IMG/VR virus record: IMGVR_UViG_3300023184_002781
Coordinates: 1 to 64,000 of that record
Source: a virus
Length of the DNA stretch: 64,000 nt
Direction: 5' to 3' (one strand)
Shown: positions 1 to 64,000 of the stretch, piece after piece
Layout: each line of letters starts with the position of its first letter
How positions within the stretch are numbered: the first letter of the stretch is position 1
Notes under the pieces: model-generated
Databases searched by the model: none
What the model saw: only the letters and a program-made list of their open reading frames with translations
What the model was told of the DNA's origin: nothing
Translations under genes and position numbers: made by a program

Positions 1-527
1 TTCTTTACTCTTGTTTTGAGATATTGACTAAGACTAAAGTACCCAAAACCAAAGCGATGGCGTATCCAATTAAATCTGCTATTGATCGATAAAATGACAT
101 CATATGCCTTGTCTCCTAAAAAACTTATCCAGGGTGCTAGTCTGGTTATGCCATCAAACATATCTCCATGTACTACAAGATAATGTTTTCCGTCTGCACC
201 TATATGTTCTATTTGATTATGTATTTCAACGAGTCCAAAACTGAACCCATATGGTATCATGGGTCTTAAAAATTCGTCGTGATTACCAGCCAAATAAACC
301 ACACGAGTGCCCCGTTTAGCATGACCGAGTACACGACGGACCACATTAGTATGGCTCTGTTTCCATCTCCATTTGTTTTGTTGGATTCTCCAGGCATCGA
401 TTATATCTCCTACAAGGTATAAGGTGTCACAGGAATTGTGTTTAAGGAAGTTGTTTAACTTATCAGCCTGACAATCCCTAGTACCGAGATGAACGTCACT
501 GACGAAGATGGATCGGTATTTCTTCAT
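1..527 (-). CDS. Metallophosphoesterase, LpxH-like UDP-2,3-diacylglucosamine hydrolase family (runs off the window start)
   Basis: Not in ORF track. Manual translation from ATG 527: MKKYRSIFVSDVHLG...LVGDIID...AGNHD...VHGD (calcineurin-like motifs). TAAATA lies 5 nt upstream. Confidence 0.85.
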   Translation of the reverse strand, partial: MKKYRSIFVSDVHLGTRDCQADKLNNFLKHNSCDTLYLVGDIIDAWRIQQNKWRWKQSHTNVVRRVLGHAKRGTRVVYLAGNHDEFLRPMIPYGFSFGLVEIHNQIEHIGADGKHYLVVHGDMFDGITRLAPWISFLGDKAYDVILSINSRFNWIRHRFGFGYFSLSQYLKTRVK

Positions 528-571
528 ACCAATATTTATTTGTGTAATATTTTTTAAATATTACAATAGTA

Positions 572-887
572 TTACAGACTTTGTTTTTTCTTCTCAAGGT
601 CTAATATAACAGAGCCTTCGCCAACTCCTAATACACATGATGTATCTTTAAGAAATTCTATAAGTGTCCATGTGCCTGTAGTTTTATTGACAAGTAAAAT
701 AAATTTAGTGTTTTCACCTTCACCACCCCACACTGGTCTTTCCGCATATTCTCCATTGACTAATTCGTTATACATTTTTTTAGTATCATCACAAATAACA
801 TTCTTTTTTCTTTCAACGGAGGTAGATTGTGGTATTGCCGCAGTTGTTAATAATGCGGCAACTAGTATGACGATTAATTTTTTCATT
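572..887 (-). CDS. Secreted hypothetical protein
   Basis: Likely start MKKLIVILVAALLTTAA (signal peptide); two Cys; upstream extension in the track is the duplicated repeat. Confidence 0.7.
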
Positions 888-891
888 GTAC

Positions 892-923
892 GCCTTGTGG
901 TGTAATAGGTTCTTGACCCATTG
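892..923. repeat. 32-bp direct repeat, copy 1
   Basis: gccttgtggtgtaataggttcttgacccattg is identical to 2322-2353. Confidence 0.95.
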
Positions 924-956
924 GTAAATGCCCAATCAAAAACAAAATTAACTTTT

Positions 957-1589
957 TTATTCATATTCTTTTACATTTATTCCATTTAATGTATATAGTG
1001 CATCCCAGCTATCTTTAAACTTTTCATTATATCCCAAAGATTCAAGCAATTTTTGAAAATCATCATATGTTGTTCCAGTGTCATACATATGAAACTCGCT
1101 TATTTCTGCCCATATTATTTTTGGACGCAAGTTACCAATAGCACTGAATACTTTATGTTCTGCTCCTTGAACATCGATGTGAATGAAATCTGGTCTTATA
1201 TTATGTTCTTCACAAAAAGATTCTAGTGTAACACTATTTACCGTGTAACCATCTCCCCACTTCCATCGTTCATTTAATAAATTAGGTCCCGGTTCACAAA
1301 CGCTACCTGACCAAGGCCATTCTTTACCGTCTAATATATCACTAGGATAAAATGTTAAAGTTCCAACTATATCCGAGACAGCCACATGAAAGTAATTTAT
1401 CCCATGTTTTACTGCTACTTGTTTATTGTTTTGTTCCCAAAATTTAGAACATTCAAATGCATATATAGTAGCTGAAGGAATTTTTGCTTTGATATTTCGA
1501 GTGTCGTTTAAGTCCGCCGCCCCGATATCAAAAATTATTGCATTAGGATTTAGATTATTTGCTAGCCAATTTAAATTAAAATTACTCAT
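957..1589 (-). CDS. FkbM-family SAM methyltransferase
   Basis: IFDIGA, YAFE and FIHIDVQGAE motifs; start taken as MSNFNLNW. Confidence 0.85.
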   Translation of the reverse strand: MSNFNLNWLANNLNPNAIIFDIGAADLNDTRNIKAKIPSATIYAFECSKFWEQNNKQVAVKHGINYFHVAVSDIVGTLTFYPSDILDGKEWPWSGSVCEPGPNLLNERWKWGDGYTVNSVTLESFCEEHNIRPDFIHIDVQGAEHKVFSAIGNLRPKIIWAEISEFHMYDTGTTYDDFQKLLESLGYNEKFKDSWDALYTLNGINVKEYE

Positions 1590-2247
1590 ATGTATCGTAA
1601 AAAATAGTGTTGATAGCGTCAATATAAATTTCTTTGTATCTATGGGAAACAATAAACTTTCTAATCATAGAATGACTACTTTGTATATCTGGATAGTTAT
1701 TATAATTTGGATGAACATCAGACAACTCTGCGATAATCATTTTTGGCCTGTGTTCACTTAAACTAAACGATTCAAAAACTTGTTGCTCATATCCCTCAAC
1801 ATCTACTACTAATAAATCAAAATTTTTAGGAACATTATGCTTTTGTAGTATTGTATCTAACCTACATGTAAGCACAGTCAGTTCAGTTTCGTTGGCAAAG
1901 TAAGCAGGTTCAAAAATATTCTTATGTGCGATGTGCATAGAATCACTTAAAGTACTTAATCCCCCGACTACATGAATTTTGCTGTCAGTATTGTTTATAC
2001 CAATAGCACATTGTTCAAATTTAACATTATTATGTTTATGTCTTTGCTGACAAAGATTTATATATTCAGGAACTGGTTCTACATAGATACCAGTCCATTC
2101 CAAATCTGCAAGACAACTAGTATTAGACCAAGACTCACCGTCAAATGCACCAACCTCAACAAAAAATCCAGTTGTCTTATTAAAGTACTGTAGATAAATT
2201 TCTTTAAGATTGGGTATTTGACAAGTTTCAGATATTTTAATATTCAT
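1582..2247 (-). CDS. FkbM-family SAM methyltransferase
   Basis: FVEVGAFDG, YVEP and LLVVDVEGYE motifs; start taken as MNIKISET. Confidence 0.85.
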   Translation of the reverse strand: MNIKISETCQIPNLKEIYLQYFNKTTGFFVEVGAFDGESWSNTSCLADLEWTGIYVEPVPEYINLCQQRHKHNNVKFEQCAIGINNTDSKIHVVGGLSTLSDSMHIAHKNIFEPAYFANETELTVLTCRLDTILQKHNVPKNFDLLVVDVEGYEQQVFESFSLSEHRPKMIIAELSDVHPNYNNYPDIQSSHSMIRKFIVSHRYKEIYIDAINTIFYDTYE

Positions 2248-2315
2248 TGAGTTGTTTTTCAATTCAGGCATATATTTCAGACAGACCATACTCTAGGTTC
2301 TCATTTGGTGACCAA

Positions 2316-3980
2316 CTAATTGCCTTGTGGTGTAATAGGTTCTTGACCCATTGTCTCTTTAGATCCCTGCATGGTTCGAGTTTGGTTACGAATCCCCGGT
2401 GTGCTGGTATCTTGTACCGGTTGAGGCTCTTTTGGTTCCTGGGGTACCTGAGGTACCTGTGCTGGTTGGACTTGTTGAGCAGGTACAGACTTTTGAGCCG
2501 GCGCACTAGTTTCTGGTGCTAGTGCGTCACTGCTACCAACTCCGCCAGATTCTCCATTATACAGAATATGGAAAGTCATGTTGCCTTGTGCCCCAGTTGT
2601 CCAATAGGCTTTTTCTGTAGTTAATTTTACACCTGTAACTGCCTGTGATGGATACACGGCATGCATTCCACGAATAAGAAAATCTTTATCACTTGGAATA
2701 ACGTCATTATACACTTGTATCAATGCACTATTGTTTAATATATCCGAAGCACTGGCGCTAAAATTAGTATTTTCATTAACGTGCTTGGTCACTTTAAATG
2801 CTATGATTAGCATCATGGTATGAATTGGTACTACTGGTTTTTTCCAATTTTTAAGATAATTATTATACCATTCTTCAAGTTTAGCACTAATAATATTTTT
2901 CCCGATTGGTGTATCTCCAAGATCGAGATTCATATTTTTTAAGTTCATTACCTGCTCTTTTTCTTCTGGGGTAATCAATTTAGTTTGGACCGCTATATCT
3001 AAAGGAGCCGAAAAATGTGTCTTACCATCAAATTCTCCGGGTTTGTTTTTCTTTTCATTGCCTTTGAAAGCATTAATAATTTGCATTACATTTTGATGTT
3101 TTTTAATTATTAATCGACCTTTATCAGTTTGTTCTAATTCATCTATAATTCTAAGAAAATTCTGAGCACTGGCTTTAGCACCGCCGCCGACAGCATCTTT
3201 AGTAGAGATTTTTAATTCTTTACCTTCGGGTGTAACTAATACACTATCACTCAATGCCCCACCTTGATTATCATTGAACTTAATTGAACAGTTGGTTAAT
3301 GAGGCACCTGGTCCGAAAAACATATCAACAGCATCCTGTGCATTCCCTGAAAGTTTCATTCCTTTAACTAATGCAATAGGTTGTAACATTTCACAAAAAT
3401 AAATTTTGAATGCTTCAAAATTCATAGCACCTTTAGGTACTTTTACTGGAAAATTACTAGCGGCCAAAAACGTTTGTGCTGCTACTGCTTCGTCACTTCC
3501 CTGACCAAATTTAGATACTATTTGATCAACTATTGATTGTGGAGTTTGTCCATCAAAATTTGTTAAAACTTCGCTAGGTTTATATCCAGCATTTTCTTTA
3601 ATACCTTCTTTGGTATTATATTTGTATCCACCGGGTATAGCAGAGTGTGGGAAATCGTTATCGTTTCTATTGGCCTTAATATCTTTAAAATATTTTCCTA
3701 ATACAACATCGGCATTTTTATTATCTTTAAATGATGCAAGCCCGAATGCTAATAAATTATTTCCGGGTGCATTGACCCAGGTAATGTTTTTTCCGTTAGT
3801 TGCCTGTGTTTTTGCAGTATCCATATCAGCGGGTGTAGGGTATTTTCCAACGTTGGGGAAAAATTCCAGGCCTTGAAATACTAGAGTTTCACCTTGTTGA
3901 TTTTTAAAAACCTCGCCGGGTTTTCGTCGAGCTAGGCCAACACCTTCAACTAACAGTGGTAAGAATTCTCTTGCTCGCAT
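2316..3980 (-). CDS. Late protein with possible PD-(D/E)xK nuclease-like core and Pro/Gln-rich tail
   Basis: 554 aa; N-terminus MRAREFLPLLVE; LSDSVLV...ELKISTK motif; TATAAATA 7 nt upstream of ATG. Confidence 0.55.
   Translation of the reverse strand: MRAREFLPLLVEGVGLARRKPGEVFKNQQGETLVFQGLEFFPNVGKYPTPADMDTAKTQATNGKNITWVNAPGNNLLAFGLASFKDNKNADVVLGKYFKDIKANRNDNDFPHSAIPGGYKYNTKEGIKENAGYKPSEVLTNFDGQTPQSIVDQIVSKFGQGSDEAVAAQTFLAASNFPVKVPKGAMNFEAFKIYFCEMLQPIALVKGMKLSGNAQDAVDMFFGPGASLTNCSIKFNDNQGGALSDSVLVTPEGKELKISTKDAVGGGAKASAQNFLRIIDELEQTDKGRLIIKKHQNVMQIINAFKGNEKKNKPGEFDGKTHFSAPLDIAVQTKLITPEEKEQVMNLKNMNLDLGDTPIGKNIISAKLEEWYNNYLKNWKKPVVPIHTMMLIIAFKVTKHVNENTNFSASASDILNNSALIQVYNDVIPSDKDFLIRGMHAVYPSQAVTGVKLTTEKAYWTTGAQGNMTFHILYNGESGGVGSSDALAPETSAPAQKSVPAQQVQPAQVPQVPQEPKEPQPVQDTSTPGIRNQTRTMQGSKETMGQEPITPQGN
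2322..2353. repeat. 32-bp direct repeat, copy 2 (3' end of the 554-aa gene)
   Basis: Identical to 892-923; encodes MGQEPITPQG. Confidence 0.95.
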
Positions 3981-3990
3981 AATAGTATAT

Positions 3991-4656
3991 TTATACTACT
4001 TCTGGAAACAGGACTTCGCTGACAAAACGTTTCATTTTAGATTCTTCTACACCCATACTAACCATACTGCGTATAACGTGTGGATTCTGCTTTTGATAGT
4101 GACAATAACGATTCTGTGCCATGTGATAATCTGCTGTGTCTTGCTGCGTATTTCCGACGTTTTTTAGATAATAATCCAATGTACGTAGTGCTAATTCACA
4201 TAAATTGTCTAATTCTTCGCCTATTCTTACATTACCTGCGGCAACCATTGCAGGGCTGAATATACTACTTGCCCACTCAGGCAGGTCTCTAGCCTTTTGC
4301 CAATTGTAGTAAAGTAACTCATTGGCAAACCAACGCATCATAGGATGTGTGGGATCACCTCCTGAACTGTAATCACAGAATGCACCTGTGATTTTATTTG
4401 GACCACACACTGCATCAAATCCAAAAATAGGGCTAGGATCGTTAAAACGTGGAAACACCGTACAATGTAAAATGTAGATATTGTGACTTTCTCTATTATC
4501 TACAATTTCTATATGTGCTCTACGATATCGAGGGCTTGACCAAAGTTGATTATGCCACTCGTAATCTAAATTACCTGCTATTGGTTCTCCAGTAGCATTA
4601 AATTTGTCCTCGAACTTTTTAGCTAGTTCTTCAATTTTGTCCCAAACTGCTGTCAT
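3991..4656 (-). CDS. pcyX: Ferredoxin-dependent bilin reductase (PcyX/PcyA-like)
   Basis: RRAHIEIVD, LHCTVFP, PIFGFD, LPEWASSIFSP and QNRYCHYQKQN motifs; adjacent to heme oxygenase. Confidence 0.8.
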   Translation of the reverse strand: MTAVWDKIEELAKKFEDKFNATGEPIAGNLDYEWHNQLWSSPRYRRAHIEIVDNRESHNIYILHCTVFPRFNDPSPIFGFDAVCGPNKITGAFCDYSSGGDPTHPMMRWFANELLYYNWQKARDLPEWASSIFSPAMVAAGNVRIGEELDNLCELALRTLDYYLKNVGNTQQDTADYHMAQNRYCHYQKQNPHVIRSMVSMGVEESKMKRFVSEVLFPEVV

Positions 4657-5176
4657 ATGATTCCATTATTTTAATTGCCCATTCAAAGGCTATGTTGGCT
4701 TCAACGGCCATATCGTCTGACAGCATAGTACGTACAGTTTTAATTAACTCGGCACGATCTTCAAACTCTAAATGTGAGTGTGGTGCTTCCACAATCTTCT
4801 TAATCATTTGGCCACCGTGTAGGTCGCCCATGTGCCAAGTATAAAGGTGTGCCATAATACGAGTAGGATCACCTAATGTTCGTATATAACTAACATACTC
4901 TTTGGTTACTTCTTTATAGGTATTAAAACTACCTACAGGTTTATCCATGGCATCGTAGTCATCCATGATTAATCCTGCTCGTTCAAAGCCTGGTGGAAAT
5001 GCGTCTAACAATCCCGCTGTACGGGCAGCATGTTCTATTTCTTTATACCAAAGTTGTTTTTGATATGTAAAATCTACCCAAACATCAAAAGGCAATGTCT
5101 TTGCAAACACTGCCTTCATGAATAGGGTATCTTCTGCCTGTTGATGTTTATCAGCAGTTAAATCTTTTAAACTCAT
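4631..5176 (-). CDS. hemO: Heme oxygenase
   Basis: LKDLTADKHQQAE proximal His helix; AHLYTWHMGDLHGGQMI distal helix. Confidence 0.88.
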   Translation of the reverse strand: MSLKDLTADKHQQAEDTLFMKAVFAKTLPFDVWVDFTYQKQLWYKEIEHAARTAGLLDAFPPGFERAGLIMDDYDAMDKPVGSFNTYKEVTKEYVSYIRTLGDPTRIMAHLYTWHMGDLHGGQMIKKIVEAPHSHLEFEDRAELIKTVRTMLSDDMAVEANIAFEWAIKIMESYDSSLGQN

Positions 5177-5185
5177 AGTAGTTCC

Positions 5186-5491
5186 TCATTCGGGTTCTAC
5201 TTTAATTATCAAAGGCCAACCATGTGCTCTGGCTAAATTGGTTCCATCGATGGCTTTCTGCTCTGCTACTTCAAAACTATAAGTACCTACTGTAGCACTA
5301 CCTTGAGTATGTATTTGTAATGTTAGTACTAATGCTGTTTTTTGATCATGTCTAAACACAGCTATTAACATTGATATTACAAATTCCATAGGAGTTGAAT
5401 CATCATTACATACAATGACTTTAAACTTACCAGGTTCTTTAATCCTATTAATTGTTCTAGTCTTTTTTTCTACTACAGTATCAGTGGTCAT
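5186..5491 (-). CDS. clpS: ATP-dependent Clp protease adaptor ClpS
   Basis: KVIVCNDDSTPMEFVI, IHTQGSA and EVAEQKA motifs. Confidence 0.93.
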   Translation of the reverse strand: MTTDTVVEKKTRTINRIKEPGKFKVIVCNDDSTPMEFVISMLIAVFRHDQKTALVLTLQIHTQGSATVGTYSFEVAEQKAIDGTNLARAHGWPLIIKVEPE

Positions 5492-5504
5492 AATCTTATT
5501 TCAT

Positions 5505-5527
5505 AAAGGGGGCCGAAGCCCCCAAAC
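5505..5527 (-). terminator. Rho-independent terminator after hsp20
   Basis: GGGGGC-TTCG-GCCCCC stem with UUCG loop, followed by TTT. Confidence 0.8.
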
Positions 5528-5528
5528 T

Positions 5529-5963
5529 TTATTCGCCCTTAATTTTAAGGACACGAGGTTTCAACGCATCAGGAACAACACGCTTCAATTCAATTGTAAG
5601 CACACCATTCTTGATAGTTCCATCTCCGACTTCCATATGTTCAGCCAAAGTCCAGCTACGTGTGAAGTCTCGTAGAGCCAGCCCACGATGTAGGAATTCG
5701 GCAGTAACATCGCTGCTCTTATCTCGAACTCCTTTAACGATCAGTTGATTCTGATCAATCTCAACTGTGACTTCATCCTTGGAAAACCCTGTTACAGCAA
5801 TTTCGATCTCATAGGTATCGTCGTTGTGTTTAACAATGTTGTAAGGGGGGTAGTTATCTTTGAGTTGATTTGCATAACGATGTTCAATATCGTTAAACAT
5901 TGTATCAAAACCTAGAAGTGCTCTGTTTAGAGCGTTGGTGTCGAAACGTACTAATTGTGTCAT
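5529..5963 (-). CDS. Small heat shock protein (Hsp20/IbpA-like)
   Basis: YPPYNI, IAVTGF, FLHRGLA and NGVLTIEL alpha-crystallin motifs. Confidence 0.95.
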   Translation of the reverse strand: MTQLVRFDTNALNRALLGFDTMFNDIEHRYANQLKDNYPPYNIVKHNDDTYEIEIAVTGFSKDEVTVEIDQNQLIVKGVRDKSSDVTAEFLHRGLALRDFTRSWTLAEHMEVGDGTIKNGVLTIELKRVVPDALKPRVLKIKGE

Positions 5964-6047
5964 ATTTTTTCTCCTTTAAAAGTAAGATAACACTGGGCAC
6001 TATGCCCTAAAGTGGGACCCTTGATAGGTGTCCCACAATACTATTTA
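5964..6047 (-). promoter_or_regulatory. TAAATA promoter plus three-hairpin ROSE-like 5' UTR of hsp20
   Basis: Hairpins GTGGGAC/GTCCCAC and GGGCATAGTGCCC; TCTTACTT can pair with the AAGGAGA SD; architecture duplicated upstream of dnaK. Confidence 0.65.
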
Positions 6048-7949
6048 TTATACAGTCTCTTTAGCTTCTGTGTCAACTATGCCGTCTTCCGCATCTTTCT
6101 TGGCCTGTTCTTCAGCTTTCTTTGCTGCTTCTTCGGCTTCATGCTTCTTACCAGTGATAGGACCCATAGCTTGATAAAGTTTTGGAATACTATCTTGAAT
6201 GATTTTAGGATCATCGCCTTTGATAGCATCTCTAATTGCTTGAGCTGCATCATCAACATTAGCCTTTTCTTCAGCAGTAACTTGATCTCCATACTTGTCA
6301 ATATCAGCTTGGAATTCATTTAAGGTAGATTCTGCTGAGTTACGTGCTTCAATGAGCTCACGTTGTTTCTTATCCGATTCAGCATTAGCTTCGGCATCTT
6401 GAACCATACGTTCGATTTCTTCTTTGCTAAGTCCGCTGTCGGATTTGATAGTGATCTTATTCTCTTTGCCGGTTCCTTTGTCTATTGCCTTGATATTCAT
6501 AATACCATTAGCATCGATATCTAAAGTAACTTCAATTTGCGGAGTACCTCTACGTGCTGGAGGAATACCTTCTAATTTGAATTCGCCCAATAGCTTATTG
6601 TATTGGACGAATTCTCTCTCGCCTTGGAATACTTTGATATCTACAGCAGGTTGATTGTCATCAGCTGTGCTAAACACTTGGCTATGTTTAGTAGGAATGG
6701 TTGTGTTCTTTTGAATCAACTTGGCCATTACACCGCCTTGGGTTTCAATACCGAGACTTAGTGGAGTAACGTCTAGCAATAGAACGTCAGTGCGTCCTCC
6801 ACCTAGTACATCACCTTGGATAGCAGCACCAGCAGCTACTGCTTCATCTGGATTAACATCCTTGCGTGGTGCCTTGCCGAATAGTTTCTCAACTGTTTCA
6901 ACAACCTTAGGCATACGTGTCATACCACCAACAAGGATAACTTCATCAATGTCTCCAGCAGTAACACCTGCATCTGCCATAGCAGTTTTACAAGGTTCAA
7001 TACTACGTTGGATTAATTCATCAACTAGACTTTCTAACTTAGCACGAGTAAGTTTAACATTTAAATGTTTAGGACCACTTGCATCTGCTGTGATGTAAGG
7101 CAAATTAACATCTGTCTGTGCAGAACTAGACAATTCAATCTTTGCTTTTTCAGCAGCTTCTTTCAAACGCTGGAGTGCTAGCATGTCCTTTTTAAGATCA
7201 ACGCCGTTGTCTTTCTTGAATTCATCAACCAAGAAATCCATAATACGCTGGTCAAAGTCTTCGCCACCTAAGAATGTATCACCATTGGTGCTTAGAACTT
7301 CAATTTGTTTGTCGCCATCAACATTAGCAATTTCAATAATACTTACGTCAAATGTACCACCACCTAGGTCATAGACAGCAATCTTGCGATCACGTTTGTC
7401 TGCCTTATCCATACCATAGGCAAGAGCAGCAGCAGTAGGTTCGTTGATAATACGTAGAACTTCAAGTCCTGCAATCTTACCAGCATCTTTAGTTGCTTGA
7501 CGTTGTTGGTCATTAAAGTAAGCAGGTACAGTAATAACTGCCTGTGTAACTTCGTGTCCAAGATAGTCTTCAGCAGTGAGTTTCATTTTGCGAAGAACCT
7601 CAGCACTGATTTGTGGGGGAGCAAGTTCTTGATCATTTGCACTTACCCAAGCATCGCCATTGCTTGCTTCAATAATTTTGTAGGGCATTAGATCAATGTC
7701 CTTCTGTACAGCCTGTTCTTTAAACTTACGTCCAATTAGACGTTTAGCTGCATAGATTGTGTTCTTTGGATTTGTAACTGCTTGGCGTTTTGCACTAGCA
7801 CCTACAAGAATTTCATCGTTGGCATAGGCAATAATACTAGGAGTAGTCCTTGCACCTTCGCTGTTTTCGATGATTTTTGGAATACCGTTTTCAATAACGG
7901 CTACACATGAATTGGTTGTACCGAGGTCGATACCGATTACTTTACTCAT
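6048..7949 (-). CDS. dnaK: Chaperone DnaK (Hsp70)
   Basis: [19 protein letters not shown] and [11 protein letters not shown] motifs; full length 633 aa. Confidence 0.98.
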
Positions 7950-8032
7950 AATTTCTCCTTTAATTAAGTAAGAGTTTTGTGGGCCCTATGCCCGATAAGA
8001 TATCCAATATAGGTATATCGTGCATTTATTTA
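7950..8032 (-). promoter_or_regulatory. TAAATA promoter plus three-hairpin ROSE-like 5' UTR of dnaK
   Basis: GATAT/ATATC hairpin, GGGCATAGGGCCC and TCTTACTT...AAAGGAGA. Confidence 0.65.
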
Positions 8033-8043
8033 TTATAGATTAA

Positions 8044-8322
8044 TCAAGAATCAATGTCAATATGATCGGCAGCTTTTGCTACATTTTTCATTTTTTCATT
8101 ATAAATGTTACGACTTTGCTCAATATCAAACTCAAAATTTTCTGGGTTATTAACTGCTTTTAGCACAGGATGTATTATCTTATCTGTGATCCTACGACTC
8201 ATATCTTCCATGACTTTTTCTATATCGTCACCTCGGGCAATACGTTGCATAGCACGACCTTTTTCAAACATGCTAACACGAGTTGCCCATGACTCTATAG
8301 ACTCATCCGGATTAATTCTCAT
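8044..8322 (-). CDS. Stand-alone glutamyl-tRNA reductase (HemA) dimerisation-like domain protein
   Basis: EKGRAMQRIARGDDIEKVMEDMSRRITDKIIHP resembles the proteobacterial HemA C-terminus. Confidence 0.6.
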   Translation of the reverse strand: MRINPDESIESWATRVSMFEKGRAMQRIARGDDIEKVMEDMSRRITDKIIHPVLKAVNNPENFEFDIEQSRNIYNEKMKNVAKAADHIDIDS

Positions 8323-9134
8323 TCAATATTAAATTCTAATGTACTACTTATTTTAGGTATAAGAGTAGGTTCCACATCAATACTTAGTAGGTCTTCTACT
8401 ACACGACTGCGATTTTTGATATTGGTTTGTCCGAGAACTACCACTCCGAATAACTCTTTATTTTTTTCTATTAACATAAGCACACATCTTCCGGCCGGAT
8501 TAGTGAATCCAGTTTTACTAATTAAAATATTATCATATACAAATATATCTGGATTTGTATTTCTTAAGTTAATTGTAATAGTTTTTTTACCCTTGGGTAC
8601 TTTTAAAACCATATTACGTTCATTGGCTATTTTACGTATCACTAGATTGTCTTTGATACGATGTAAAAATTCTATGAGTTCTCGAGCAGTACTTTTATTA
8701 CCTTCTTTAAGTCCCGTGCTATCCACAATTGTAGTATTCTCTAATGTAATATCTTTTACATAGTTATTAACATCAAATAAAAATTTATTAAAGCCGCCTG
8801 GATGATGATATGCCAGTGTTTCTGCTGCTCTATTGTCACTGGTGATAATCATGGCTCGCATAAGGTCCATACGTGTCATATATGTTCCCCTTATAACATG
8901 ACCAGCGCTCCGACCATCTATATATATTTTTTCATCAAGATCAACTCCACTATTCAATACAGTTATTGCAGTAAATAATTTTGTAATGCTAGCTATGCTT
9001 CGAATTTCTACATGATTATATCTTACAATATAGTTAGCAGAACTATAATCATACAGAGCATACGATCCGGGCAAGGATGTTGCAGCATGGGCTGATGTTA
9101 TAAACATCAGTAGTATAATAAAAAGTTTTTTCAT
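8319..9134 (-). CDS. Peptidase S11 (D-Ala-D-Ala carboxy/endopeptidase, PBP7-like), secreted
   Basis: Signal peptide; SITK (SxxK), SDN (SxN) and KTG motifs. Confidence 0.9.
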   Translation of the reverse strand: MKKLFIILLMFITSAHAATSLPGSYALYDYSSANYIVRYNHVEIRSIASITKLFTAITVLNSGVDLDEKIYIDGRSAGHVIRGTYMTRMDLMRAMIITSDNRAAETLAYHHPGGFNKFLFDVNNYVKDITLENTTIVDSTGLKEGNKSTARELIEFLHRIKDNLVIRKIANERNMVLKVPKGKKTITINLRNTNPDIFVYDNILISKTGFTNPAGRCVLMLIEKNKELFGVVVLGQTNIKNRSRVVEDLLSIDVEPTLIPKISSTLEFNIE

Positions 9135-9430
9135 GACCACTTCAATATAAACATAGTTAGATCTTTTTCATCTTTAAAATAAAACTTATCTTTCTTTTCA
9201 AACCAACGGACACCTGATTTTCCATATTGCTTAATACACCATTTTAGTGCCTGTTCATTTATATCAGGTGGAGTATCTTCTGCTCTACCAAGTTCGATCC
9301 AAGTGTAGTGCATACCCCAACCACTAGCTTTGCCAGTTTTCATAGGACGTAACTCGTGATCCGAACCTATGTTCAAACCACCAAATACTTGACTACTAAT
9401 ATTAGGGAAACCGGGGATTGTTGTTGCCAT
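9131..9430 (-). CDS. Hypothetical protein, 'FxL(K/R)W' C-terminal family
   Basis: Ends FYFKDEKDLTMFILKWS. Confidence 0.75.
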   Translation of the reverse strand: MATTIPGFPNISSQVFGGLNIGSDHELRPMKTGKASGWGMHYTWIELGRAEDTPPDINEQALKWCIKQYGKSGVRWFEKKDKFYFKDEKDLTMFILKWS

Positions 9431-9729
9431 TATGAACTCCACTTTAATGCTAACATAGTATATAGTTTTTCATGTATGTCAAATGTGTTATGGTATACAC
9501 CCCACAGTTGCTCAACGTGTTCGTGCCACAATTCTCGATCCTGTGACCGCAACCATTGGGATGTATCATTATAGCATCCAACTGTGTACCATGTCTTACC
9601 ATCAACTACGCTTTCGTCATGTATAAAAAAATTTGGTTTATATTTCCACTGTGACATAAACTGCTCGTCGATTTCTTCTTGCATTCGTTTAGCAATTCTA
9701 GTTAATATTTGATCTTCTATATTACTCAT
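9430..9729 (-). CDS. Hypothetical protein, 'L(K/R)W' family
   Basis: Ends LYTMLALKWSS; translationally coupled to neighbours. Confidence 0.75.
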   Translation of the reverse strand: MSNIEDQILTRIAKRMQEEIDEQFMSQWKYKPNFFIHDESVVDGKTWYTVGCYNDTSQWLRSQDRELWHEHVEQLWGVYHNTFDIHEKLYTMLALKWSS

Positions 9730-9941
9730 AACCACTTCAAAACAAACATTGTATAATCTTTATCAGTTTTCCAAATGCACCATTCCATGTCATTATCAAC
9801 TGATATATTAAATTTATCCAATATTTTATGTGATTCTTCTCTTCGATCCTCTGCTGGTAATTCCATCATTTTATAAACAAATGGTGCTAATTGCCTTTCC
9901 AGCCTCGGAAGATCATTTAATTTATAAAATGGAGTTTTCAT
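9726..9941 (-). CDS. Hypothetical protein, 'L(K/R)W' family
   Basis: Ends WKTDKDYTMFVLKWL. Confidence 0.75.
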   Translation of the reverse strand: MKTPFYKLNDLPRLERQLAPFVYKMMELPAEDRREESHKILDKFNISVDNDMEWCIWKTDKDYTMFVLKWL

Positions 9942-10243
9942 TATGACCACCTCAAAATAAACATAGTGCGATCACGTTCATCACGGAACCAGTACTTTGA
10001 ATTACTGCCTACCCAACGAGCATTTTCTGTAAGCCAATTATTATCACCCATTGTGTTAAACATCCACTGGTTCATATCTTGCCACTCTCCGATATCATAG
10101 TTGTATGGTCGAACCCAATATGGCCATTTAGGTTGATTGTCAGCGTAACCAGTTTCAAGGCGTTTCACGTTGATTTCATTGATCCATTCTGTTGCTAATT
10201 CAGATACCCATTTATCACGAGCCATAGCACGTTTCTTAAGCAT
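9941..10243 (-). CDS. Hypothetical protein, 'L(K/R)W' family
   Basis: Ends YWFRDERDRTMFILRWS. Confidence 0.75.
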   Translation of the reverse strand: MLKKRAMARDKWVSELATEWINEINVKRLETGYADNQPKWPYWVRPYNYDIGEWQDMNQWMFNTMGDNNWLTENARWVGSNSKYWFRDERDRTMFILRWS

Positions 10244-10490
10244 TAAACAGACGCCCAACGTGTTCTACGGCAAGATCATCGTCGGGCACAATGGGAGCGT
10301 TCCACATCAGGGCCATTATTAATGCGTCTTTATTACTTTTGAAAACAAAGTCCATATAATTAACGTTGGCATGACTTTGGAATCTATCACCGGGCAAGCC
10401 AAAGCGTTCAATGGCCCAGGCACATACATCGTTCCAACGTTGTCGATCATCAAACTCACGACTCCATGATATGCGTACGGTACTTGACAT
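10236..10490 (-). CDS. Hypothetical protein, 'L(K/R)W' family
   Basis: Contains WAIERFG and FVFKSNKDALIMALMW. Confidence 0.7.
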   Translation of the reverse strand: MSSTVRISWSREFDDRQRWNDVCAWAIERFGLPGDRFQSHANVNYMDFVFKSNKDALIMALMWNAPIVPDDDLAVEHVGRLFNA

Positions 10491-10696
10491 TATTCAACTC
10501 CGAAATGTTGTTTAATCTTTTTTCTATTACGATAGTATTCTTCGTAGGCCAAATCACTGACATTACATGCCTCACTCCAGAATGCTTCTCCGGCCTCTTG
10601 TATAATCAACCTAGCGTATTTTTCGTAATTGAAATTAAGTCCAAATTCATTGTGTTCCCAACATTGGGGCTCAAGTTCTTTGATTAGATTGTTCAT
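10490..10696 (-). CDS. Hypothetical phage protein
   Basis: 68 aa; AGGAG SD; coupled start/stop. Confidence 0.7.
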   Translation of the reverse strand: MNNLIKELEPQCWEHNEFGLNFNYEKYARLIIQEAGEAFWSEACNVSDLAYEEYYRNRKKIKQHFGVE

Positions 10697-10794
10697 TCTA
10701 TATATCTCCTAGAATCTTCATTAGAGCGATAACACATATATAATACTCCTACAATATATCCAATTAAAAATCCAAAAAATAAATCCCAGGTCAT
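10693..10794 (-). CDS. Small membrane protein (33 aa)
   Basis: Manual: MTWDLFFGFLIGYIVGVLYMCYRSNEDSRRYIE; ATGA overlaps at both ends. Confidence 0.7.
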   Translation of the reverse strand: MTWDLFFGFLIGYIVGVLYMCYRSNEDSRRYIE

Positions 10795-11138
10795 TTCTTT
10801 TTCCTACGTTTAAGCATTTTTTGATATTGCTCTTCGGTTAATGAATGACTGGTATCACAATCACCATTTGGATCTAAAGTACGACCACAATGACAAGACC
10901 CATTCATATCTATTAATCGTGTCATACCTTTCATTGGTACTGATACAATATATCTAATTTGTTCTTCTACTCTGAGAGGTAGATCAGAATGTACAAGTAC
11001 ATTATCTTCAACTTGCCTTATAACCATTCCAACTATAGGGACTTTGTTGAGTCGGGTAAAAACTCTATCCCCATAGTTGTACTTAGGCTTAGGCAAGTGT
11101 GCATCTCTTTGCAGGAACTGATCAGTTTGTGTTACCAT
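10791..11138 (-). CDS. Protein with C-terminal CDGSH-like Fe-S motif
   Basis: CHCGRTLDPNGDCDTSH. Confidence 0.6.
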   Translation of the reverse strand: MVTQTDQFLQRDAHLPKPKYNYGDRVFTRLNKVPIVGMVIRQVEDNVLVHSDLPLRVEEQIRYIVSVPMKGMTRLIDMNGSCHCGRTLDPNGDCDTSHSLTEEQYQKMLKRRKKK

Positions 11139-11139
11139 A

Positions 11140-11535
11140 TTAATACAACACAGGTTCTACTGTGTGCTCACCTTTTAGAGCCATCCATACTTCTTGTTTC
11201 TCGGTATATATAATACGTTTCTTTTCCAAAATAGGCCGACGCATTTCTGATGTCATATTACACCATCCCCCTACCCGAGCATAACTGCCATATGCTTCTT
11301 TTGGACACCATTCGTTAATCCATCCGGCTAACGCCTTAAATGAGTTAATAGTGTTACTAGGATGACTGTAAGATACTGCTTTCAAAAAGTCGTTGGCTAA
11401 CACCGCAGTAAAACAACTGCCTGGCTCATAACCATAGACCAAATAGTTAGCAATGGCATCAGCAAAGTCTCTAGGAACATCCCACTCGGAAAATGTTTCG
11501 TATAAACGATTTCGACTATAAACAGTTATATTCAT
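11140..11535 (-). CDS. Hypothetical phage protein
   Basis: Start MNITVYS after a GAGG SD; GYEPGSCFTAVLANDF. Confidence 0.7.
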   Translation of the reverse strand: MNITVYSRNRLYETFSEWDVPRDFADAIANYLVYGYEPGSCFTAVLANDFLKAVSYSHPSNTINSFKALAGWINEWCPKEAYGSYARVGGWCNMTSEMRRPILEKKRIIYTEKQEVWMALKGEHTVEPVLY

Positions 11536-11536
11536 A

Positions 11537-12352
11537 TCACACCTCAAAGTAAAAGTCAGGTTTAAAACCACTAGTATCTTCGTGTCCAATATAGCCACGC
11601 GGATTACTAACCACACGAGTATCACCAATCATGTAATCAACTGGATCATGCATATGGCCATGTACCCAAGTTTTGATGTTAGGAAAATCTAAAATTAATT
11701 CACTTAGATCACTGGTGTATCCCCCATTCATAGTTTGATCGTTCTTGTATTTGTCATTGATACTTGCATAACTAGGACCGTGGTGAGTAATGACAACAAA
11801 GGGTTTGTCACGATTCATTTCCAATACGGTTTTAAAGTATTGTTTAGTCTTAAAATGTACTCCAGCAGTATGCTCAGGTGTTAGTTTATGATACACATCT
11901 TTAGCAGGATAATGAGTAGTTATAAGTGTGTAATCATTCATGAACTGCTTGAGAGTAAATGCAGTGATGCTATCACCCTTGTTAAGGTCAGTCCATAGTG
12001 TAGCACCCATAAACATAACACCTTTGTAATTAACAACTTCGTTTTCTAACAAGGTTACATTCTTAGGTAGGATGCTTTTTAAAGCATCATAGGTCTTATC
12101 AAATCTCCCGTGATAGTGTTCATGGTTCCCAAGCACCATAAACACTTGATCATATTTTTCACATTCCCATTTGAAGAACTCTGAACAACGATAGAATGTG
12201 TCCGGGATATCTTGTATGAGTTTAGTGCTGTGGTGATGCTTGCGGATGCTACGTGCTTCGGCGATATCTCCAGCCAAGATGAGTACTTCGCCACCGGGTA
12301 ATTCTTGGTAGCCGAATTCTAAATGTAAATCTGATACAAGACTGACTTTCAT
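11537..12352 (-). CDS. Calcineurin-like metallophosphoesterase
   Basis: SDLHLE, LAGDI, GNHE, THHGP and HGHMH motifs. Confidence 0.92.
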   Translation of the reverse strand: MKVSLVSDLHLEFGYQELPGGEVLILAGDIAEARSIRKHHHSTKLIQDIPDTFYRCSEFFKWECEKYDQVFMVLGNHEHYHGRFDKTYDALKSILPKNVTLLENEVVNYKGVMFMGATLWTDLNKGDSITAFTLKQFMNDYTLITTHYPAKDVYHKLTPEHTAGVHFKTKQYFKTVLEMNRDKPFVVITHHGPSYASINDKYKNDQTMNGGYTSDLSELILDFPNIKTWVHGHMHDPVDYMIGDTRVVSNPRGYIGHEDTSGFKPDFYFEV

Positions 12353-12353
12353 A

Positions 12354-12617
12354 TTAACACCATTTTAGTAAGAACCATTGATATTCTTTATCAGTGGCAA
12401 AATAAATTCTCATTGTAGTTTGATTATTAATCCAACACCACTCAGTATTTGGATTACTAATCTTAGTTACAAACTCATAATCATCACTGGCGCCCCATTG
12501 TTGATTACACCATTTTCTAATATCACAGAATAGTTGATGCTCTTTATAAACAAAGTCAGCACAGTACTTATACTTAGAATGCCCATTCATTCTTCCATCA
12601 ACTTTTCTGTGGTTCAT
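12354..12617 (-). CDS. Hypothetical protein, 'L(K/R)W' family
   Basis: WCNQQWG...IYFATDKEYQWFLLKWC. Confidence 0.75.
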   Translation of the reverse strand: MNHRKVDGRMNGHSKYKYCADFVYKEHQLFCDIRKWCNQQWGASDDYEFVTKISNPNTEWCWINNQTTMRIYFATDKEYQWFLLKWC

Positions 12618-12967
12618 GTTATCTTTATCTGCTTTGTATTTGCTCGATCACTATATAATTTATGACCACGCTCTCTGATCAATTCTGCTGTAGCCTGTGG
12701 ATATTCTTCCCACTGCTCTCTCCAAAATACTTCATCCATTTCTTCAGTACAATCGATGGCGTAGATTTCATAATGACGTTGTGGATTAAATCTAGCCCTC
12801 AACAACAAACTACGCACAACACCGTTAAGTGGATTATTAATTCTTTTTTGATCCCTTAACAACCGTATGGTATTTTCTTGCTCGTGAAACTCATATTGGG
12901 AGATAGGAATAATGGATTCAATGCCCAAATTATCCCAACTGAAGATAAATGCGTTTTTCGTTGCCAT
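12614..12967 (-). CDS. Hypothetical phage protein
   Basis: Start MATKNAF lies 6 nt after the -10 box; LRARFNPQRHYEIY. Confidence 0.7.
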   Translation of the reverse strand: MATKNAFIFSWDNLGIESIIPISQYEFHEQENTIRLLRDQKRINNPLNGVVRSLLLRARFNPQRHYEIYAIDCTEEMDEVFWREQWEEYPQATAELIRERGHKLYSDRANTKQIKIT

Positions 12968-12973
12968 ACTGAT

Positions 12974-13002
12974 ATTATACACTAAACTGGTAAATTTGTC
13001 AA
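12974..13002 (-). promoter_or_regulatory. Consensus sigma70 promoter
   Basis: TTGACA-17-TATAAT heading the 12967-8044 gene run. Confidence 0.9.
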
Positions 13003-13040
13003 GTGGTTATAACTCCATTAAATAGTCAAAAGGATTGATT

Positions 13041-13460
13041 ATGGAAAAGATTAAGAAAGCACTTTGGTTTACCGCAGGTATTTTATTTTTGGGAATAGCA
13101 TATATTGGAATAATTGTTCCCGGAATTCCATGGTCCACTCCTAGTTTAATTGCAACCTACTGCTTTGCTCGTAGCAGTAAAAAGTTCCATGACTATATGT
13201 TAAATCATAAGTTATTTGGGCCATTCATCAAAGATTGGCAAGCAGGTAGCGTATTTCCCGCTAAGGCCAAATGGTTCATGTTTATAAGCATGGATGTTAG
13301 TTTGGTTATCTTTTGGTTCGCCACACAGAATTGGAAAGCCACAATGGGTATGGGCATATTCTTTGCACTAATTATACTTTGGGCAAGCCGATTGCCGGGT
13401 AGCAGAGAAGAAGCAGAACGCAGGAAAGAAGCTGGAGAAAAGTTAGGTTGGTTTAAGTAA
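13041..13460 (+). CDS. YbaN/DUF454 inner membrane protein
   Basis: GIIVPGIPWSTP, CFARSS and HKLFGPFIKDW motifs; TAAATA at 13019 and AAGGA SD. Confidence 0.85.
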   Translation: MEKIKKALWFTAGILFLGIAYIGIIVPGIPWSTPSLIATYCFARSSKKFHDYMLNHKLFGPFIKDWQAGSVFPAKAKWFMFISMDVSLVIFWFATQNWKATMGMGIFFALIILWASRLPGSREEAERRKEAGEKLGWFK

Positions 13461-14061
13461 TAAGATTTTTAAAACTTTTATATTTCAGTGATTCATATAT
13501 TTGATCAAGTGTAGGATATCCCTCAAATTTAGTTTGTATTATAATCCTTGGATCATTTCCTCTACATTTAAAACTATGAAATACATCGACGTTTAGCAAA
13601 TATACATCTCCAGCTTCAACTTTAAGTTCTTCTATAAATGGAACTTTTTCATATTGTTTAATATGAGCATCTCTGGAATAACCATATTCGTGTCCGTCTT
13701 TATCTTTTATACCTAATACTGCAATACGTTTTATTAAAGCATCATCATACCATCGAACCCAATCATTAGGATTACATGATATTGCTATGTTAAGGGCCGA
13801 CTTGCATTTTAGTCCATCTTTATGGATTCCATATCCATATCCCCATTCGCTATAAAATGCCTTTTGTGTATGTCTTTTCTTTTCACTTGACCATTGAATT
13901 TTAAGGTCGGTATTTTCAAATATTTCTACAAACTTATCATTTAATGTTTTATCAAATTGAATCCATTGATATGGTTCGTTATCAACTTTTCTTTTAAGAA
14001 TTTCTTCTTTAAAAAACTCAATAGTATCAGTGGGTAATTTTCCCAATTTTATGTAAAACAT
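13453..14061 (-). CDS. Putative cupin/2OG-Fe(II) oxygenase-like protein
   Basis: HKD...H...R pattern (GIHKDG; NVDVFHS; PRII). Confidence 0.5.
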   Translation of the reverse strand: MFYIKLGKLPTDTIEFFKEEILKRKVDNEPYQWIQFDKTLNDKFVEIFENTDLKIQWSSEKKRHTQKAFYSEWGYGYGIHKDGLKCKSALNIAISCNPNDWVRWYDDALIKRIAVLGIKDKDGHEYGYSRDAHIKQYEKVPFIEELKVEAGDVYLLNVDVFHSFKCRGNDPRIIIQTKFEGYPTLDQIYESLKYKSFKNLIT

Positions 14062-15382
14062 AATCTCTTTGTTGTTTAATAGACATATCTATTAATTTAG
14101 ATACGTCAGGAAAAACTTTTCTCCAATCTGTATTTCTTGATTTATCTAAATGGTTCATAAAATTAACAAAATTTACAATGCTTTCTGGTTTATGGAATTT
14201 ATCATCTAATTTTTGTTGCAGATGCAAAATTATAATTTCAGCCTTTTCGCTGGTATTTACATATTGTTTATAATAGTCAATTAGCTCTTGTTTAGCAACA
14301 GCAGGCAACGATGCTACACTATGGAAATCGGGGCCTTCTAAAAATCTTATATGGAAAGTTGCACCAATTGATCTACACCATTCTTCACTTTCAATAATAC
14401 TATATGCTGTGGCAATTTGAAAGCAAGTAGTTAATGCTTTGATTTCAATTTTACCATTAGATTCAATTTCGTATTCTTTTAATTTTTTAACATTTTTTTG
14501 AAATTTATCCCAATTGCCCGGGAATCTAATAATTTCATATTGATCATTAATAGCATCCATACTACCACGAATGTCAATCTTTTTAAAATGCTGCCAGCGT
14601 CTGGCAATTTTATCATTAACGGCACTACAATTTGTATCGTATTCTAACCATATATTTTTAGCATATCCTGAATCGATTAGTTTATCTAACATGATATCAT
14701 GTGCAGGTGTAACCATGGGTTCTCCACCTGTTATGTATATATGTTTTAAATATGGCATCATGCTTTCAAATTTTGGCCACCATCTAGGATCTTCAAACCA
14801 TTTTAATTCAATTGGTTCTATCCATTTATTTGTTTTTGGATCTTTTACAATTCTAACTTTTTCGCCTTGTCCAAACTCTGTTTTTTGATGAATTTCTACA
14901 TATTCATCGTACCACATATTACTAAACGTTGGGTTACACATTATGCATTTCTGATTACATAAATTTCCAAATCTAATATCCAAACTACTAGGCATCCAAT
15001 CTATGTTTCCATCTTTATCTATTTTATCATGATATGTGGATTCAGAAACAACATTGTCATCTTCGATATTCATCAAATAGACTCTTCTACTTGTATTTTT
15101 ATGACCTCTGTTGTAATTTGTAATTACTTCTCTATTTTCACAACAATCACAATGTGGGCTCCATGCATTGGGGTCTTTCACATTAAGTAACCGCACTTCT
15201 CTATGCTTGTCACTATTCATTATATCCTGAATGCTATGAGTTAAAATATGCATTACGTTGCCAAATTTATCTCTGCATCGTTGCATATCCAAATCGGGAT
15301 TACTATTTTGTCCTATAGAACATAATCTGATATATCCATCAGGGAGAATATGCAACCCATTCCAAACTGTCTTACAAAACAT
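14027..15382 (-). CDS. Radical SAM protein with N-terminal SPASM/twitch-like domain
   Basis: CNQKCIMC, TGGEP and YDTN motifs; N-terminal C...C...CxxC. Confidence 0.9.
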   Translation of the reverse strand: MFCKTVWNGLHILPDGYIRLCSIGQNSNPDLDMQRCRDKFGNVMHILTHSIQDIMNSDKHREVRLLNVKDPNAWSPHCDCCENREVITNYNRGHKNTSRRVYLMNIEDDNVVSESTYHDKIDKDGNIDWMPSSLDIRFGNLCNQKCIMCNPTFSNMWYDEYVEIHQKTEFGQGEKVRIVKDPKTNKWIEPIELKWFEDPRWWPKFESMMPYLKHIYITGGEPMVTPAHDIMLDKLIDSGYAKNIWLEYDTNCSAVNDKIARRWQHFKKIDIRGSMDAINDQYEIIRFPGNWDKFQKNVKKLKEYEIESNGKIEIKALTTCFQIATAYSIIESEEWCRSIGATFHIRFLEGPDFHSVASLPAVAKQELIDYYKQYVNTSEKAEIIILHLQQKLDDKFHKPESIVNFVNFMNHLDKSRNTDWRKVFPDVSKLIDMSIKQQRDYVLHKIGKITH

Positions 15383-15421
15383 TATTTCTTTCCAATAAAC
15401 TGTAACGATATTTATCGAAGG

Positions 15422-16174
15422 TTACATACGCTCATTATAATGAACTTCAGCCCATTTAAAGTTATTCCACTGGGTATTAACTGCCATTGACGTTTTTTCA
15501 CGTATATCGTGAAAATATAATTTTGCATTTGTTTGCATACTATCAACTAAACAATGAAAACTACTAGGAACACAATGTATTTCTTCTGCACATTGTATTA
15601 ATTTAACATATTGCATCATATCATCAGTAGTACCTTCGTTGATTTCTATGATTCTTACATTTTCTTTTAGACCTGCATTCTGTCTAAATGCAGGAATGTT
15701 TATAGGAATACCGTCGGGATGATCTCCAGTATATCGATGTATAAGGATGTAAGGTTCATTATTACTAAGGGTATCATAAAGTTTATCAGACCCTTCTATA
15801 TGTGCGGGAAGTCTAAAGTTTGAATATCTTAGTCCATATGATAATTCAAAATTAGCATATGTTTGTATATCCCACATAGGGATAATTTGAAAATTCTTTA
15901 TAGATGTTTGTGATAGTGGAATCGGCAGTATTCTAGAAAGACCGTTAGCTTGAGAATATTGCATTATTTGATTTTCATCAGGTTCTAATGCAATAACTTT
16001 TATGTTAGGATGATCTTGATATAATGTTTTTACAGTTTTATAAAATTTAGGTTGAGCTGGAACATGCAATTCGTGAGATCTATCAGCAAAGTGATTTACA
16101 ATTCCGCTTTGTACAAAGGTATCTCCTAACCCAACTGGTCCTAAAAAAAACAATTTATCAAATAATTTTATCAT
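15422..16174 (-). CDS. Putative glycosyltransferase-like protein
   Basis: GLGD N-terminal motif; AEEIHCVPSSFHCL resembles GT-B C-terminal loops. Confidence 0.45.
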   Translation of the reverse strand: MIKLFDKLFFLGPVGLGDTFVQSGIVNHFADRSHELHVPAQPKFYKTVKTLYQDHPNIKVIALEPDENQIMQYSQANGLSRILPIPLSQTSIKNFQIIPMWDIQTYANFELSYGLRYSNFRLPAHIEGSDKLYDTLSNNEPYILIHRYTGDHPDGIPINIPAFRQNAGLKENVRIIEINEGTTDDMMQYVKLIQCAEEIHCVPSSFHCLVDSMQTNAKLYFHDIREKTSMAVNTQWNNFKWAEVHYNERM

Positions 16175-16701
16175 CGTTGTCGTATTTTTAATTTAGCATA
16201 AACAGTCTGTACTCCCACAGATTGTCTTATAGCATCTTGTAGTGCATCATGTTTCCCACCTTTGGGCATATCTGGATCAACACCTAGGTCAAACAAGGTA
16301 CGTGTATCACGTATCTGCCAATATTGCCAAGGTACTGGTTTGCCTAATTGCTTATATATATTTTCAATAATCACAATATCAAATATCGAGCCATGTGCCC
16401 AGAATGCATCACATCCCCAAGCAAACTTATGAAATTGATCTATTGCATCAACCAATGAAATACGATTGTCTGGACTAAATGCTTCTTCCATAACAACAGG
16501 GTCTTGCTGGCTCCACCAGGTTATGGTATTTGGATCCACTTCTCGACCCAATGCATCTTGATCATCTATATTAATTCTAAAATATAGTTTATCACCATAT
16601 CCATTTCCATACGGATTAAAATGTACTGCTCCGAGACTGAGAACTACTGCATTAGGCGACACCGCCATTGTCTCGAGATCCACCATTAGGTGCTTGGTCA
16701 T
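16171..16701 (-). CDS. DEDDh 3'-5' exoribonuclease (Rv2179c-like)
   Basis: MVDLET, FDIVI, RDTRT and HDALQDA motifs. Confidence 0.88.
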   Translation of the reverse strand: MTKHLMVDLETMAVSPNAVVLSLGAVHFNPYGNGYGDKLYFRINIDDQDALGREVDPNTITWWSQQDPVVMEEAFSPDNRISLVDAIDQFHKFAWGCDAFWAHGSIFDIVIIENIYKQLGKPVPWQYWQIRDTRTLFDLGVDPDMPKGGKHDALQDAIRQSVGVQTVYAKLKIRQR

Positions 16702-16702
16702 A

Positions 16703-17647
16703 TTAGCTTTCTATAAATTTATCAATTAATGTATTTGGTTTAACTGTGGGAGTTTTTTTAGTTTTTACTTTTGCTTCTGGATTTCTTATTACTTCTAAAA
16801 CACCGGATTCGTATTTTTCATTAGGTGTGGTTTGTACATTATCAGGCAATTGAGTTGATAACTGTTTATCTGTAGTGGATACAATATTCTCATCTGCATA
16901 GGATATTCTAGCAGTTGCTATATCAAAATATTCCTTAGACATTTCTATGCCAATAAAGTTTCTACCAGTTAATTTGGCACTTACGCCGCAACTACCAGAA
17001 CCCATGGTAAAGTCCATTACTGTATCACCGGGATTACTGTAAGTCATAATCAACCAATTTAAAACATTGGTAGGTTTTTGTGTAGCATGTACTGTTTGCT
17101 GTGCAGAAAAATTCCTGCTGGCGTGCAATATACTTTTAGGATATCTTGTACCGTGGTTCTCACCTCCCAAGAATGGTTTTCCATTATTGCTAAAACCATA
17201 TCCATGACTGTTTTTTCCAGTACCGTAACCTTTTACTTTGTCTTTAGCTTCACGCTTATATGCTTCACCTTCTTCCATAATAGGATTATAAGTGCCGCCA
17301 CTTTCTTTACTAAAGATCATAATGTTTTCATGAATCTTTTGCGGGCGAAATTTAGCAAGGCCCGGGCTACCACATTTATTTTTATTCCAAATAAGTTCAT
17401 GTCTAAACCAAGATATTTTACTAGCAACAACTAAACTAGTAAATGGTTGGCTACCAAAGATAATAATATTACCTTTTGGTTTAACAATGCGTTCAAGTTC
17501 TTTCCACATCTCAACAAAGTCCAATACCTTATCCCATTCGATGCCTGTAGTTCCATAAGGTGGATCTACACATACCATATCCACGGATTGATCTGGTATA
17601 TTTTTAAAAGCGTTAAAACAAGAGTCGTTAAAAAGTGTTATGTTCAT
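16703..17647 (-). CDS. Beta-class N6-adenine/N4-cytosine DNA methyltransferase
   Basis: DPPY precedes HATQKP and DFTMGSGS. Confidence 0.92.
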   Translation of the reverse strand: MNITLFNDSCFNAFKNIPDQSVDMVCVDPPYGTTGIEWDKVLDFVEMWKELERIVKPKGNIIIFGSQPFTSLVVASKISWFRHELIWNKNKCGSPGLAKFRPQKIHENIMIFSKESGGTYNPIMEEGEAYKREAKDKVKGYGTGKNSHGYGFSNNGKPFLGGENHGTRYPKSILHASRNFSAQQTVHATQKPTNVLNWLIMTYSNPGDTVMDFTMGSGSCGVSAKLTGRNFIGIEMSKEYFDIATARISYADENIVSTTDKQLSTQLPDNVQTTPNEKYESGVLEVIRNPEAKVKTKKTPTVKPNTLIDKFIES

Positions 17648-17655
17648 ATTAATAT

Positions 17656-18333
17656 TTACTTTGTTTTAACAGGTACAGGATTTTTATAAAAATTAATAGC
17701 AGTTTCCCATTGTTCAGCTTTTTTTGCCCAGCAATAAAATACACCATTAGTAATAACGTTATTGAATACTACTTCAAATTCATTTGTATTAGGAAGGGAC
17801 TCATGTTCTTTGCTCCACATGATTTGGAGATTGTTAGTAGGGTTTTTACCCCAATGTGTAATTTGTTTAACACCACGTACCATTACGTGGCTGAAGTCTT
17901 TTTTGTCTAGGCTTAAAAACCAATAGTCGCGAGTAGTTTCTTTCTTGTGTTTAATAATAAGTTCTGCAAATTTTTTATCAGATATTTTGTTAGCAATTCC
18001 TAAATCTTCATACTCTTTAATAGTAAGGCCAGTAAATGCCCACAGAAGGCCTAATTTGCTAAAGGCATTGTCGCTAGATCCAATACTAGTTTTAATATTG
18101 ACCACATGTTCAGAGCCGTCATAATCAACAACAATCATATCGCTAAAACTTCGAAGAACACCAGCTTTGATTCTATTTTTAAATTTTGGTTGTTTTTCTA
18201 ACCAAGCAATAATTTTATCTTCGTCTTTTTTGCTATTTACACGACCTTCAGTATTTTCATTTACAGCTTTAAGATTGGATTTCTTAAGTGCTTCTACAAT
18301 GTCGTTTAAAATTTTTGGTGCTGCAGGATTCAT
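17656..18333 (-). CDS. Putative type II restriction endonuclease (PD-(D/E)xK-like)
   Basis: EGRVNS, FSDMIVVD...VNIKTS; directly upstream of the MTase; start taken as MNPAAPK with an AGGA SD (track start TTG 18360). Confidence 0.6.
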   Translation of the reverse strand: MNPAAPKILNDIVEALKKSNLKAVNENTEGRVNSKKDEDKIIAWLEKQPKFKNRIKAGVLRSFSDMIVVDYDGSEHVVNIKTSIGSSDNAFSKLGLLWAFTGLTIKEYEDLGIANKISDKKFAELIIKHKKETTRDYWFLSLDKKDFSHVMVRGVKQITHWGKNPTNNLQIMWSKEHESLPNTNEFEVVFNNVITNGVFYCWAKKAEQWETAINFYKNPVPVKTK

Positions 18334-18366
18334 ATATTTCCTATTAATTGTTGCTCTCAAGTATCA

Positions 18367-18395
18367 ATTATACAGGAAATCTGATATCTTGTCAA
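18367..18395 (-). promoter_or_regulatory. Consensus sigma70 promoter
   Basis: TTGACA-17-TATAAT; the -35 box overlaps the bS21 stop codon. Confidence 0.88.
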
Positions 18396-18625
18396 TACAT
18401 TTTTTTGGGTAATTGCTGATCGTTTAGCTTTTTTTTCCATCGGGCTTTAGCTGCACCTTTAGCTCGTTTGCGTGTTGTAGTGGGTTTTTCATAAAACATT
18501 TTGGCTTTGAGATCTTCAAGAAGTCCAGAATCTTCTACTTTTTGTTTAAATTTACGGAGTGCTACTGCTATAGGAAGATCCCCAACAATTACCTTGTTTC
18601 CAAATACTTTATTGTTTTTGCTCAT
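18392..18625 (-). CDS. rpsU: Ribosomal protein bS21
   Basis: ALRKFKQKV...[20 protein letters not shown]. Confidence 0.9.
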
Positions 18626-19841
18626 TTTTCTTTTTATCAAAAATCATTACGGCTGATTTACCGTTTATAGTATCTTTACTTATCCGTATTGATTTTAAAC
18701 CACGTTCTACAAGATCAACAGCGTCAAATTGATAGGGCAACAATACTTTTTCTATAATGTTTTTTAATCCACGAGCATTAGTTTTAAGTTCTTTGGCTTT
18801 CTCGGCAACAACTTGTAAAGCATCGTCATCAAAAGAAAGATCAATTCCATCAAGTTCAAATAGATATTGATATTGTTTTATCAAACTGTTTTTTGGTTCT
18901 TTTAAAACTTTAGCCAATTGCTCAACATTTAGTTCTTCTACATTTATATAAAGTCCAAAGCGCCCAACGAACTCTGGTATCATTCCAAATTTAATTAAAT
19001 CTTTAGTAGTTAATTCTTCATAAATTTTATTGGTGTCTGTTTCATTTTTTATATTAGCATGAAAACCTACTGATTTGGCATCAGTACGTTGCTGAATAAT
19101 TTTATCCATTCCAACAAAAGCACCACCACATATAAACAATATACCACGAGTATCTATTTCTTGCATCTCACTTCCCGGATGCTTACGTTTGCTAGATGAT
19201 GGGATACGCATAACGGATCCTTCAATCATCTTTAGTAAGGCTTGTTGAACACCTTCCCCGCTGACATCTCTAGTGATACTAGCACTTTCACTTTTGCGAG
19301 CAATTTTATCAATCTCATCAATATAGACAATACCACGACTAGCTTTTTCTAAATCCCCATCTGCTTCGCCAATTAAACGTGTAAGGATACTTTCAACATC
19401 ATCTCCAACATAACCTGCTTCGGTAATACCTGTAGCATCACAAATAGCAAAGGGCAAATCTAAATAATCAGCAATCTTACGTGCCATCATAGTTTTGCCA
19501 CATCCTGTTGGTCCTAACAATAGTACATTTGTTTTTTCAATTTCTATTTCTGTACTAGGATTATTAATGCGTTTAAAATGTTGGCTTACTGCCACACTTA
19601 GGGCAATCTTAGCATTGCTTTGTCCAATAACATATTGATCAAGATATTCTTTAATTTTAACAGGGTTCAACAACTTTGCATCTTTAAGATCGTGTTTGAC
19701 TTTTTCATCTTTTAATATATCAACACACAGTTCAACGCAATCGTTACAGACGGCTGCATTCTCACCCACAATTAATTTCTCTACATCTTCTTTGCTTTTT
19801 CCACAAAAATCACAGACATGAGTATCACTAAGTTTTGTCAT
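18609..19841 (-). CDS. clpX: ClpX ATPase
   Basis: C4 Zn finger; [22 protein letters not shown] and VGF loop. Confidence 0.97.
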
Positions 19842-20223
19842 TAAATGCTCTTTTTAAAAATGATTCTATATTGGTTATTCTATTTTGATTTATATAATGG
19901 CAAACTGCCGCTGTATTTTCATTCTTAGTTTGATAAAATATATTTTTCTTACCTAGAATATAACCACTCAAAATAGAAGTAATATTATTTAAACTATCTA
20001 AGTCAATGTACTTATATTCAGATACAGCCATAGCATGAAAAAACCAAGTTAAATCTTGTTCGCCTGAATAGAAATATATATTAATATTTTCTTTAATATC
20101 AGATTCTCCTAACCATTTACTTACAGTTTCTTGATCTTCATCACTTAGATGTATAAAAAGAATACTGTAGGATTCGTTTTCAAAAATATCCGGTGGGGTA
20201 ATTAATGTTATTTTGCCATCCAT
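19828..20223 (-). CDS. Hypothetical protein
   Basis: 131-aa ORF coupled to neighbours. Confidence 0.7.
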
Positions 20224-21395
20224 TATAATTTTGCCTTAACTTCATCTAATATATCAACAGGAATATGATGCTCGCTAACATCTTTATTTCTTAGGCGATC
20301 AGCCCATTGACCTACAATCATTGCTCTTTTACGTTCTTCGCTAGTTTCAGCATATTCAGTTTGAGTAATTGTATTTGTCCAAACATTGCTTTCTTTTTGT
20401 TCTTCATTTTGAACATATCCTTCTTCTACTTTTTCTTCAGTCAATGGAATAGGATCTGGCTCAGGTACAGTTATATTAGTGACAGTAGGCGGCTTTGTGT
20501 CTATGACATCGGTGGTCCCTCTAGGGCTGTCACCCTCCACTATAGGTTTTTCTTTCTTAGGCATTCTAAGTCCAACAATGGTACCATCACTATCCTTTAG
20601 TACGCCCGGCTTACCTTCACGTTCTCTAAACTCTTGAAAACTCATTTGGCTAGCTAACAACAAAATAATTGCCAAAGGATCAAATACAATAATAATTGTA
20701 ATAATAACCCAAGTGACTGCTTTTTCTAAAATAGTTTGATCAGTACTGCCATAAAAGAAAGCGGCTATATATTTTATCGGTCCAACCTCTGCCTCCACTT
20801 TTCGTACCTCGGCGGCAATAGGCGCACGTTCATTGTTAAGTCCTTGGATAGACTTCTGCGACTGTAATATTTCATCTTGAAGTCTAACACGTTCTTTCTG
20901 CTGGGCTTTACGCAGAGCCACAGCTTTGTCGGCACCTTTTTCATCTGTTGAGCGGCCCAATACTTGATCCACTCCCTCATCCATCTGTTTAAGTGCCTTA
21001 CGGTTTGCTTCAATATTCTCTTTCTCGGTTTTGATCTTTTCATCATATACAGCAATTTTACTCTGAACATCACCACTGACTAGATTTTGATCACTATGTG
21101 CTTTACTTAAGAATCCAAAGATTCCCATGCTGGTAATAATCATTAATACCACAATAGCGGTAAAGAGATATGTTTTGATCAGTAGCGGAGCAGTCTTCCA
21201 ATTTTGTTTGAGCCATATTGTGGCCACTAACTTACTAATTTCTAATGTAGTTCCCATAATAATAATAGGAACAACTGCGGCGGCGAATATAGCAGTAAGG
21301 CCTACTACACTATAATAAACAGCCACAGCTGAAATACTTAGTCCGCTTAGTAGTGCAAGGTATGCTATAAATTTTTCATTTAATGTAGGTTTCAT
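20223..21395 (-). CDS. Multi-pass membrane protein with coiled coil
   Basis: Three N-terminal TM segments, SMGIFGFLSKAH, coiled coil, EVGPIKY, TM VFDPLA; start MKPTLNE lies 5 nt after TATAAATA. Confidence 0.8.
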   Translation of the reverse strand: MKPTLNEKFIAYLALLSGLSISAVAVYYSVVGLTAIFAAAVVPIIIMGTTLEISKLVATIWLKQNWKTAPLLIKTYLFTAIVVLMIITSMGIFGFLSKAHSDQNLVSGDVQSKIAVYDEKIKTEKENIEANRKALKQMDEGVDQVLGRSTDEKGADKAVALRKAQQKERVRLQDEILQSQKSIQGLNNERAPIAAEVRKVEAEVGPIKYIAAFFYGSTDQTILEKAVTWVIITIIIVFDPLAIILLLASQMSFQEFREREGKPGVLKDSDGTIVGLRMPKKEKPIVEGDSPRGTTDVIDTKPPTVTNITVPEPDPIPLTEEKVEEGYVQNEEQKESNVWTNTITQTEYAETSEERKRAMIVGQWADRLRNKDVSEHHIPVDILDEVKAKL

Positions 21396-21428
21396 AAGAA
21401 TATTTATAGTCAATGTTGATGTTCAATC

Positions 21429-21968
21429 TCATAGCACATTTGCCGGTTCAAATAATCTTACCCATGTTGAGGTTTGTATTGATGGTCGTCGAATAGAGTT
21501 GGCTTCGTCATTTATATTACCGATTGGTTTTTCTCCAACTGCATCAACATATCGAGCAATTAATTGACTTTCTAAAATCAATACTTCATTCCATGGATTA
21601 ATTGTTTCAAATGGATAATTGGTTAAATCCCATAATTTAATTTTAATAAAATCTTTGTCTATTGGAATGTTATATAACTTTTCAAAATCTTCTTCAACGA
21701 TTCTCCAATCGGCTCCACTAGAGCCGTTAAGTCGTCGTTCTCCCCAACTACGAATATGTCCGATTTGTCGATATACTCTTTCTCCATAGTTGCGTGAGTT
21801 ATCAGCGCTCATACCAAATTTAATAACAATCCCTTTGTACATAATTTGATAAAGATATTTGTCAATCTTATAATTTTTCATGTAAATTGAAATATCATAA
21901 GGAGAACATAAATCTTTTACGTTAATAGTATGAGTGGGTATTTTACTCCAGTCAGCATTAATTTTCAT
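21429..21968 (-). CDS. Hypothetical protein, possible degenerate GIY-YIG nuclease
   Basis: LY...IKFGMS...R-Y...ESQLI...PIGN pattern. Confidence 0.4.
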   Translation of the reverse strand: MKINADWSKIPTHTINVKDLCSPYDISIYMKNYKIDKYLYQIMYKGIVIKFGMSADNSRNYGERVYRQIGHIRSWGERRLNGSSGADWRIVEEDFEKLYNIPIDKDFIKIKLWDLTNYPFETINPWNEVLILESQLIARYVDAVGEKPIGNINDEANSIRRPSIQTSTWVRLFEPANVL

Positions 21969-22357
21969 CGTCTCATCCTTGAAATGTCAATTGCTTCTTC
22001 ATCACTAAACACAGGTACAGCATTACTCTTATGCATTGTGGCAATGCCTTTAACCTTAGTACCTGTATATACTTTAGCAGGTGCTAGTACTGCTACACCA
22101 CCGCCGGTATTAAGACTTGGTATATGTTTGGTGTTAGTACGACCTACTGGTGTCTCAAGTTTATAGACCAATGGTTCAGCAGACATAGCACGACGTCTCC
22201 GCCGTTCTTCTTGTTCAACACCTTGTCGTTTAAGAAGGTCTTTCCATGCTGTATCAAGTTCTCGAGCACGTCGAGCCTCTTCAGCATTACGGAATTTTAC
22301 CTTGCCCTTCTTCTTACCGGTCGTGGTCAGGGCAGGACCACATAGATGCATACTCAT
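21965..22357 (-). CDS. Basic hypothetical phage protein
   Basis: YTGTKVKGIATMHKSNAVPVF. Confidence 0.75.
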   Translation of the reverse strand: MSMHLCGPALTTTGKKKGKVKFRNAEEARRARELDTAWKDLLKRQGVEQEERRRRRAMSAEPLVYKLETPVGRTNTKHIPSLNTGGGVAVLAPAKVYTGTKVKGIATMHKSNAVPVFSDEEAIDISRMRR

Positions 22358-22680
22358 GCTACGTGTGTTTCGAGGTCAAATGCCATTGTAACTTTTTTGC
22401 GAACAGGTTCAAATGTGGCCTGTAGTTTACGGGGCATTCCTGTCCAACGTAGGATTTCACCACTTGGATCAATTTTAAGAGATCCAGCAACTACCCAGAT
22501 TTGACGTCCGGTAGGATCAATACCTGCTAGTTTTCGAACTACACCATTAATCAATCCACTAGCAGTATCTTTGCCACGGTTCCAATGATAGGTAGTACCT
22601 TTGTTTGTCCAGATTTGGAAGTCTTTGGAATCAGATAAACAATATTGTTTTAAGTTAAGTAGAGTAGTTTCAGCATTCAT
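22354..22680 (-). CDS. Hypothetical early protein
   Basis: AGGAG SD; follows a consensus sigma70 promoter. Confidence 0.75.
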   Translation of the reverse strand: MNAETTLLNLKQYCLSDSKDFQIWTNKGTTYHWNRGKDTASGLINGVVRKLAGIDPTGRQIWVVAGSLKIDPSGEILRWTGMPRKLQATFEPVRKKVTMAFDLETHVA

Positions 22681-22700
22681 AATTAATCTCCTATGTATTA

Positions 22701-22729
22701 ATTATAGCGACTTTTTACCAGTTTGTCAA
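22701..22729 (-). promoter_or_regulatory. Consensus sigma70 promoter with GGTAAAA spacer motif
   Basis: TTGACA-aactggtaaaaagtcgc-TATAAT. Confidence 0.9.
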
Positions 22730-22731
22730 TA

Positions 22732-23775
22732 CTAATTTTTACCAAAATACTCTTTCCAAATTTTGATAGTCTTATCTGTGTAACTTTTTAAAGATGCTTG
22801 GTGTGCTTGTACATTTTCCAAAGGACGATTGTAGGCAAGATGTAACTTTTTAGTTATGTCTTTACTATCCGAATAGCTTGCACTAAATTCTGGAATAGCC
22901 CATGGTATTTCTCCAATAGATCCAACTATAGGAACTCCTTGACTAATTAGGTCGGCGGCTATAATATTAAAGGATTCTGTGATGCTAACTTGCATACCTA
23001 TATCCATTTCAGAACATAATTTTAAAAACTTGTCACGAGGTTGCCATTCGTGATTAATCATTATATGCCCACTATTTTGTAATTGTTCAAATAATATTTT
23101 AAAATTACTAATTACGTTGTCACCCTCCATTTCTACACGGTTGGCATTAATATGGAATCGCAATTTCTTTCCAATTTGATCAGCAAATCCTATAGCTGCT
23201 ATTGCTTGTATTATATGATTTTTTAATAATCGAATAGCACCAAAACAGCTTATGTCAATATACTCTTTATCTTTATTAAAGTTTTTAATTTTATATGTTT
23301 GTGGATAAAAATTAGGTAGATAAATTACTTTATTTGAAGTTTCTTCATCTGTCCAATTATTTCTAGATTTTAAATATATAGAAATATCATGTGTGGCTCG
23401 TTGAGCATTTTGCCCAATTATAATATTTTTAAAATCTGAATATAGTGAAACTTGCTCTATTGAACAATATACTCCTGCTAAATGTATAATTTCACAATGT
23501 GATCTTCCTATCCACTTTATGTTAGGATGCATATTACATAGATAACTGAATAATCCAGGATTAGCCCATAATGATTCTATAATTACATAATCGGGGCAAT
23601 ATGTTGCAACTAATTTATTAATATTATTTGAAGTTGCAAGTATTTCAAGGTTACTATCTATTCCGTTGTCTTTTAACATTTTATGAACAAAGGTCGAAGC
23701 ATGATATAATGTCGAACTCAACTCATCATGTATTTTATCATGATCTCTATAAAGTAGAAAAAGTACCTTACTCAT
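22732..23775 (-). CDS. GT-B (GT4-like) glycosyltransferase
   Basis: FGAIRLLKN and QVSITESFNIIAAD...GVPIV. Confidence 0.75.
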   Translation of the reverse strand: MSKVLFLLYRDHDKIHDELSSTLYHASTFVHKMLKDNGIDSNLEILATSNNINKLVATYCPDYVIIESLWANPGLFSYLCNMHPNIKWIGRSHCEIIHLAGVYCSIEQVSLYSDFKNIIIGQNAQRATHDISIYLKSRNNWTDEETSNKVIYLPNFYPQTYKIKNFNKDKEYIDISCFGAIRLLKNHIIQAIAAIGFADQIGKKLRFHINANRVEMEGDNVISNFKILFEQLQNSGHIMINHEWQPRDKFLKLCSEMDIGMQVSITESFNIIAADLISQGVPIVGSIGEIPWAIPEFSASYSDSKDITKKLHLAYNRPLENVQAHQASLKSYTDKTIKIWKEYFGKN

Positions 23776-23794
23776 TTGTTAAATTAAAATATGA

Positions 23795-23812
23795 AAGGCC
23801 CCGAAGGGCCTT
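23795..23812 (-). terminator. Terminator after porin
   Basis: AAGGCCC-TTCG-GGGCCTTT. Confidence 0.8.
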
Positions 23813-23833
23813 GCTTACAATTCTAAGGTTGGA

Positions 23834-24721
23834 TTAGAAACTGTATTCTAGACCAGCACCATAACGTGTGGTATTTGTGGCTGCTGTCTCTTTCAAGTAA
23901 CGAGCCAATACTTTAGTATTTTTACCCAACGCATAGTTAGCACCTAAGTTATAAGACTTAAGACCACCGTTCTCACCATAACTAGCCATTGCGGATAGTG
24001 CTGGAGTTACAGTTTGAGTAACACCCATGCTCTTACCTTGACTGGTTACGTTGGCTACTTTGTTGTCAGAATATAGACCAAACAAGGTTGTACCTGTTTT
24101 AGCAATTTCAAACTTAGCACCAACAACATCGCTTACACTGGTTGAACCATTGTCAAAGCGAGCATATGTAGCACCAATAGGTCCAGTAGAATATACTAGG
24201 CTAAAAGTTTGTGGATTTGGAGTACCAGCAACTTCGCTATTAGCCATTACATAATTACCTGTAAAGCCTTGAACAGGAGATACAGATACATATACTGCAT
24301 TGTTCAAACGTGTGCCTTGATAAGAATGGATAGCGGCTGCGCTAGATCCAAACAAATCACCACCCATAGCATCGAACGAATCCAATGATTTGGTTAAAGC
24401 AGTCTTGTCACGACCAAAACCAATTGATCCCATTTTGTGTGATAGACCAACAAGGGCAGCACGATCACCGAGGCTGCTGGCTGCTGGAGCATCAACACCA
24501 ACGTTGGTTTCAACAACAGCAAATGCTGTCAACCCATTACCGATAGCATCAGATGCTTTGATACCGATACGGCTTTTATCATTGGTTAAAGATGTTACAG
24601 ATGCTGCTGTGCCTACTGTAGAAGATTCTTCATAGACACGTGCCATTCCATAAACGGAGACATCGGCTTGGGCGAATCCCATAAGACCGATTAATAACGC
24701 AGAGATTGCGATTTTTTTCAT
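23834..24721 (-). CDS. Gram-negative general porin (betaproteobacterial type)
   Basis: Signal peptide; VSVYG, SRIGIK, GNGLTA, FGR; C-terminal GLEYSF beta-signal. Confidence 0.9.
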   Translation of the reverse strand: MKKIAISALLIGLMGFAQADVSVYGMARVYEESSTVGTAASVTSLTNDKSRIGIKASDAIGNGLTAFAVVETNVGVDAPAASSLGDRAALVGLSHKMGSIGFGRDKTALTKSLDSFDAMGGDLFGSSAAAIHSYQGTRLNNAVYVSVSPVQGFTGNYVMANSEVAGTPNPQTFSLVYSTGPIGATYARFDNGSTSVSDVVGAKFEIAKTGTTLFGLYSDNKVANVTSQGKSMGVTQTVTPALSAMASYGENGGLKSYNLGANYALGKNTKVLARYLKETAATNTTRYGAGLEYSF

Positions 24722-24764
24722 ATTAAATTTCCTTTTGTTTTATACAGTCTTACGACCATACTAT

Positions 24765-24793
24765 ATTATATATCTCTTTTAGACAAAGGTCAA
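24765..24793 (-). promoter_or_regulatory. Sigma70 promoter of the porin
   Basis: TTGACC-17-TATAAT. Confidence 0.8.
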
Positions 24794-24803
24794 TATATTT
24801 CTT

Positions 24804-25445
24804 TTACTTGTTAGCCAAAGGATTATCGATTGCTTTTTGGATTTTTTGATCAATTTCTTTCTTCAAAACTTCCACATCTTTGGTAACTTCCTTCTTCAAC
24901 TGCTGAGTTTCAGCGTTGATCTCTCTACGTGCTTGAGCCATTTCGGTACGTACAGCATTGGCCTCTGCACGGGCTTTGTCTAAATCTTCTCTAACACCTT
25001 TACGCATTTCACGCATTTCCCCTTCGGAATCACGCTGTGCTGCTTTAACAAAACGTTCAACTTGCTCAGTAACTGATTCGTTTCTACGTAGATCACTTTT
25101 TAAGTCATTCTTAATATCACGAGTATAACCATTTGCTTCTGTAACTGAATCTTCAGCCTTCTTGATCTTTTGATCAAGTATGGATATACGTTTATCAAAC
25201 TCGGTTAAGTCTGGTGCTGAATATTCAGATATCTTTTTCTTCATACCCACGTAGTCTTTATAAACTTCAAATGCTCCGTACAGACCACCAAGTAATGATG
25301 ATACCAATGTAAATGCTACCATTAGTTTAGCAGGAGTAAATTCATATCCACCAATACTGATTACAGTATCTTTACTGGCGTATTGTTTTACTGCTGCTTC
25401 TGCTTCGTCAATTTTAGCATTAACGTCTTTAATTTGTTCTGTCAT
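24804..25445 (-). CDS. Single-TM long coiled-coil protein
   Basis: TM LMVAFTLVSSLLGGLYGAF, then heptads, ending DNPLANK. Confidence 0.8.
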   Translation of the reverse strand: MTEQIKDVNAKIDEAEAAVKQYASKDTVISIGGYEFTPAKLMVAFTLVSSLLGGLYGAFEVYKDYVGMKKKISEYSAPDLTEFDKRISILDQKIKKAEDSVTEANGYTRDIKNDLKSDLRRNESVTEQVERFVKAAQRDSEGEMREMRKGVREDLDKARAEANAVRTEMAQARREINAETQQLKKEVTKDVEVLKKEIDQKIQKAIDNPLANK

Positions 25446-25447
25446 TT

Positions 25448-27286
25448 TTATCTCCTGTATTGTAGGTCTATCATGTCCTGATGTAACCTGTCGCTGCTTA
25501 ATTGTCTTAACGCACGAGCGTTATCAATTGTCTTTTGATTACCATATATGTCCTTGGGTGCATAAAATGCTCCGTCTTTCATTATGGTTGTTGCATATAC
25601 ATCAAAACCTTTTGGTTGTGTAGCAATGGATGCAATATCTACACCACCTGCTAGTTCGTTTGGTTGTACATTCTTTTTAACTGTTTCAGTCTGCTGTTCA
25701 GTTTGTGCTGTTTCTATATTAGTACGAGTCTCTGCTATTTCTGTAACTGATGATCCACGTGGCATTGCACTTGCTACTAGCATTACAGGTACCTCAGCAT
25801 CTAATGATCTAGTTTCTATTCTAGTCATTTGTACTGGTGCAGTTTCTGCAACTGGCTGTTGTATAGACAACAAAGAACTTAATTGTTGTTCGTTATATGT
25901 AGATGCTTGACTTTTACTTGCTGAATATGCAGAGGTCATCGAAAATACTGAATTTGAATTAACAGGTGCTTGATAACTAATTTGATTAGTCTGCTGTGCA
26001 GTATTAACATTAGTTGAATTCATTGATTGGGTTGAAGCCGTCATTAAACTTTGTAATGATGTTGTTGTAGGACCTTGCAATTGAACAGCTGAAGTACTAG
26101 TTGGTTGTGCAGGGGGAGCAGACATCTGTGCAGTAGATGCAGTTTGAATCTGTGATTCTTGACTGCTGGCCATGCTCATAGCATTTAGATTATCCACTGT
26201 GGCCATTGCTTGTTCTTGTGCTTTGGCACTGCTTGTAGCAGCAACTTGATTAGCATTTTGTACAGCCGCAGTTTGTGTGGCCTTATCTGCTGCTTGTATT
26301 TGTCCAATTAGATTCATAATCAAACTCATGTTAGGAGCAGACTTATTTGACTGCTGTTGAGATTGCACAGCACTTGATGCTGGCGGCTGTTGAATCTGTG
26401 CTGGTTGAGATTGCTGTGTTATTGCCTGTACATCCTTTAATACTTGTGGAACATTATCAGGGGCAGTAATAACTCCAGTTGTTGATAACTGAACACCTCC
26501 TACATTTAGGATAGGGGTACCAGATGATCCAGCATCATTAGTTGTTAAACCTGCTATAGATATTCCAGAAGGAACAACCACATTGGTTGATTTAATTAAA
26601 TTGTTAAATCCAGGACATGTTGGGCTAGACGCTGGATTGGACACGCATGGATCAACTCTATAGTTTAAACTAAAACTTACATTCATAATTTCAGGACCAT
26701 AATTCCCAGCCCAGTAATTATTATCTTTACCTACAAACCCAAATTGTGCTGCGCCTAATTTATTAATATTATAAGGTTTGTCAAATGTTTCAGTGAAATT
26801 AAAATCACTCCAATTATATTTCCTATTGGTGTATTGTGTATAATCGTAATTTTCAACAACCTTACCAGCACTATTGTATATATTAACATAGGCTGCTAGA
26901 TAGTCTTGTCTGCCATCATCCCAGCCGTTGCCATTCTTAGCACGGAAGCCAAAATTAAACCCGCTTAGTTGAACTCCTATGCCTGCTGCTGCAAGAGCAT
27001 TGTTTATATTAACCACTTGATTGAGATTTACATTACCATAAGAGAAGTTGATGCTACCTGATTCCGCACGTATGCTAGGATTAGGACCACAGTTACCTGG
27101 CTGTCCTGCCTGAAAACATAACTGATTAACCAAGACACCATTGACCCAATTGCCTGTCGTGGCAGTAGGACTACCGGTAAAATTTACTAGGTTACCGGTA
27201 GTTGAATCTACGTTCTGAGCATTAGAAGAACTTAAAGACAAGAGCACCAAGCAAAGCGCCAATGCCCACTTTCTGATATGTATCAT
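25448..27286 (-). CDS. Secreted protein with FBA-like lectin domain and Q/S/T/A-rich stalk
   Basis: Signal peptide; GKDNNYWAGNYGP; DPCVSNPASSPTCPG; low-complexity middle region. Confidence 0.65.
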   Translation of the reverse strand: MIHIRKWALALCLVLLSLSSSNAQNVDSTTGNLVNFTGSPTATTGNWVNGVLVNQLCFQAGQPGNCGPNPSIRAESGSINFSYGNVNLNQVVNINNALAAAGIGVQLSGFNFGFRAKNGNGWDDGRQDYLAAYVNIYNSAGKVVENYDYTQYTNRKYNWSDFNFTETFDKPYNINKLGAAQFGFVGKDNNYWAGNYGPEIMNVSFSLNYRVDPCVSNPASSPTCPGFNNLIKSTNVVVPSGISIAGLTTNDAGSSGTPILNVGGVQLSTTGVITAPDNVPQVLKDVQAITQQSQPAQIQQPPASSAVQSQQQSNKSAPNMSLIMNLIGQIQAADKATQTAAVQNANQVAATSSAKAQEQAMATVDNLNAMSMASSQESQIQTASTAQMSAPPAQPTSTSAVQLQGPTTTSLQSLMTASTQSMNSTNVNTAQQTNQISYQAPVNSNSVFSMTSAYSASKSQASTYNEQQLSSLLSIQQPVAETAPVQMTRIETRSLDAEVPVMLVASAMPRGSSVTEIAETRTNIETAQTEQQTETVKKNVQPNELAGGVDIASIATQPKGFDVYATTIMKDGAFYAPKDIYGNQKTIDNARALRQLSSDRLHQDMIDLQYRR

Positions 27287-28478
27287 CTATTTTTGCCTCT
27301 TCCATTTTAGGAATACGATCTTTATTCTCATCCCATGCTGCACGGGCTGCTTCACCAATTTTACCATCATAAGGGCAAGGTGTTCCTGCTGCTAACATAG
27401 CATCAAACACTCTACGGTCTTGGCACATAGTAGCAACTGCTGCTACTTTCATACCCATATCATATAATGTTTTGCTTAGTTTTAAACGTTCGCAATTCAT
27501 GTCACGTACTGTGCCACCACTGCTTACACCAAAGATTTGTGTTTGTACGCTACCACTTGTTCCGGTACTACATAGATCAGCATTGCCGCCACTCATCATT
27601 GTTGGAGCAACTGCGGTTGGCGGTGGTTGAATAATACGCTGTGTAATCTCAGTAGTGTTGATATTACGGTTGGTCATATCACCTGTATTAACATTGTTGT
27701 TTTGATTAACATTTTCGTTAGAATTTTTATTTTGACTTACAGTTATATTTGTATTTTTGTTATCACTGGTGGATGTATTATTGTTATTATTGGTCATTGT
27801 ACCAGTATTAACATTGTTGTTATTATTGGTCATTGTACCACTATTAACATTATTATTTGTATTAACATTGGTACTAGTACTTGTATTGGCATTAACATTG
27901 TTGTTATTATTAGTCATTGTACCGCTGTTTATGTTATTATTTGTATTAACATTAGTAGCACTACTAGTATTAGAATTTTGATTAATGTTTGTCATTGTGC
28001 CACTATTAATATTGTTGTTTGTATTAACATTGGTATTAGCACTAGTATTCTGATTAATGTTGGTCATTGTACCACTATTAACGTTATTGTTTGTATTAAC
28101 ATTAGTGCTGCTACTAGTATTCTGATTGATGTTGGTCATTGAGCCTGTATTAACGTTGTTGTTATTATAGGTCATTGTGCCAGTATTAACATTGTTGTTA
28201 TTATTAGTCATTGTACCAGTATTAACATTGTTGTTATTATTAGTCATTGTACCTGAATTAACATTGTTGTTATTATTGGTATTGACGCTGGTACTACCAA
28301 CAGTAGTTTGATTAATATTGGTTATCGTACCACTATTAACATTGTTGGTATTGACTGTGCTAGTGCTAGTAGATGTGTTATTAGTATCTACCAGTGTTTT
28401 GCTATCATATGTAGTTTGCGCCCAAACCATACACATAAAAAACATGGCTGCTAGCCATGAGAGAACTTTCTTAAACAT
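27222..28478 (-). CDS. Secreted Asn/Thr-rich repeat protein with Cys-containing C-terminal domain and TM tail
   Basis: Signal peptide; 11 N(S/T)G(T/S/D)(M/I)T units; four Cys; C-terminal hydrophobic helix. Confidence 0.8.
   Translation of the reverse strand: MFKKVLSWLAAMFFMCMVWAQTTYDSKTLVDTNNTSTSTSTVNTNNVNSGTITNINQTTVGSTSVNTNNNNNVNSGTMTNNNNNVNTGTMTNNNNNVNTGTMTYNNNNVNTGSMTNINQNTSSSTNVNTNNNVNSGTMTNINQNTSANTNVNTNNNINSGTMTNINQNSNTSSATNVNTNNNINSGTMTNNNNNVNANTSTSTNVNTNNNVNSGTMTNNNNNVNTGTMTNNNNNTSTSDNKNTNITVSQNKNSNENVNQNNNVNTGDMTNRNINTTEITQRIIQPPPTAVAPTMMSGGNADLCSTGTSGSVQTQIFGVSSGGTVRDMNCERLKLSKTLYDMGMKVAAVATMCQDRRVFDAMLAAGTPCPYDGKIGEAARAAWDENKDRIPKMEEAKIDDTYQKVGIGALLGALVFKFF
27670..28350 (-). repeat. 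Imperfect 36/72-nt coding tandem repeats (NNNNNVNTGTMT)
   Basis: Recurrent gtcattgtacc/attaacattgttgtt units. Confidence 0.9.
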
Positions 28479-28541
28479 TATATAACCCCCGTTATGATAT
28501 ATTTACTTAGGGGGTTGCTACAGTTAACCTAGCAGATTACA

Positions 28542-28574
28542 AATAATGAACCCGCACTAGGCGGGTTCATTATT
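28542..28574. terminator. 14-bp perfect inverted repeat (terminator-like)
   Basis: aataatgaacccgc-actag-gcgggttcattatt. Confidence 0.75.
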
Positions 28575-28820
28575 CTTTTGATATAGTTTTATAGACTTTG
28601 CTCGGGCTAGTGCTAATCTAACTACAACATAATCAGACAATTCATCTTCGTCATGATTATGACATTTGTCATCACATGATATTAGAGTTGGACGACGATA
28701 TGCAATTTGAAGATCTGGAAAGTCTTCAAGTGCATCATCGTCGTCGTCATCTATTTCAGAAGGATTACTTCTTTGCAGGTTCAGCTGTCTTTGCTGCGTC
28801 CTTGGTAGCAGGTGCTTCAC
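28557..28820 (-). CDS. Acidic hypothetical protein (start uncertain)
   Basis: Asp-rich ORF ending RLALARAKSIKLYQ. Confidence 0.45.
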   Translation of the reverse strand: MKHLLPRTQQRQLNLQRSNPSEIDDDDDDALEDFPDLQIAYRRPTLISCDDKCHNHDEDELSDYVVVRLALARAKSIKLYQKNNEPA

Positions 28821-29013
28821 TTTTGACAGGCGTTGCCTTGGCCTCTACCTTGCAGGTTTTGTCCTTAACAGGATCACACTTTGCAGGAGCAGCAGGTGTA
28901 GCAGCGGCACTAGCAGCAGGTGCTGGAGCAGCAGGTGTTGCAGTCTTAGCAGGCTCAGTGGCAAAAGCAGCGGTTGCTACCAAAGTAGCGATAAGAGTAG
29001 CGATTGTTTTCAT
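28765..29013 (-). CDS. Small secreted Ala/Pro/Lys-rich protein
   Basis: MKTIATLIATLVATAAFA signal peptide; AAGGA SD; CDPVKDKTC pair. Confidence 0.8.
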   Translation of the reverse strand: MKTIATLIATLVATAAFATEPAKTATPAAPAPAASAAATPAAPAKCDPVKDKTCKVEAKATPVKSEAPATKDAAKTAEPAKK

Positions 29014-29032
29014 TTGAAGTTTCCTTTTAAAG

Positions 29033-29200
29033 TTAATGAAATTTATGCTTGACATTATCAACTCGACGACACGGCCCAGATCGCCTTTCATCACAATTGG
29101 ATAATCTCCAATCATAACTAGTGGGCAAATACTGTTCCTGAAACGGTTCGGTTTTATCCTGTTTCGCGTCATCGTAGTCAAGTTGTTTTTTATCTTGCAT
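29033..29200 (-). CDS. Small hypothetical protein (55 aa)
   Basis: Manual: MQDKKQLDYDDAKQDK...HKFH; lies just downstream of an ECF-like promoter. Confidence 0.45.
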   Translation of the reverse strand: MQDKKQLDYDDAKQDKTEPFQEQYLPTSYDWRLSNCDERRSGPCRRVDNVKHKFH

Positions 29201-29208
29201 ACATATAT

Positions 29209-29236
29209 AACGCGGTAGCTCGACAAAAAGTTTACA
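29209..29236 (-). promoter_or_regulatory. Putative ECF-sigma promoter
   Basis: TGTAAAC-17-CGTT. Confidence 0.45.
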
Positions 29237-29247
29237 AGAATTTTAAA

Positions 29248-29382
29248 TTAAATGTCCATTTCTTCGTAATCTGCTTTACCTACACCGCATTCTGGGCAGC
29301 AAAAGTTATCGTCCAAATCTTCCCATTTACCTTCAGTTTCTTCATCGTGGATATGACCACATACTACGCAAACGTGTTCCAT
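29248..29382 (-). CDS. Rubredoxin (44 aa)
   Basis: Manual: MEHVCVVCGHIHDEETEGKWEDLDDNFCCPECGVGKADYEEMDI; coupled to rubrerythrin. Confidence 0.92.
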   Translation of the reverse strand: MEHVCVVCGHIHDEETEGKWEDLDDNFCCPECGVGKADYEEMDI

Positions 29383-29831
29383 TATAGTGTCTCCAATACT
29401 TGTTTATATGCTTGAGCATGACGTTGCTCAACTTTTTGTAATGCCGCAAAACGTTTTTCTGCTCGGGCTAATACTGCTATAAATTGTTCAGCATGTTCTT
29501 TGCTTTCTTCAATTTGATGATTGGCTTCACGCATGGCTCGTGAATTACCTTCATATTCAGCAGCACGTTTGAATTCTGGATACATGGTAGTAAATTCATA
29601 TGTTTCACCTTCAATAGCTTTTTCCAAACATTCTTTAGTTGATGGTTTGCCAATTAGCAATTCCAAATGTCCCCAAGCATGTAGTAGTTCTTGATCTGCG
29701 GTGTGTTCAAAATGTTTTGCAACATCTTCGTAACCTTCTTCGCGAGCAATTTTTGCAAAGTATCTATATTTGACATGTGCCTGGCTTTCTCCTGCCAATG
29801 CACTTTCTAAGTTTTTAATGGTAAGTGACAT
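29382..29831 (-). CDS. Rubrerythrin (ferritin-like di-iron domain)
   Basis: AGESQA...Y, ELLHA, GETYE...MY and ESKEHA motifs. Confidence 0.93.
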   Translation of the reverse strand: MSLTIKNLESALAGESQAHVKYRYFAKIAREEGYEDVAKHFEHTADQELLHAWGHLELLIGKPSTKECLEKAIEGETYEFTTMYPEFKRAAEYEGNSRAMREANHQIEESKEHAEQFIAVLARAEKRFAALQKVEQRHAQAYKQVLETL

Positions 29832-29884
29832 CTTTTCTCCTTGTGTGTGATTGTCTTACAATGTTAATTGTACATTTATTTACT

Positions 29885-29930
29885 ATAGTAATCAACTATA
29901 AAATGGTATTTTTCAATTGTAATTTCCTAT
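29885..29930. promoter_or_regulatory. OxyR/LysR-like operator
   Basis: ATAG-N7-CTAT (29885-29899) and ATTG-N7-CTAT (29916-29930). Confidence 0.5.
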
Positions 29931-29943
29931 TACTATTATAGGT

Positions 29944-29969
29944 AAAAGAAACCCGCCGAAGCGGGTTCT
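29944..29969 (-). terminator. tmRNA terminator
   Basis: AGAACCCGC-TTCG-GCGGGTTTCTTTT. Confidence 0.85.
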
Positions 29970-30217
29970 GTTATTTTCTGTTACGAGGTATAACTACCCT
30001 AGGCGGCGTTTAGGCGGCCAAGGCGAACTGTGAGTCGTTTGCATTTACTTTTTTTGCTTGATTTACGGTCATCGCCTACCGTGCTGTCCACTTCAATACT
30101 CCTGACCCAATCGATCCTGTGTCATCCCCACCTAAATATACTTTATACACTTAGGTGGAGATGCCGGGCACTGCCCCCGGGTCTTGGCTCCATTTTTATC
30201 CGCTTCATACAGCAATA
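29970..30217 (-). ncRNA. ssrA: Circularly permuted two-piece tmRNA, tag ANDSQFALAA
   Basis: Acceptor piece first (T-arm CCGGG-GGCAGTG-CCCGG, CATCTCC-ACC ending 30154), hairpin spacer, then GGGGATG at 30129 (G3:U70); tag at 30042-30010; TAAATA at 30223-30228. Outer ends approximate. Confidence 0.92.
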
Positions 30218-30225
30218 ACTCTTAT

Positions 30226-30372
30226 TTAATCAGCTCGTGTATAATTCAATACCATACCTTGGCCATATTGGGCTTCAGCAATCATTTTAGCCTGCCAATC
30301 ATTATCAGCATTGACAATGACATTAGCAGTTTGATAAGGATTCAAACGAATCCAAACATTGTAACGATACAT
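30226..30372 (-). CDS. Small early protein (48 aa)
   Basis: Manual: MYRYNVWIRLNPYQTANVIVNADNDWQAKMIAEAQYGQGMVLNYTRAD; AGGAG SD; own sigma70 promoter. Confidence 0.8.
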   Translation of the reverse strand: MYRYNVWIRLNPYQTANVIVNADNDWQAKMIAEAQYGQGMVLNYTRAD

Positions 30373-30401
30373 AGCAGACTCCTGTGTGTTGTTAAGTATT
30401 A

Positions 30402-30430
30402 ATTATAGCAAGGTTTTACCTATTTGTCAA
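30402..30430 (-). promoter_or_regulatory. Consensus sigma70 promoter with GGTAAAA spacer motif
   Basis: TTGACA-aataggtaaaaccttgc-TATAAT. Confidence 0.9.
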
Positions 30431-30449
30431 GCATAATTTTACCAAAAAG

Positions 30450-30531
30450 TGGAGAAATCTGCAAGAATTGGCTTCTCCTGCCTCCCGGACTTGCACCTTC
30501 CAAAATGCTACGCATTATACCCTTGCAGACA
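30450..30531 (-). ncRNA. Candidate structured RNA (four-way junction with T-loop)
   Basis: Closing stem TCTGCAAG/CTTGCAGA; arms AATGC/GCATT, GG-TGCAAGT-CC and GGC/GCC. Confidence 0.45.
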
Positions 30532-30538
30532 ATAATAC

Positions 30539-31549
30539 TTATGTCTTTGTTGGACGCCAGCAACTAACCCAATTGGCATTACTAGCGGCAGTACCGCCTG
30601 GATATGAAATAGTTATATCTCCGTCGTCGGGATTATTCTTGCCACCGCTAGGAGTTTGATTTCCGCCTACAAAACTATATTTTCCATTAGCAGCGGTATA
30701 AACAAAATTTACATGCCTGTAACTCCAGAATGCAATATCACCGGGTCTTGCTTCTGCCTTGGGTACCTGCACTGCTCCCCATTTTTCTGGATTGGTGGTT
30801 ATAAGTGCGGCACTGGCAGTTTGGACATATTTGTAACCAGAATTTTTAAGAGCATAATTAACAAATCCCATACACCATGCAGTTTGATCTGTAGTCCATG
30901 GGTTAGCCGATGGATACCCAAGATTAGTCCAAATACCTGTAATTTTAGCATTACTTGGGTTTCCACCTTGCCCAGTTTCTCTCCATGCACCAGATCCTGC
31001 CTCTGTGACTCTTGCTTCTAAGAATGGTATAATATCTGATGCTGTTGGATCAGGTGCTACCTGACCAGCCGGTACAGTAGCAGGGTCAGCTACTCCTGGA
31101 GTACCTGCATAGTTACCTTTAACACCGTCGGCTGCTGCTTCTGGTTTATAATATGAATTTGGTTGTCCAGTTTGGGCGGTAACATAATTATCAACCAATT
31201 CAACTGCTGCTGCTTGATCAACAGGCGGGATAGTAGCAGTTGTAGAGACAGCAGATGTTCCAAATGTTCCGGCAGTCATTCCCACAAACACATTTGGACT
31301 ACCTCCGGCTCTTGGATGCCCACACGAATCTGAATTACCTTGTACATTTATTGGTATATTTTTAGCAAATACACTTGCAGACCCATTAGCAGTTACAGGA
31401 CTCGTATGTGGAGGAACAAAAGGAGCATGAGAAGATACTGACGACCCATCCACACTAATTGTTAAATTATTTGCCCATACTGATGATTGCTTTGATGTTA
31501 CTACACCACCTGCACTATCTGCATCAGTTGTTCTTGCTACCGCCGGCAT
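30539..31549 (-). CDS. PAAR-like spike-tip domain fused to CHAP/NlpC-P60-like (TIGR02594-type) domain
   Basis: MPAVAR...GSASVFAKNIP...CGH...GSPNVFVG; C-terminal TAWCMGFVN...HVNFV...GGNQ. Confidence 0.82.
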   Translation of the reverse strand: MPAVARTTDADSAGGVVTSKQSSVWANNLTISVDGSSVSSHAPFVPPHTSPVTANGSASVFAKNIPINVQGNSDSCGHPRAGGSPNVFVGMTAGTFGTSAVSTTATIPPVDQAAAVELVDNYVTAQTGQPNSYYKPEAAADGVKGNYAGTPGVADPATVPAGQVAPDPTASDIIPFLEARVTEAGSGAWRETGQGGNPSNAKITGIWTNLGYPSANPWTTDQTAWCMGFVNYALKNSGYKYVQTASAALITTNPEKWGAVQVPKAEARPGDIAFWSYRHVNFVYTAANGKYSFVGGNQTPSGGKNNPDDGDITISYPGGTAASNANWVSCWRPTKT

Positions 31550-31571
31550 ATATTATCCCCTTGGATAATAT

Positions 31572-31859
31572 TTATCGTAATGCTATATCAGTAGTACTGT
31601 CTCTGTATTGGTCAGCAGCATCATGTTTGCTGGTCATCATAGCAAATATATGTGACTTGTTCAAAGTTACTTCTTTGCTATTGCCAAGGAACATCCAAGG
31701 CATTAATCCAACACCTTGTCCATTTAGTGTAACGCACATTGGTTTAACAAGTTTAACTACATCAGTAGTTTCACTTTCAAAACGTGCTATAAGTTCCTCT
31801 CCGTTGATTAGTTTTAGACTAACAACATCAGCGGTGGTAAATCCTCTTTCTATTAACAT
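31572..31859 (-). CDS. Sm/LSm-like fold protein
   Basis: VVSLKLINGEELIAR and GLMPWM. Confidence 0.55.
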   Translation of the reverse strand: MLIERGFTTADVVSLKLINGEELIARFESETTDVVKLVKPMCVTLNGQGVGLMPWMFLGNSKEVTLNKSHIFAMMTSKHDAADQYRDSTTDIALR

Positions 31860-31873
31860 TTTATTCCTTTAAT

Positions 31874-32422
31874 TTAAATATATTGTGCCACAAGTTTTTG
31901 TATAGATTCATAATTAGGGGGTTTAGGCGTAATTATTGATTCAGTTAAATTAGGAAGATCCTCATAATATAAATCGTAATCATACTTTAAATTTAAATTA
32001 TCTAGTGCATTGTTATATTGCTGTTGTGACCAAACTGCTTTTTTTAAAATATTGATATCTATCATAACGGGAGCATTGGCAAATTCTTCTAATTTTAAAT
32101 TATCCAAATTATCATATGAGTAAAATCCTCTCATCTGAGCAACATACCAACTAGAAATTTGTTCTATTAAATTTTTTCTACGTATTCTTATTAATGTTGC
32201 ATTTATAAAAAGTTCTTCAGGATATTCATCTAATCCTGGATGAAATTTTAAAATATAATCTGATCGAGTTTTAGAAAAATTTAAAAACTTAGTTTTATAT
32301 TCTTGATGAGGTTCATCAAATAGAGTTAAGTTAGGATACTTACTGTTTAAGTATCTTGCCAACACAGTACTACCTGTCCTAGGACTTCCTATTATTATTA
32401 TGGGAAACTTATCACAAATCAT
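31874..32422 (-). CDS. Sulfotransferase-like protein
   Basis: IIIGSPRTGSTVL (5'-PSB loop), RRKNLIEQISS and LYYEDL. Confidence 0.7.
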   Translation of the reverse strand: MICDKFPIIIIGSPRTGSTVLARYLNSKYPNLTLFDEPHQEYKTKFLNFSKTRSDYILKFHPGLDEYPEELFINATLIRIRRKNLIEQISSWYVAQMRGFYSYDNLDNLKLEEFANAPVMIDINILKKAVWSQQQYNNALDNLNLKYDYDLYYEDLPNLTESIITPKPPNYESIQKLVAQYI

Positions 32423-32919
32423 TGTTCTTCTTTAGACGGTAATTCGCATAGAGCCTCTAGAGTCTTATAATGGTTGTAGGCTTTCTTCAACGCTTCAAAG
32501 TGTTCTAATTTTTCCGGGACTGGCACAAGTATAGCAAGACGCTTGGAGATTGTTTCCATAAACTCGCCGAGATCCTGGCCATTTACTTTTACCTTGCCTT
32601 CGAACTCTGCATCACCCTTAACATTCAGTGATGAAGGTTGGCTGTTATTAGTCATGGTAAGGTTTCCCCAAGGTGATGTGCTGTTGGTGGTATAGACATA
32701 ACTACTACCACTTGATCCAGGTATAGTCCCATATAATCCTGTGCCGCCGGCAGCACCTACATTAAGACTAGGATAAGGACCTGTTGTTAGGGATGGTATA
32801 GTTGATGCTGTTAATCCCGGTATCTGTGTTGTATCTAATGCACCCTGATTCATATAATATTCAGAGTATTGTTGAGTGGCATCTTTATATGCTTCATCAA
32901 TATCAATAGGGTTGCTCAT
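32419..32919 (-). CDS. Hypothetical protein
   Basis: 166 aa; coupled to glutaredoxin. Confidence 0.7.
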   Translation of the reverse strand: MSNPIDIDEAYKDATQQYSEYYMNQGALDTTQIPGLTASTIPSLTTGPYPSLNVGAAGGTGLYGTIPGSSGSSYVYTTNSTSPWGNLTMTNNSQPSSLNVKGDAEFEGKVKVNGQDLGEFMETISKRLAILVPVPEKLEHFEALKKAYNHYKTLEALCELPSKEEQ

Positions 32920-33137
32920 TTTAGATATTCTCTAAGTTCAGTAAATCCACCAACATATCCGTCTTCGATAAAAATTTGTGGAAGTGTACGTGCATTGGGT
33001 ACTGCTTCTAATAATTCTTCCTTAGTATATCCATCACCAATCTTACGTTCTTCAATTTGATAACCTTTTGATTTTAGTAATGCGGTTGCTTGGTCACAGT
33101 AAGGGCAGTGATACTTACTCCATAATATTGCTTTCAT
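32916..33137 (-). CDS. Glutaredoxin
   Basis: CPYC, TLPQIF and YVGGF motifs. Confidence 0.95.
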   Translation of the reverse strand: MKAILWSKYHCPYCDQATALLKSKGYQIEERKIGDGYTKEELLEAVPNARTLPQIFIEDGYVGGFTELREYLK

Positions 33138-33142
33138 TTTTA

Positions 33143-33307
33143 TTATCCTCTTCTATTAATCACTGAGGTTATTTGATTAACCTCTCCGCGTCTGCGGTTG
33201 TTTTCTCTTTCTAATAAACTTATACGTTGATTTAACTCTTGATTCTGTTTAATCAATTGTTCAACAAATTGTTCAAGTTTTTTAATTTTTTCAGTTTCGG
33301 TAATCAT
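33143..33307 (-). CDS. Small coiled-coil protein (54 aa)
   Basis: Manual: MITETEKIKKLEQFVEQLIKQNQELNQRISLLERENNRRRG...; start overlaps the nrdB stop. Confidence 0.7.
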   Translation of the reverse strand: MITETEKIKKLEQFVEQLIKQNQELNQRISLLERENNRRRGEVNQITSVINRRG

Positions 33308-34410
33308 TATAGATCCGGTAATTCGTCGTACATTACACTATCACTCATCACACCGATTACATAGTTAGTGCTTTCAGTTTCCTGCAATGCACTTTGTTTC
33401 TTACCAATATTCACATGTTTATTAAACCATGGAATAGGACTTGAACGTGGATGTTCTTCGGCATACTTAATACCAATATCTTTTAAACGTGTAAATGCTG
33501 TATAATCAACAAAGTCTTTTAGAATAGTAGCATTAAGTCCGATTACAGGACCTTTCTTAAACAAATAGTCTGCCCATGCTTTTTCTTCTTCAATGACTTC
33601 CATATACATAGCATATACTTCTTCTTGGCATTCTTCTACTATTTTGGCAAAACGATCGTCATCCTTTACTACGTTGTTAATTAACCAAGCAGTCCATTCT
33701 GCGTGTAACAACTCATCTTGTAGAATCAAACTAATAATATTGCCGTTGCCGATATAGATCTTGTTCTCAACCATAGCTAAACTTGTAGCAAAACTAACCA
33801 TAAAGCGGAATGCTTCTAAAGCATAGCTAGCGTTAAGTGCTAACCAAATTGCTTTGATATGCGTTTCTTCACTAACAGTTTTTGGATTGATTTCCTTGAA
33901 ACAATTTAGTTCATGTAGTTTATCATAATATCTACCTATACTTGCAGACATTTCTACAATTTCCTTGGTATTATGAATTTTATTAAATTCTTCTTTTGGT
34001 ACACTATAGACATTACGAATAATGTGGCTATAACTCTTACTGTGAATATTTGTTTCAAAGAAACTCCAATTACTAACCAGTGCTTCTAATTCTGGTATGC
34101 TAATTACTGGACTAAAGATTTGACTGGGCGCTCTGCCCTGAATACTGTCTAAAGCAGTTTGTCGTAGTAGATTACTGGTAAAGATATGTTTAACTGCCTC
34201 GCTGGCATCTTTATGATCCATTTTATCTTTTGTCAAACTAATCTCTTCTGGAACCCAAAAGAATCCGCGAGCCAGTTCTTCAAACTTTGTAAGTTTAGGA
34301 TATTTAACTTCCTCAAAACGTTGTACAGTAACTGGACCTTCTACGTCCAGAAACATTTTACGTTTTAGATAGTTTGTTTGTTTTAATAAATTGTATTGTT
34401 CGATACTCAT
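33307..34410 (-). CDS. nrdB: Ribonucleotide reductase class Ia beta subunit
   Basis: FFWVPEE, ETNIHSKSY, EAFRF and DELLH motifs; start MSIEQY with AAGGA SD. Confidence 0.95.
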   Translation of the reverse strand: MSIEQYNLLKQTNYLKRKMFLDVEGPVTVQRFEEVKYPKLTKFEELARGFFWVPEEISLTKDKMDHKDASEAVKHIFTSNLLRQTALDSIQGRAPSQIFSPVISIPELEALVSNWSFFETNIHSKSYSHIIRNVYSVPKEEFNKIHNTKEIVEMSASIGRYYDKLHELNCFKEINPKTVSEETHIKAIWLALNASYALEAFRFMVSFATSLAMVENKIYIGNGNIISLILQDELLHAEWTAWLINNVVKDDDRFAKIVEECQEEVYAMYMEVIEEEKAWADYLFKKGPVIGLNATILKDFVDYTAFTRLKDIGIKYAEEHPRSSPIPWFNKHVNIGKKQSALQETESTNYVIGVMSDSVMYDELPDL

Positions 34411-34550
34411 TTCCATGTCCTTATCGCGATCCAATGTTGGATGCGTTGTATATGCCATGCCATCCATCCGGGCACACGGCATATTTTTTTACCACTTGGT
34501 GTGTATAATGTATTATCACTACTAACACCCATTAATCCTATTGTTATCAT
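34407..34550 (-). CDS. Small Trp-rich protein (47 aa) between nrdA and nrdB
   Basis: Manual: MITIGLMGVSSDNTLYTPSGKKICRVPGWMAWHIQRIQHWIAIRTWK; ATGA overlaps at both ends. Confidence 0.7.
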   Translation of the reverse strand: MITIGLMGVSSDNTLYTPSGKKICRVPGWMAWHIQRIQHWIAIRTWK

Positions 34551-36871
34551 AATTTGCATGCCTCGCAGTCTTCGTCGTCGCTATATATAGTAACAGGTTC
34601 TAATGCTACTAATCTATCACTTTGTGTCATTAATATATTTTTACTACCTACTTTGTCTATCAGGCTATAATACATAGTCTTTAAACCCCACTTGTAGGCT
34701 AACATTAAGTTCTTAGCAATTAATGTTCCTGGTACTTTACCATCTTTAAAATGTCTCGGACTATAGAATGTATTAGTACTTAGACTTTGGTCAATATATG
34801 CTGCTAGGACCGCTGATGTTTTTAAATAATCAACACAATCAGCCTGTTCCCACATCAATTGATAACGGTTCTTCAAGCGACGATATTCCGGAACAACTTG
34901 TGTAAATGATCCGGCCTTGCTTTCTTTAACGCTGATCAGTTCCATAGGCATTTCAATACCGTTAGTAGAGTTTAAAACAACACTACTTGATTCAACAGGA
35001 GCAACTGCCATAAGTGTAGCATTACGTATCCCATACTTCTTCATACGCTCACGTAATGGTTCCCAATCCATGCTAGGTGTAAAGTCTGTGAGTTCATTAA
35101 CACCTGCTGCTCTGCGTTCCCAAGGAAATACTCCCCGGCCGTAGTAAGTATGTTCGCTACGCAGACATGGGCCACGCTCTTGGGCCAGTTCCACACTTGC
35201 TTCGGTTAGGTAGTATGCCTGATGTTCCATCCAACGTTTGACTTCTGCTAGTGCATCTGGTTCGCCGTATTTAAAACTCTTACGTGCATGCCAGTAGGCT
35301 AAGTTTGTAATGCCAACACCTAGTGGTTCAAAATCATCATTGGCTAGTTTGCTCTGTATGCTTAGGAAGTCTTGATATTGTAACAAGTTACTTAGACTGC
35401 GAACCAATATTCTGCAAGCCTTACGCATTTCTTGTGGATTACGGAATGCACCCCAATTTATGGACCCAAGAGTACAAAGAGCAATGCGTCCCTCTGGATC
35501 TTCAATTCTTTGGAAAGGCTTCGTGGGTAAAAGTATTTCTTGGCATAGATTTGATTGGTATATTGGGTCAAGCTGTGTATCAAACGGGCCCTGGTTGATA
35601 ACGTTGTCAATGTTGACAAGGTAGATGCGCCCAGTATCAGTACGTTCCTTAAGGATACCATTTTTGAAGATTTCATCAGCCGATACGCTCTTCTTTTTAA
35701 TTGTCGGATGCTTTTCATAATTTAGGTATAGTTTTTCAAATTCTTCGCTGTTGCGATAGTAAGCTTCGTATAAGTCAGGTACGTCATGTGGATCAAACAA
35801 TGTCATCATTTGTCCATTCTTATAACGATTCCAAAACATTTTATTAATCACTACACTGTAATCCATTTGACGCACACGAGTTTCTTCAGTACCTTGATTA
35901 TTTTTAAGAACAATAAGGTCTTCAAACTGATAATGCCAAACGGGGAATGTTACTGTACAACTTGCATTACGGATGCCACCTTGACTACAACTACGTAGAT
36001 CAGCAAACCATTTTTTCAAGAAAGGTATCATACCTGTATGTTTGATTTCACCGTTACGTATAGGAGCACCGAGTGGGCGGATACGTCCAATCTCTAATCC
36101 TATGCCAGCACGTTTGCTAGCATACTTGGCCATCATTTCACCAGAAGCGAAGATGCTGTCCAAAGTATCATCGCTACTGATAAGGACACAGCTACTAAAC
36201 TGCTTAGTAGTAGTACCGAGACCAGCAAGCACAGGTGTAGCCAACGTAAAATGGCCTGCGCTAGCACATTCGTAATATTCTTTGACATACTTTAATCTTG
36301 CCTCCTTAGATTCATTATGGAATGCTGTTGCCGCAGCAATAGCATAACGTACCTGAGGAGTCTCGAATATCTGTCCAGTGGCACGATTCTGTACTAGATA
36401 TTTTTCACATAACTGTGCTATGGCAGCATAGGTATAAGTTTCATCTTTGTCATGGTCGATGAATAATTCAATGATATTCCATTCCTCTTCCGAATACCAT
36501 TTAAGTAATTCCGGTGTGTACATTCCGGCATCGATATTCTTTTTTACAATATCGTATAGGCGGGAAGGTTTATAATCTCCATATACCTCTTTACGTAGCA
36601 TACTGACCTTTTGGCGTCCCGCTACTAGTTGATAATTTACATTGTTAATTTCTGGATTTTCAGTTTCGTCTATAAGATCAACCATTGCCTTAAGCAATAG
36701 TTCATCTATTGTTTCTGTAGTCATTCCATCATGTAGTTCAATTTGCGCTTTGATTTCGATCATACTAGGACTAACCCCGTCTATACCCTTACAAGAGTAT
36801 GCTACTTGTCGTTGTATTTTTTCAATATCAATGGGGACGCGATTCCCATTACGCTTTACTACTGTAATCAT
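34547..36871 (-). CDS. nrdA: Ribonucleotide reductase class Ia alpha subunit
   Basis: ATP cone, FSSC, SNLCQE, KTMYY and C-terminal CEAC. Confidence 0.97.
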   Translation of the reverse strand: MITVVKRNGNRVPIDIEKIQRQVAYSCKGIDGVSPSMIEIKAQIELHDGMTTETIDELLLKAMVDLIDETENPEINNVNYQLVAGRQKVSMLRKEVYGDYKPSRLYDIVKKNIDAGMYTPELLKWYSEEEWNIIELFIDHDKDETYTYAAIAQLCEKYLVQNRATGQIFETPQVRYAIAAATAFHNESKEARLKYVKEYYECASAGHFTLATPVLAGLGTTTKQFSSCVLISSDDTLDSIFASGEMMAKYASKRAGIGLEIGRIRPLGAPIRNGEIKHTGMIPFLKKWFADLRSCSQGGIRNASCTVTFPVWHYQFEDLIVLKNNQGTEETRVRQMDYSVVINKMFWNRYKNGQMMTLFDPHDVPDLYEAYYRNSEEFEKLYLNYEKHPTIKKKSVSADEIFKNGILKERTDTGRIYLVNIDNVINQGPFDTQLDPIYQSNLCQEILLPTKPFQRIEDPEGRIALCTLGSINWGAFRNPQEMRKACRILVRSLSNLLQYQDFLSIQSKLANDDFEPLGVGITNLAYWHARKSFKYGEPDALAEVKRWMEHQAYYLTEASVELAQERGPCLRSEHTYYGRGVFPWERRAAGVNELTDFTPSMDWEPLRERMKKYGIRNATLMAVAPVESSSVVLNSTNGIEMPMELISVKESKAGSFTQVVPEYRRLKNRYQLMWEQADCVDYLKTSAVLAAYIDQSLSTNTFYSPRHFKDGKVPGTLIAKNLMLAYKWGLKTMYYSLIDKVGSKNILMTQSDRLVALEPVTIYSDDEDCEACKL

Positions 36872-36902
36872 TGCCTAACCTTTTTATTGTTCTAGATGAT
36901 AT

Positions 36903-37337
36903 TTACCTGGGACCAGTAACTTCGATTATATTTTCTAGTTTAAATCCGCTATTTACTTCTACAGCTGAAATTGGACCATTATCGTTGTAGTTAATTACCC
37001 AGGAATTGTCAATATATATTACATTGTATTCTCTAGTTCGATTATCGTCAACTAATGTTTTAAGTTCTATTTTGGAATCTTTAAATTTCTTTGTCAATTT
37101 TAAAGTCCATCCTATCATAAGAGCTTTAGTAAAATCATCGTACTTATTAGTTTTGATAATTTCCCAAGGAGTTGGCCAACTTTTTTGATAATAGGGATCT
37201 ATATTTCTATTATGTGGAGTGAATGGCGCTTGATTCCAAAAATCCCATACTTCTTGTAAAGGATCATTTGAGCAGTCGAGTTCCTGTCTATGTTTTATCC
37301 ACTCTGATAATCTGTCATCTACAGATTGATTAAACAT
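36903..37337 (-). CDS. Hypothetical protein
   Basis: 144 aa; WPTPWE motif. Confidence 0.7.
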   Translation of the reverse strand: MFNQSVDDRLSEWIKHRQELDCSNDPLQEVWDFWNQAPFTPHNRNIDPYYQKSWPTPWEIIKTNKYDDFTKALMIGWTLKLTKKFKDSKIELKTLVDDNRTREYNVIYIDNSWVINYNDNGPISAVEVNSGFKLENIIEVTGPR

Positions 37338-37341
37338 GATT

Positions 37342-39024
37342 TTAATAGAGTGAAAGATTATAATGATATGAAAGTTTCATATCATATGTTGTTTCTTGTT
37401 GTATTCGAAGTTCGTAATATGTACTACCCGAGTTTACATAAGTACTCCATTGGATTACTGCATCCAATGTTCCTTCTAAACTTGTATATTCATCTAAAAT
37501 ATTTGAATTGTCCGGAGTTGTTGCTTTTGACAACGACCATATTAATTTACCTGTTCTATATATATTCTCTGATAAAGAAGATGACCATAAATTATAATAA
37601 ACTATTAATTGTTGTGGTGCTGCAATTAACGGAAATCTTAAAATTCTTGTAAGAATACCCGTGGTGAGAGTTGATGTTTTAACTCCTGATTGTTCAATAA
37701 ATGCCTTACCTTGAATTAATGGAAGATATTTTTGTGATGAACCTATATTTACTTGGTTATATTCTTGCCTATCAAACCAATCATTTTTACTTGTATTTGT
37801 ATCAGATACAAATACGATAACGGGATTGCCTGTAGAACTTGCTCTGCCATTTCCTAAGTTTCCAACATCATAAAATCTATTATTCATACTAATATGATTA
37901 GTGCCAACTACCGATGATGGATTTTCTCCTACATATATTGCCGGACCGGTAATATTTTTGAAATTATTATTAACAATTTTTGCGTATGTAGGACCTATAG
38001 TTGCATCATCATCTTTACCGGGATAATTAAAAACTACTCCATTATTAGAATTATTAAAAATACTATTTTGAATAGTAAGATTTGTTATATCGTGCCTTGA
38101 ACCAACATCATAGTGTAATCCGTCAAACTCACAACTATCAATTAGAACATTGTTAGATGATGCTAATTCTCCACTATATCCTCTAATTAAAATTGCTCCA
38201 TATGTAGTCGTGCTAGCATCGCCTGTTTCATAGTTACCAGCAAACCTAACATTTTTAATAATAGAACGTTCTGCACAATCTAATGCTATGAGTTCTAAAC
38301 AGTTAGTGACATCCGTGGTTGAATCATATTGAATAGTAAGACCCTCAATATGGATGTTATTTGGTTGTGTAATACCGGTGCCTATACCATTATGGTCAAA
38401 TGTTGCTCTATCAAGATAAGCATTGTCTGGATCTGAATCTATAGTTTGAAAAGCATGGCTATCATTAGATATTAGATTGATAATAGTTTTTCCAATTCCT
38501 TCTCCTATGATAGTTGTATATCTAGGAATAAAAATTGGAGTATCTATATTATATATACCAGCAGGGAAATATAATATTTTAGCAGAAGCGGTGCCGTAAT
38601 CATTAACTGTTTTTAATGGGTCTAAGAATAAATTATCTACAGCTACTTGTATCAATGCTGAATCTACGTCATCCCCGCCAACACCCAGAACTCCAAAATC
38701 TTTAACACTAACAAAGTCATCTAATTTTTTATTTACAGGTCTTTCAAATGCAAGTCCGTCAAATGTAGGAGCGGTAATAGCAGGGTCTGTATCTTTACGA
38801 TAAGTATATCCTAGATCTAAACTAGTTATTGCGGTAAAGAGATCATTTTCTGTTAAAATCCTAACGCTAGCATCTCTTGCGCCACCGTCTTCTCTACGCA
38901 GACCAATGTATAAATGTTCGGTGTCCGCCGCCCAGCCAAATTCACCACCAGCAAGGGTAGGAACACCTGTTTGATTTTCTTGTCCTCTTCGGACTTGTAT
39001 TCTTGATATTTCCAGAACAGCCAT
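37342..39024 (-). CDS. Virion protein with Mtd-like N-terminus and pectate-lyase-like beta-helix
   Basis: RIQVRRG...GEFGWA.DT..LYIG; VSVKDFG, LYFPAGIY, IIGEG. Confidence 0.75.
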   Translation of the reverse strand: MAVLEISRIQVRRGQENQTGVPTLAGGEFGWAADTEHLYIGLRREDGGARDASVRILTENDLFTAITSLDLGYTYRKDTDPAITAPTFDGLAFERPVNKKLDDFVSVKDFGVLGVGGDDVDSALIQVAVDNLFLDPLKTVNDYGTASAKILYFPAGIYNIDTPIFIPRYTTIIGEGIGKTIINLISNDSHAFQTIDSDPDNAYLDRATFDHNGIGTGITQPNNIHIEGLTIQYDSTTDVTNCLELIALDCAERSIIKNVRFAGNYETGDASTTTYGAILIRGYSGELASSNNVLIDSCEFDGLHYDVGSRHDITNLTIQNSIFNNSNNGVVFNYPGKDDDATIGPTYAKIVNNNFKNITGPAIYVGENPSSVVGTNHISMNNRFYDVGNLGNGRASSTGNPVIVFVSDTNTSKNDWFDRQEYNQVNIGSSQKYLPLIQGKAFIEQSGVKTSTLTTGILTRILRFPLIAAPQQLIVYYNLWSSSLSENIYRTGKLIWSLSKATTPDNSNILDEYTSLEGTLDAVIQWSTYVNSGSTYYELRIQQETTYDMKLSYHYNLSLY

Positions 39025-39062
39025 TTTAAATACCTCTCTATGAGATATTTATCATAACCGGG

Positions 39063-39764
39063 CTACTTAATTAGGGCGTAGTATTCTTCAACTTTGTTCA
39101 ACCAAGCGTCTTGCCATTTGTTAAAGTCTTTAGGTTCTAATGTAAATTGTTGATATTGTAAATCTCTACTACACATGAATATAACACCCTTACGTATGTT
39201 GGTTTTATATACTTCATTATGTGCTAGTATATAGGCCATTAATTGCAAATAATAATCATCAACCCATTCTAACTTTTTAGGCTTGTTTGTTTGCTTATGG
39301 TCACACACTGCTGGCTCATCTTCATGTATTCCGATTAGGTCTGTAGTACCGCTGTACAGTCCTGGAAAGTAAAGACTTTGTTCCATAGCCCAAACTTCGC
39401 TCATTTTGCTAAGTCCGTTTTCAATAATGATGTCGGCCATTTTGTTAGCCTGTACATGCACTGGATTGCTTCCCGGTTGTCTTTGTTCTCCGATTAAAAA
39501 TCTTTCTAAATTGGCGTGCATTGCAGTACCAACCCCTGCTGCTTCGGAAGTGATTTGTTGTGCTTTGTCATGCCCTACCCGATCTCGCCATTGATTCAAA
39601 TGGGTCATATCTTTAGTAGCGCCTAAGATAGTAGTTACACTAGGCAACTTTTCACCATCTGGTGTTCGATACACTCTTTTACGAGTTACTGGATCATTAA
39701 TCTGAACACAATTTTTGTATTGGAAACGTTCAACGAACGCAGGAGGGGTATAGGTTGTTGTCAT
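39063..39764 (-). CDS. PD-(D/E)xK exonuclease
   Basis: PSVTTIL, GTAMH, GTTD, DHKQT and QLMAY motifs. Confidence 0.88.
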   Translation of the reverse strand: MTTTYTPPAFVERFQYKNCVQINDPVTRKRVYRTPDGEKLPSVTTILGATKDMTHLNQWRDRVGHDKAQQITSEAAGVGTAMHANLERFLIGEQRQPGSNPVHVQANKMADIIIENGLSKMSEVWAMEQSLYFPGLYSGTTDLIGIHEDEPAVCDHKQTNKPKKLEWVDDYYLQLMAYILAHNEVYKTNIRKGVIFMCSRDLQYQQFTLEPKDFNKWQDAWLNKVEEYYALIK

Positions 39765-39773
39765 ATAGTGTTA

Positions 39774-39802
39774 ATTATAACACTACGTGATCAGTATAGC
39801 AA
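39774..39802 (-). promoter_or_regulatory. Sigma70 promoter with palindrome over the -10 box
   Basis: TTGCTA-17-TATAAT; TAGTGTTA-taat-TAACACTA. Confidence 0.65.
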
Positions 39803-40144
39803 CTATTTGGTTACAGTTTTGGCGTTTTTAGATGCCATGGCATCTACTGCTGGACTTGTACCAGCATCTGGTTGTGCTTGGTCTTGATTTGGATTAACTG
39901 CATCAGTTTTAAGTAACACAGTACCATCATCAAGTACATCAGCAATAATATCACCTGCTGGATCAACTGCATTTTTAAGTGCTATTAATCCATCAGGTGT
40001 GCTTATTCCTAATCCAAATGGTCTTAGTATATTCATTACTACAGGAAAAGGCAAAGAGGACGGTTGATCTGCTCTGTTTGCCTGTCCCTGTAATACAGCT
40101 AGAACATCTCTAGCTGATCCTAAATCAACTTCAACCAATCTCAT
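39803..40144 (-). CDS. Late hypothetical protein (MRLVE start)
   Basis: 113 aa. Confidence 0.7.
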   Translation of the reverse strand: MRLVEVDLGSARDVLAVLQGQANRADQPSSLPFPVVMNILRPFGLGISTPDGLIALKNAVDPAGDIIADVLDDGTVLLKTDAVNPNQDQAQPDAGTSPAVDAMASKNAKTVTK

Positions 40145-41452
40145 TTACTTTGACAATGAAGCCATAATGTTATGTGATTCGGCCAATTTGCGAGCAAACT
40201 TGCTTTCACGCATTTCACGGCCGGTTGTTCCCATACCTGCTGCTGCATCTGCTGCACCAAATTCATCACCGCCTGGTGCTGGATTCATTGCATCAGGTGC
40301 ACCGATATCCATGCCTGGTTCTGGAGGCATTTCTGGTTCCATACCCATTGCTGCATCTGGAGTAGCTTCTCCTGCTAGTGCTGCAACTGCTCCACTTACT
40401 GCTTCACGTTGTTGAGTCAATGTCTCGAGTGTAGCAGATAGTGCTGGGCCAACTGATGCCTTGAATGCTTCTGCTTCTTGCGCTCCAAAGTCTGCTTTGA
40501 TTGCATCTGCTAATTCAATCATTGTTTTAGTTTGATATTGACCAACACGTTGCATCCAACTTGTAAAGTCATTGACCATATCACCTGCGGCAGTAATGGC
40601 CTTAGCTTTACCTTCTTCATCTTCTGCTAATAGATAGCCTAAACTTTCATTAACAAATTGAACGTTATGTTTGAATGTATTAAAAGATTCTTTAACTTTC
40701 TTTTTGTTACCAAACGGATTTTTCTTTTTGTCAGCAACTGCTTTCTTCATTGGCTCTTTTTTATTGCCATCTTTGTCCATGTCTAAGAAATCTGGCTTAG
40801 CTTCATACATGCCGCTGCACTCTTTGCAATCACATCCCTTAGGATGCTTGCCAGCTTCACCGAGTGGCTTCTTATCTTTTTTAGCAGGCATTGTCTTTGC
40901 TGGACGACGAGCGTCTTCCGGTGGCTTCTTATAATCAGATTGATTACCATATGAACTGCCTTTAACTGTTCTACTTGGTAGATCAGCCATCTTAACTTCT
41001 TGCATGTTGCCTGCCTTCTTAGCAGCCTTCATACGGCTACCCATAACTTCGGCTTTGCCTGTTTCAACTTTGCCGTCGCCGTCATAGTCTTTGTCAGCCA
41101 TAGCGCCTTTGGCTTTTTTAGTATGTTTAACATCACGAACACCTTTTTTGGCTTCGCTTAGTTGGTCCATTTTGTCACGTAGTTTTTTGATGTCTTCGCC
41201 TAGCATTTCTTTAATCCTTGTGTTTAGCAAGTCCAACATGGCCTTGTCTTTTTGATATGTTTCGTTGGTTAGCAAATCATTAATACCTGCTGAACCTTCT
41301 TGTTGGAAAACTCGGGTACGTAATTTATTACGCATATCTTCTAGCTGTTCTCTAGAATAATTCTCTAACTTAACACGAACGCCAAACATTTTATTCATGT
41401 TTTCGTTTAGTTTTTTGCTTGTTAGCGGAGTTGTAAAGTCACTTGTTTTCAT
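40145..41452 (-). CDS. Probable prohead core/scaffold-like protein
   Basis: Charged; many LxE sites; DxDxDG loops (DYDGDG, DMDKDG); TAAATA upstream. Confidence 0.5.
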   Translation of the reverse strand: MKTSDFTTPLTSKKLNENMNKMFGVRVKLENYSREQLEDMRNKLRTRVFQQEGSAGINDLLTNETYQKDKAMLDLLNTRIKEMLGEDIKKLRDKMDQLSEAKKGVRDVKHTKKAKGAMADKDYDGDGKVETGKAEVMGSRMKAAKKAGNMQEVKMADLPSRTVKGSSYGNQSDYKKPPEDARRPAKTMPAKKDKKPLGEAGKHPKGCDCKECSGMYEAKPDFLDMDKDGNKKEPMKKAVADKKKNPFGNKKKVKESFNTFKHNVQFVNESLGYLLAEDEEGKAKAITAAGDMVNDFTSWMQRVGQYQTKTMIELADAIKADFGAQEAEAFKASVGPALSATLETLTQQREAVSGAVAALAGEATPDAAMGMEPEMPPEPGMDIGAPDAMNPAPGGDEFGAADAAAGMGTTGREMRESKFARKLAESHNIMASLSK

Positions 41453-41482
41453 AGTTAATCCCAGAAAGATTGATAGTATTAT

Positions 41483-41953
41483 TTAGTTAAATTGCATAAG
41501 TTTATTAAAACTTCTCATCACCGTTTTTAGATGTTCTTCTTTTTTATACCTATCTATTTTTGCTTTGGTATACATAACATCTGCCCTATCTATCATTTTA
41601 GTTTTGATATTTTTCTCTGCTAATTTGGTATGTAGTTCTTCATCAAACAATGAATATCCATAGCCTGTATCAGCATCGACAATTTCATCATCTATGTATT
41701 TGCCTAATGCTAATCTATTGGCCAGTACTGCTGCTGTTTGTGGGAGATTAATTTTGTCCAGGATTACTTCTTTTTCGAAGTCTAAAATGCAATAAAACCC
41801 ATCGTTTTTACGTTTAATTGCGTAGTTTCCTACATTAATTGTGCCATCTTTACTTCTAACTGGTACAACTATACCTTGCTGTAGTAATTTTGATTTAGCA
41901 TCTTTGCTGAGTTTTTCTATTGTTGAATAGACATTGTTAGGTAGTTGTTTCAT
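41483..41953 (-). CDS. Hypothetical protein
   Basis: 156-aa ORF. Confidence 0.7.
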   Translation of the reverse strand: MKQLPNNVYSTIEKLSKDAKSKLLQQGIVVPVRSKDGTINVGNYAIKRKNDGFYCILDFEKEVILDKINLPQTAAVLANRLALGKYIDDEIVDADTGYGYSLFDEELHTKLAEKNIKTKMIDRADVMYTKAKIDRYKKEEHLKTVMRSFNKLMQFN

Positions 41954-42146
41954 CTATTTGTTTTACTATTGTTCGACTATCTTTACTTATCGAGTAAATT
42001 CCCTTGCGGACAAGGTTCTGAGCAAGCCATTGATCATGCTCGTCTAAACTAGTAATAGATACACTATCCTTATGCGTATCAACAAAGGATAGTTCTTCAT
42101 TGGTGAGAACTATGTGCATACCTGATAATAACTGACCTATTTTCAT
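41937..42146 (-). CDS. Small hypothetical protein, possible winged-helix fragment
   Basis: LTNEE...AQNLVRKGI. Confidence 0.6.
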   Translation of the reverse strand: MKIGQLLSGMHIVLTNEELSFVDTHKDSVSITSLDEHDQWLAQNLVRKGIYSISKDSRTIVKQIDETTT

Positions 42147-42493
42147 ACTTTTGGTGGTTGCTGCATTTGTTGCTGCATCTGTTGTTGTTTTTGTTTTAGA
42201 CCTAGAATCTGTGCAGCAATTTTATCAAGGTCGGTCATTGTATCTTGCATACCTTGTTGCATTGCAGGAGGTTGTCCCATTGGTTGCCCAGCAGGTTGTT
42301 GATTACCTAATGTAGGAGCAGGTTGTCCCGCTTGTGGAATTTGTCCAGGCGGTGCAGGAGGAGGTGTTTGTCCAGGTGGAGTTGGAGGAGGTGTTTGTCC
42401 AGGTGGAGTTGATTTTGGTAATCCATTCGGACTAACTGGATCAGTTGTAGATCCTATAGGCGCTACGGCTTCGACTAATTCTGATATACGCAT
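42143..42493 (-). CDS. Pro/Gln-rich late protein (MRISELVE start)
   Basis: PPGQTPPP repeats and poly-Q tail. Confidence 0.7.
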   Translation of the reverse strand: MRISELVEAVAPIGSTTDPVSPNGLPKSTPPGQTPPPTPPGQTPPPAPPGQIPQAGQPAPTLGNQQPAGQPMGQPPAMQQGMQDTMTDLDKIAAQILGLKQKQQQMQQQMQQPPKV

Positions 42494-42494
42494 A

Positions 42495-42815
42495 TTATTT
42501 TAAAATGCCTAATAATGTTTCAGCATGTCCTGTAATCCATCCTGCTGCTGCTAGAGCGCCTGCACCAAGATAAACCCATTTTGTTTTAAATTGCTCAAGG
42601 GCTTTGATCTTGCCTGCTAATTCACCATGTTGATCGACATTAGCCTTATGCATTACAGCAAGTTGATCCATGATGCTATCACGTGTCTTGTCTAGACAAT
42701 CATGCATTTCCTTGACATCTACTTTGAGATCGTCAATCTTTTCTTCAATGTTATCGACTTTTGTTTCTAATACGCTAACACGTTCGGGAACGGTAGCAAG
42801 TGCTTCACGGGCCAT
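42495..42815 (-). CDS. Coiled-coil protein with C-terminal TM (XhlA/holin-like architecture)
   Basis: AAGGAG SD before MAREAL; TM WVYLGAGALAAAGWI. Confidence 0.55.
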   Translation of the reverse strand: MAREALATVPERVSVLETKVDNIEEKIDDLKVDVKEMHDCLDKTRDSIMDQLAVMHKANVDQHGELAGKIKALEQFKTKWVYLGAGALAAAGWITGHAETLLGILK

Positions 42816-42858
42816 CTCTGGTCTCTCCTTTAGGGTGTACAAATTTCCGACTTATTGC

Positions 42859-43284
42859 CTAAATTGTGCCTTTGATTGCCTTGATGATGGTATTCTTGGA
42901 AGACGCATCTATTAGTTCGAAAATGGCCTTCTCGATATTTATCGTTTCGGATAACTTTTTAATTACCGGAACACCTTCAATATCACCATATAACGATCCC
43001 ACAGGATTGATACCATCTGAATATACATCTGTACGATCTGGATTAAATCTAAATGTCCATACAGCATGTTTACCTTTGTACTTAGAGCCAAACCCTAAAT
43101 CTTTAATATCCACTACTTGCATCTCAGGTGAAAAATCATAGGAGATGATTGATCTAATTTCAATACATTGTTTTAATGTAACAAAATTTCTATATTGTTC
43201 TAGTTCTAATTGTGTTCCCTGATTAGGTCTTGCAACCTTGGTATCAGTGATATCGATTAAAGTTTGTATTTCTATTGTTTGCAT
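42859..43284 (-). CDS. Late hypothetical protein
   Basis: TLIDITDT; TAAATA upstream. Confidence 0.75.
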   Translation of the reverse strand: MQTIEIQTLIDITDTKVARPNQGTQLELEQYRNFVTLKQCIEIRSIISYDFSPEMQVVDIKDLGFGSKYKGKHAVWTFRFNPDRTDVYSDGINPVGSLYGDIEGVPVIKKLSETINIEKAIFELIDASSKNTIIKAIKGTI

Positions 43285-43313
43285 AATATACCTATATAAT
43301 ATATTTATGTCGT

Positions 43314-43342
43314 AAAAAAAGGCTCTTCAAAAGAACCTTTTC
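43314..43342 (-). terminator. Terminator
   Basis: AAAAGGTTCTT-tt-GAAGAGCC followed by TTTTTTT. Confidence 0.65.
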
Positions 43343-43356
43343 ATTATCTAATTAAA

Positions 43357-43773
43357 TTAGAGAGCAACACCACGTACATCTGCTGCCACCGTTGTAAGAG
43401 TATTAGAATACCCTTGTAACGCACCTGTGCTAGTAGCAATTGCAACAATAGCCTGTTGGCATGCTAGTGGGAATGTTTCGGTGCTGTTATCACCATCGTA
43501 GTCTGCTGTACCAAATGCACCACCTAATGCTGCTACGGCAATACTCAGGGTTGTAGTAGTAGCATATCTTGGCGTACCGATAATTTCAATACTGGCTAGT
43601 TGAGCAATAGCATCTAATGCTTGTACCACTGGGCTTTGTACTCCACTTACTCTATCTAATTTTGATGTTAAATCTACGTTTGGAAATGAAATAGTTAAAA
43701 ATTGTAGTGTTACACCATTCTTATATGCCGGTGCAACTAACTTCTCGTGTGTTTTTGTTATTCCTGTTGGCAT
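43357..43773 (-). CDS. Probable small virion structural protein
   Basis: Ala/Thr-rich; own TAAATA, strong SD and terminator. Confidence 0.55.
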   Translation of the reverse strand: MPTGITKTHEKLVAPAYKNGVTLQFLTISFPNVDLTSKLDRVSGVQSPVVQALDAIAQLASIEIIGTPRYATTTTLSIAVAALGGAFGTADYDGDNSTETFPLACQQAIVAIATSTGALQGYSNTLTTVAADVRGVAL

Positions 43774-43815
43774 TTTGGAATCTCCTTAATAATGTATTTA
43801 TTGATGTTGATCAAG

Positions 43816-43843
43816 AAAAAAGGGAGTTAGAACTCCCTTTTTT
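43816..43843. terminator. Bidirectional terminator
   Basis: AAAAAAGGGAGT-taga-ACTCCCTTTTTT. Confidence 0.8.
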
Positions 43844-43861
43844 CATAGTACCTAATTAATA

Positions 43862-44260
43862 TTAAGCTAGTGTGAATCCACCAGTTGGTGTTAAAGCACG
43901 GTTAGCTGCGTTTGTAGTAACAGTGTATGTACCGGCTCCAACAGCATCAACTAATGCATCATGCAATGCACCATATGCTCCAGTAGTAGTTGCACCAGCA
44001 CCCTTGTTGAATGTTGGCTCGTCTACCATGAAACAGATGTTGTTGTTAGTTTGTGAGCTAAGCCATAGTACGCTGCCTAATGCCTGTACTGCCTTAACTG
44101 CTTTAGAATAACCGCCTTCTGTAATTGCACCAGTAGTGCCGCTAACTGAGTCAGCTGTGAATGCTGCTGATTCAGCAATTTGAATAACCAATGGTTGATA
44201 ACCGCTGAAAAAAGATCCAGCTGCTACCTGTCCGTGTACTTTTAATGCTCTTGTTGCCAT
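43862..44260 (-). CDS. Probable small virion structural protein, likely paralogue of 43357-43773
   Basis: Ala/Gly/Thr-rich; own TAAATA, AGGAG SD and terminator. Confidence 0.55.
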   Translation of the reverse strand: MATRALKVHGQVAAGSFFSGYQPLVIQIAESAAFTADSVSGTTGAITEGGYSKAVKAVQALGSVLWLSSQTNNNICFMVDEPTFNKGAGATTTGAYGALHDALVDAVGAGTYTVTTNAANRALTPTGGFTLA

Positions 44261-44353
44261 TTTAAAATCTCCTAATCTGTTTTTTAAGTTTCCCCATGAA
44301 ACTTTGTATGTTTTTATTTATCTCAATTAGAAAAAAATTAACCAAATGGCTAA

Positions 44354-44653
44354 TTAATCGTCGTTTTTGACATCGCCTTCAACAATTTTTAAATGTTTTG
44401 CTGTTTCTTTGTTATCACGTAGCTTACGTATGCCACGGGTAAATTTGTTTGGATCTGCTGCTTTGATGCTATTAATTAATCTACGTTCAAGTTCATACGC
44501 ATCTTCTGTAGAGAAGTTTTCTTTAATAAGTGCTAATAGATTGATTGCACTATCAATAACATGTGTAGCCCTGGCTTCAATTATGGCTTCGCTGTTTTTC
44601 TTTTCCGATATAGAATTGAGTTCTTCTAATAGGCTTCGTGTTGCTCTTTTCAA
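44354..44653 (-). CDS. Hypothetical phage protein
   Basis: TRSLLEEL...ELERRLINSIK; TTG start with AAGGA SD. Confidence 0.75.
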   Translation of the reverse strand: MKRATRSLLEELNSISEKKNSEAIIEARATHVIDSAINLLALIKENFSTEDAYELERRLINSIKAADPNKFTRGIRKLRDNKETAKHLKIVEGDVKNDD

Positions 44654-44723
44654 GATGTTATCCTTGTTATCTGATATTTAGTAGATTATAGCACATACCT
44701 TTGGAGAAATAAAGTCTTATAAA

Positions 44724-44740
44724 ATGTTGCATTGCAGCAT
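44724..44740. promoter_or_regulatory. PhaR-like palindromic operator
   Basis: ATGTTGCA-T-TGCAGCAT (TGC-N3-GCA core) upstream of the plus-strand phasin island. Confidence 0.55.
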
Positions 44741-44813
44741 CTTTCATATTATAATTGATAAATACTCAGTAGAAACACTGAGTCTCTACAATATTTTAAC
44801 AACAGGAGAAAAT

Positions 44814-44987
44814 ATGTTAAACCAACTAGCTGAATACTTCCATAAGATGTTTCAGAATTTTAGTGAGCCACAAACTTACAGTTCCGCATTAGAGGAATAT
44901 ATTGTTAGACATGCACCACAAGATACTTGTGATGTAGATCGTCTAACTCGTCAATTTGAAATAAATCAATCACGTAGGGGATGGTAA
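44814..44987 (+). CDS. Small protein, DUF3563-like
   Basis: LEEYIVRHAPQDTCDVDRLTRQFE; AGGAG SD. Confidence 0.55.
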   Translation: MLNQLAEYFHKMFQNFSEPQTYSSALEEYIVRHAPQDTCDVDRLTRQFEINQSRRGW

Positions 44988-44989
44988 TC

Positions 44990-45124
44990 ATGAAAATATT
45001 AAAAGCAATCTACAATTTTTTAGGTGAGATGGGTCGTGCCCATGCTGCTTCAAATTTAGCACGTAGTGGTGATCATAAAGGTGCTCAAAGAATCATGATG
45101 ACAGAATTTAAAGGCTGGATTTAA
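44990..45124 (+). CDS. Small amphipathic protein (44 aa)
   Basis: Manual: MKILKAIYNFLGEMGRAHAASNLARSGDHKGAQRIMMTEFKGWI. Confidence 0.7.
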   Translation: MKILKAIYNFLGEMGRAHAASNLARSGDHKGAQRIMMTEFKGWI

Positions 45125-45197
45125 TTGCTCATATAAATTGCAATATAAATAACAATGCAGTACAATTACTGCTAGACACATACACAAGGAAATAAAA

Positions 45198-45479
45198 ATG
45201 TTTAATAAAATGTTCGCACCATATCTAACACTTGACGCACATATCGAAGCGTTCCAAGAAACCAAGCGAGGCCTAACAGATAAGATCATTACCGATCCTA
45301 CACTGAACAAGGCAGCACACGAATACATCGATGCTCAGACTGAGTTTGCTAAAATGTTAGCACACAACTTTACTGAACTCGCAAAATATTCCATGGATTC
45401 AATCTCTGACAAGTTGTTTCCTAAGAATGAAGAAGTAGCCGAGGCTAAGGCTACACGTAGCAAGAAGGCTACTGCCTAA
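45198..45479 (+). CDS. Phasin-like helical protein
   Basis: Amphipathic helices (IEAFQETK...YIDAQTEFAKML) and Ala/Lys tail. Confidence 0.55.
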   Translation: MFNKMFAPYLTLDAHIEAFQETKRGLTDKIITDPTLNKAAHEYIDAQTEFAKMLAHNFTELAKYSMDSISDKLFPKNEEVAEAKATRSKKATA

Positions 45480-45504
45480 GACATACACACACAAGGAGAA
45501 AATT

Positions 45505-45792
45505 ATGTCAAACGCAAAAGATTGGGCACCAAAGGTTCCTGAAGTTAAATTCAATAAAAACGGTTACGAAATCCGTACAGACATTCTCGGAATGGCTAAA
45601 AGCCTAGTACAAGACGATTTTCATGCTAAATTCCAAGGCTGGGAAATGACTGCTACTCGTGATGAGAAGACTGGTCAAATCGTTAGTACAGTAGCAATGC
45701 CAACTTTTCCAGGACTAGATAAAGTTCTAGAGACAGCTGAAAAAATGTATTCATTTGTTAATGCTGGTAGTACTACTGCATCTAAAAAATAA
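45505..45792 (+). CDS. Hypothetical protein
   Basis: NKNGYEIRTDILGMAK...AEKMYSFV; strong SD. Confidence 0.75.
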   Translation: MSNAKDWAPKVPEVKFNKNGYEIRTDILGMAKSLVQDDFHAKFQGWEMTATRDEKTGQIVSTVAMPTFPGLDKVLETAEKMYSFVNAGSTTASKK

Positions 45793-45820
45793 TATAATAA
45801 AAATATATAGGACGTAGTCC

Positions 45821-45851
45821 AGAAGCCCCGGCATTAGCTCGGGGCTTTTTT
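45821..45851 (+). terminator. Terminator of the plus-strand island
   Basis: AAGCCCCG...CGGGGCTTTTTT. Confidence 0.8.
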
Positions 45852-45859
45852 ACGATTCT

Positions 45860-46264
45860 TTAGATTGGCTGGCTGCGTAAGAATTGCGGGTGTTGCTTAT
45901 TGAAGTGACGCATAATAACACCGGCAATCTCGTGTGCTTGATTTTCTTCAGGTGATCCTGTTTCACCACTATTGTTATTAAGTTGATTACTTATATCTTG
46001 TTTAAAATGAACCAATTCGTGTGCTACTGTACGTAAAATATCTACAGGATGACGATTAAGAATAGCAACATGCAGAGTTTTTTCATCATTGACGTACATA
46101 CCAAAACTTGGTTGTCCGCCTGAATCTATTTCAGATTCAAAATTCATCTTAGGAAGTCTATCTATCTCTAAGATTTCCATAGCCAAGGGAAGAAACTTTT
46201 TAAACATATCAACGAATGTTTCTTTAGATTCTCTGCCTTCAACTAATAACTCGATAATTTGCAT
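45860..46264 (-). CDS. HExxH zinc metallopeptidase-like late protein
   Basis: TVAHELVH...EENQA; N-terminus MQIIELLVE; TAAATA 4 nt upstream. Confidence 0.7.
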   Translation of the reverse strand: MQIIELLVEGRESKETFVDMFKKFLPLAMEILEIDRLPKMNFESEIDSGGQPSFGMYVNDEKTLHVAILNRHPVDILRTVAHELVHFKQDISNQLNNNSGETGSPEENQAHEIAGVIMRHFNKQHPQFLRSQPI

Positions 46265-46281
46265 ACTGTATTTAGTTTTAC

Positions 46282-46836
46282 TTAATTCTTACGAAATAAC
46301 TGTAATGATTTAAATCGTGGCATTTCTTCTATATCAGATCGTGATTCTAACCAATTTTCTATTACATTTTTAGTTAGACTATACCCATTAGATCCTGTAT
46401 AAAATAATATATATCCTTGTGGTTTTACTTTATTTGTTAGCATAGTTAATAATTCAAGATCAGTCATTGCACTATATTCGTCGTTACTACTATTCCTAAA
46501 TTCGCATAAATGAAATAAAGTTATTATATCAAAATTAGGTAAGAGATTTTCATCCAACAAGTATATATCTCCAAAAAATGCTTTATAATTTTTAGATATA
46601 TGTGGTTTATCTATGGATAATTTAATATATTCTTGGTATTCTTCTATACTTGCAGTAATGCCTAATACTGAATTGGCAGTGTTTGATCCAACAAAGTGAT
46701 GATTACCCGTACCAAAATGAAATATATTAGAATTGATTATTTTATTATTCTTTAGCCAAATTATAAATTCTACATCGCATGGACATACAGAATATTTTAA
46801 AGGCCAACTATCATTATAAAAATTTAATTTACTCAT
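46282..46836 (-). CDS. SAM-dependent methyltransferase-like protein
   Basis: IFHFGTG, FDIITLFHL and VKPQGYI motifs. Confidence 0.55.
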   Translation of the reverse strand: MSKLNFYNDSWPLKYSVCPCDVEFIIWLKNNKIINSNIFHFGTGNHHFVGSNTANSVLGITASIEEYQEYIKLSIDKPHISKNYKAFFGDIYLLDENLLPNFDIITLFHLCEFRNSSNDEYSAMTDLELLTMLTNKVKPQGYILFYTGSNGYSLTKNVIENWLESRSDIEEMPRFKSLQLFRKN

Positions 46837-46840
46837 AAAT

Positions 46841-46939
46841 TTAGTGCCGGTTACTTTCTCCGGCGTACACTAACGGGGTACAGTCTTATTCATCCGGACG
46901 CCTTTGCCGTGGCTTCCAACGGAACCTAAGGTAGGTGTT
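46841..46939 (-). ncRNA. Candidate structured RNA
   Basis: GC-rich intergenic region with several hairpins (CCGT/ACGG, GTAC/GTAC, GCCGG/CCGGC). Confidence 0.45.
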
Positions 46940-47044
46940 CTATGCTGGACTATATGGGTTACGAGGCCTATCAGTACCGTCGTCCTCCGGGTATACCGGA
47001 TATTCGTTATTAGTCGGCTGATTTGCATTTGGCTCGTTTTGCAT
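46940..47044 (-). CDS. Overlapping 34-aa acidic/Pro-rich peptide
   Basis: Manual: MQNEPNANQPTNNEYPVYPEDDGTDRPRNPYSPA; GGAG 9 nt upstream, inside the nuclease 3' end. Confidence 0.55.
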   Translation of the reverse strand: MQNEPNANQPTNNEYPVYPEDDGTDRPRNPYSPA

Positions 47045-47822
47045 TAGTTAGTGCTCCAAAATCTACAGGCCATTCTTGTCCTGGGTTGAGTTCTTTGTAT
47101 CCCGGTGGAAGTGCATATATTACACCTGCTTCAGTTTGAATCTGTGAAACTGGAATACGAAACGCTTTAAGATCATTTCCTAAATTAGGATAAGGTGCAA
47201 CATGGGGAAAACGCCATCCTGCAACTTCTTTGGTTGTGTTATTAATAACAATTTTATAATAACCATGTGGAACAATTATACCATTGCCTATTCTTTTATC
47301 CCCAGCACCGTAGAACGCACCAACAAAGATTGTAAATGGTTGATTTAACTGAACTGCCCAACCACGCACACTAGTTTCTAATAATTTCCAAATTCCTCTA
47401 TTCAATGATCCTGCTTGCGGATACATATTAGTCATTAAAAAACTTTCATATTCTACAATTTGACTCCAACTTAAATCTCCATCTGGGGCAGCGTGTCCTT
47501 TGTCATATCCTGTACCAGCATAGTCATCTGGTCGAGCACCGCCCTGTACGCTTTGATCTGATACAAAAGCATTTGTGCGCGGCCAGCATCCTAGTGCATT
47601 TTGTGGCAATAATGTATATGCTACATATACAGGAATTTTAACAGGTGCATCATATGCTACTAGGTAAGCCTCACGGCAAATAGGCTGTGCTGCTCTTTGA
47701 GTAGAAGCAAATCCGTATGGGCTATGTATTTGACATGCACCTGGTTGTAATGGGGCACGTTGATCCCAGGCTTGTGCTAATCCTGCTACAAATAGCAAGG
47801 CAATGGTTAGTAGTTTTTTCAT
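47010..47822 (-). CDS. Secreted DNA/RNA non-specific endonuclease (NucA-like)
   Basis: Signal peptide; GYDKGH; TNMYPQ...LNRGIWKLLE. Confidence 0.92.
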   Translation of the reverse strand: MKKLLTIALLFVAGLAQAWDQRAPLQPGACQIHSPYGFASTQRAAQPICREAYLVAYDAPVKIPVYVAYTLLPQNALGCWPRTNAFVSDQSVQGGARPDDYAGTGYDKGHAAPDGDLSWSQIVEYESFLMTNMYPQAGSLNRGIWKLLETSVRGWAVQLNQPFTIFVGAFYGAGDKRIGNGIIVPHGYYKIVINNTTKEVAGWRFPHVAPYPNLGNDLKAFRIPVSQIQTEAGVIYALPPGYKELNPGQEWPVDFGALTNAKRAKCKSAD

Positions 47823-47853
47823 GGTAGTCCTTAATTAACTACCAATATTTATG

Positions 47854-50800
47854 TTATCTACGCACGAAATGATAGTCGCCGTCGGGACCGTTGTTGCTAA
47901 AAAGTCCTAAACAGTCATAGCCTATTGAATCCATATAAGCAATCACAGTATCTTTTAACGGAGCACCTTTGTTATATTCTACTATTTGTAATTCTAATAT
48001 AATATGTTTGGCAGTTTTAATAGTTTCTTGAGCACCTTTAAGCACATCCAATTCAGCACCCTGTACATCCATTTTAATTAAATCAGGTGGAGGAAATCTT
48101 TTTAAACTAGCAACTGCATCGAGCGTAATAGTCCTAAGTTTTCTTACATATCTATCACTATACAATGTTGCGGCGGCTGGTTGAATATCGGGATTTTCTC
48201 TGTAATAGCTGTTGCCGCCCGGTGCTTCGTTATTTTGATAAAAATCTACTTCTTTACCACTTTCACTACTTAATACACCTATGTGATATTTTATGCCAGT
48301 TTCTTGATATAAGAATTCATGTACATCAGCAGCTTCAAATGCTATAACTTCTGCACCAGGCCAAATAGTTCTAACCCTGTCAGTCCAATGCAATACACAT
48401 GCTCCAACATCATATATAACTTTTGGATTCTCACCTTGCTCTTTTAACTTGTTTAAGTAGTCAATATGTGCTGGGGGGAACGGATAAGGATCTCGCAACT
48501 CTCTTAAAAATTGTTTAATATCAACTACTGTAGAATGTGTTTCAATCATAGGCAAACTAGTATCTACATTAAATGTAAAACTGCCCGTATGTCTGCATAA
48601 GATACCAGAATCCGCCCAAATAGTAAATCCTTTTTCTCTAGCTTTTCTACAAAAATCAACATCTTCAGATACCGTACCTTCCATAGATATGGCGCTGTAA
48701 TATTTAAATTGCGGATATCCTATAGTTCTAAATACTTCAGCTTTAACTAATGCACATCCGAACCCGCAGCCTGCAACTTCTACAAGCGGTCTGTTTTTTA
48801 ATTTTCCATAGGGCATATTAGTAACACCCCCTGTAGGAGTGTGTTCATATATTTCTAAAATATGTTGTCCCGGCTTACGCTGTATATATAATCCGGATAC
48901 CACAGGTTTATCATGTGCTAATAATCTTGCTAATGTATCCGGTGGAAAAGAAATATCACTATCAACTGAGAACAAATAATCAAAACCGTTAATTGTCCAA
49001 TCTGCAATTAGATTGCGAATTTGATCTATATTGTATCCATAAAAATATTGAAACACAGTTTCATATCCATCTGGAATTATTAGATCGTAGATACTTTTAA
49101 AAGTATCAGGCTCAATGTTCTTAGCTGTGGGAATTGCTATAAGTATCTTCTTTTTAGGTTGAATCATGTTATTAACTATCTCGTTTGCGTTTTTAGTTTG
49201 TTCTTGCGAATTAACTTTGTAATCGTTTAATGGGCTTGCATCATTGTAATTATATACTATGTCTTGAAGGCATTTTATTTTGTTAGGATCTGCTTTTTCT
49301 ATTAATGCATAGAATACACTTCCATCGCCACCTGCTTTATACCAGTTACCATTTTTATCCTTAAATGAACTATCATCAATATTATTCAATAATGATTTTT
49401 TGAATGTTCTTAAATGTGTGTAGGGCAATATCCAATTAAAATGATAATTTCTATAAGATCTATTTTGTTTTACTTCTTCTGGATATGGTTGGCTTATTAA
49501 TGGTATATTATCAACCATGCTCCAGCAACTACCATAGGTGAATTCAGTACCATCTTCATATATTGAATTATAATATGCTAGTACTGTATTGTCATTAATT
49601 AAACTATCATCACCATCTAATAACATAACAATAGCATCATCACTGATCATTGATCTAATGTTTTGTATTTGATTCCTAACTGCGCCTAAATTCTCACTAT
49701 TTGCAATAACTGAAAACTTATTTCTAATATCTACTGGTAATTCTCTTAATGTATCTAATATTACATCTATAGTATTATCAGTACTTGCATCGTCGATTAA
49801 AATATGTTGATAGTTATCATAGTCCTGTGACGCTACACTGACTATACAACGAGCAATATATTCGGCACAGTTGTAAAACGGGCTAACAATTACAATCTTT
49901 TTTTCGTTGCCTAGTTTATAATTTTCTAGTTCGATAGTATTGTTAAATCTACGATTCCATATTTTATGTACTCGTTGATTAATTTTTGATACTTGACGAT
50001 AACTATCTCTGGATATATATTTGCCCAAACGATGTGCTATGTGTTGTTTCCACTGTAGGGCAACACTATCCCATCCTGCTATATCTTTAACTATATTACA
50101 ATAGTATTGTTTTTGTTGATGAAGATATCTATTGTGATATGCTTTTATAGTCATTTCTACAAATTTATTAACTTGTTCGGGACTATTAATATCGGGAAAC
50201 AATCCGTTAGGCTCAACTGCATAATCAATATGATAGCAAGCACCTTCTAATGCAATTTCTTCTAATGCTCCAAATCTACAAGTAAGTATGGGAGTATTGT
50301 ATAGCAAACTTTCTAAAGATGATATACCAAATGTTTCAGGAAATGCTGCTGGGTATATCATAAAACTTGCCAATGTAAGTATATCAGCAATTTCTTTTTG
50401 TGAAATAACTCCGGTATATTCAATGCCAAGTTCTAAATTGCGTGGATCAGCTGCCATTCGCCGCCAATCTTTTTCTTGTTGATCAGGTTCGGAACTTTCG
50501 CTAAATCTATAATAGCCGCCGATAACTTTTAATCTAGCACTGGGTATCATAGCCTTTACCTTAGGCCATATATGATTCACTAATGGAATCATACCCTTGG
50601 TCACACTAGCATTATATACAAATAAGTTATGATCCTTAGCTTTGATATCAACTTCTTTTTTATAATTTCTAGCACCATTACGTGTGATAAACATCTTACG
50701 TTTTAGTACTTCAAAATTGCGTCTGCGTCCGTGATTACAATTTGCAACATAGGTTAAGTGAAAGTCACTGAGTGTGAATATATCAGTTATACGATCAGCA

Positions 50801-51225
50801 ACCGTAAGTTCCTCAATGATGTTATCACCTAGACAAAATGTATCATGCATCCATAATATACGCATCTTAGCTTTAGATAATATTCTATCATACAAATTCA
50901 TGCTATAGAATGGATTTGCTCTATTATCTCCAAGTTTATGATAATCGTTTGGATCAGTAAATGGAATTACAGTTCTTGAACTTACAACTATATCAAATAC
51001 ATGATCATTGGCTAATTCAATTAATGGTTTATATTCAACCCCATCATAGTTCCCGGGTTTTGCATGATCTATACCGCAATTATTAAATACGGTAACATTA
51101 AATCCTATTTGAGCTAATTCACGTGCCATTAGTGTGACAGCACTTTCACTACCGCCTAATCCTTGATTATCTATAGTAGTACCATCGTAGGGTATACCAA
51201 TTATATCTATAATAGCAATTTTCAT
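47854..51225 (-). CDS. Multidomain GT4 + GT2 + GT2-like + FkbM methyltransferase
   Basis: ETFGISSLE; IDDAS/LDGDD; VDSD...SEDVDFC; YDVGA/KMDVQGAE. Confidence 0.88.
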   Translation of the reverse strand: MKIAIIDIIGIPYDGTTIDNQGLGGSESAVTLMARELAQIGFNVTVFNNCGIDHAKPGNYDGVEYKPLIELANDHVFDIVVSSRTVIPFTDPNDYHKLGDNRANPFYSMNLYDRILSKAKMRILWMHDTFCLGDNIIEELTVADRITDIFTLSDFHLTYVANCNHGRRRNFEVLKRKMFITRNGARNYKKEVDIKAKDHNLFVYNASVTKGMIPLVNHIWPKVKAMIPSARLKVIGGYYRFSESSEPDQQEKDWRRMAADPRNLELGIEYTGVISQKEIADILTLASFMIYPAAFPETFGISSLESLLYNTPILTCRFGALEEIALEGACYHIDYAVEPNGLFPDINSPEQVNKFVEMTIKAYHNRYLHQQKQYYCNIVKDIAGWDSVALQWKQHIAHRLGKYISRDSYRQVSKINQRVHKIWNRRFNNTIELENYKLGNEKKIVIVSPFYNCAEYIARCIVSVASQDYDNYQHILIDDASTDNTIDVILDTLRELPVDIRNKFSVIANSENLGAVRNQIQNIRSMISDDAIVMLLDGDDSLINDNTVLAYYNSIYEDGTEFTYGSCWSMVDNIPLISQPYPEEVKQNRSYRNYHFNWILPYTHLRTFKKSLLNNIDDSSFKDKNGNWYKAGGDGSVFYALIEKADPNKIKCLQDIVYNYNDASPLNDYKVNSQEQTKNANEIVNNMIQPKKKILIAIPTAKNIEPDTFKSIYDLIIPDGYETVFQYFYGYNIDQIRNLIADWTINGFDYLFSVDSDISFPPDTLARLLAHDKPVVSGLYIQRKPGQHILEIYEHTPTGGVTNMPYGKLKNRPLVEVAGCGFGCALVKAEVFRTIGYPQFKYYSAISMEGTVSEDVDFCRKAREKGFTIWADSGILCRHTGSFTFNVDTSLPMIETHSTVVDIKQFLRELRDPYPFPPAHIDYLNKLKEQGENPKVIYDVGACVLHWTDRVRTIWPGAEVIAFEAADVHEFLYQETGIKYHIGVLSSESGKEVDFYQNNEAPGGNSYYRENPDIQPAAATLYSDRYVRKLRTITLDAVASLKRFPPPDLIKMDVQGAELDVLKGAQETIKTAKHIILELQIVEYNKGAPLKDTVIAYMDSIGYDCLGLFSNNGPDGDYHFVRR

Positions 51226-51236
51226 ATATGCTATTA

Positions 51237-51264
51237 ATTATACTATCTCCGATTAGAATGTCAA
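51237..51264 (-). promoter_or_regulatory. Sigma70 promoter
   Basis: TTGACA-16-TATAAT. Confidence 0.8.
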
Positions 51265-51277
51265 TGATCTTGAATTA

Positions 51278-52222
51278 TTATAATTTAAACGAAACGGTGC
51301 CACTAGCAACTCTGTATATATGATATCCGTTTTGATTAAGATATGTGTATGATGCTCCTGTACTTGTAATAATACTTGGTTTGTTATATCTGTTTGGCCA
51401 CCAAACTATAGCAACCCCGCGTTGGCCACCTGAAGATGAGGTGCCATTCGAGCCCCCAGCTCCCCCACCTCCGATTGTAGTACTTCCAACGTTACGACGA
51501 CCACCTTCTGCATAAACAAGAGAATATATTGAGCTTTCTGCTACATTCCAGAATAGCCCAGGACCCTGAACACCAGTACCACCGCTTATATAAGTTCCAG
51601 GTCCACCAGCACCACCGCCACCACCACCTCCGCTGGTGAAAAAAGTATCCCCTTCTCCAGAACCGTCGTTACCATATCCACCATATGTTGATGATGGTTG
51701 TATTGCATTTCCGCCAGGCGAACCGCCACCAGCAGATAGTCCGGCAGGACCAGAATAACAACCACCACCACCGCCTCCAGAACCACCATTATTTGCGCCG
51801 GGCGTATTGCCAGCATGGGATCCACCACCACCACCATAGGCTATTCTAGTATTTGGTCCAAAAACACCAGTAGAATCACCACCGTTACCACCATTTCCGC
51901 CGCCACCAGCACCACCGCCATTACCTACTGTTAAAGATATTATTGAGCCATTTGTAAGGTAATTAAAATTACCGGGCAATAGACCGCCAGCACCGCCCCC
52001 ACCACCACCACCGTCTCCAGGGCCGCCACCGCCGCCGCCACCACCTACTAATAAAAAACTAATATTACTAACTATACCGTCTGGCCAAAGAGAATCATTT
52101 TGGGCTTGCAGAGCTTCTTTCATTGACCAAAAATTGTTACCAACGTTACTTGTGTTGTCTTTTAGGTTAGGACCAGGAGCAACATAATATTGTTGTATGG
52201 TATGTCTAGGATTATTACTCAT
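51278..52222 (-). CDS. Glycine-rich virion/tail-associated protein
   Basis: LVGGGGGGG...GGGAGG and AYGGGGG repeats. Confidence 0.7.
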   Translation of the reverse strand: MSNNPRHTIQQYYVAPGPNLKDNTSNVGNNFWSMKEALQAQNDSLWPDGIVSNISFLLVGGGGGGGGPGDGGGGGGGAGGLLPGNFNYLTNGSIISLTVGNGGGAGGGGNGGNGGDSTGVFGPNTRIAYGGGGGSHAGNTPGANNGGSGGGGGGCYSGPAGLSAGGGSPGGNAIQPSSTYGGYGNDGSGEGDTFFTSGGGGGGGAGGPGTYISGGTGVQGPGLFWNVAESSIYSLVYAEGGRRNVGSTTIGGGGAGGSNGTSSSGGQRGVAIVWWPNRYNKPSIITSTGASYTYLNQNGYHIYRVASGTVSFKL

Positions 52223-52226
52223 AATA

Positions 52227-53171
52227 TTAAAATTTTATTGAGCCTTCACCGCTGGTAAATTTATATACTCTATAACCATTTACTATACTAGTTGTATAAT
52301 TACCTGTAATAACACTTGGGCTGTTATATGTTGAATCCCACCAAAATATAGCAACACCTGCCATACCAACAGTATTTGAGCCGCCACCAACCCCGCCATT
52401 GCCACTATTCGGAGTTGTATCGGGTGCAGTTAAACCACTACCTGCTCCTCCTTTTGCATATGTACCACTATATGGTGATAAAGATGCTATATTAACCGCC
52501 AAGCCAGCACCGCCAGCACCCGATCCATTAATAGGAGCAGCACCGCCAGCACCGCCAGCACCGCCACCACCACCTCCGTCTGAACCACCAGTGGGGGCTG
52601 CTGCACCACCGACATTGCCGTAAGGTATTTGAAGTCTAGCACCACCTGCGCCACCGGCACCGCTACTACCAGTACCTGAGGCGCCACCACCACCACCACC
52701 ACCAGAACCACCAGCATTACCTGCGTAACCAGAGTCAAACTGATTGCCGGTAGGATCCTGCCCGCCACCGCCGCCGCCCCCATAAGCAATATTAGTAATA
52801 GATCCAGAAATAACAGTAGTGTTCCCACCATTCCCACCATTATTTTGTCCGCTGCCAGCGCGGGAACCACCAGTACCAATTGTTATTGAGATTAATTGTC
52901 CTCTACGTATATTGTTATAATTATTTAAAATTAATCCACCTGCACCGCCACCACCACCACCCCCACCGCCAGTACCAGCGGGAGGAATACCGCCCCCACC
53001 ACCACCACCCCCAATAATTAAATAATTAATAGTAGGAATTACACCATTGGGCCATATCTCACTATCTTGTGCTAATTTTTGATCTCGAATAGTCCATAAC
53101 CCTTTAGCCGACGTTATAGTAGGACTAGCAGGTCGGCTTGGTTGAACAAGTCTTTTATAAAAATTAGACAT
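52227..53171 (-). CDS. Glycine-rich virion/tail-associated protein, paralogue of the previous gene
   Basis: Same architecture; both 314 aa; AQ-x2-3-(L/I)WP N-terminal motif. Confidence 0.7.
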   Translation of the reverse strand: MSNFYKRLVQPSRPASPTITSAKGLWTIRDQKLAQDSEIWPNGVIPTINYLIIGGGGGGGGIPPAGTGGGGGGGGGAGGLILNNYNNIRRGQLISITIGTGGSRAGSGQNNGGNGGNTTVISGSITNIAYGGGGGGGQDPTGNQFDSGYAGNAGGSGGGGGGGASGTGSSGAGGAGGARLQIPYGNVGGAAAPTGGSDGGGGGGAGGAGGAAPINGSGAGGAGLAVNIASLSPYSGTYAKGGAGSGLTAPDTTPNSGNGGVGGGSNTVGMAGVAIFWWDSTYNSPSVITGNYTTSIVNGYRVYKFTSGEGSIKF

Positions 53172-53186
53172 AATCTATTTTATATA

Positions 53187-53561
53187 TTAGCTGATAGTCT
53201 CATATACAATAATGTATTCTAATGCTGATGATGTACCAGATGTTACTAATATACTAGAATCTTCAGTTAGATATAAAAAGTTACCTTTATCTACTAATTG
53301 CAAACTAGCACCAGTAGGTATATATATATTAAATGCTATTCTATAATTACTAGGTCCTGTACCTGTAGCAGCATTATTGATAGATACAGTAGTTGGTACT
53401 GAGCTGTCTGTCACATTGGTTACTACTAAAGAATTTACTTTTATAACTGAGTTAGAACCGGGCTGATTATTTAATAATACATTTGATATAATATTTGCAG
53501 GTACTGCTCCTGCATATCCTGCTATAATTGACGATACATTTACAATATTTGGTGCTGACAT
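53187..53561 (-). CDS. Small beta-rich virion protein
   Basis: MSAPNIVNV...YLTEDSSI...YETIS. Confidence 0.65.
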   Translation of the reverse strand: MSAPNIVNVSSIIAGYAGAVPANIISNVLLNNQPGSNSVIKVNSLVVTNVTDSSVPTTVSINNAATGTGPSNYRIAFNIYIPTGASLQLVDKGNFLYLTEDSSILVTSGTSSALEYIIVYETIS

Positions 53562-53562
53562 T

Positions 53563-53859
53563 TTATCCTCCGAAGATCATTGCCATGGCTATGGCCTTAC
53601 CTGTTGATACTCCACCGGCTGATCCGGTGTAACCTTGATTACCTTGGTAACCTTTACTGCCGGTATATCCGCCTGCTGGACCTCGACTACCGGTATAACC
53701 TGCACTACCCCAATAACCACCACTACCGGTATATCCACCAGCGGGGCCTTGACTACCTACAAATCCTGCACTACCAGTGTATCCACCAGCGGGGCCGCGA
53801 CTACCTACATATCCTACAAGGTTTGATCCTAAAATTTGTTGTATGCTTATTGTTGTCAT
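53563..53859 (-). CDS. G-Y-T-G-S collagen-like repeat protein
   Basis: Gly every third residue (GYTGS, GPAG); ends GKAIAMAMIFGG. Confidence 0.7.
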   Translation of the reverse strand: MTTISIQQILGSNLVGYVGSRGPAGGYTGSAGFVGSQGPAGGYTGSGGYWGSAGYTGSRGPAGGYTGSKGYQGNQGYTGSAGGVSTGKAIAMAMIFGG

Positions 53860-53860
53860 G

Positions 53861-54538
53861 TTATCCCCAGAATTGATAAGGTGCCGCAGTTATTGAATTA
53901 GAATAAGATTCTCCAAATAAGTCAAAGGCTTTTATTGGTATGTCACCTAACCTTAATGGATTACTTGACATAAATGCAAGACTTGTAGATGCAACTTGTA
54001 TTGCTGGCGGTGTTTCTGCTAAATTTGAACTACCAAAAGCACTTCTTACAGTTGTTATTGTAGAGACTGATAATACCGCTGCTAAATTTGATTTCACAAA
54101 AATGCTTCTTATAGCTGTCAATGATGATATTGATAGCACCGAAGTAGAAGTCATTGCTATTTTAACAAAATTAGTTGTGGTAAAATAATTTGATAGAGTA
54201 GATGCCCAACTAGGGGATGTACTTGAATAATAGAAATTTGTTACAGTTGTAGCAACATTTACACTACCATATACAGTAAGAGTATTAGTATATAATGTTC
54301 CTAGAGCAATTGTTAATTGTCCGTCAAGACCAATTACATTAAAATTTGCACAATTAGCTGCTGCTCCTAATGTAACAGTCCAAGGACTTGTACCAGAATT
54401 AGAATTTACGTCAAAAAATACATCATCGCCAGGTGTAGGTGCGCTTGCTCCGCTTGACCCATTTGAGGTAGCAGACCAATTTGTTGTGGCGGATAAATTC
54501 CATGTACCATTTCCACCTACCCAATAACGACTGGCCAT
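53861..54538 (-). CDS. Putative virion surface protein
   Basis: RYWVGGNGTW...NWS...DDVFFD. Confidence 0.6.
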   Translation of the reverse strand: MASRYWVGGNGTWNLSATTNWSATSNGSSGASAPTPGDDVFFDVNSNSGTSPWTVTLGAAANCANFNVIGLDGQLTIALGTLYTNTLTVYGSVNVATTVTNFYYSSTSPSWASTLSNYFTTTNFVKIAMTSTSVLSISSLTAIRSIFVKSNLAAVLSVSTITTVRSAFGSSNLAETPPAIQVASTSLAFMSSNPLRLGDIPIKAFDLFGESYSNSITAAPYQFWG

Positions 54539-54551
54539 TTAGTACCTTTCA

Positions 54552-56774
54552 TTAACCCTTAACGAGTAATCTTCCAGGGGATGGGAATCCTGCTGATGTT
54601 TGTGATACTGGATATAATCCGGATATAACATATACACGATTATCAGTATTTCCAGTTGGAGTAAAAGACCCAAAAATTCTTGTTCCATTTGTACTTTGAA
54701 GACCAACTCCAAATGGTGCTGCTGTTATTACAGCACTACCAGCACTAAGATATAAAGATTGTCCAGGAATAACAGCCGCTGGGTGATTAGGTACAACTCG
54801 AGAAACATAACCAGCAGCGGCTACGCCTGCAACAGCTCCTATTTTCTTAGAAGTAATTACAAGTTGGCCACGCATGGGTACAATAGCTAAATCGCCCTTG
54901 CTATCATATACACCGGATGCAGTACCTAGAGTAGAATAAGAATTAGCACCAGTTGCTCCATAGGTCCATGTTACTATACTAGAGGTGTTTAAATTAGCTG
55001 TATTAAATTCATAGATAAATGCAGCAGCACCTGAAACAAATAGATATGGTTTTGGAGACCATCCGCCACCAGTTAAGGAGGTTGCTGTATAATCCATCCA
55101 GAATGCACAAGGCGAATCACCCGGTGTTGTAGCAATGCCACCTGGCCAGCTTGCGGCATATTTAGGATTTACAATACTAAAACCGACACCAGTGTCAGAA
55201 GCAAACTTACTAAGTATAGGCAGACTTAGAGTTACTCCATTTACACCTGACTGACTAGCAAGATACACATTTCCCTGATAGTCCGGAACCGGAACACCAA
55301 AATTTGTAGCAACTACAGTAGCACTAGTTGCCTGGAACGATGCTGATAAAGTAAAGGTTGATCTATTAAAAGCAAAACACCAAGGTAAAGTTAAAGCGGA
55401 TCTAGATACACCATAAACATATTTTCCATCAATACCTAAATATGCTGTACCAGATGTAATAGTTGCAATTGTAGATGTAGTAAAATTTTCTGTATCTACT
55501 GAAACAATACCAGTGTTTAAAGAACCATAAACTGTTCTTGCACCATCAAATACAATATCAAGAATACCACTACCTGCAGAATGCGGAACCCTTAATGTAG
55601 TAGCACCATTGGCACCAGTACCCATATCATAGGTATAAATTCCTTGATTGGTACTTATCCATAAATTATTACCTACTGAAATAACTTTGGTTGCAGTAGT
55701 AAAAGAAGGAAGATTTGTAAAAAAAGCTGAAGTTCCGGTAGAAGCAGCATTGCTAGTAAGGAACGAATCATGCTCACAACCACCATTCAACGGTAATATT
55801 AAATTTTCTGTACTCGGGCCGCCAGCATTTGGCCAACCTCCCGTACTATCAATATTAACCATTACTGTATCTAATGCACCACCTAATGCTTTTGTAACCC
55901 CAGTATTATACATTCTTCCCAATGGCATATATTTTGAAATAGCATCTGCAGAAATAGGACTTGTTACAGTTTTTAAAGTATCCCAACCATACGTAGGAGC
56001 ACCGGTAGTGATACCATTTGCATAAGATGCTAAATGCAACATATTTACATCACGAGTAATAGCTAACGCTCCAGTTGGATAAATTGGTGGATACATTCCT
56101 CTATTAGTTACAGGAGCATATACAGATGCTGCCCTAGCACCAACTAATCCGTCAGCAGTCCTAGGGAATGCAAACATAACACTACTTGTAGTTAAAGAAG
56201 CAGCATTTCCATAAGGTGTTCCAAGTATTAAACTATTAGTCCATGCCCAATTTGGTGAAGGATTAGCAGCAGATGCGGTATCTTCAGCTGCTACACGTTC
56301 AAATTCAAATACACCAGACCAAAATCCTGGCTCGTTCTTAATAAATGACCAAAGCACACAATGTCTTTGAGTAGCATTTATTAAAATGATACTATCTTTG
56401 ATATCATATCCATGTGGGAATACTCCACCTCCACTCCATGTTTCATTTGTAGGAGCATGTGTAGATACATTCCACGATTCGCAAGTTGATGTGTATATAA
56501 CCAATTTAACTGTGTCAATACGTATAATAAAATATTTTGTCGTAACAGCAGCCGTTCCTATTGTATAATCAGCGTTAGGAGCAGTATAAACTAATGTTGT
56601 CATAGGACTATATAAATGTCCTGATGATGAGCCGCCTACTAGTGTATCAAGAAGAGTCCATCCACCTTTGGCCATTCCTTGTTGAATAGCACTGATAATA
56701 TTAGTAGATGATGTTTCATTAATAATATTAATTTTTAAGCTATTCGCAGTATATGATGAAGTTGTAATTGTCAT
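54552..56774 (-). CDS. Putative tail/fibre protein with beta-propeller-like C-terminal half
   Basis: 740 aa, S/T/G-rich; TATAAATA upstream. Confidence 0.55.
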   Translation of the reverse strand: MTITTSSYTANSLKINIINETSSTNIISAIQQGMAKGGWTLLDTLVGGSSSGHLYSPMTTLVYTAPNADYTIGTAAVTTKYFIIRIDTVKLVIYTSTCESWNVSTHAPTNETWSGGGVFPHGYDIKDSIILINATQRHCVLWSFIKNEPGFWSGVFEFERVAAEDTASAANPSPNWAWTNSLILGTPYGNAASLTTSSVMFAFPRTADGLVGARAASVYAPVTNRGMYPPIYPTGALAITRDVNMLHLASYANGITTGAPTYGWDTLKTVTSPISADAISKYMPLGRMYNTGVTKALGGALDTVMVNIDSTGGWPNAGGPSTENLILPLNGGCEHDSFLTSNAASTGTSAFFTNLPSFTTATKVISVGNNLWISTNQGIYTYDMGTGANGATTLRVPHSAGSGILDIVFDGARTVYGSLNTGIVSVDTENFTTSTIATITSGTAYLGIDGKYVYGVSRSALTLPWCFAFNRSTFTLSASFQATSATVVATNFGVPVPDYQGNVYLASQSGVNGVTLSLPILSKFASDTGVGFSIVNPKYAASWPGGIATTPGDSPCAFWMDYTATSLTGGGWSPKPYLFVSGAAAFIYEFNTANLNTSSIVTWTYGATGANSYSTLGTASGVYDSKGDLAIVPMRGQLVITSKKIGAVAGVAAAGYVSRVVPNHPAAVIPGQSLYLSAGSAVITAAPFGVGLQSTNGTRIFGSFTPTGNTDNRVYVISGLYPVSQTSAGFPSPGRLLVKG

Positions 56775-56843
56775 AATTTTCCCGTTATATACGCAGACAA
56801 TGCTGCAATTTTATTATATTTATACCTAAAATTCAGTTTAATA

Positions 56844-57680
56844 TTAAATAGGTTGATATACCAACTGTAGGTATAAATCAACTCCCGGATTTAAATTTGA
56901 ACCTACTGATAAAACATTAACAGTTAAATACTCGCCCGCCGCCAGGGCATATCCTGTAATATCAGGAGTAGTTGTTATTGAATTTGCTGGTATAGTTAAA
57001 TTTAACAATGTAACTGCATTTTTTACCAAAGTGAGATTAATATCTGCATCAGGTGCTACTCTAACTCTAGGTGTTATAGATGTTAAATTACATGCAAAGG
57101 GTGCATACCATCGAGCAAATCCTGTAAATACTACTAGATTCCCAGGTTGTTGTAATGTAATGGTATTAGCACCAATACTACCAGTGTATCCCGTATTACC
57201 TTTTGGACCACCTGTGGCTGTAACCTGCCAGGTAGCTCCATTATAAATAAATTCAAATGTACTACCTTTGAGATCTAAACTAATATCATCAGTCCCACCT
57301 TCTATGGTATTGCCATTCCTTAGTACAGTAACTGGATATCCATTACTTAGATCATTACCGTCTGTTAGTTGTATATAAGTACCGGTACTTGCAATTGCAG
57401 GTAATGTTACACTGAATGCTCCAAAGCTATTATTCAATATAATTCTATCACCGTCTATTGCTGTATAATTAGTAGATGTACTAAACCATGGATTAGTAGC
57501 AGATCCGCTAGGACCAGGAACTCCTCGACTACCAGTATAACCTACACTACCGGTATAACCTAGTGTTGTACTTGTGGCCTTCCAAAATCCAGTTTCGTTG
57601 CCTACCCATGTCCATGTTCTTTCACCTGCTGAAAAAACTGTGCCGTTAGTTGATGTTGTTGGAAAATTAATAGCTGTCAT
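56844..57680 (-). CDS. Tail fibre-related protein
   Basis: MTAINFP, GYTGS repeats, VTLP...RNGNTIEG...YNGATW. Confidence 0.65.
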   Translation of the reverse strand: MTAINFPTTSTNGTVFSAGERTWTWVGNETGFWKATSTTLGYTGSVGYTGSRGVPGPSGSATNPWFSTSTNYTAIDGDRIILNNSFGAFSVTLPAIASTGTYIQLTDGNDLSNGYPVTVLRNGNTIEGGTDDISLDLKGSTFEFIYNGATWQVTATGGPKGNTGYTGSIGANTITLQQPGNLVVFTGFARWYAPFACNLTSITPRVRVAPDADINLTLVKNAVTLLNLTIPANSITTTPDITGYALAAGEYLTVNVLSVGSNLNPGVDLYLQLVYQPI

Positions 57681-57702
57681 ATGTATATTTATTCGCTATG
57701 AG

Positions 57703-60700
57703 TTACCTATTGGATAATTTTATAGGTGGTACAAAAGATGCTGTATAACGGGCCAAACCTTTAGTAATACGTACATCTTCTATGTAACCTTGGAAATAAT
57801 TATTTGCAACAGTGCTGGTATTTCCAATTGTCAATGACCTTGAAATATTGAAATTATTTAAATCTGATATACTGGTAGCTAAAGCACCATTAACAAATAA
57901 TGATGTAACATTATTAGATCGAGCGGCTGCTATATGTGTCCATGTAGATGAATTAACAATTAATATAAAACTAGCTGTAGAACTAGCAACACTTGCATTA
58001 TAATATGAAAGTCTATTATTACTAACGAATAATCCACCCGCGGATCCCGCATGGTCTAATAAAACTGTGGTAGTACTTGCCCAGTTTGGACTTGTAGGAT
58101 AAACCCACATTTCCCAAGTAAAGTCATTGGCATTATAAGAAAAACCTGTACTACTAGAAACAGATAAGAAGTCAGAAGTTCCATTAAAACTAATACTATA
58201 TACATTATTTTTAGTTATTGTTCCCACAGTTAATGTACTTGTATTGGCCTTAACTACAGTATTACCGGAATATTCAACAGCTCTAGTATCAACAAATGTT
58301 GTTAATAAATTAGTAGTAGTACCTACTACAGTAGTTAGTGGTAATTTTGATGGATTAAAGTTTCCTGTATATAATGATGTACCTTTGACCACTCTTAGGT
58401 CGGACATAAAACCTTGATATATATATCCAGTACCATCCCATAATTTTCCTATCAATTGAGTTGTTCCCTGGGCATTCATATTGGTAATATTATTAGCTGA
58501 TGTTAAATCAAGCTGTCCATTAACAAAAACTCTTAACGTAGAATTTGTTCTTGTCCATGCAAGATGTGTCCAGATGCCAAGTTGAATGGTAGTTGGAGCG
58601 GTACGTGCTACGCCGTCATAAAATACTGCCTTAAGGACACCGCCACTGGTTATCATTCCAACTATCCATGGTACCGCTGCGGTACTTGTTCTTGCGTCAA
58701 TTACTGGCGCATAACCAGTAGGTATTGCTGTTGGATACACCCATACTTCTATAGTAAAATCTCCTGTACCAAAACTTAAAGCACCTTGTGCATAAACATT
58801 TAAAAAGTCTGTAGTACCATTGAAATACATGCTTAGATTTGAATTAAGATACACTGGTGAAAATGCTGAGGTTCTAAGTGTTCCAGTACCACCGATAAGA
58901 ATACTATATCCATTAATTGAATTTTCTTTTAGATATCCATTTTGCAATATTAATAATGATGTACTAATAGTAGAGGTAGTTGGATATGGAACAGTATCAG
59001 TGCTGGTTGTAAATAATGATCTAGGAAGATCACCTATATATGGTCCGAGATACAGAGATGAGCCTTTAATTAACCTAAAGTTACTCATATAACCATTAAA
59101 ATATTCAGTGGATCCTAAAATGCCACCTATATATAAAGACTCATTACTATCAGTAATTACTGAAGATGTGTTTAATATCCGGTATCCATTTACATATATG
59201 TTTACACTACTAGTTGGATATTCATATGTATAAGCAACATGGTTCCATGTACTACTAGATAATACCACAGTACTAGTTGAATAAGTTGTTCCGTCATAAA
59301 ACCCTATCCATCCTGTGCTTGAACTTAGATATCCTTGATATGATGTTGAAGGCTCGAGTTTTATACCAAACGGATATGTAGTTGCTGTATTAGTAAGCCC
59401 AAAATTACCAAAGGCAAACTTATTCAATGATTTATCAGTAAAACCAGTTTGTGTATTAATATTGTTTATCAGCAATGTTGTTGATGTATTACCAAGTGGA
59501 TTAATAGTCCAAGGAATAATTCCCCCAGCATTGGTAATAGTAAATCTGTTCATAGAATTATCTACAATATTATAAGATTGTGCAGTTAATAATACAGTAC
59601 CTGTATTATTTGTTGTAAATGGTCCCAAGCTAGATATTATCCCAGTGCCACTATAATCAGTTGTTGCTGCCCTATATATGCTAATATCTTCAAATTTTCT
59701 ATCAACAAGCAATAAGGTATATGATGCAGTATTAAATCCTGTTACATTTGTTCCCGAAGCCTGTGTAGTATAAAGGGGACTGCCTGGAGGTGTAAATGTA
59801 CCAGTATATACAGCTACGCCCTTAACTAATCTAAAATTGGTTAGATATCCGTAAAAACTACTACCCCCCGAGCTATTTCCCGTACCTAATCCTATTTGAG
59901 AATAGCCATAAGATCCTATTGGCTCAACAATAGTGCCAGTTGTATATTGTTGTGTTCCATTTACATACATTTTAAATGTACTAGCTGGGTAATTTCTTAC
60001 AGCAGCAACATGAGTCCATGAATTAAGACTTATTACACTATCAACTGTGGTATATGATCCTGCCCAAGCAATAATATTGTTTGGATTAGATCGAAATCCC
60101 AAAGCATTGTTGTTGGTTATGTAAAATTCTGCTATATTACGGGCAGTGCCGCCACCCCAGGCGCCAGTGGGGCCGGTGCCTAAACTCCAAATAACATAAT
60201 CTGTACCAGACCAGTCTATTTTATATATCCAACATTCTATGGTAAAACTTCCATAGCTTAAATCATAATCAGGTCTTAATACAGTTGTATATCTAATAGG
60301 GTTGACAGGGTTGCCAGGCGCAAAATCCAATGAGCTATTAACTACAACATCATTAGGAATAGCAAGGATATTTGTACTTGCGGTCTGAGTTGAAGTTAAT
60401 TGAGTAGTCGGTGGGGTAAAATTACCAGTATATATTGCAATATTTTTAACTATTCTAAGATTGCTAATAGCACCTTGGAAAATTTGTGCAGCAGTAACAG
60501 GTGCTCCTGAGCCAATGGTAAGAGTTGCGGTATTTGTAGGAATAACTCCATAAAAATTTTGACTAGCAACAGCAGTACCGTTTTGCCATAATATCCAATT
60601 GTCATTATTTCTAGTAAAAGCTATATGAGTCCATGTGGCGGTAGAAACAGGTATATATGAAGTTAAATTAATTCCCCACGAGGTGCCATTTAACGTAGCA

Positions 60701-63700
60701 AGAGCTTGAGGAAATAATGAATTGGTGGCAAAATTTAAATTAATACCGGCAAATGTAGCAGTAGTTGCTCTTTTAGACAATATGCTTCTTGTTGGAATTA
60801 TAGGTGTAGCTCGATATATCCAAGCCTCTACTGTAAAATCAGAAGATCCCATATTCAATGAGTCATCATTTGGTATAGAAAGATATTGAGTAGAACCACC
60901 ATCAAATTTAAAACTTGCCGTAGGGGGTGTTGGAATTGAAACACTAGGGCTACCCGATATATTGGCAGTTTGTGTTCTGCTTAATTGTGCAATCGGTGAT
61001 GTAAAATTTCCAGTATATACAGCACTACCAGTTACTATTCTAAGATTAGAAATATATCCTGCAAAATAGTTAGATGCAGCAGCAGCGTTTCTACCAATAT
61101 AAGTAGTGTAACCGAGATGATTTAATGTACTTGTACCAGACCCCTTAGATACTCCATTTACATAAATTTTACATTGTCCTGTTCCAGTTCCGGATCGTAC
61201 CATTGCAATATGATACCATTTACCTGTTGTTACAACAGCCGAAGCAGTTGCAACAACTAATGTTGATGCTCCTTCATACCAACTTAAACTACTATCAGTT
61301 TGAACAGCAAGTTGAACACCATTAAATGGTGTAGCGCCGCTGCGTGTATCTATAATAATCAAAGCTGCCGCAAACGATTGAGGTATATTGATCCAACATT
61401 CAACGGTCCAGGCTCCTGTACCAAATGTGCTTACACCGGCAGATACTGTTAGATATTTACTGACACCGTCAAATACCAAACTTCCGCCATAACCAACTAA
61501 AATTGTAGAAGCTGCTAATGTACCAAAAGAAGTTACACTAAGATCATAATCACTATAATCCACAATAGAATCCGAAGCTCCTAAAAATTGTCCTAATAAT
61601 AATTTTGTATAACTTGAGGTTGATATTGCTTGTGTATTAATACCACCATCAGGATTAGCAATCTGAGTAGTTTCTAGTCCCGGATATGGTAGATTAAAAT
61701 TATCATCTGTATATACAGCTACATCACTTACAATACGGAAATTTGATATGTATGCTTGTGCTGGATAACTTGCTGAAACATATGCACCAACTATTAAATT
61801 TGTAATTAATGAATAATCTGTTGTATCATTTCTTGATACAATATACCCGATACCATCCATAAACAATTTTAATACTGTTCCAAAACGAACCAACGCTATA
61901 TGATACCATGTATTTGGATTAAGTTGAAGAGTCTCTGGAGATCCATACGTATTAAATAGTTGAGTGTATGTTCCGCCTGTGCCATAATATACTATCCATC
62001 CTCCTGTTGCTGCTGCTAATGCAAGATATGGAACACCTGCTGAGTTTCCAAAATCAGTCAGAGAAAAATGAAAAATTCCGTTATTAACAGGTCGAGCCGG
62101 AAAATTAACCCAACATTCAATGGTAAAGTCACCTGAAAGATACGGTAAGAATGGCGGATATGTTGAACTTACTCCAAGATAACCATTGCTAAAATATATA
62201 CTATTGTATGTAGGGGCGCCTGAAGAGGGGTTACGTTTTGCAAATAAAATACTATTAGTATCAGTACCATAATATCCTGCAGGTTTTACCCAAGTTTCAA
62301 TAGTCCAACCTAGACTATTGGATAAATCTAAATTTGATTTATCCGCTATATTTAAATAATTATTGTTAAAATATGTACTATAATTTTTACCAAATGGTGC
62401 AAACCCTTGAAATGTTGTAGCAGTAGTTGAGTTAGTTATAGTAAATGCGTTTAGTGATCTGTCTATAAATGTAGTATCTGTACTTGATAGTGTTAAAAAT
62501 GAACTATTTGTAACAGTGGTTATTTCACCTTCAACTGGTGTAAAACCTAAACTATATTTGGCCAAGCCTTTTATCACATGTATATTATTAATATAACCAT
62601 TAAATGTAGTTGCTGTACTACCAGTTAAAGCTGCACCAATACTAACATTTATAGTGCTGGTAGCAGTGGTAAGTCCGCCGCCGGACAAATTAACCGATGG
62701 TAGTCCAGTATTACTATAGGTTACTCCACCAACATTGGTTATTGTAACCGGGCTGCTGCTCGAATCTACTATTTTATTAGCGTCACTGGCAACTAATAAT
62801 AACATGCTTGTATTGGTAATATTAGATAATGGAACTACTGGTGTAAAGTTAGATGTATAAACTGCTGTACCTTTAACTACACGTAAATTGGTAATATAAC
62901 CATTAAACGTATAGCCAGACGATAATGGAACATTACCATCTGTACCAATAGTTGGTCTATTGGTGCCGTTTAACCAATTTGTAGTATTCGTGACGCTATT
63001 GACTTGTACACCATTGACATATGCAGTTTGAGTTGTACCACTCCTACAAACCGCAACGTGATACCAAGTGTTAAGAGAAATTGTACCTGCACCTGCATAA
63101 AATTCACCAGCAGGACCTACGCCAATCACTAAATGATTAGCAGTACTGCCTGTTCCAGCCGGTCGAGAATCATATATATTTCCATTAGTTACCGAGCGGG
63201 CAATTTGATATATCCACATTTCAACTGTGAAGTCACCTGTACCAAATGCAAATTGTGAATTAGTTCCAGATACATATAGATATTGTGTTGAACCATTAAA
63301 AACTAACTTACCAGCAGCAGTAGAAATAACAGAACCAGCAACATTATTCCCTACAACTTTACCATTGATATACAATGATATTAAACCAAAAGTTCTCGTA
63401 AAGGCAACATGTGACCAAACGCTTAATGGAACAACCGAAGATGATACTATACTAGATTGAAGACCAATAAGACCATATCGAATATTTAAATATCCCACAG
63501 GTGTAATCATTAATGCCCAATCTAATGTTGAGGAAGGGTAATTAATTGATCCTATAATTACAGATCCAAAATATATATTTCGAGCAACGGGATATACCCA
63601 TGCTTCTATTGTAAAATCACCACTACCAAATGCAAATGCTGTAGATGTACCTGTGCTAACAATCAAATAATTGTTTATACCGTTAAAATATGCACTACCA

Positions 63701-64000
63701 ACTCCACCAAATGGTGACAACGCTTGTTGAAAAACAGTGCTAGTTGATGGTTTATTCAATACAAAATTATTTACTGAATTATCTTTAAACTCAGGTGCAT
63801 TATTTTGTAAAATTAATAATACGGTATTTGTAACACTGGTTAATGCTTTTGTTGGAACAGTAAAAGTTGGCCGATAAACAGCCGTTCCTACTACTATTCT
63901 AACATTAGATACATATCCAAACAATGTTTGATTACTAGCAGTGATTGGGCTATTAATAAAAAGTGTTTGTATTGATAAGGCAGTAGCATCTGCTGTTGAA
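57703..64000 (-). CDS. Giant LamG/concanavalin-A-like repeat protein (start beyond the window)
   Basis: About nine DFT(I/V)ExW...W(Y/T)H(V/I)A...GY(I/M)SN(L/F)R modules; the frame stays open from 63924 to 64000. Confidence 0.85.
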   Translation of the reverse strand, partial: STADATALSIQTLFINSPITASNQTLFGYVSNVRIVVGTAVYRPTFTVPTKALTSVTNTVLLILQNNAPEFKDNSVNNFVLNKPSTSTVFQQALSPFGGVGSAYFNGINNYLIVSTGTSTAFAFGSGDFTIEAWVYPVARNIYFGSVIIGSINYPSSTLDWALMITPVGYLNIRYGLIGLQSSIVSSSVVPLSVWSHVAFTRTFGLISLYINGKVVGNNVAGSVISTAAGKLVFNGSTQYLYVSGTNSQFAFGTGDFTVEMWIYQIARSVTNGNIYDSRPAGTGSTANHLVIGVGPAGEFYAGAGTISLNTWYHVAVCRSGTTQTAYVNGVQVNSVTNTTNWLNGTNRPTIGTDGNVPLSSGYTFNGYITNLRVVKGTAVYTSNFTPVVPLSNITNTSMLLLVASDANKIVDSSSSPVTITNVGGVTYSNTGLPSVNLSGGGLTTATSTINVSIGAALTGSTATTFNGYINNIHVIKGLAKYSLGFTPVEGEITTVTNSSFLTLSSTDTTFIDRSLNAFTITNSTTATTFQGFAPFGKNYSTYFNNNYLNIADKSNLDLSNSLGWTIETWVKPAGYYGTDTNSILFAKRNPSSGAPTYNSIYFSNGYLGVSSTYPPFLPYLSGDFTIECWVNFPARPVNNGIFHFSLTDFGNSAGVPYLALAAATGGWIVYYGTGGTYTQLFNTYGSPETLQLNPNTWYHIALVRFGTVLKLFMDGIGYIVSRNDTTDYSLITNLIVGAYVSASYPAQAYISNFRIVSDVAVYTDDNFNLPYPGLETTQIANPDGGINTQAISTSSYTKLLLGQFLGASDSIVDYSDYDLSVTSFGTLAASTILVGYGGSLVFDGVSKYLTVSAGVSTFGTGAWTVECWINIPQSFAAALIIIDTRSGATPFNGVQLAVQTDSSLSWYEGASTLVVATASAVVTTGKWYHIAMVRSGTGTGQCKIYVNGVSKGSGTSTLNHLGYTTYIGRNAAAASNYFAGYISNLRIVTGSAVYTGNFTSPIAQLSRTQTANISGSPSVSIPTPPTASFKFDGGSTQYLSIPNDDSLNMGSSDFTVEAWIYRATPIIPTRSILSKRATTATFAGINLNFATNSLFPQALATLNGTSWGINLTSYIPVSTATWTHIAFTRNNDNWILWQNGTAVASQNFYGVIPTNTATLTIGSGAPVTAAQIFQGAISNLRIVKNIAIYTGNFTPPTTQLTSTQTASTNILAIPNDVVVNSSLDFAPGNPVNPIRYTTVLRPDYDLSYGSFTIECWIYKIDWSGTDYVIWSLGTGPTGAWGGGTARNIAEFYITNNNALGFRSNPNNIIAWAGSYTTVDSVISLNSWTHVAAVRNYPASTFKMYVNGTQQYTTGTIVEPIGSYGYSQIGLGTGNSSGGSSFYGYLTNFRLVKGVAVYTGTFTPPGSPLYTTQASGTNVTGFNTASYTLLLVDRKFEDISIYRAATTDYSGTGIISSLGPFTTNNTGTVLLTAQSYNIVDNSMNRFTITNAGGIIPWTINPLGNTSTTLLINNINTQTGFTDKSLNKFAFGNFGLTNTATTYPFGIKLEPSTSYQGYLSSSTGWIGFYDGTTYSTSTVVLSSSTWNHVAYTYEYPTSSVNIYVNGYRILNTSSVITDSNESLYIGGILGSTEYFNGYMSNFRLIKGSSLYLGPYIGDLPRSLFTTSTDTVPYPTTSTISTSLLILQNGYLKENSINGYSILIGGTGTLRTSAFSPVYLNSNLSMYFNGTTDFLNVYAQGALSFGTGDFTIEVWVYPTAIPTGYAPVIDARTSTAAVPWIVGMITSGGVLKAVFYDGVARTAPTTIQLGIWTHLAWTRTNSTLRVFVNGQLDLTSANNITNMNAQGTTQLIGKLWDGTGYIYQGFMSDLRVVKGTSLYTGNFNPSKLPLTTVVGTTTNLLTTFVDTRAVEYSGNTVVKANTSTLTVGTITKNNVYSISFNGTSDFLSVSSSTGFSYNANDFTWEMWVYPTSPNWASTTTVLLDHAGSAGGLFVSNNRLSYYNASVASSTASFILIVNSSTWTHIAAARSNNVTSLFVNGALATSISDLNNFNISRSLTIGNTSTVANNYFQGYIEDVRITKGLARYTASFVPPIKLSNR

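Follow-up and report, generated by a model that had tools for sequence, protein, structure and literature searches.

A stand-alone GluTR dimerisation-domain protein linked to the hsp20-clpS-hemO-pcyX block of an uncultured freshwater jumbo phage

The 64,000-nucleotide window, i.e. the whole stretch of DNA analysed, comes from an uncultured lake/freshwater jumbo phage carrying a tetrapyrrole module, the features of which are listed in Table 1 together with those of its surroundings. [quoted passage not shown]

Table 1 Features of the tetrapyrrole region and its surroundings, with positions in the window
Feature	Position	Strand	Match or remark
554-aa virus-only protein, function not assigned by matches	2316..3980	-	directly downstream of pcyX
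FDBR, PcyX-clade ferredoxin-dependent bilin reductase	3991..4656	-	PF05996, E 1e-19
Haem oxygenase (HO, HemO), short form, 181 aa	4631..5176	-	PF01126, E 8.6e-13
ClpS N-degron adaptor	5186..5491	-	PF02617, E 2.4e-23
Hairpin GGGGGC-UUCG-GCCCCC, hsp20/clpS gap	5508..5523	-	16 nt before clpS start
Hsp20 small heat-shock protein	5529..5963	-	PF00011, E 1.6e-15; phrog_432, E 1.6e-39
Candidate sigma-70 promoter before hsp20	6047..6076	-	TTGACA-18-TATAAT, 12/12 consensus
DnaK (Hsp70)	6048..7949	-	PF00012, E 1.8e-256
Candidate sigma-70 promoter before dnaK	8032..8060	-	TTGACA-17-TATAAT, 12/12 consensus
ORF92, 92 aa, stand-alone GluTR (HemA) dimerisation-domain protein	8044..8322	-	PF00745
S11 D-Ala-D-Ala carboxypeptidase	8319..9140	-	PF00768, E 7.9e-31
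DUF454/YbaN-like small membrane protein	13035..13460	+	PF04304, E 3e-27
ClpX-like AAA+ unfoldase	18609..19841	-	PHROG matches, zinc-finger region then AAA+ region
Two-piece beta-type tmRNA	29947..30263	-	RF01850; host clue

The genes hsp20, clpS, hemO and pcyX form a single tightly packed block, hsp20 being the first, downstream of a perfect sigma-70 consensus promoter. The hemO and FDBR genes overlap by 26 nt, 9 nt separate clpS from the hemO gene that follows (in many relatives these genes overlap), and the hairpin lies so close to clpS that there is no space for a separate clpS promoter. The candidate promoter before dnaK, a consensus match only, sits inside the 3′ end of ORF92. The FDBR matches PcyX (PDB 5owg) at E 2.2e-49 and PcyA at E 2.6e-13 and shares 38% identity with that of Pelagibacter phage Mosig. 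The haem oxygenase aligns to HmuO (1iw0) at its proximal His and its GDLxGGQ motif, and the binding-pocket motif of ClpS (NDDxTPM and a His) is intact when aligned to E. coli ClpS (1mbu/3o2b). With the catalytic motifs of HemO and the PcyX-clade reductase kept, haem cleavage and biliverdin reduction are expected: HemO should split the haem of the host into biliverdin, iron and CO, and the reductase should turn biliverdin into a phycobilin, probably PEB and possibly PCB. As the sequence-only reading had noted for the window, no bilin-binding protein is visible; the phycobiliprotein domain PF00502 was not found across the 96-kb record.

The HemA-like ORF, hereafter ORF92, was claimed to code for a lone HemA dimerisation domain, which proved to be real. 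It matches PF00745 (GlutR_dimer) with E 1.1e-5 and 26.1 bits, above the Pfam cut-off of 22.9, residues 10-60 corresponding to profile positions 30-80, and the same profile is matched by 85 of the 86 members of its family (best E 8.5e-10). The best two PDB matches to the family profile are the GluTR chains 1gpj, aligned over residues 339-394, and 4yvq, while hhalign pairs residues 348-399 of the 418-aa E. coli HemA with residues 9-60 of ORF92; with the family, the PDB and hhalign in agreement, a chance match was rejected. The AF2 model has a pLDDT of 89.7 and predicted helices at residues 9-29, 34-58 and 67-78; a fold search with it returned 4yvq only at Z 5.5 and rank 48, such searches being unable to separate so small a helical model from other helical hairpins. 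The strongest conservation falls on the GluTR hallmark segment (...G-x-D...VLE-x-MS-x-RI-x-x-K-LLHP). The final 32 residues, with the invariant Y74 and a P-x-A-D-H motif, are conserved too, have no HemA counterpart and may serve a different function, and the family-specific residues W12, Y74, D86 and H87 fall outside the HemA-aligned region. At 50% identity the family splits into at least 140 clusters, each made up of intact ORFs coding for proteins of about 90 aa, and it consists of metagenome sequences only, from phages only. The automatic JGI name "glutamyl-tRNA reductase" is wrong as a function, ORF92 having no catalytic or NADPH-binding domain, and neither GlutR_N nor a GluTR catalytic domain was found in two complete relatives.

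The start codon of ORF92 shares an ATGA with the stop codon of the preceding gene, which codes for the S11 carboxypeptidase, is thereby translationally coupled to ORF92 and occupies the same overlapping position in 22 of 44 metagenome loci. This linkage is as tight as that of ORF92 with the HO block, although the carboxypeptidase is probably a neighbour outside the tetrapyrrole function. At the other end, the 554-aa protein is kept downstream of pcyX in 22 related loci; it has no match in Pfam or PHROG, and its Atlas neighbours are viral hypothetical proteins. The DUF454 family is found directly downstream of the viral ALA synthase gene (valaS) in relatives that carry one; in 27 of 80 loci the two are same-strand neighbours, and in 20 further loci they lie within 4 kb of each other. 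The ClpX-like gene, syntenic in relatives, is context, being part of the phage's own proteostasis set.

The gene order ORF92-[DnaK]-Hsp20-ClpS-HemO-PcyX is conserved through a freshwater jumbo phage lineage. Among 80 PcyX-centred loci, 48 carry the hsp20-clpS-hemO-pcyX block; ORF92 lies upstream of it in 30 of these 48 and in none of the 32 loci lacking the block, with DnaK between ORF92 and hsp20 in some relatives (22/80). Conversely, Hsp20-ClpS-HO-FDBR was found at 19 of the 22 metagenome loci centred on ORF92 whose downstream flank reaches 4.5 kb or more, and HO and FDBR both occur in 9/9 sufficiently large IMG/VR records (of 13), including a complete 364-kb genome, so that the co-occurrence assumed by the sequence-only reading was borne out. 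Complete genomes with ORF92 number just two, and in each of them HO and FDBR are present and AlaS is absent. On several occasions ORF92 has disappeared from phages that kept the HO module, and in one lineage (G010) it lies 63 kb from HO/FDBR, alone among unrelated genes, which indicates that it is dispensable for HO/PcyX.

A new observation is that, across the related records examined, ORF92 and a viral ALA synthase exclude each other. Of 83 loci with ClpS-HemO-PcyX, some of them one contig present in two collections, 54 have ORF92, 22 have the ALA synthase (called by TIGR01821, all above 520 bits), none has both and seven, all of them fragments, have neither. Counted by block-bearing records, AlaS is present in 0/30 ORF92-positive against 11/18 ORF92-negative ones (Fisher p 1e-6), most related records being fragments (2-67% complete), so gene absences are soft. 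ORF92 was likewise found in 0/37 further AlaS records, a search in which the positive controls were recovered (3/3), and no ALA synthase was found in the present phage. On the FDBR tree of the 83 loci, ORF92 changes state nine times and AlaS seven times; two AlaS-positive loci (L033 and L035) are nested within an ORF92-positive clade, and a recent swap of the two genes has occurred between sister clades. As the phages compared are all related, only 4-5 independent contrasts are supported (sign test p 0.125-0.25). The exclusion suggests that both genes act where the haem pathway begins, ORF92 being apparently a C5-pathway stand-in for valaS. Judging from the tmRNA type only (RF01850, 126.7 bits against a gathering score of 84), the hosts of the lineage are probably Betaproteobacteria, which make ALA via the C5/GluTR pathway; beta_tmRNA exceeds the gathering score in both ORF92-bearing and AlaS-bearing phages, pointing to the same host class.

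Taken jointly, these observations give roughly even chances to the reading that ORF92 acts on host GluTR and ALA synthesis as the C5 counterpart of the vAlaS of sister phages within a tetrapyrrole module. ORF92 would dock at the dimer interface of host GluTR, or on a partner binding that domain, and would thereby alter ALA synthesis during infection. Since ORF92 and vAlaS substitute for one another within one lineage, the favoured direction is a net effect like that of vAlaS, with the supply of ALA and haem maintained or freed from haem feedback and proteolysis. In Salmonella, GluTR is degraded, and its abundance set, by ClpAP and Lon (PMC5801465), and the plant regulator FLU binds the GluTR C-terminal region (4yvq title; PMC6597238). 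The earlier suggestion that the phage may control the haem pathway at its entry as well as its exit is partly borne out, gaining from the ORF92/AlaS exclusivity and from the published hemO-pcyX-valaS precedent, with GluTR binding and the direction of its effect, as decoy or as stabiliser, remaining inferred parts.

It is possible, though we doubt it, that the linkage reflects inherited synteny only, ORF92 deriving from a captured hemA 3′ end and now having an unrelated role in a proteostasis/envelope island, for instance as a small helical protein serving DnaK, Hsp20, Clp or the co-translated DD-carboxypeptidase as an adaptor; closeness to hemO-pcyX and exclusivity with valaS would then be sub-lineage history rather than function. 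The entire region from ClpX through DUF454, o271, DDCP, ORF92, DnaK, Hsp20, ClpS and HO to FDBR is indeed syntenic across relatives, and the overlap with the carboxypeptidase, the family-specific residues outside the HemA-aligned part, the underpowered independent-contrast test and the isolated ORF92 of the G010 lineage fit this explanation as well. However, conservation within ORF92 peaks precisely at the GluTR hallmark segment, ORF92 and AlaS never meet despite their repeated state changes, the swap between sister clades is recent and both complete ORF92 genomes have HO and FDBR without AlaS.

An effect in the opposite direction is unlikely: ORF92 would form dead-end heterodimers with GluTR and stop the C5 pathway, saving Glu-tRNA(Glu) for phage translation while HemO and PcyX dismantle the existing haem. 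GluTR is a dimer via the PF00745 domain (1gpj title/annotation; Pfam definition), a free copy of an interface is a classic design for such dominant-negative inhibitors, the phage is rich in genes for translation and quality control (tmRNA, ClpX, DnaK), and tRNA(Glu) sparing has been counted as an advantage of vAlaS in non-Alphaproteobacteria hosts (PMC11480375). Against this, vAlaS raises haem flux and an inhibitor would abolish it, which makes the either/or replacement less parsimonious, and halted haem synthesis would deprive HemO and PcyX of their substrate.

The sequence-only reading also linked ClpS to GluTR, and this part fared poorly. That the phage ClpS controls proteolysis of host GluTR like plant ClpS1, jointly with ORF92, is quite improbable: ClpS1 and ClpF do bind the plant GluTR N-terminus (PMC6597238), Salmonella GluTR is a ClpAP substrate, the N-degron pocket is kept and clpS is welded to hemO, but ClpS is equally tied to HO-PcyX in AlaS phages without ORF92 and so does not track it. 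Complete relatives carry their own ClpA-like protein, ClpP and ClpX, so a general proteostasis role is enough to explain ClpS, which may simply be a member of that set. That ORF92 is a non-functional remnant of an acquired host hemA is scarcely credible: it spans only the last ~70 residues of the enzyme, but its many divergent clusters keep intact ORFs with invariant or near-invariant positions, its position, strand and translational coupling are conserved and its fold prediction is confident.

Among known systems, the best structural-database match for this FDBR belongs to the marine PhiPcyX/PhiHemO pairs (e.g. PcyX_EBK42635, PDB 5owg), and Pelagibacter phage Mosig shows the same overlapping hemO-FDBR arrangement. 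In T4-like phages the pair is located among neck and tail genes and, unlike here, ClpS, Hsp20 and ORF92 occur in 0/32 loci. The C-terminal domain of GluTR (HemA/GtrR; PF00745, 1gpj/4yvq) has about 52 residues homologous to ORF92, including ...KLLHxP, and the three-helix architecture predicted for ORF92; unlike GluTR, ORF92 stands alone, has its own conserved tail and is restricted to phages. In plants, regulation of GluTR involves docking at its C-terminal region (FLU-GluTR, 4yvq), a plastid analogy to ORF92 and not homology, and GBP and ClpS1 exemplify control of GluTR by ClpS-type adaptors and Clp proteolysis (PMC6597238), again a eukaryotic plastid analogy only. The closest precedent is the published phage cassette hemO-pcyA/X-valaS, whose active vAlaS couples haem exit to ALA entry (Nat Commun 2024, PMC11480375). 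In the same paper a freshwater PcyA/X makes PCB, so the product of the present freshwater enzyme is uncertain. Like the published cassette, the present module has adjacent hemO and PcyX-type FDBR genes in large aquatic, including freshwater, phages of non-phototrophs, with a third gene apparently aimed at the ALA-forming entry step, and sister phages of this lineage carry the very valaS of the cassette. The module differs in being joined to hsp20 and clpS, neither of which is mentioned in that paper, nor is DUF454, and in having, in place of the ALA synthase, a non-catalytic 92-aa protein that copies the GluTR dimerisation domain.

A PcyX-type pair of haem oxygenase (hemO, HO) and bilin reductase (FDBR) genes is fused in the window into an hsp20-clpS operon, and upstream of it lies a gene for a phage-only 92-aa protein (ORF92) carrying a domain of glutamyl-tRNA reductase (GluTR, HemA). 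Across the related phages ORF92 stands in an either/or relation to the viral ALA synthase (vAlaS, here AlaS). The full record, deposited in IMG/VR, is linear and contains 96,211 bp with a CheckV completeness of 28%, its first 64 kb being the window; it represents part of a jumbo-phage genome, since its complete relatives reach 322 kb (G055, with terminal repeats) and 364 kb (G010). The gene set named in the sequence-only reading, namely a HemA-C-terminal-like ORF, dnaK, hsp20, clpS, hemO, FDBR and a YbaN-like gene, was recovered in every element from the ORF list and Pfam searches.

Features of the window considered in this work
Feature	Position	Strand	Evidence or remark
Two adjacent FkbM-type methyltransferase genes	957-2289	-	PF05050; downstream of the 554-aa gene
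554-aa protein	2316-3980		downstream of pcyX
FDBR	3991-4656	-	PF05996, E 1e-19
Haem oxygenase	4631-5176	-	PF01126, E 8.6e-13; 26-nt overlap with the FDBR gene
ClpS	5186-5491	-	PF02617, E 2.4e-23
Hsp20	5529-5963	-	ORF list and Pfam
Perfect sigma-70 consensus TTGACA-N18-TATAAT before hsp20	6047-6076	-	12/12; consensus match only
DnaK	6048-7949	-	ORF list and Pfam
Perfect sigma-70 consensus TTGACA-N17-TATAAT before dnaK	8032-8060	-	12/12; within the last codons of ORF92; consensus match only
ORF92	8044-8322	-	PF00745 GlutR_dimer, 26.1 bits against the curated cut-off of 22.9
DUF454/YbaN gene	13035-13460	+	opposite strand to the HO-FDBR genes
451-aa ORF	14027-15382	-	weak radical-SAM (QueE-like) PHROG matches
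ClpX-like gene	18609-19841
Two-piece beta-type tmRNA	29947-30263
Class I ribonucleotide reductase	34547-36871

The gap between hsp20 and clpS holds only a GGGGGC-UUCG-GCCCCC hairpin, after which 16 nt remain to the clpS start, while clpS and hemO are spaced by 9 nt (a 4-nt overlap is frequent at this junction in related loci) and hemO and pcyX overlap by 26 nt; given such tight spacing and a gap holding nothing but the hairpin, the four genes must form one predicted transcript. The start of ORF92 overlaps the stop codon of the S11 DD-carboxypeptidase gene upstream of it in the sequence ATGA, which couples the translation of the two.

The lone HemA dimerisation domain proposed for ORF92 was confirmed by Pfam, as the protein matched PF00745 above the gathering score of 22.9 bits both in a six-frame search (24.9 bits) and from the ORF (26.1 bits), and so did 85 of the 86 aligned family members, with a best E value of 8.5e-10. 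Run exhaustively against 1.84 billion representatives, phmmer returned 140 clusters with E ≤ 1e-3. Their proteins are almost without exception 85-100 aa long and match end to end, and no full-length HemA was among them. When the family profile was compared with the PDB, the top two hits, both weak, were GluTR chains, namely 1gpj from M. kandleri (residues 339-394 of 404) and 4yvq from Arabidopsis, a crystal structure of the C-terminal region of GluTR together with FLU; a PDB search with the single ORF92 sequence found no GluTR. Residues 9-60 were aligned by hhalign with residues 348-399 of the 418 in E. coli HemA, and the conserved core, consisting of E20, A24, G31 and VLE-x-MS-x-RI-x-x-K48-LLHP, is recognizable as the GluTR hallmark, the tail with its invariant Y74 and P-x-A-D86-H87 motif being family-specific. 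AlphaFold2 with the family alignment predicted three helices (pLDDT 89.7). Foldseek against the PDB returned nothing below E 1 for this model, only generic helical hairpins, and in a wide VIA search 4yvq (Z 5.5, rank 48) was tied with unrelated helical hairpins; fold search cannot separate so small a helical protein from other hairpins, and the modelled structure speaks neither for nor against homology.

The GluTR catalytic domain PF05201 is absent from the window's record and from both complete relatives, and the name "glutamyl-tRNA reductase" given automatically to the family by JGI is wrong as a function for a 92-aa protein lacking that domain. No longer or fused forms of ORF92 were found, which weighs little as evidence. 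All the family members are metagenomic, with no relatives detected in isolated phages (tblastn, INPHARED) or among prokaryotes (one genome per GTDB species). Judging by sequence, ORF92 is a real, conserved, stand-alone and phage-only GluTR dimerisation-domain protein.

Co-occurrence of ORF92 with the hemO and FDBR genes, the absence of which would have spoken against the sequence-only reading, was observed in both IMG/VR and the metagenomes. The ORF92-centred IMG/VR scans gave 13 loci, seven of which have the order ORF92-[DnaK]-Hsp20-ClpS-HO-FDBR, DnaK being present in some; HO and FDBR were found in nine of the 13 whole records, the other four being fragments 8.5-65 kb long. G010, a complete genome of 364 kb, has its ORF92 63 kb away from HO/FDBR, amid unrelated genes. 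A metagenome scan added 67 ORF92 loci, with the full block of Hsp20, ClpS, HO and FDBR genes in 19 of the 22 having at least 4.5 kb downstream. Among the 80 IMG/VR loci that most resemble the window's PcyX (L017-L096, the same set in which the 4-nt clpS-hemO overlap is frequent), HO adjoins FDBR in 77, and the Hsp20-ClpS-HO-FDBR block is present in 48; ORF92 lies within 10 kb in 30 loci, all of them among these 48. The remaining 32 loci, without ClpS, belong to T4-like phages with the hemO-FDBR pair beside neck and sheath genes. ORF92-negative records do not harbor ORF92 elsewhere in the record (0/30), and about six changes for ORF92 and five for ClpS were counted on the FDBR tree. The linkage should be read with caution: the phages examined are related, and an unrelated DD-carboxypeptidase is as tightly linked to ORF92 (22/44 metagenome loci).

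AlaS was searched for in the records with TIGR01821 (with PF00155 in the window's record, G000). It was found in none of the 30 ORF92-positive FDBR-centred records, including the complete 322-kb G055, in none of six other ORF92-positive records (G000, G004, G006, G010, G011 and G013, of which G010 is complete), and in none of the 32 T4-like records without ClpS; it is present, at more than 520 bits, in 11 of the 18 ORF92-negative records with the ClpS-HO-PcyX block (naive Fisher test for ORF92 versus AlaS, p 1.1e-6). From the other side, ORF92 was not detected within 10 kb of AlaS in any of 80 AlaS-centred loci, nor anywhere in 37 larger AlaS records, the positive controls being recovered in three cases out of three. 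Pooled block loci, whose raw counts are inflated by some loci being the same contig in two collections, comprise 54 with ORF92, 22 with AlaS, none with both and seven with neither, all of the latter being fragments. The swap is recent and not a single deep split, because on the FDBR tree the AlaS-positive loci L033 and L035 are nested on short branches within an ORF92-positive clade. There are four to five supported independent contrasts, with AlaS changing opposite to ORF92 in three to four and never the same way, and the phylogeny-aware sign test, underpowered at this size, gives p 0.125-0.25. A 92-aa ORF occupying the ORF92 slot in L033 turned out to be unrelated to the ORF92 family.

Both ORF92- and AlaS-bearing phages carry two-piece tmRNAs of the beta type that score above the Rfam gathering threshold, because of which both kinds probably infect the same class, Betaproteobacteria. 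These bacteria use the C5 (GluTR) pathway. Since the host class is probably shared, it does not explain the either/or pattern.

The window's FDBR has as its closest solved structure PcyX_EBK42635 (5owg; E 2.2e-49, 171 bits), compared with 2.6e-13 and 53 bits for PcyA, and is assigned to the PcyX clade, nearer PcyX than PcyA, PebS or PebA. Its H64 and D81, presumably the catalytic His/Asp pair of PcyA and PcyX, do not vary in the alignment of its relatives (A5). The haem oxygenase is short (181 aa), with the C-terminal third of the PF01126 profile unmatched, and retains the proximal His and the distal-helix GDLxGGQ motif (GDLHGGQ) in the alignment to HmuO (1iw0). The product expected of a PcyX-type enzyme is PEB, by four-electron reduction of biliverdin; a freshwater PcyA/X relative was reported to make PCB instead (PMC11480375). 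Profile search of the 96-kb record and the complete relatives for a plant-type ferredoxin and a phycobiliprotein (PF00502), as for the GluTR catalytic domain, found none encoded, and the 554-aa protein, considered as a bilin acceptor, has no Pfam or PHROG family and a poor predicted model. L023 (at 12178-13905) and about 25 related loci have CsgF-like and CsgG-like genes, of the curli secretion channel, downstream of their pcyX; in the window that position is occupied by the 554-aa protein gene instead. More speculatively, the 451-aa ORF could code for an iron-sulphur enzyme and, together with the ribonucleotide reductase, be a possible consumer of HO-released iron.

The N-degron pocket of ClpS is retained: where the E. 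coli protein has NDDYTPM and VHYQG, that of the window has NDDSTPM and IHTQG. The pocket residues are N34, D35, D36, T38, M40 and H66 (E. coli numbering), with roles established in the ClpS literature. Bacterial clpS is normally located beside clpA, and its siting here with hemO deserves mention, the ClpA-like gene being far away in G055 and G010. In Salmonella the amount of GluTR is determined by ClpAP and Lon (PMC5801465), and the plant enzyme is picked out for degradation by ClpS1 and ClpF (PMC6597238). The specific ClpS-GluTR link suggested earlier is weak, as ClpS accompanies HO-PcyX in ORF92-bearing and AlaS-bearing phages alike and the complete relatives carry their own ClpA-like 756-aa protein, ClpP and ClpX, because of which ClpS can be taken as a member of a phage-encoded proteostasis set. 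That set is near-complete in the lineage (G010, G055, G059 and the window), including ClpX, ClpP, the ClpA-like protein, ClpS, DnaK, Hsp20 and the two-piece beta-type tmRNA. When genome contigs were scanned with the phage ClpS, a single one was recovered, the 10.9-kb L016 (CAZXGO010000081.1) binned in a Chitinophagales MAG, in which ClpS comes after Hsp20, the order seen in these phages; it is probably a misbinned phage fragment and was dismissed as a host clue. A moraphage paper on DnaK/Hsp20 phages concerns another lineage, infecting Bacteroidota.

A gene coding for a DUF454/YbaN-like membrane protein is located directly downstream of AlaS on the same strand in 27 of the 80 AlaS-centred loci (L165-L244) and within 4 kb in 20 further loci, which holds across AlaS identities of 56-100%. 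DUF454 is thus a regular partner of the viral ALA synthase, a pairing absent from the vAlaS paper (PMC11480375). This association suggests a role related to ALA or porphyrins.

No consensus is known to have been reached since 2016 on what hemO/pcyX pairs are for in phages of non-phototrophs, and control of bacterial GluTR through its C-terminal domain is poorly known outside plants. In plants FLU docks on this region to regulate the enzyme (PMC6597238; 4yvq), and the viral ALA synthase described in 2024 showed that such phages intervene where the pathway starts as well (PMC11480375). We infer that ORF92 would engage either the GluTR of the host or some partner of that enzyme's C-terminal domain, and so alter ALA synthesis. 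The favoured net effect is that ALA and haem supply would be maintained or deregulated, because ORF92 substitutes for an enzyme that adds ALA. A possible alternative is that ORF92 acts as a dominant negative on GluTR and spares Glu-tRNA(Glu), a sparing also discussed as a benefit by the vAlaS authors (PMC11480375).

Taken together, and with somewhat less than even confidence, ORF92 may be the first viral protein targeting the rate-limiting C5 enzyme: by mimicking the GluTR oligomerisation and regulatory-docking domain alone, it would reprogramme host ALA synthesis without encoding an enzyme, as an evolutionary alternative to vAlaS in the same jumbo-phage lineage, and with Hsp20, ClpS, HemO, PcyX and perhaps DUF454 would make up complete control of haem flux at entry and exit. 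If so, ORF92 would be a second, non-enzymatic solution at the step served by vAlaS, an auxiliary gene of a new class (mimicking a regulatory domain instead of coding for a metabolic enzyme) and a natural tool for probing bacterial GluTR control through the C-terminal domain, and the question of more or less haem could be tested directly by comparing ORF92 with vAlaS in one system. The hemO/pcyX pair is known from earlier work, as is the idea that phages control ALA entry; neither PMC11480375 nor the further literature searched describes a non-catalytic GluTR-domain mimic as a valaS alternative, the conserved hsp20-clpS-hemO-pcyX block or the valaS-DUF454 pairing, and the last two are concrete leads in their own right.

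The cassette hemO-pcyA/X-valaS known from phages includes a gene for a viral 5-aminolevulinate synthase that is active (PMC11480375, 2024), whereas the window's phage is without ALA synthase (PF00155 absent from G000); both possess the adjacent hemO and pcyA/X pair, with the 26-nt overlap in the window. The same overlapping hemO-FDBR arrangement is found in Pelagibacter phage Mosig, whose FDBR is the best match to that of the window among isolated phages.

Follow-up and report, generated by a model that had tools for sequence, protein, structure and literature searches.

The window analysed here comprises the first 64 kb (64,000 nucleotides) of a 96-kb IMG/VR virus record, which is rated 28% complete and is therefore a fragment of a jumbo phage. 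On its minus strand it carries the chaperone genes hsp20 (5529..5963; 144 aa; Pfam HSP20, PF00011, E 1.6e-15) and dnaK (6048..7949; 633 aa; Pfam HSP70, PF00012, E 1.8e-256), with genes for ClpS, heme oxygenase and an S11 peptidase nearby. Auxiliary genes are many in the window (4631-5491, 8044-9140, 29382-29831, 34547-36871 and 47854-51225) and encode heme oxygenase, ClpS, a small ORF with a match to the GlutR dimerisation domain, an S11 D-Ala-D-Ala carboxypeptidase, rubrerythrin, a class I ribonucleotide reductase and a 1123-aa protein in which two glycosyltransferases are joined to an FkbM methyltransferase. ARAGORN, run on the whole window, detected zero tRNA and zero tmRNA genes.

Both chaperone genes lie behind promoters that match the consensus at 12 of 12 positions. 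The hsp20 promoter (6047..6076, minus strand) is located within the 3' end of dnaK and consists of TTGACA at 6076-6071, an 18-nt spacer and TATAAT at 6052-6047, while the dnaK promoter (8032..8060, minus strand) consists of TTGACA at 8060-8055, a 17-nt spacer and TATAAT at 8037-8032. Judged from these positions, transcription would start at about 6041 for hsp20 and about 8025 for dnaK. The window has seven perfect TTGACA-N16-18-TATAAT promoters where 0.11 would be expected, each of them on the coding strand (minus; 6047-6076, 8032-8060, 12974-13002, 18367-18395, 22701-22729, 30402-30430 and 51237-51264), and five of the seven are followed by (A/T)AATA. The phage thus seems to rely on consensus sigma-70-type promoters. 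A first-pass annotation of this DNA had assigned late promoters to both genes and treated TAAATA as a box in its own right, and neither assignment survives: the T4 late box, TATAAATA, is depleted in the window (5 against 13.4 expected), the leaders lack the T4-type late pattern of an upstream TATAAATA box enriched before late genes, and TAAATA is the tail of TATAAT-AAATA, that is, of the -10 hexamer and the transcript start. What both leaders do carry is AATAAATA, overlapping the perfect TTGACA-N17/18-TATAAT promoter. The remaining five perfect promoters served as an internal control; their leaders are short and without structure, so that, among the seven, only the two chaperone genes have a long, structured leader. 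Downstream of one perfect promoter, positions 29832-30401 form a stretch of 570 nt without an ORF of at least 70 aa.

hsp20 and dnaK each have a leader of 76-78 nt on the minus strand, with three hairpins, H1, H2 and H3. Aligned with each other, the two upstream regions have a mean column identity of 78% and an identical element order, namely TATAATAAATA, H1, H2, UCUUACUU, a loop of 3-5 nt, AAGGAGA and AUG; every element that the first-pass annotation had listed for its pair of same-order leaders is indeed present. Predicted folds make H1, whose first base lies 4-7 nt from the inferred 5' end, a very stable hairpin. Its outer stems differ between the genes (GUGGGAC/GUCCCAC in hsp20, GAUAU/AUAUC in dnaK), and the bulged A and CC...GG apex are found in both. 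H2 is GGGCAUAGNGCCC in either leader, i.e. GGGCAUAG(U/G)GCCC. In H3, also common to both, UCUUACUU would pair, around a bulged A, with the ribosome-binding site (SD) AAGGAGA. The pattern TCTTACTT-N(2-8)-AAGGAGA has two occurrences in the window (0.00 expected), and the whole 96-kb record contains no others.

In the hsp20 leader (minus strand), H1 spans 6012..6036 and reads GUGGGAC-A-CC / UAUCAA / GG-GUCCCAC, with the bulged A at 6029, as placed by MFE folds and by alignment to the covariance model R1 described below. H2 follows at 5995..6007 (GGGC-AUAGU-GCCC), and H3, at 5970..5987, is composed of the anti-SD UCUU-A-CUU (5987-5980, bulged A 5983), the loop UUA and the SD AAGGAGA (5976-5970). 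GGAG occupies 5974-5971 and the start codon 5963-5961; in addition, GUGUUAU (5993-5987) can lengthen the H3 helix onto AUAUGAC, AUG included. In the dnaK leader (minus strand), H1 spans 7999..8019 (GAUAU-A-CC / UAUAUU / GG-AUAUC, bulged A 8014), H2 spans 7981..7993 (GGGC-AUAGG-GCCC), and H3, at 7954..7973, is composed of the anti-SD UCUU-A-CUU (7973-7966, bulged A 7969), the loop AAUUA and the SD AAGGAGA (7960-7954), with GGAG at 7958-7955 and the start codon at 7949-7947. A kissing contact of the H1 loop (CUAU) with that of H2 (AUAG) fits the window and was rejected, as it fails in relatives with loops such as CCUAAUGG or CCAUAGGG.

Searching IMG/VR for exact copies of H2 together with the anti-SD gave 46 loci, every one of which adjoins a dnaK or hsp20 start on its upstream side. 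Retrieval by protein similarity yielded 32 hsp20 loci and the best 80 of 188 dnaK loci, on contigs of up to 524 kb. At the dnaK loci found by protein similarity alone and having enough upstream sequence, the leader was present in 79 of 79 cases (73 with the strict pattern and 6 as close variants), which shows that it is not a search artefact; its presence on dnaK, described as unusual in the earlier reading, is both real and general in this phage group. A total of 165 distinct leaders was collected, located before dnaK, before hsp20 and, in a few phages, before groES followed by groEL. The leader before groES is of a two-hairpin form in the regions L015:1674-3694 (minus strand) and L130:3357-3715; the groES genes were identified as Cpn10 (E 6.5e-33 at L015 and 2.1e-33 at L130), and at L015 a groEL gene (Cpn60, E 3.7e-76) comes after groES. 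The leader is thereby a mark common to a set of three chaperones.

The covariance model R1 was built from 24 related phage leaders with matching geometry, the window being left out. It scores the window leaders at 65.1 and 56.1 bits (E 2e-12 and 2e-10), the next-best match in the window reaches 10.6 bits, and in the 96-kb record the two leaders are the only matches. Across 587 kb, from the window and 99 related loci (100 sources), each of the 155 matches at E<=0.01 directly precedes dnaK, hsp20 or groES. A search of 185,579 prokaryote species for the exact H2 plus anti-SD pattern returned four matches, none with an SD or a heat-shock context; an origin of the leader in a host was rejected on this basis, as that exact-pattern search gave no cellular counterpart of the three-hairpin A form.

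A MAFFT alignment of 82 leaders (A2) was structurally inconsistent and was replaced by a geometry-matched seed (A3) and a model-based realignment (A4). Standard pairs account for 97.4% of cells in A4, compared with 80.2% in shuffles and 51-59% with slid partners, and the observed covariation score was reached by 0 of 500 shuffles. Compensatory changes were found in 121 distinct relatives at eight of the nine H1 pairs, and at all four H2 pairs (GGAC/GUCC, GAGC/GCUC, AGGC/GCCU and GGGU/ACCC in relatives); H1 and H2 are therefore real RNA helices. H3 is paired in 98.8% of cells and shows zero covariation because the SD and anti-SD are invariant, its sole variation being U.G to C-G at one pair in 5 of 121 sequences. 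The comparison of homologues that the first-pass annotation had called for thus bears out covarying helices for H1 and H2, and for H3 it returns conservation without covariation; the pairing of H3 is a prediction from that conservation and from energy models. RNAalifold independently recovers H1 and H3. The base pair before the bulge is U.G in H1 of 65 and in H3 of 116 of the 121 distinct leaders, and the structure is that of the sense-strand RNA, since pairs of this kind, frequent as they are, would be C-A mismatches on the other strand. H2 is optional, being missing from about half of the related leaders (the two-hairpin form); where present, its AUAG loop is nearly invariant and its stem covaries. 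At the level of sequence, comparison with over a hundred related phages makes a conserved structured leader well established.

ROSE elements are textbook bacterial RNA thermometers. Members of the ROSE-like class are found in 5' UTRs of heat-shock genes, in the classical case of a small one (PMC11182007, PMC3669281), and the leaders described here lie directly upstream of hsp20 and dnaK. They contain three hairpins, with H1 and H2 supported by covariation and H3 by conservation and RNAalifold. The ROSE anti-SD motif U(U/C)GCU with its bulged G is absent from the window, where both genes have UUACU with a bulged A. In relatives the motif does occur, as UUGCU or UCGCU: among 73 dnaK loci of the protein-similarity set, the bulge is G at 51 and A at 22. 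The SD helix is imperfect in the ROSE manner, and to the U.G counts given above is added C-G beyond the bulge in 121 of 121 distinct leaders, both window copies being included in these figures. A crystal structure of the ROSE-like oppF stem has the U.G wobble 5' of the bulge and C-G 3' of it, with the bulged G flipped out of the stem (PMC11342760), so that an A at this place would be structurally plausible.

None of the Rfam ROSE models detects either leader in the window, and ROSE_3 (RF02523) has no match at E<=10 in the window or in the whole record; the cmsearch check suggested in the first-pass annotation was therefore negative for these leaders. The proposal behind it, a G-to-A variant of ROSE, is nevertheless supported through relatives. 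More distant relatives, of the G type, carry at the place of the window's UUACU the sequence CUUGCUU, which contains the ROSE core UUGCU with its bulged G. They match ROSE_3 at 24.8-38.6 bits with both hairpins aligned (best E 2e-4), below the Rfam gathering cut-off of 43 bits, and hairpin I of the ROSE_3 consensus (GAU-G-CC...GGGUC) is the same module as the phage H1. The scan with these ROSE_3 matches also gave one weak ROSE_2 match (22.4 bits). A-type relatives, two-hairpin ones included, have no Rfam ROSE match at E<=10. Since G-type relatives match ROSE_3 and A-type ones do not, the window leaders are a derived branch of the short ROSE-like family, in which both bulged G residues have become A and one hairpin has been inserted. 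The leaders are not of the FourU type, in which four consecutive U pair with the SD: the anti-SD is UCUUACUU, and the Rfam scans returned no FourU match. Matches to Rfam freshwater-2 (RF02980) at window 5961-6009 and at L036:4758-4807 were rejected, with 22-26 bits against a cut-off of 49.9; they cover just H2 and the AAGGAGAAAA SD context, twelve other related loci gave no match at E<=1, and the two probably reflect chance or a style of SD common to lake phages.

We favour, with moderate confidence, a model in which a promoter and a three-hairpin leader act together and H3 is opened by temperature in a ROSE-like manner. Each gene would be transcribed from its consensus sigma-70-type promoter into an mRNA with a 5' UTR of 76-78 nt, in which H1 is a stable 5' hairpin that probably aids folding and shields the 5' end and H2 is a short GC clamp. 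H3 would consist of UCUU[A]CUU paired with AAGGAGA in seven pairs, with the U.G wobble, bulged A and C-G as its core, and would mask the SD in vivo. Being marginally stable, it would limit 30S binding in the cold and open on warming, like ROSE-like RNA thermometers. As the promoters look constitutive, the leader would then couple phage chaperone synthesis to temperature, for DnaK and Hsp20 here and for GroES-GroEL in relatives, and would do so without the host heat-shock sigma factor.

Energy calculations agree with this model in part. ViennaRNA assigns to the isolated H3 of hsp20 and dnaK free energies of -4.8 and -5.5 kcal/mol at 10 °C and of -0.9 and -2.3 kcal/mol at 37 °C, and removal of the bulged A adds about 4 kcal/mol of stability. 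For hsp20 the predicted exposure of the SD climbs only gradually, being 0.22 at 4 °C and 0.37 at 42 °C; for dnaK it does not rise below 50 °C. When 30 nt of coding sequence are added to the dnaK leader, the prediction places the anti-SD opposite UGAGUAA, at the start codon, and no longer opposite the SD; within 7947-7975, the dnaK anti-SD UUACUUA is complementary to UGAGUAA (start codon and codons 2-3). Across 75 dnaK leaders this start-region complementarity amounts to -7.26 kcal/mol against -6.50 in synonymously recoded controls, with a median rank of 0.40, and being no stronger than in these controls the pairing is not a selected feature. Ensemble predictions of this kind offer weak support at best, so that temperature sensing is something we infer, by homology with the Pseudomonas ibpA leaders, and the leader as a thermometer is plausible on that footing.

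The bulges add a pattern that this model does not call for. At the H3 bulge, A occurs in 92, G in 73 and C or U in none of the 165 distinct leaders. The bulge survey covered loci L087-L166 and the window in alignment A4, where the H1 and H3 bulges agree in 116 of 120 distinct leaders (AA 71, GG 45, AG 4, GA 0); two of the four AG cases (L104, L117 hsp20) score low and look misaligned, and when read directly have G as the H1 bulge. At 49 of 54 loci there is full agreement between a phage's dnaK leader and its hsp20 leader. Mapped on the DnaK tree, each site requires at least 4-5 changes to explain the A state, and the AU test rejects a single A clade (p 0.009), so the switch occurred more than once, although recombination of leaders between phages could inflate or mimic such repeated switching. 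AT mutational pressure was rejected as the source of the G-to-A change, A-type loci being slightly richer in GC (0.407 against 0.388). Independent A/G contrasts number two on well-supported branches and 3-4 overall; a sign test on so few is underpowered, and the bulges may have co-evolved. A plain melting model needs neither an H2 loop so nearly invariant nor four bulges that are A or G in concert, and the concert of the bulges would allow for one partner shared by all or for a set-point tuned jointly. It is conceivable, at long odds, that one partner reads all four bulges, which would make the leaders a chaperone-regulon operator beside or instead of a thermometer, or that each lineage tunes its temperature set-point as a block.

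Stated as a rival in full, the leaders would be a translational operator read by a trans-acting partner, an RNA-binding protein or small RNA of phage or host, with melting secondary or absent. The target would be the module "U.G wobble, bulged purine, C-G" that is repeated in H1 and H3, and maybe the H2 loop. The agreement of bulges within and between leaders, their restriction to purines, the polyphyly of the A state with GC content as no explanation, and a loop kept nearly constant on a covarying stem all fit such a partner. Weighing against it are the small number of A/G contrasts together with the effect that recombination could have, the loss of H2 in about half of the leaders, and the ability of bacterial ROSE elements to function in vitro without accessory factors (PMC3669281); moreover, the partner is hypothetical and has no candidate. 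We consider this operator rather unlikely as an account of the leaders.

Also unlikely, in our estimate, is that the hairpins stabilise or process the mRNA and that H3 acts as a constant, mild attenuator with no temperature response. A very stable H1 so close to the inferred 5' end, the stabilising role proposed for hairpin I of Pseudomonas ibpA (PMC3669281) and the small change of predicted SD exposure with temperature are what such a function would lead one to expect, but it leaves unaccounted for the strict conservation of anti-SD, bulge and wobble in 121 distinct sequences, the restriction to chaperone genes and the homology to validated thermometers. Inverted repeats just downstream of heat-shock gene promoters might also suggest that a heat-shock repressor binds the DNA there, as HrcA does at CIRCE or HspR at HAIR, but this is very improbable, given that H1 conserves its pairing and not its stem sequence, that frequent G.U pairs allow the structure on one strand only, that the conserved parts include the SD and its complement, and that a search of the window for CIRCE (TTAGCACTC-N9-GAGTGCTAA), tolerating up to 3 mismatches, gave 0 matches.

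Returning to the ROSE-like thermometer, its main interest lies in where it would operate. ROSE has been described for bacterial small heat-shock genes and recently for ABC-transporter genes (PMC11342760), and the phage RNA thermometers cited in the literature searched number three, none of them ROSE-like (PMC11182007). If the leaders do sense temperature, a large group of lake jumbo phages would run its own post-transcriptional heat-shock regulon of DnaK, Hsp20 and GroES-GroEL, using constitutive-looking promoters and independent of host sigma-32. The natural swap of the "highly conserved" bulged G for A, in both hairpins and on both genes, offers a ready test of the role of that nucleotide, and with the A variant an entire branch of the family escapes the current Rfam ROSE models. 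Full-text searches on ROSE-like elements in connection with phage, dnaK or hsp20 turned up no account of such leaders.

Among known systems, Bradyrhizobium ROSE1, whose Rfam family we take to be RF00435, and the E. coli ibpA leader, reportedly found by Waldminghaus et al. in 2009 to have three hairpins (cited via PMC11182007), resemble the window leaders in having 2-4 hairpins with the SD in the 3' one alone and a bulged nucleotide as the key destabiliser. They differ in that the anti-SD core of the window has a bulged A and that those elements are known from bacterial small heat-shock genes only; barring the weak ROSE_2 match, neither sequence comparison nor the Rfam scans revealed similarity of the phage leaders to Bradyrhizobium/E. 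coli-type ROSE. The phage RNA thermometers listed in a 2024 paper, namely lambda cIII, SPbeta blyA (fourU) and a Caudoviricetes sigma-70 gene (fourU), which are the only ones given there (PMC11182007), share with the present leaders a temperature-related control of translation by phage mRNA structure, whereas none of them is ROSE-like or located on a chaperone gene. The oppF stem of Providencia stuartii has the same SD-helix geometry of U.G wobble, flipped-out bulged purine and C-G, and deletion of its bulge lowers heat induction (PMC11342760); it differs in belonging to an ABC-transporter gene of a bacterium, in its bulged G and in its other surrounding hairpins.

The two-hairpin ROSE_3 element of Pseudomonas ibpA (PMC3669281) resembles the window leaders in its 5' hairpin ("stem, U, bulged purine, CC ... 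GGG, stem"), in the SD-masking hairpin that follows, where a U.G wobble, a bulged purine and a C-G pair recur, and in its place upstream of a small heat-shock gene, within the 5' UTR. Its hairpin II melts between 25 and 42 °C while hairpin I remains folded (Krajewski et al. 2013, PMC3669281), and deletion of the bulged G, or of the bulged A35, locks the switch or abolishes regulation (PMC3669281). In comparison with this element, the window leaders have both bulged G residues as A (UUACU instead of UUGCU) and an additional hairpin, H2, between the 5' and SD-masking hairpins; they are found in a phage, behind sigma-70-type and not sigma-32 promoters, and the phage leader is present additionally on dnaK and, in relatives, on groES.

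Follow-up and report, generated by a model that had tools for sequence, protein, structure and literature searches.

The analysed stretch of DNA (hereafter the window), comprising the first 64 kb (64,000 nucleotides) of a 96,211-base linear IMG/VR virus record, carries on its minus strand a circularly permuted ssrA gene (~30219-29944), which encodes a two-piece tmRNA with its own tag peptide. Helix covariation among related phages, an invariant G3:U70 pair and a tag kept through synonymous changes indicate that this gene is functional and that its RNA structure as well as its tag is under selection. We consider it highly probable that this is a functional, phage-encoded permuted ssrA gene that is transcribed, matured and used, to the benefit of the phage, along the lines proposed below.

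The gene was recognized by three Rfam models at gathering thresholds, namely, the betaproteobacterial model (beta_tmRNA, RF01850; 126.7 bits compared to a cut-off of 84, E = 3.2e-38, span 30263-29947), the merged permuted model (tmRNA_permuted, RF04321; 124.9 bits compared to 47, E = 5.5e-24, span 30214-30010) and the alphaproteobacterial model (alpha_tmRNA, RF01849; 84.9 bits compared to 50), whereas the cyanobacterial tmRNA model gave no match. These matches are far above the chance expectation. The gene order is permuted: the T arm and the acceptor 3' strand with ACC precede the acceptor 5' strand and the tag frame. ARAGORN made no tmRNA call under default settings; however, with the relaxed threshold (-ps), it reported a permuted tmRNA at c[29919,30245] with the tag ANDSQFALAA. 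The main claim of the initial annotation, a two-piece permuted tmRNA with an LAA-ending tag, is thus borne out by the three Rfam models and by ARAGORN -ps, and all the sequence elements that it listed (TAAATA, T arm, acceptor, spacer hairpin, G3:U70, PK1-like hairpin, tag and terminator) were found in their places (Table 1). Of the checks that it proposed, the comparison to the Rfam subtype models came out in favor of the gene for beta and alpha, and the ARAGORN check did so in the relaxed mode only. The gene was also described as very compact, which holds within the phage family but not overall, since the aligned length (317 nt over 331 positions of the Rfam beta model) is that of an ordinary member of the model. 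It should be noted that, because default ARAGORN passes over the gene, phage tmRNAs of this type may be under-counted.

Table 1. Features of the permuted tmRNA gene and of its surroundings (positions in the window).
Feature	Position	Strand	Basis or remark
TAAATA promoter-like motif	30223-30228	-	its end is 4 nt upstream of the conserved acceptor-piece start
Acceptor piece	30154-30219	-	Rfam alignments and covariation
Outer P2 strand UGCUGU	30214-30209	-	
P2a strand GAGCCAA	30190-30184	-	
T arm CCGGG/GGCAGUG/CCCGG	30180-30164	-	loop GGCAGUG
Acceptor 3' strand CAUCUCC	30163-30157	-	
A73; C74-C75	30156; 30155-30154	-	
Spacer (intervening segment), 24 nt	30130-30153	-	hairpin
Coding piece	29944-30129	-	Rfam, ARAGORN -ps and covariation
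Acceptor 5' strand GGGGAUG	30129-30123	-	G3 at 30127, gives G3:U70
D-loop analogue	30122-30111	-	
P2 partner strands	30110-30104 and 30087-30082	-	
PK1-position hairpin CGGU-AGGCGAUG-ACCG	30066-30081	-	8-nt loop; hairpin of the Rfam beta model
Tag frame, resume codon GCA to stop UAA, ANDSQFALAA	30010-30042	-	ARAGORN -ps
3' pseudoknot	29970-29999	-	covariation
Pseudoknot stem 1, GGGUA with UACCU	29999-29995 with 29990-29986	-	
Pseudoknot stem 2, GUUA with UAAC	29994-29991 with 29973-29970	-	
Intrinsic terminator, UUCG loop, then UUUCUUUU	29944-29968	-	8 pairs, 5 of them G-C; fold
Sigma-70-type promoter TTGACA-17-TATAAT with TG	30402-30430	-	12/12 consensus matches
48-aa ORF	30226-30372	-	stop TAA is the first TAA of the TAAATA motif
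Rubrerythrin, tmRNA neighbour	29382-29831		
PAAR/NlpC-P60-like protein, tmRNA neighbour	30539-31549		
ClpX unfoldase	18651-19838	-	TIGR00382, 495.6 bits, equivalog cut-off 370.75; ~10 kb downstream of the tmRNA
Ribosomal protein bS21	18440-18592	-	PF01165, 50.4 bits
ClpS adaptor	5207-5440	-	PF02617, 81.7 bits

As in the Rfam beta consensus, A76 is not encoded in the acceptor piece. In the minimum-energy fold, the spacer and A73-C75 form an 11-bp hairpin that is stacked coaxially on the acceptor stem. With the sequence GGCAGUG, the T loop is not canonical; this departure counts as known within the tmRNA family, because alphaproteobacterial permuted genes and some Patescibacteria share the loop. 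At the PK1 position, only the hairpin stands: a second stem that would complete a pseudoknot (30075-30071 with 30062-30056) was only 53% paired on the alignment of homologues and was rejected.

The record as a whole has a completeness of 28% (CheckV) and a G+C content of ~36-37%, and 79 of its 85 genes (crude gene calls) are on the minus strand. Both ribonucleotide reductase subunits are encoded near the tmRNA gene. Given that one relative is represented by a 356,312-base contig with an estimated completeness of 96%, we assign the phage to a jumbo-sized uncultured clade. Neither the region nor the tmRNA gene alone had a blastn match among 50,697 cultured-phage records. Viral contigs contain 422 relatives of the neighbouring rubrerythrin, and a 24-nt T-arm/acceptor pattern is matched in 51 viral contigs; from these two kinds of loci in related uncultured phage contigs, nhmmer and ARAGORN yielded 49 distinct tmRNA homologues. 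Of 28 related records, 21 carry the tmRNA, and the 96% complete genome is among them.

Using an alignment of 29 of the 49 homologues, the window sequence included, we compared the canonical structure to shuffled and slid controls. The fraction of paired cells was 83.8%, compared to 73.5% in shuffles, none of 500 shuffles being as good, and the covariation score was 0.278, compared to 0.121 for the shuffled and 0.04-0.06 for the slid controls. In helix P2, which joins the two pieces, 11 of 13 pairs changed on both sides; the outer P2 is 94% paired (both-side changes in 5 of 6 pairs), and P2a is 93.6% paired (6 of 7). The acceptor stem (7 pairs) is paired in all 29 sequences, with three covarying pairs, the alanine identity pair G3:U70 is found in 29/29 and the A73:U-1 pair is kept in 28/29. 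The T stem is 100% paired, one pair having both-side changes. In the 3' pseudoknot, the paired fraction is 89.7% for stem 1 and 75% for stem 2, all four pairs of the latter having both-side changes. The spacer varies in length (~10 to ~140 nt) between constant flanks, which is the pattern expected if this segment is excised. In three relatives (L128, L058 and L088; alignment columns 172-330), the spacer has ~100-140 nt, compared to 24 nt in the window.

The initial annotation further proposed that the ends of the RNA pair, GUUAUUGCUGU (30219-30209) with ACAGAAAAUAAC (29981-29970). This pairing is present in the single-sequence minimum-energy fold; however, covariation lends it no support. As a conserved helix it was 67.9% paired, compared to 66.0% in shuffles, with 75 of 500 shuffles as good, and it was rejected. 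Changes in the 3' strand are matched by its partner in pseudoknot stem 2 and not by the 5' end of the acceptor piece (columns 606/625 versus 105/625). The competing P2 helix and 3' pseudoknot, unlike the end pairing, are supported by covariation.

The tag peptide provides a second line of evidence. The tag ANDSQFALAA is encoded by four different nucleotide sequences; apart from the choice of stop codon, all the substitutions between them are synonymous and fall in five codons. Such preservation of the peptide is direct evidence that the tag frame is read. Tags vary between phages (ANDSVYSLAA, ANASNDEIYALAA, ANDNYYTEELRLAA and others); 30 of the 31 distinct tags called by ARAGORN start with Ala, and most end in LAA, MAA or similar. 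The lone tag that lacks the initial Ala is probably the result of a miscalled resume codon. The closest rubrerythrin-linked relatives (L008 2963-3330, L038, L051 and L007) have long two-part tags of 24-28 residues, e.g., ANANTFEYFKVPASVAFSANDADFAMAA, in which a common AN(A)NTFEYFQV-like first half, perhaps an additional recognition site, is followed by the usual ND..F-ALAA end.

These observations bear on the possibility that the RNA is mainly a competitor or a sensor, i.e., that it titrates host SmpB or AlaRS, or reports stalled ribosomes for the timing of lysis. A tmRNA-like RNA of mycobacteriophage DS6A, which has no tag frame, inhibits host tmRNA in E. coli (as cited in PMC11915505), and a role in sensing has been raised for huge phages (PMC7162821). 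However, in the present case the tag frame is intact and kept by synonymous change, and the canonical degron is kept in the 49 homologues. A pure decoy is disfavoured, since conservation of the tag would be pointless for it, and we regard the competitor or sensor role as very unlikely.

Still less credible, indeed extremely improbable, is that the gene is a passenger, i.e., a recently captured copy of host ssrA or a remnant of an attachment site with no role in the phage. It is true that ssrA is a frequent integration site of phages and genomic islands, and that these often carry fragments of it (PMC9004378). Conversely, the phage gene comprises both pieces in full, along with a promoter-like motif of its own and a terminator, and it is widespread and covarying in the phage clade. 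Moreover, among 75 bacterial contigs with the T-arm motif, the best score with the phage-family profile was 70.4 bits, compared to 75-231 bits with the same profile for 17 phage matches among rubrerythrin loci.

For a functional phage tmRNA, we propose the following course of events. A single minus-strand precursor of ~276 nt would start just after TAAATA and stop at the UUCG terminator; the sigma-70 promoter located 175 nt upstream may contribute additional transcription by read-through. In the precursor, the acceptor stem is predicted to continue into the spacer hairpin. Host RNase P would cut 5' of G1 (30130/30129), whereas host 3' trimming and the CCA-adding enzyme would complete the ACC end at 30154, giving an acceptor piece of ~66 nt and a coding piece of ~186 nt, presumably joined to each other through the acceptor stem and helix P2. 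Assuming compatibility with the host, host AlaRS would charge the RNA via G3:U70, and host SmpB, likewise assumed to be compatible, would bring it with EF-Tu to stalled ribosomes. Translation would then resume on GCA and add ANDSQFALAA, the LAA end of which should send the product to ClpXP, where the phage ClpX probably takes part with host ClpP. The likely benefit for a large lytic phage is that ribosomes are kept available during the breakdown of host mRNA. The identity, structure and conservation of the gene and the selection on its tag are shown by the sequence comparisons; the processing sites, the charging, the dependence on host SmpB, the link to ClpX and the benefit are inferred.

The co-encoding of ClpX, ClpS and bS21, as claimed initially, was confirmed by profile matches in the same record (Table 1). 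The bS21 gene lies directly downstream of clpX in the same orientation, with 58 bases between them (18440-19838, minus strand). In E. coli ClpX, the pore loops GYVG and RKH grip the ssrA tag, and an IGF-type loop docks on ClpP. The phage protein has the C4 zinc finger, Walker A, GYVG and RKH motifs, as judged from the translation and the alignment to a solved ClpX (PDB 8e91), and its docking loop is VGF, not IGF. The initial annotation concluded that the tmRNA and the phage's own ClpX form a private rescue-and-degrade pathway. The part of this claim that stood is that ClpX is real and has its motifs; conversely, ClpS is an adaptor of ClpA and not a partner of ClpX, no SmpB was found, and no record has both ClpX and ClpP. 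Of the smpB and clpP genes, which were to be looked for elsewhere in the genome, neither was found in the 96-kb fragment (28% complete), and smpB was not found in any of 28 related records either, among which is the 356-kb genome of 96% completeness. Among the same 28 relatives, most of which are fragments, ClpX is present in five and ClpP in three others, never together. A self-contained phage pathway of tmRNA, SmpB, ClpX and ClpP thus appears to lack its SmpB, and we infer that phages of this clade depend on the SmpB of the host.

A stronger form of the same idea is that the tmRNA and the phage ClpX make up a dedicated, phage-controlled rescue-and-degrade module that takes over the quality-control branch late in infection. 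This is consistent with a ClpX that scores above the equivalog cut-off and carries the RKH, GYVG and VGF loops, with the distance of 3-10 kb between clpX and the tmRNA in all six records with clpX, and with tags that keep a ClpX-type C-terminus. However, besides the missing SmpB and ClpP, the tmRNA and ClpP are encoded without ClpX in the relative of 96% completeness, so the tmRNA needs no phage ClpX. In addition, ClpX is also encoded by cultured jumbo phages (e.g., Atu_ph07, Phosso, phage G and Lak phages), and the late timing is unproven, given the sigma-70 promoter upstream. We regard such a module as possible but rather unlikely, and prefer a functional phage tmRNA that works with host factors, with phage ClpX probably contributing where it is present.

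With respect to timing, for which the initial annotation proposed late expression, 18 of 55 sense copies of TAAATA are in the intergenic 6.2% of the genome, compared to 5 of 42 antisense copies, and they are mostly located 17-27 nt upstream of start codons. TAAATA is therefore a strand-specific intergenic motif and plausibly a phage promoter. It recalls the T4 late TATAAATA. Ten genes, nine of them with TAAATA upstream, were a mix of tail-fibre-like, nuclease, radical-SAM-like and unknown functions (PHROGs annotation); since the genes behind TAAATA are functionally mixed, the motif does not show late timing. The sigma-70-type promoter lies 175 nt upstream of the tmRNA, ahead of a 48-codon ORF; among the aligned relatives, the 3' end of this ORF is not retained in front of the tmRNA. 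No terminator-like site was found on the minus strand between this promoter and the tmRNA, so that early read-through into the tmRNA is possible. In 11 of the 29 aligned sequences, TAAATA is found at the same register, its end lying exactly 4 nt upstream of the point where the acceptor piece starts, whereas 9 of 29 instead have TTGAC[AT]-N17-TAnnnT, ending 4-5 nt before the same start point. The transcription start thus appears to be fixed, with the promoter class differing between phages, and the presence of either TAAATA or a sigma-70-type promoter at the same register in homologues suggests promoter replacement between related phages.

The assignment to a subtype, for which we used the best-scoring subtype model, i.e., the criterion of the tmRNA database, gave beta as the best of three models (beta 126.7, alpha 84.9, cyano no match). 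For 20 phage homologues, all of which pass the merged permuted model (91-137 bits), the best model was beta in 11 (84-161 bits) and alpha in 9 (54-84 bits). Given this split, the phage family straddles two curated subtypes, and the subtype label says little here in phylogenetic terms. Like the betaproteobacterial type (RF01850), the phage gene has a single PK1-position hairpin, one 3' pseudoknot, an ACC end without an encoded A76, a short AND..F/Y-ALAA-type tag and sequence similarity past the stop codon; it differs from this type, with which it was compared by way of the model alone, in the T loop (GGCAGUG versus GGUUCGAUUCC of the model) and in that 9 of 20 homologues of the same family score better with alpha. 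Sharkady and Williams reportedly described the betaproteobacterial two-piece tmRNA in 2004. Among 151 evenly sampled Gammaproteobacteria (including two unpublished genomes, G050 and G152), which were searched for beta-type comparators and for a clue to the host, none reached the beta_tmRNA cut-off.

The likeness to the alphaproteobacterial type (RF01849), known from Caulobacter (Keiler et al. 2000, as cited in PMC9004378), is in the T arm and the acceptor 3' strand, which have exactly the same sequence in genes of Rhodospirillales, Acetobacteraceae and Micavibrio, and in the alignment of the phage-family profile, over nearly all of the profile, to these genes (45-70 bits). However, the tags of those genes are of the ANDN...(L/P)AVAA type and usually longer, and the phage coding piece is closer to the beta model. 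The T loop was initially called alpha-like, and it is indeed identical in alphaproteobacterial permuted genes; it is, however, not exclusive to them, being found in Saccharibacteria and Gracilibacteria too. The 24-nt T-arm/acceptor motif with GGCAGUG occurs in many MAGs of these two groups (L137, L138, L142, L147 and others), in which ARAGORN under default settings made no tmRNA call.

A broader reading is that the tmRNAs of these freshwater phages form a permuted lineage of their own, with an alpha-like tRNA domain and a beta-like coding domain, that they move as a module among aquatic phages, with the timing reset by promoter replacement (sigma-70 or TAAATA at the same register), and that a neighbouring clpX cooperates in a subset. 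In such a lineage, the mixture of domains would result in members split between the alpha and beta Rfam models. We put this forward tentatively and consider it, as a whole, unlikely. Sporadic permuted tmRNAs, alpha or beta, are listed in archaeal and other unexpected phyla (PMC11915505, Supplementary Table 2). Mis-binned phage contigs of the present family are one possible source of these, but this idea found no support in a small sample, as none of the 75 bacterial contigs with the T-arm motif matches the phage profile strongly.

Phage tmRNAs are not new: the OM43 phage Melnitz has a two-piece tmRNA (Buchholz et al. 2022, PMC9004378), two-piece forms account for 53 of 133 unique phage tmRNAs, with 50 of the 53 from aquatic samples (PMC9004378), and the 2025 tmRNA database contains 79 phage sequences (PMC11915505). 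The gene described here shares with those of Melnitz, pelagimyophages and cyanophages the permuted order, the location in large aquatic phages and a promoter of its own (PMC9004378). In contrast, the Melnitz gene is alpha-like and accompanied by a glutamine riboswitch, whereas the present gene scores best with beta and has no Rfam riboswitch match; it also differs from the genes of these aquatic phages in lacking nucleotide similarity to the cultured-phage collection and in belonging to a clade whose most complete member has 356 kb. Huge phages (>200 kb) have been described with tmRNA, SmpB and bS21 (Al-Shayeb et al. 2020, PMC7162821); they are similar in having tmRNA and bS21 but differ in the phage SmpB, none being found in the 29 records here. 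The gene is thus a good example of a kind already described for aquatic phages and not a new kind of system, and the finding alone leaves the current understanding unchanged. What is specific is modest: an uncultured jumbo clade, the mixture of alpha and beta features, two promoter classes at a fixed position, a nearby clpX in a subset and no smpB found. Its value is that of a clade-wide example of a phage tmRNA with clear evidence of selection on RNA structure and tag peptide, and the clade offers natural contrasts for the question of why phages carry tmRNA, i.e., members with and without clpX or clpP and with two types of promoter.

Two further observations concern the copy number and the surroundings of the gene. 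One relative (L221) has a second, weak tmRNA_permuted match (G003:C1:101310-101443; 27.8 bits), which covers the tRNA-like part only and is located 18 kb away from the full tmRNA gene of the same relative. ARAGORN under default settings found no tRNA genes in the 96-kb record. In several relatives (L095, L058, L085, L119 and L118), the tmRNA adjoins large arrays of tRNA genes; for example, L095 has >25 tRNAs within ~4.4 kb beside the tmRNA.
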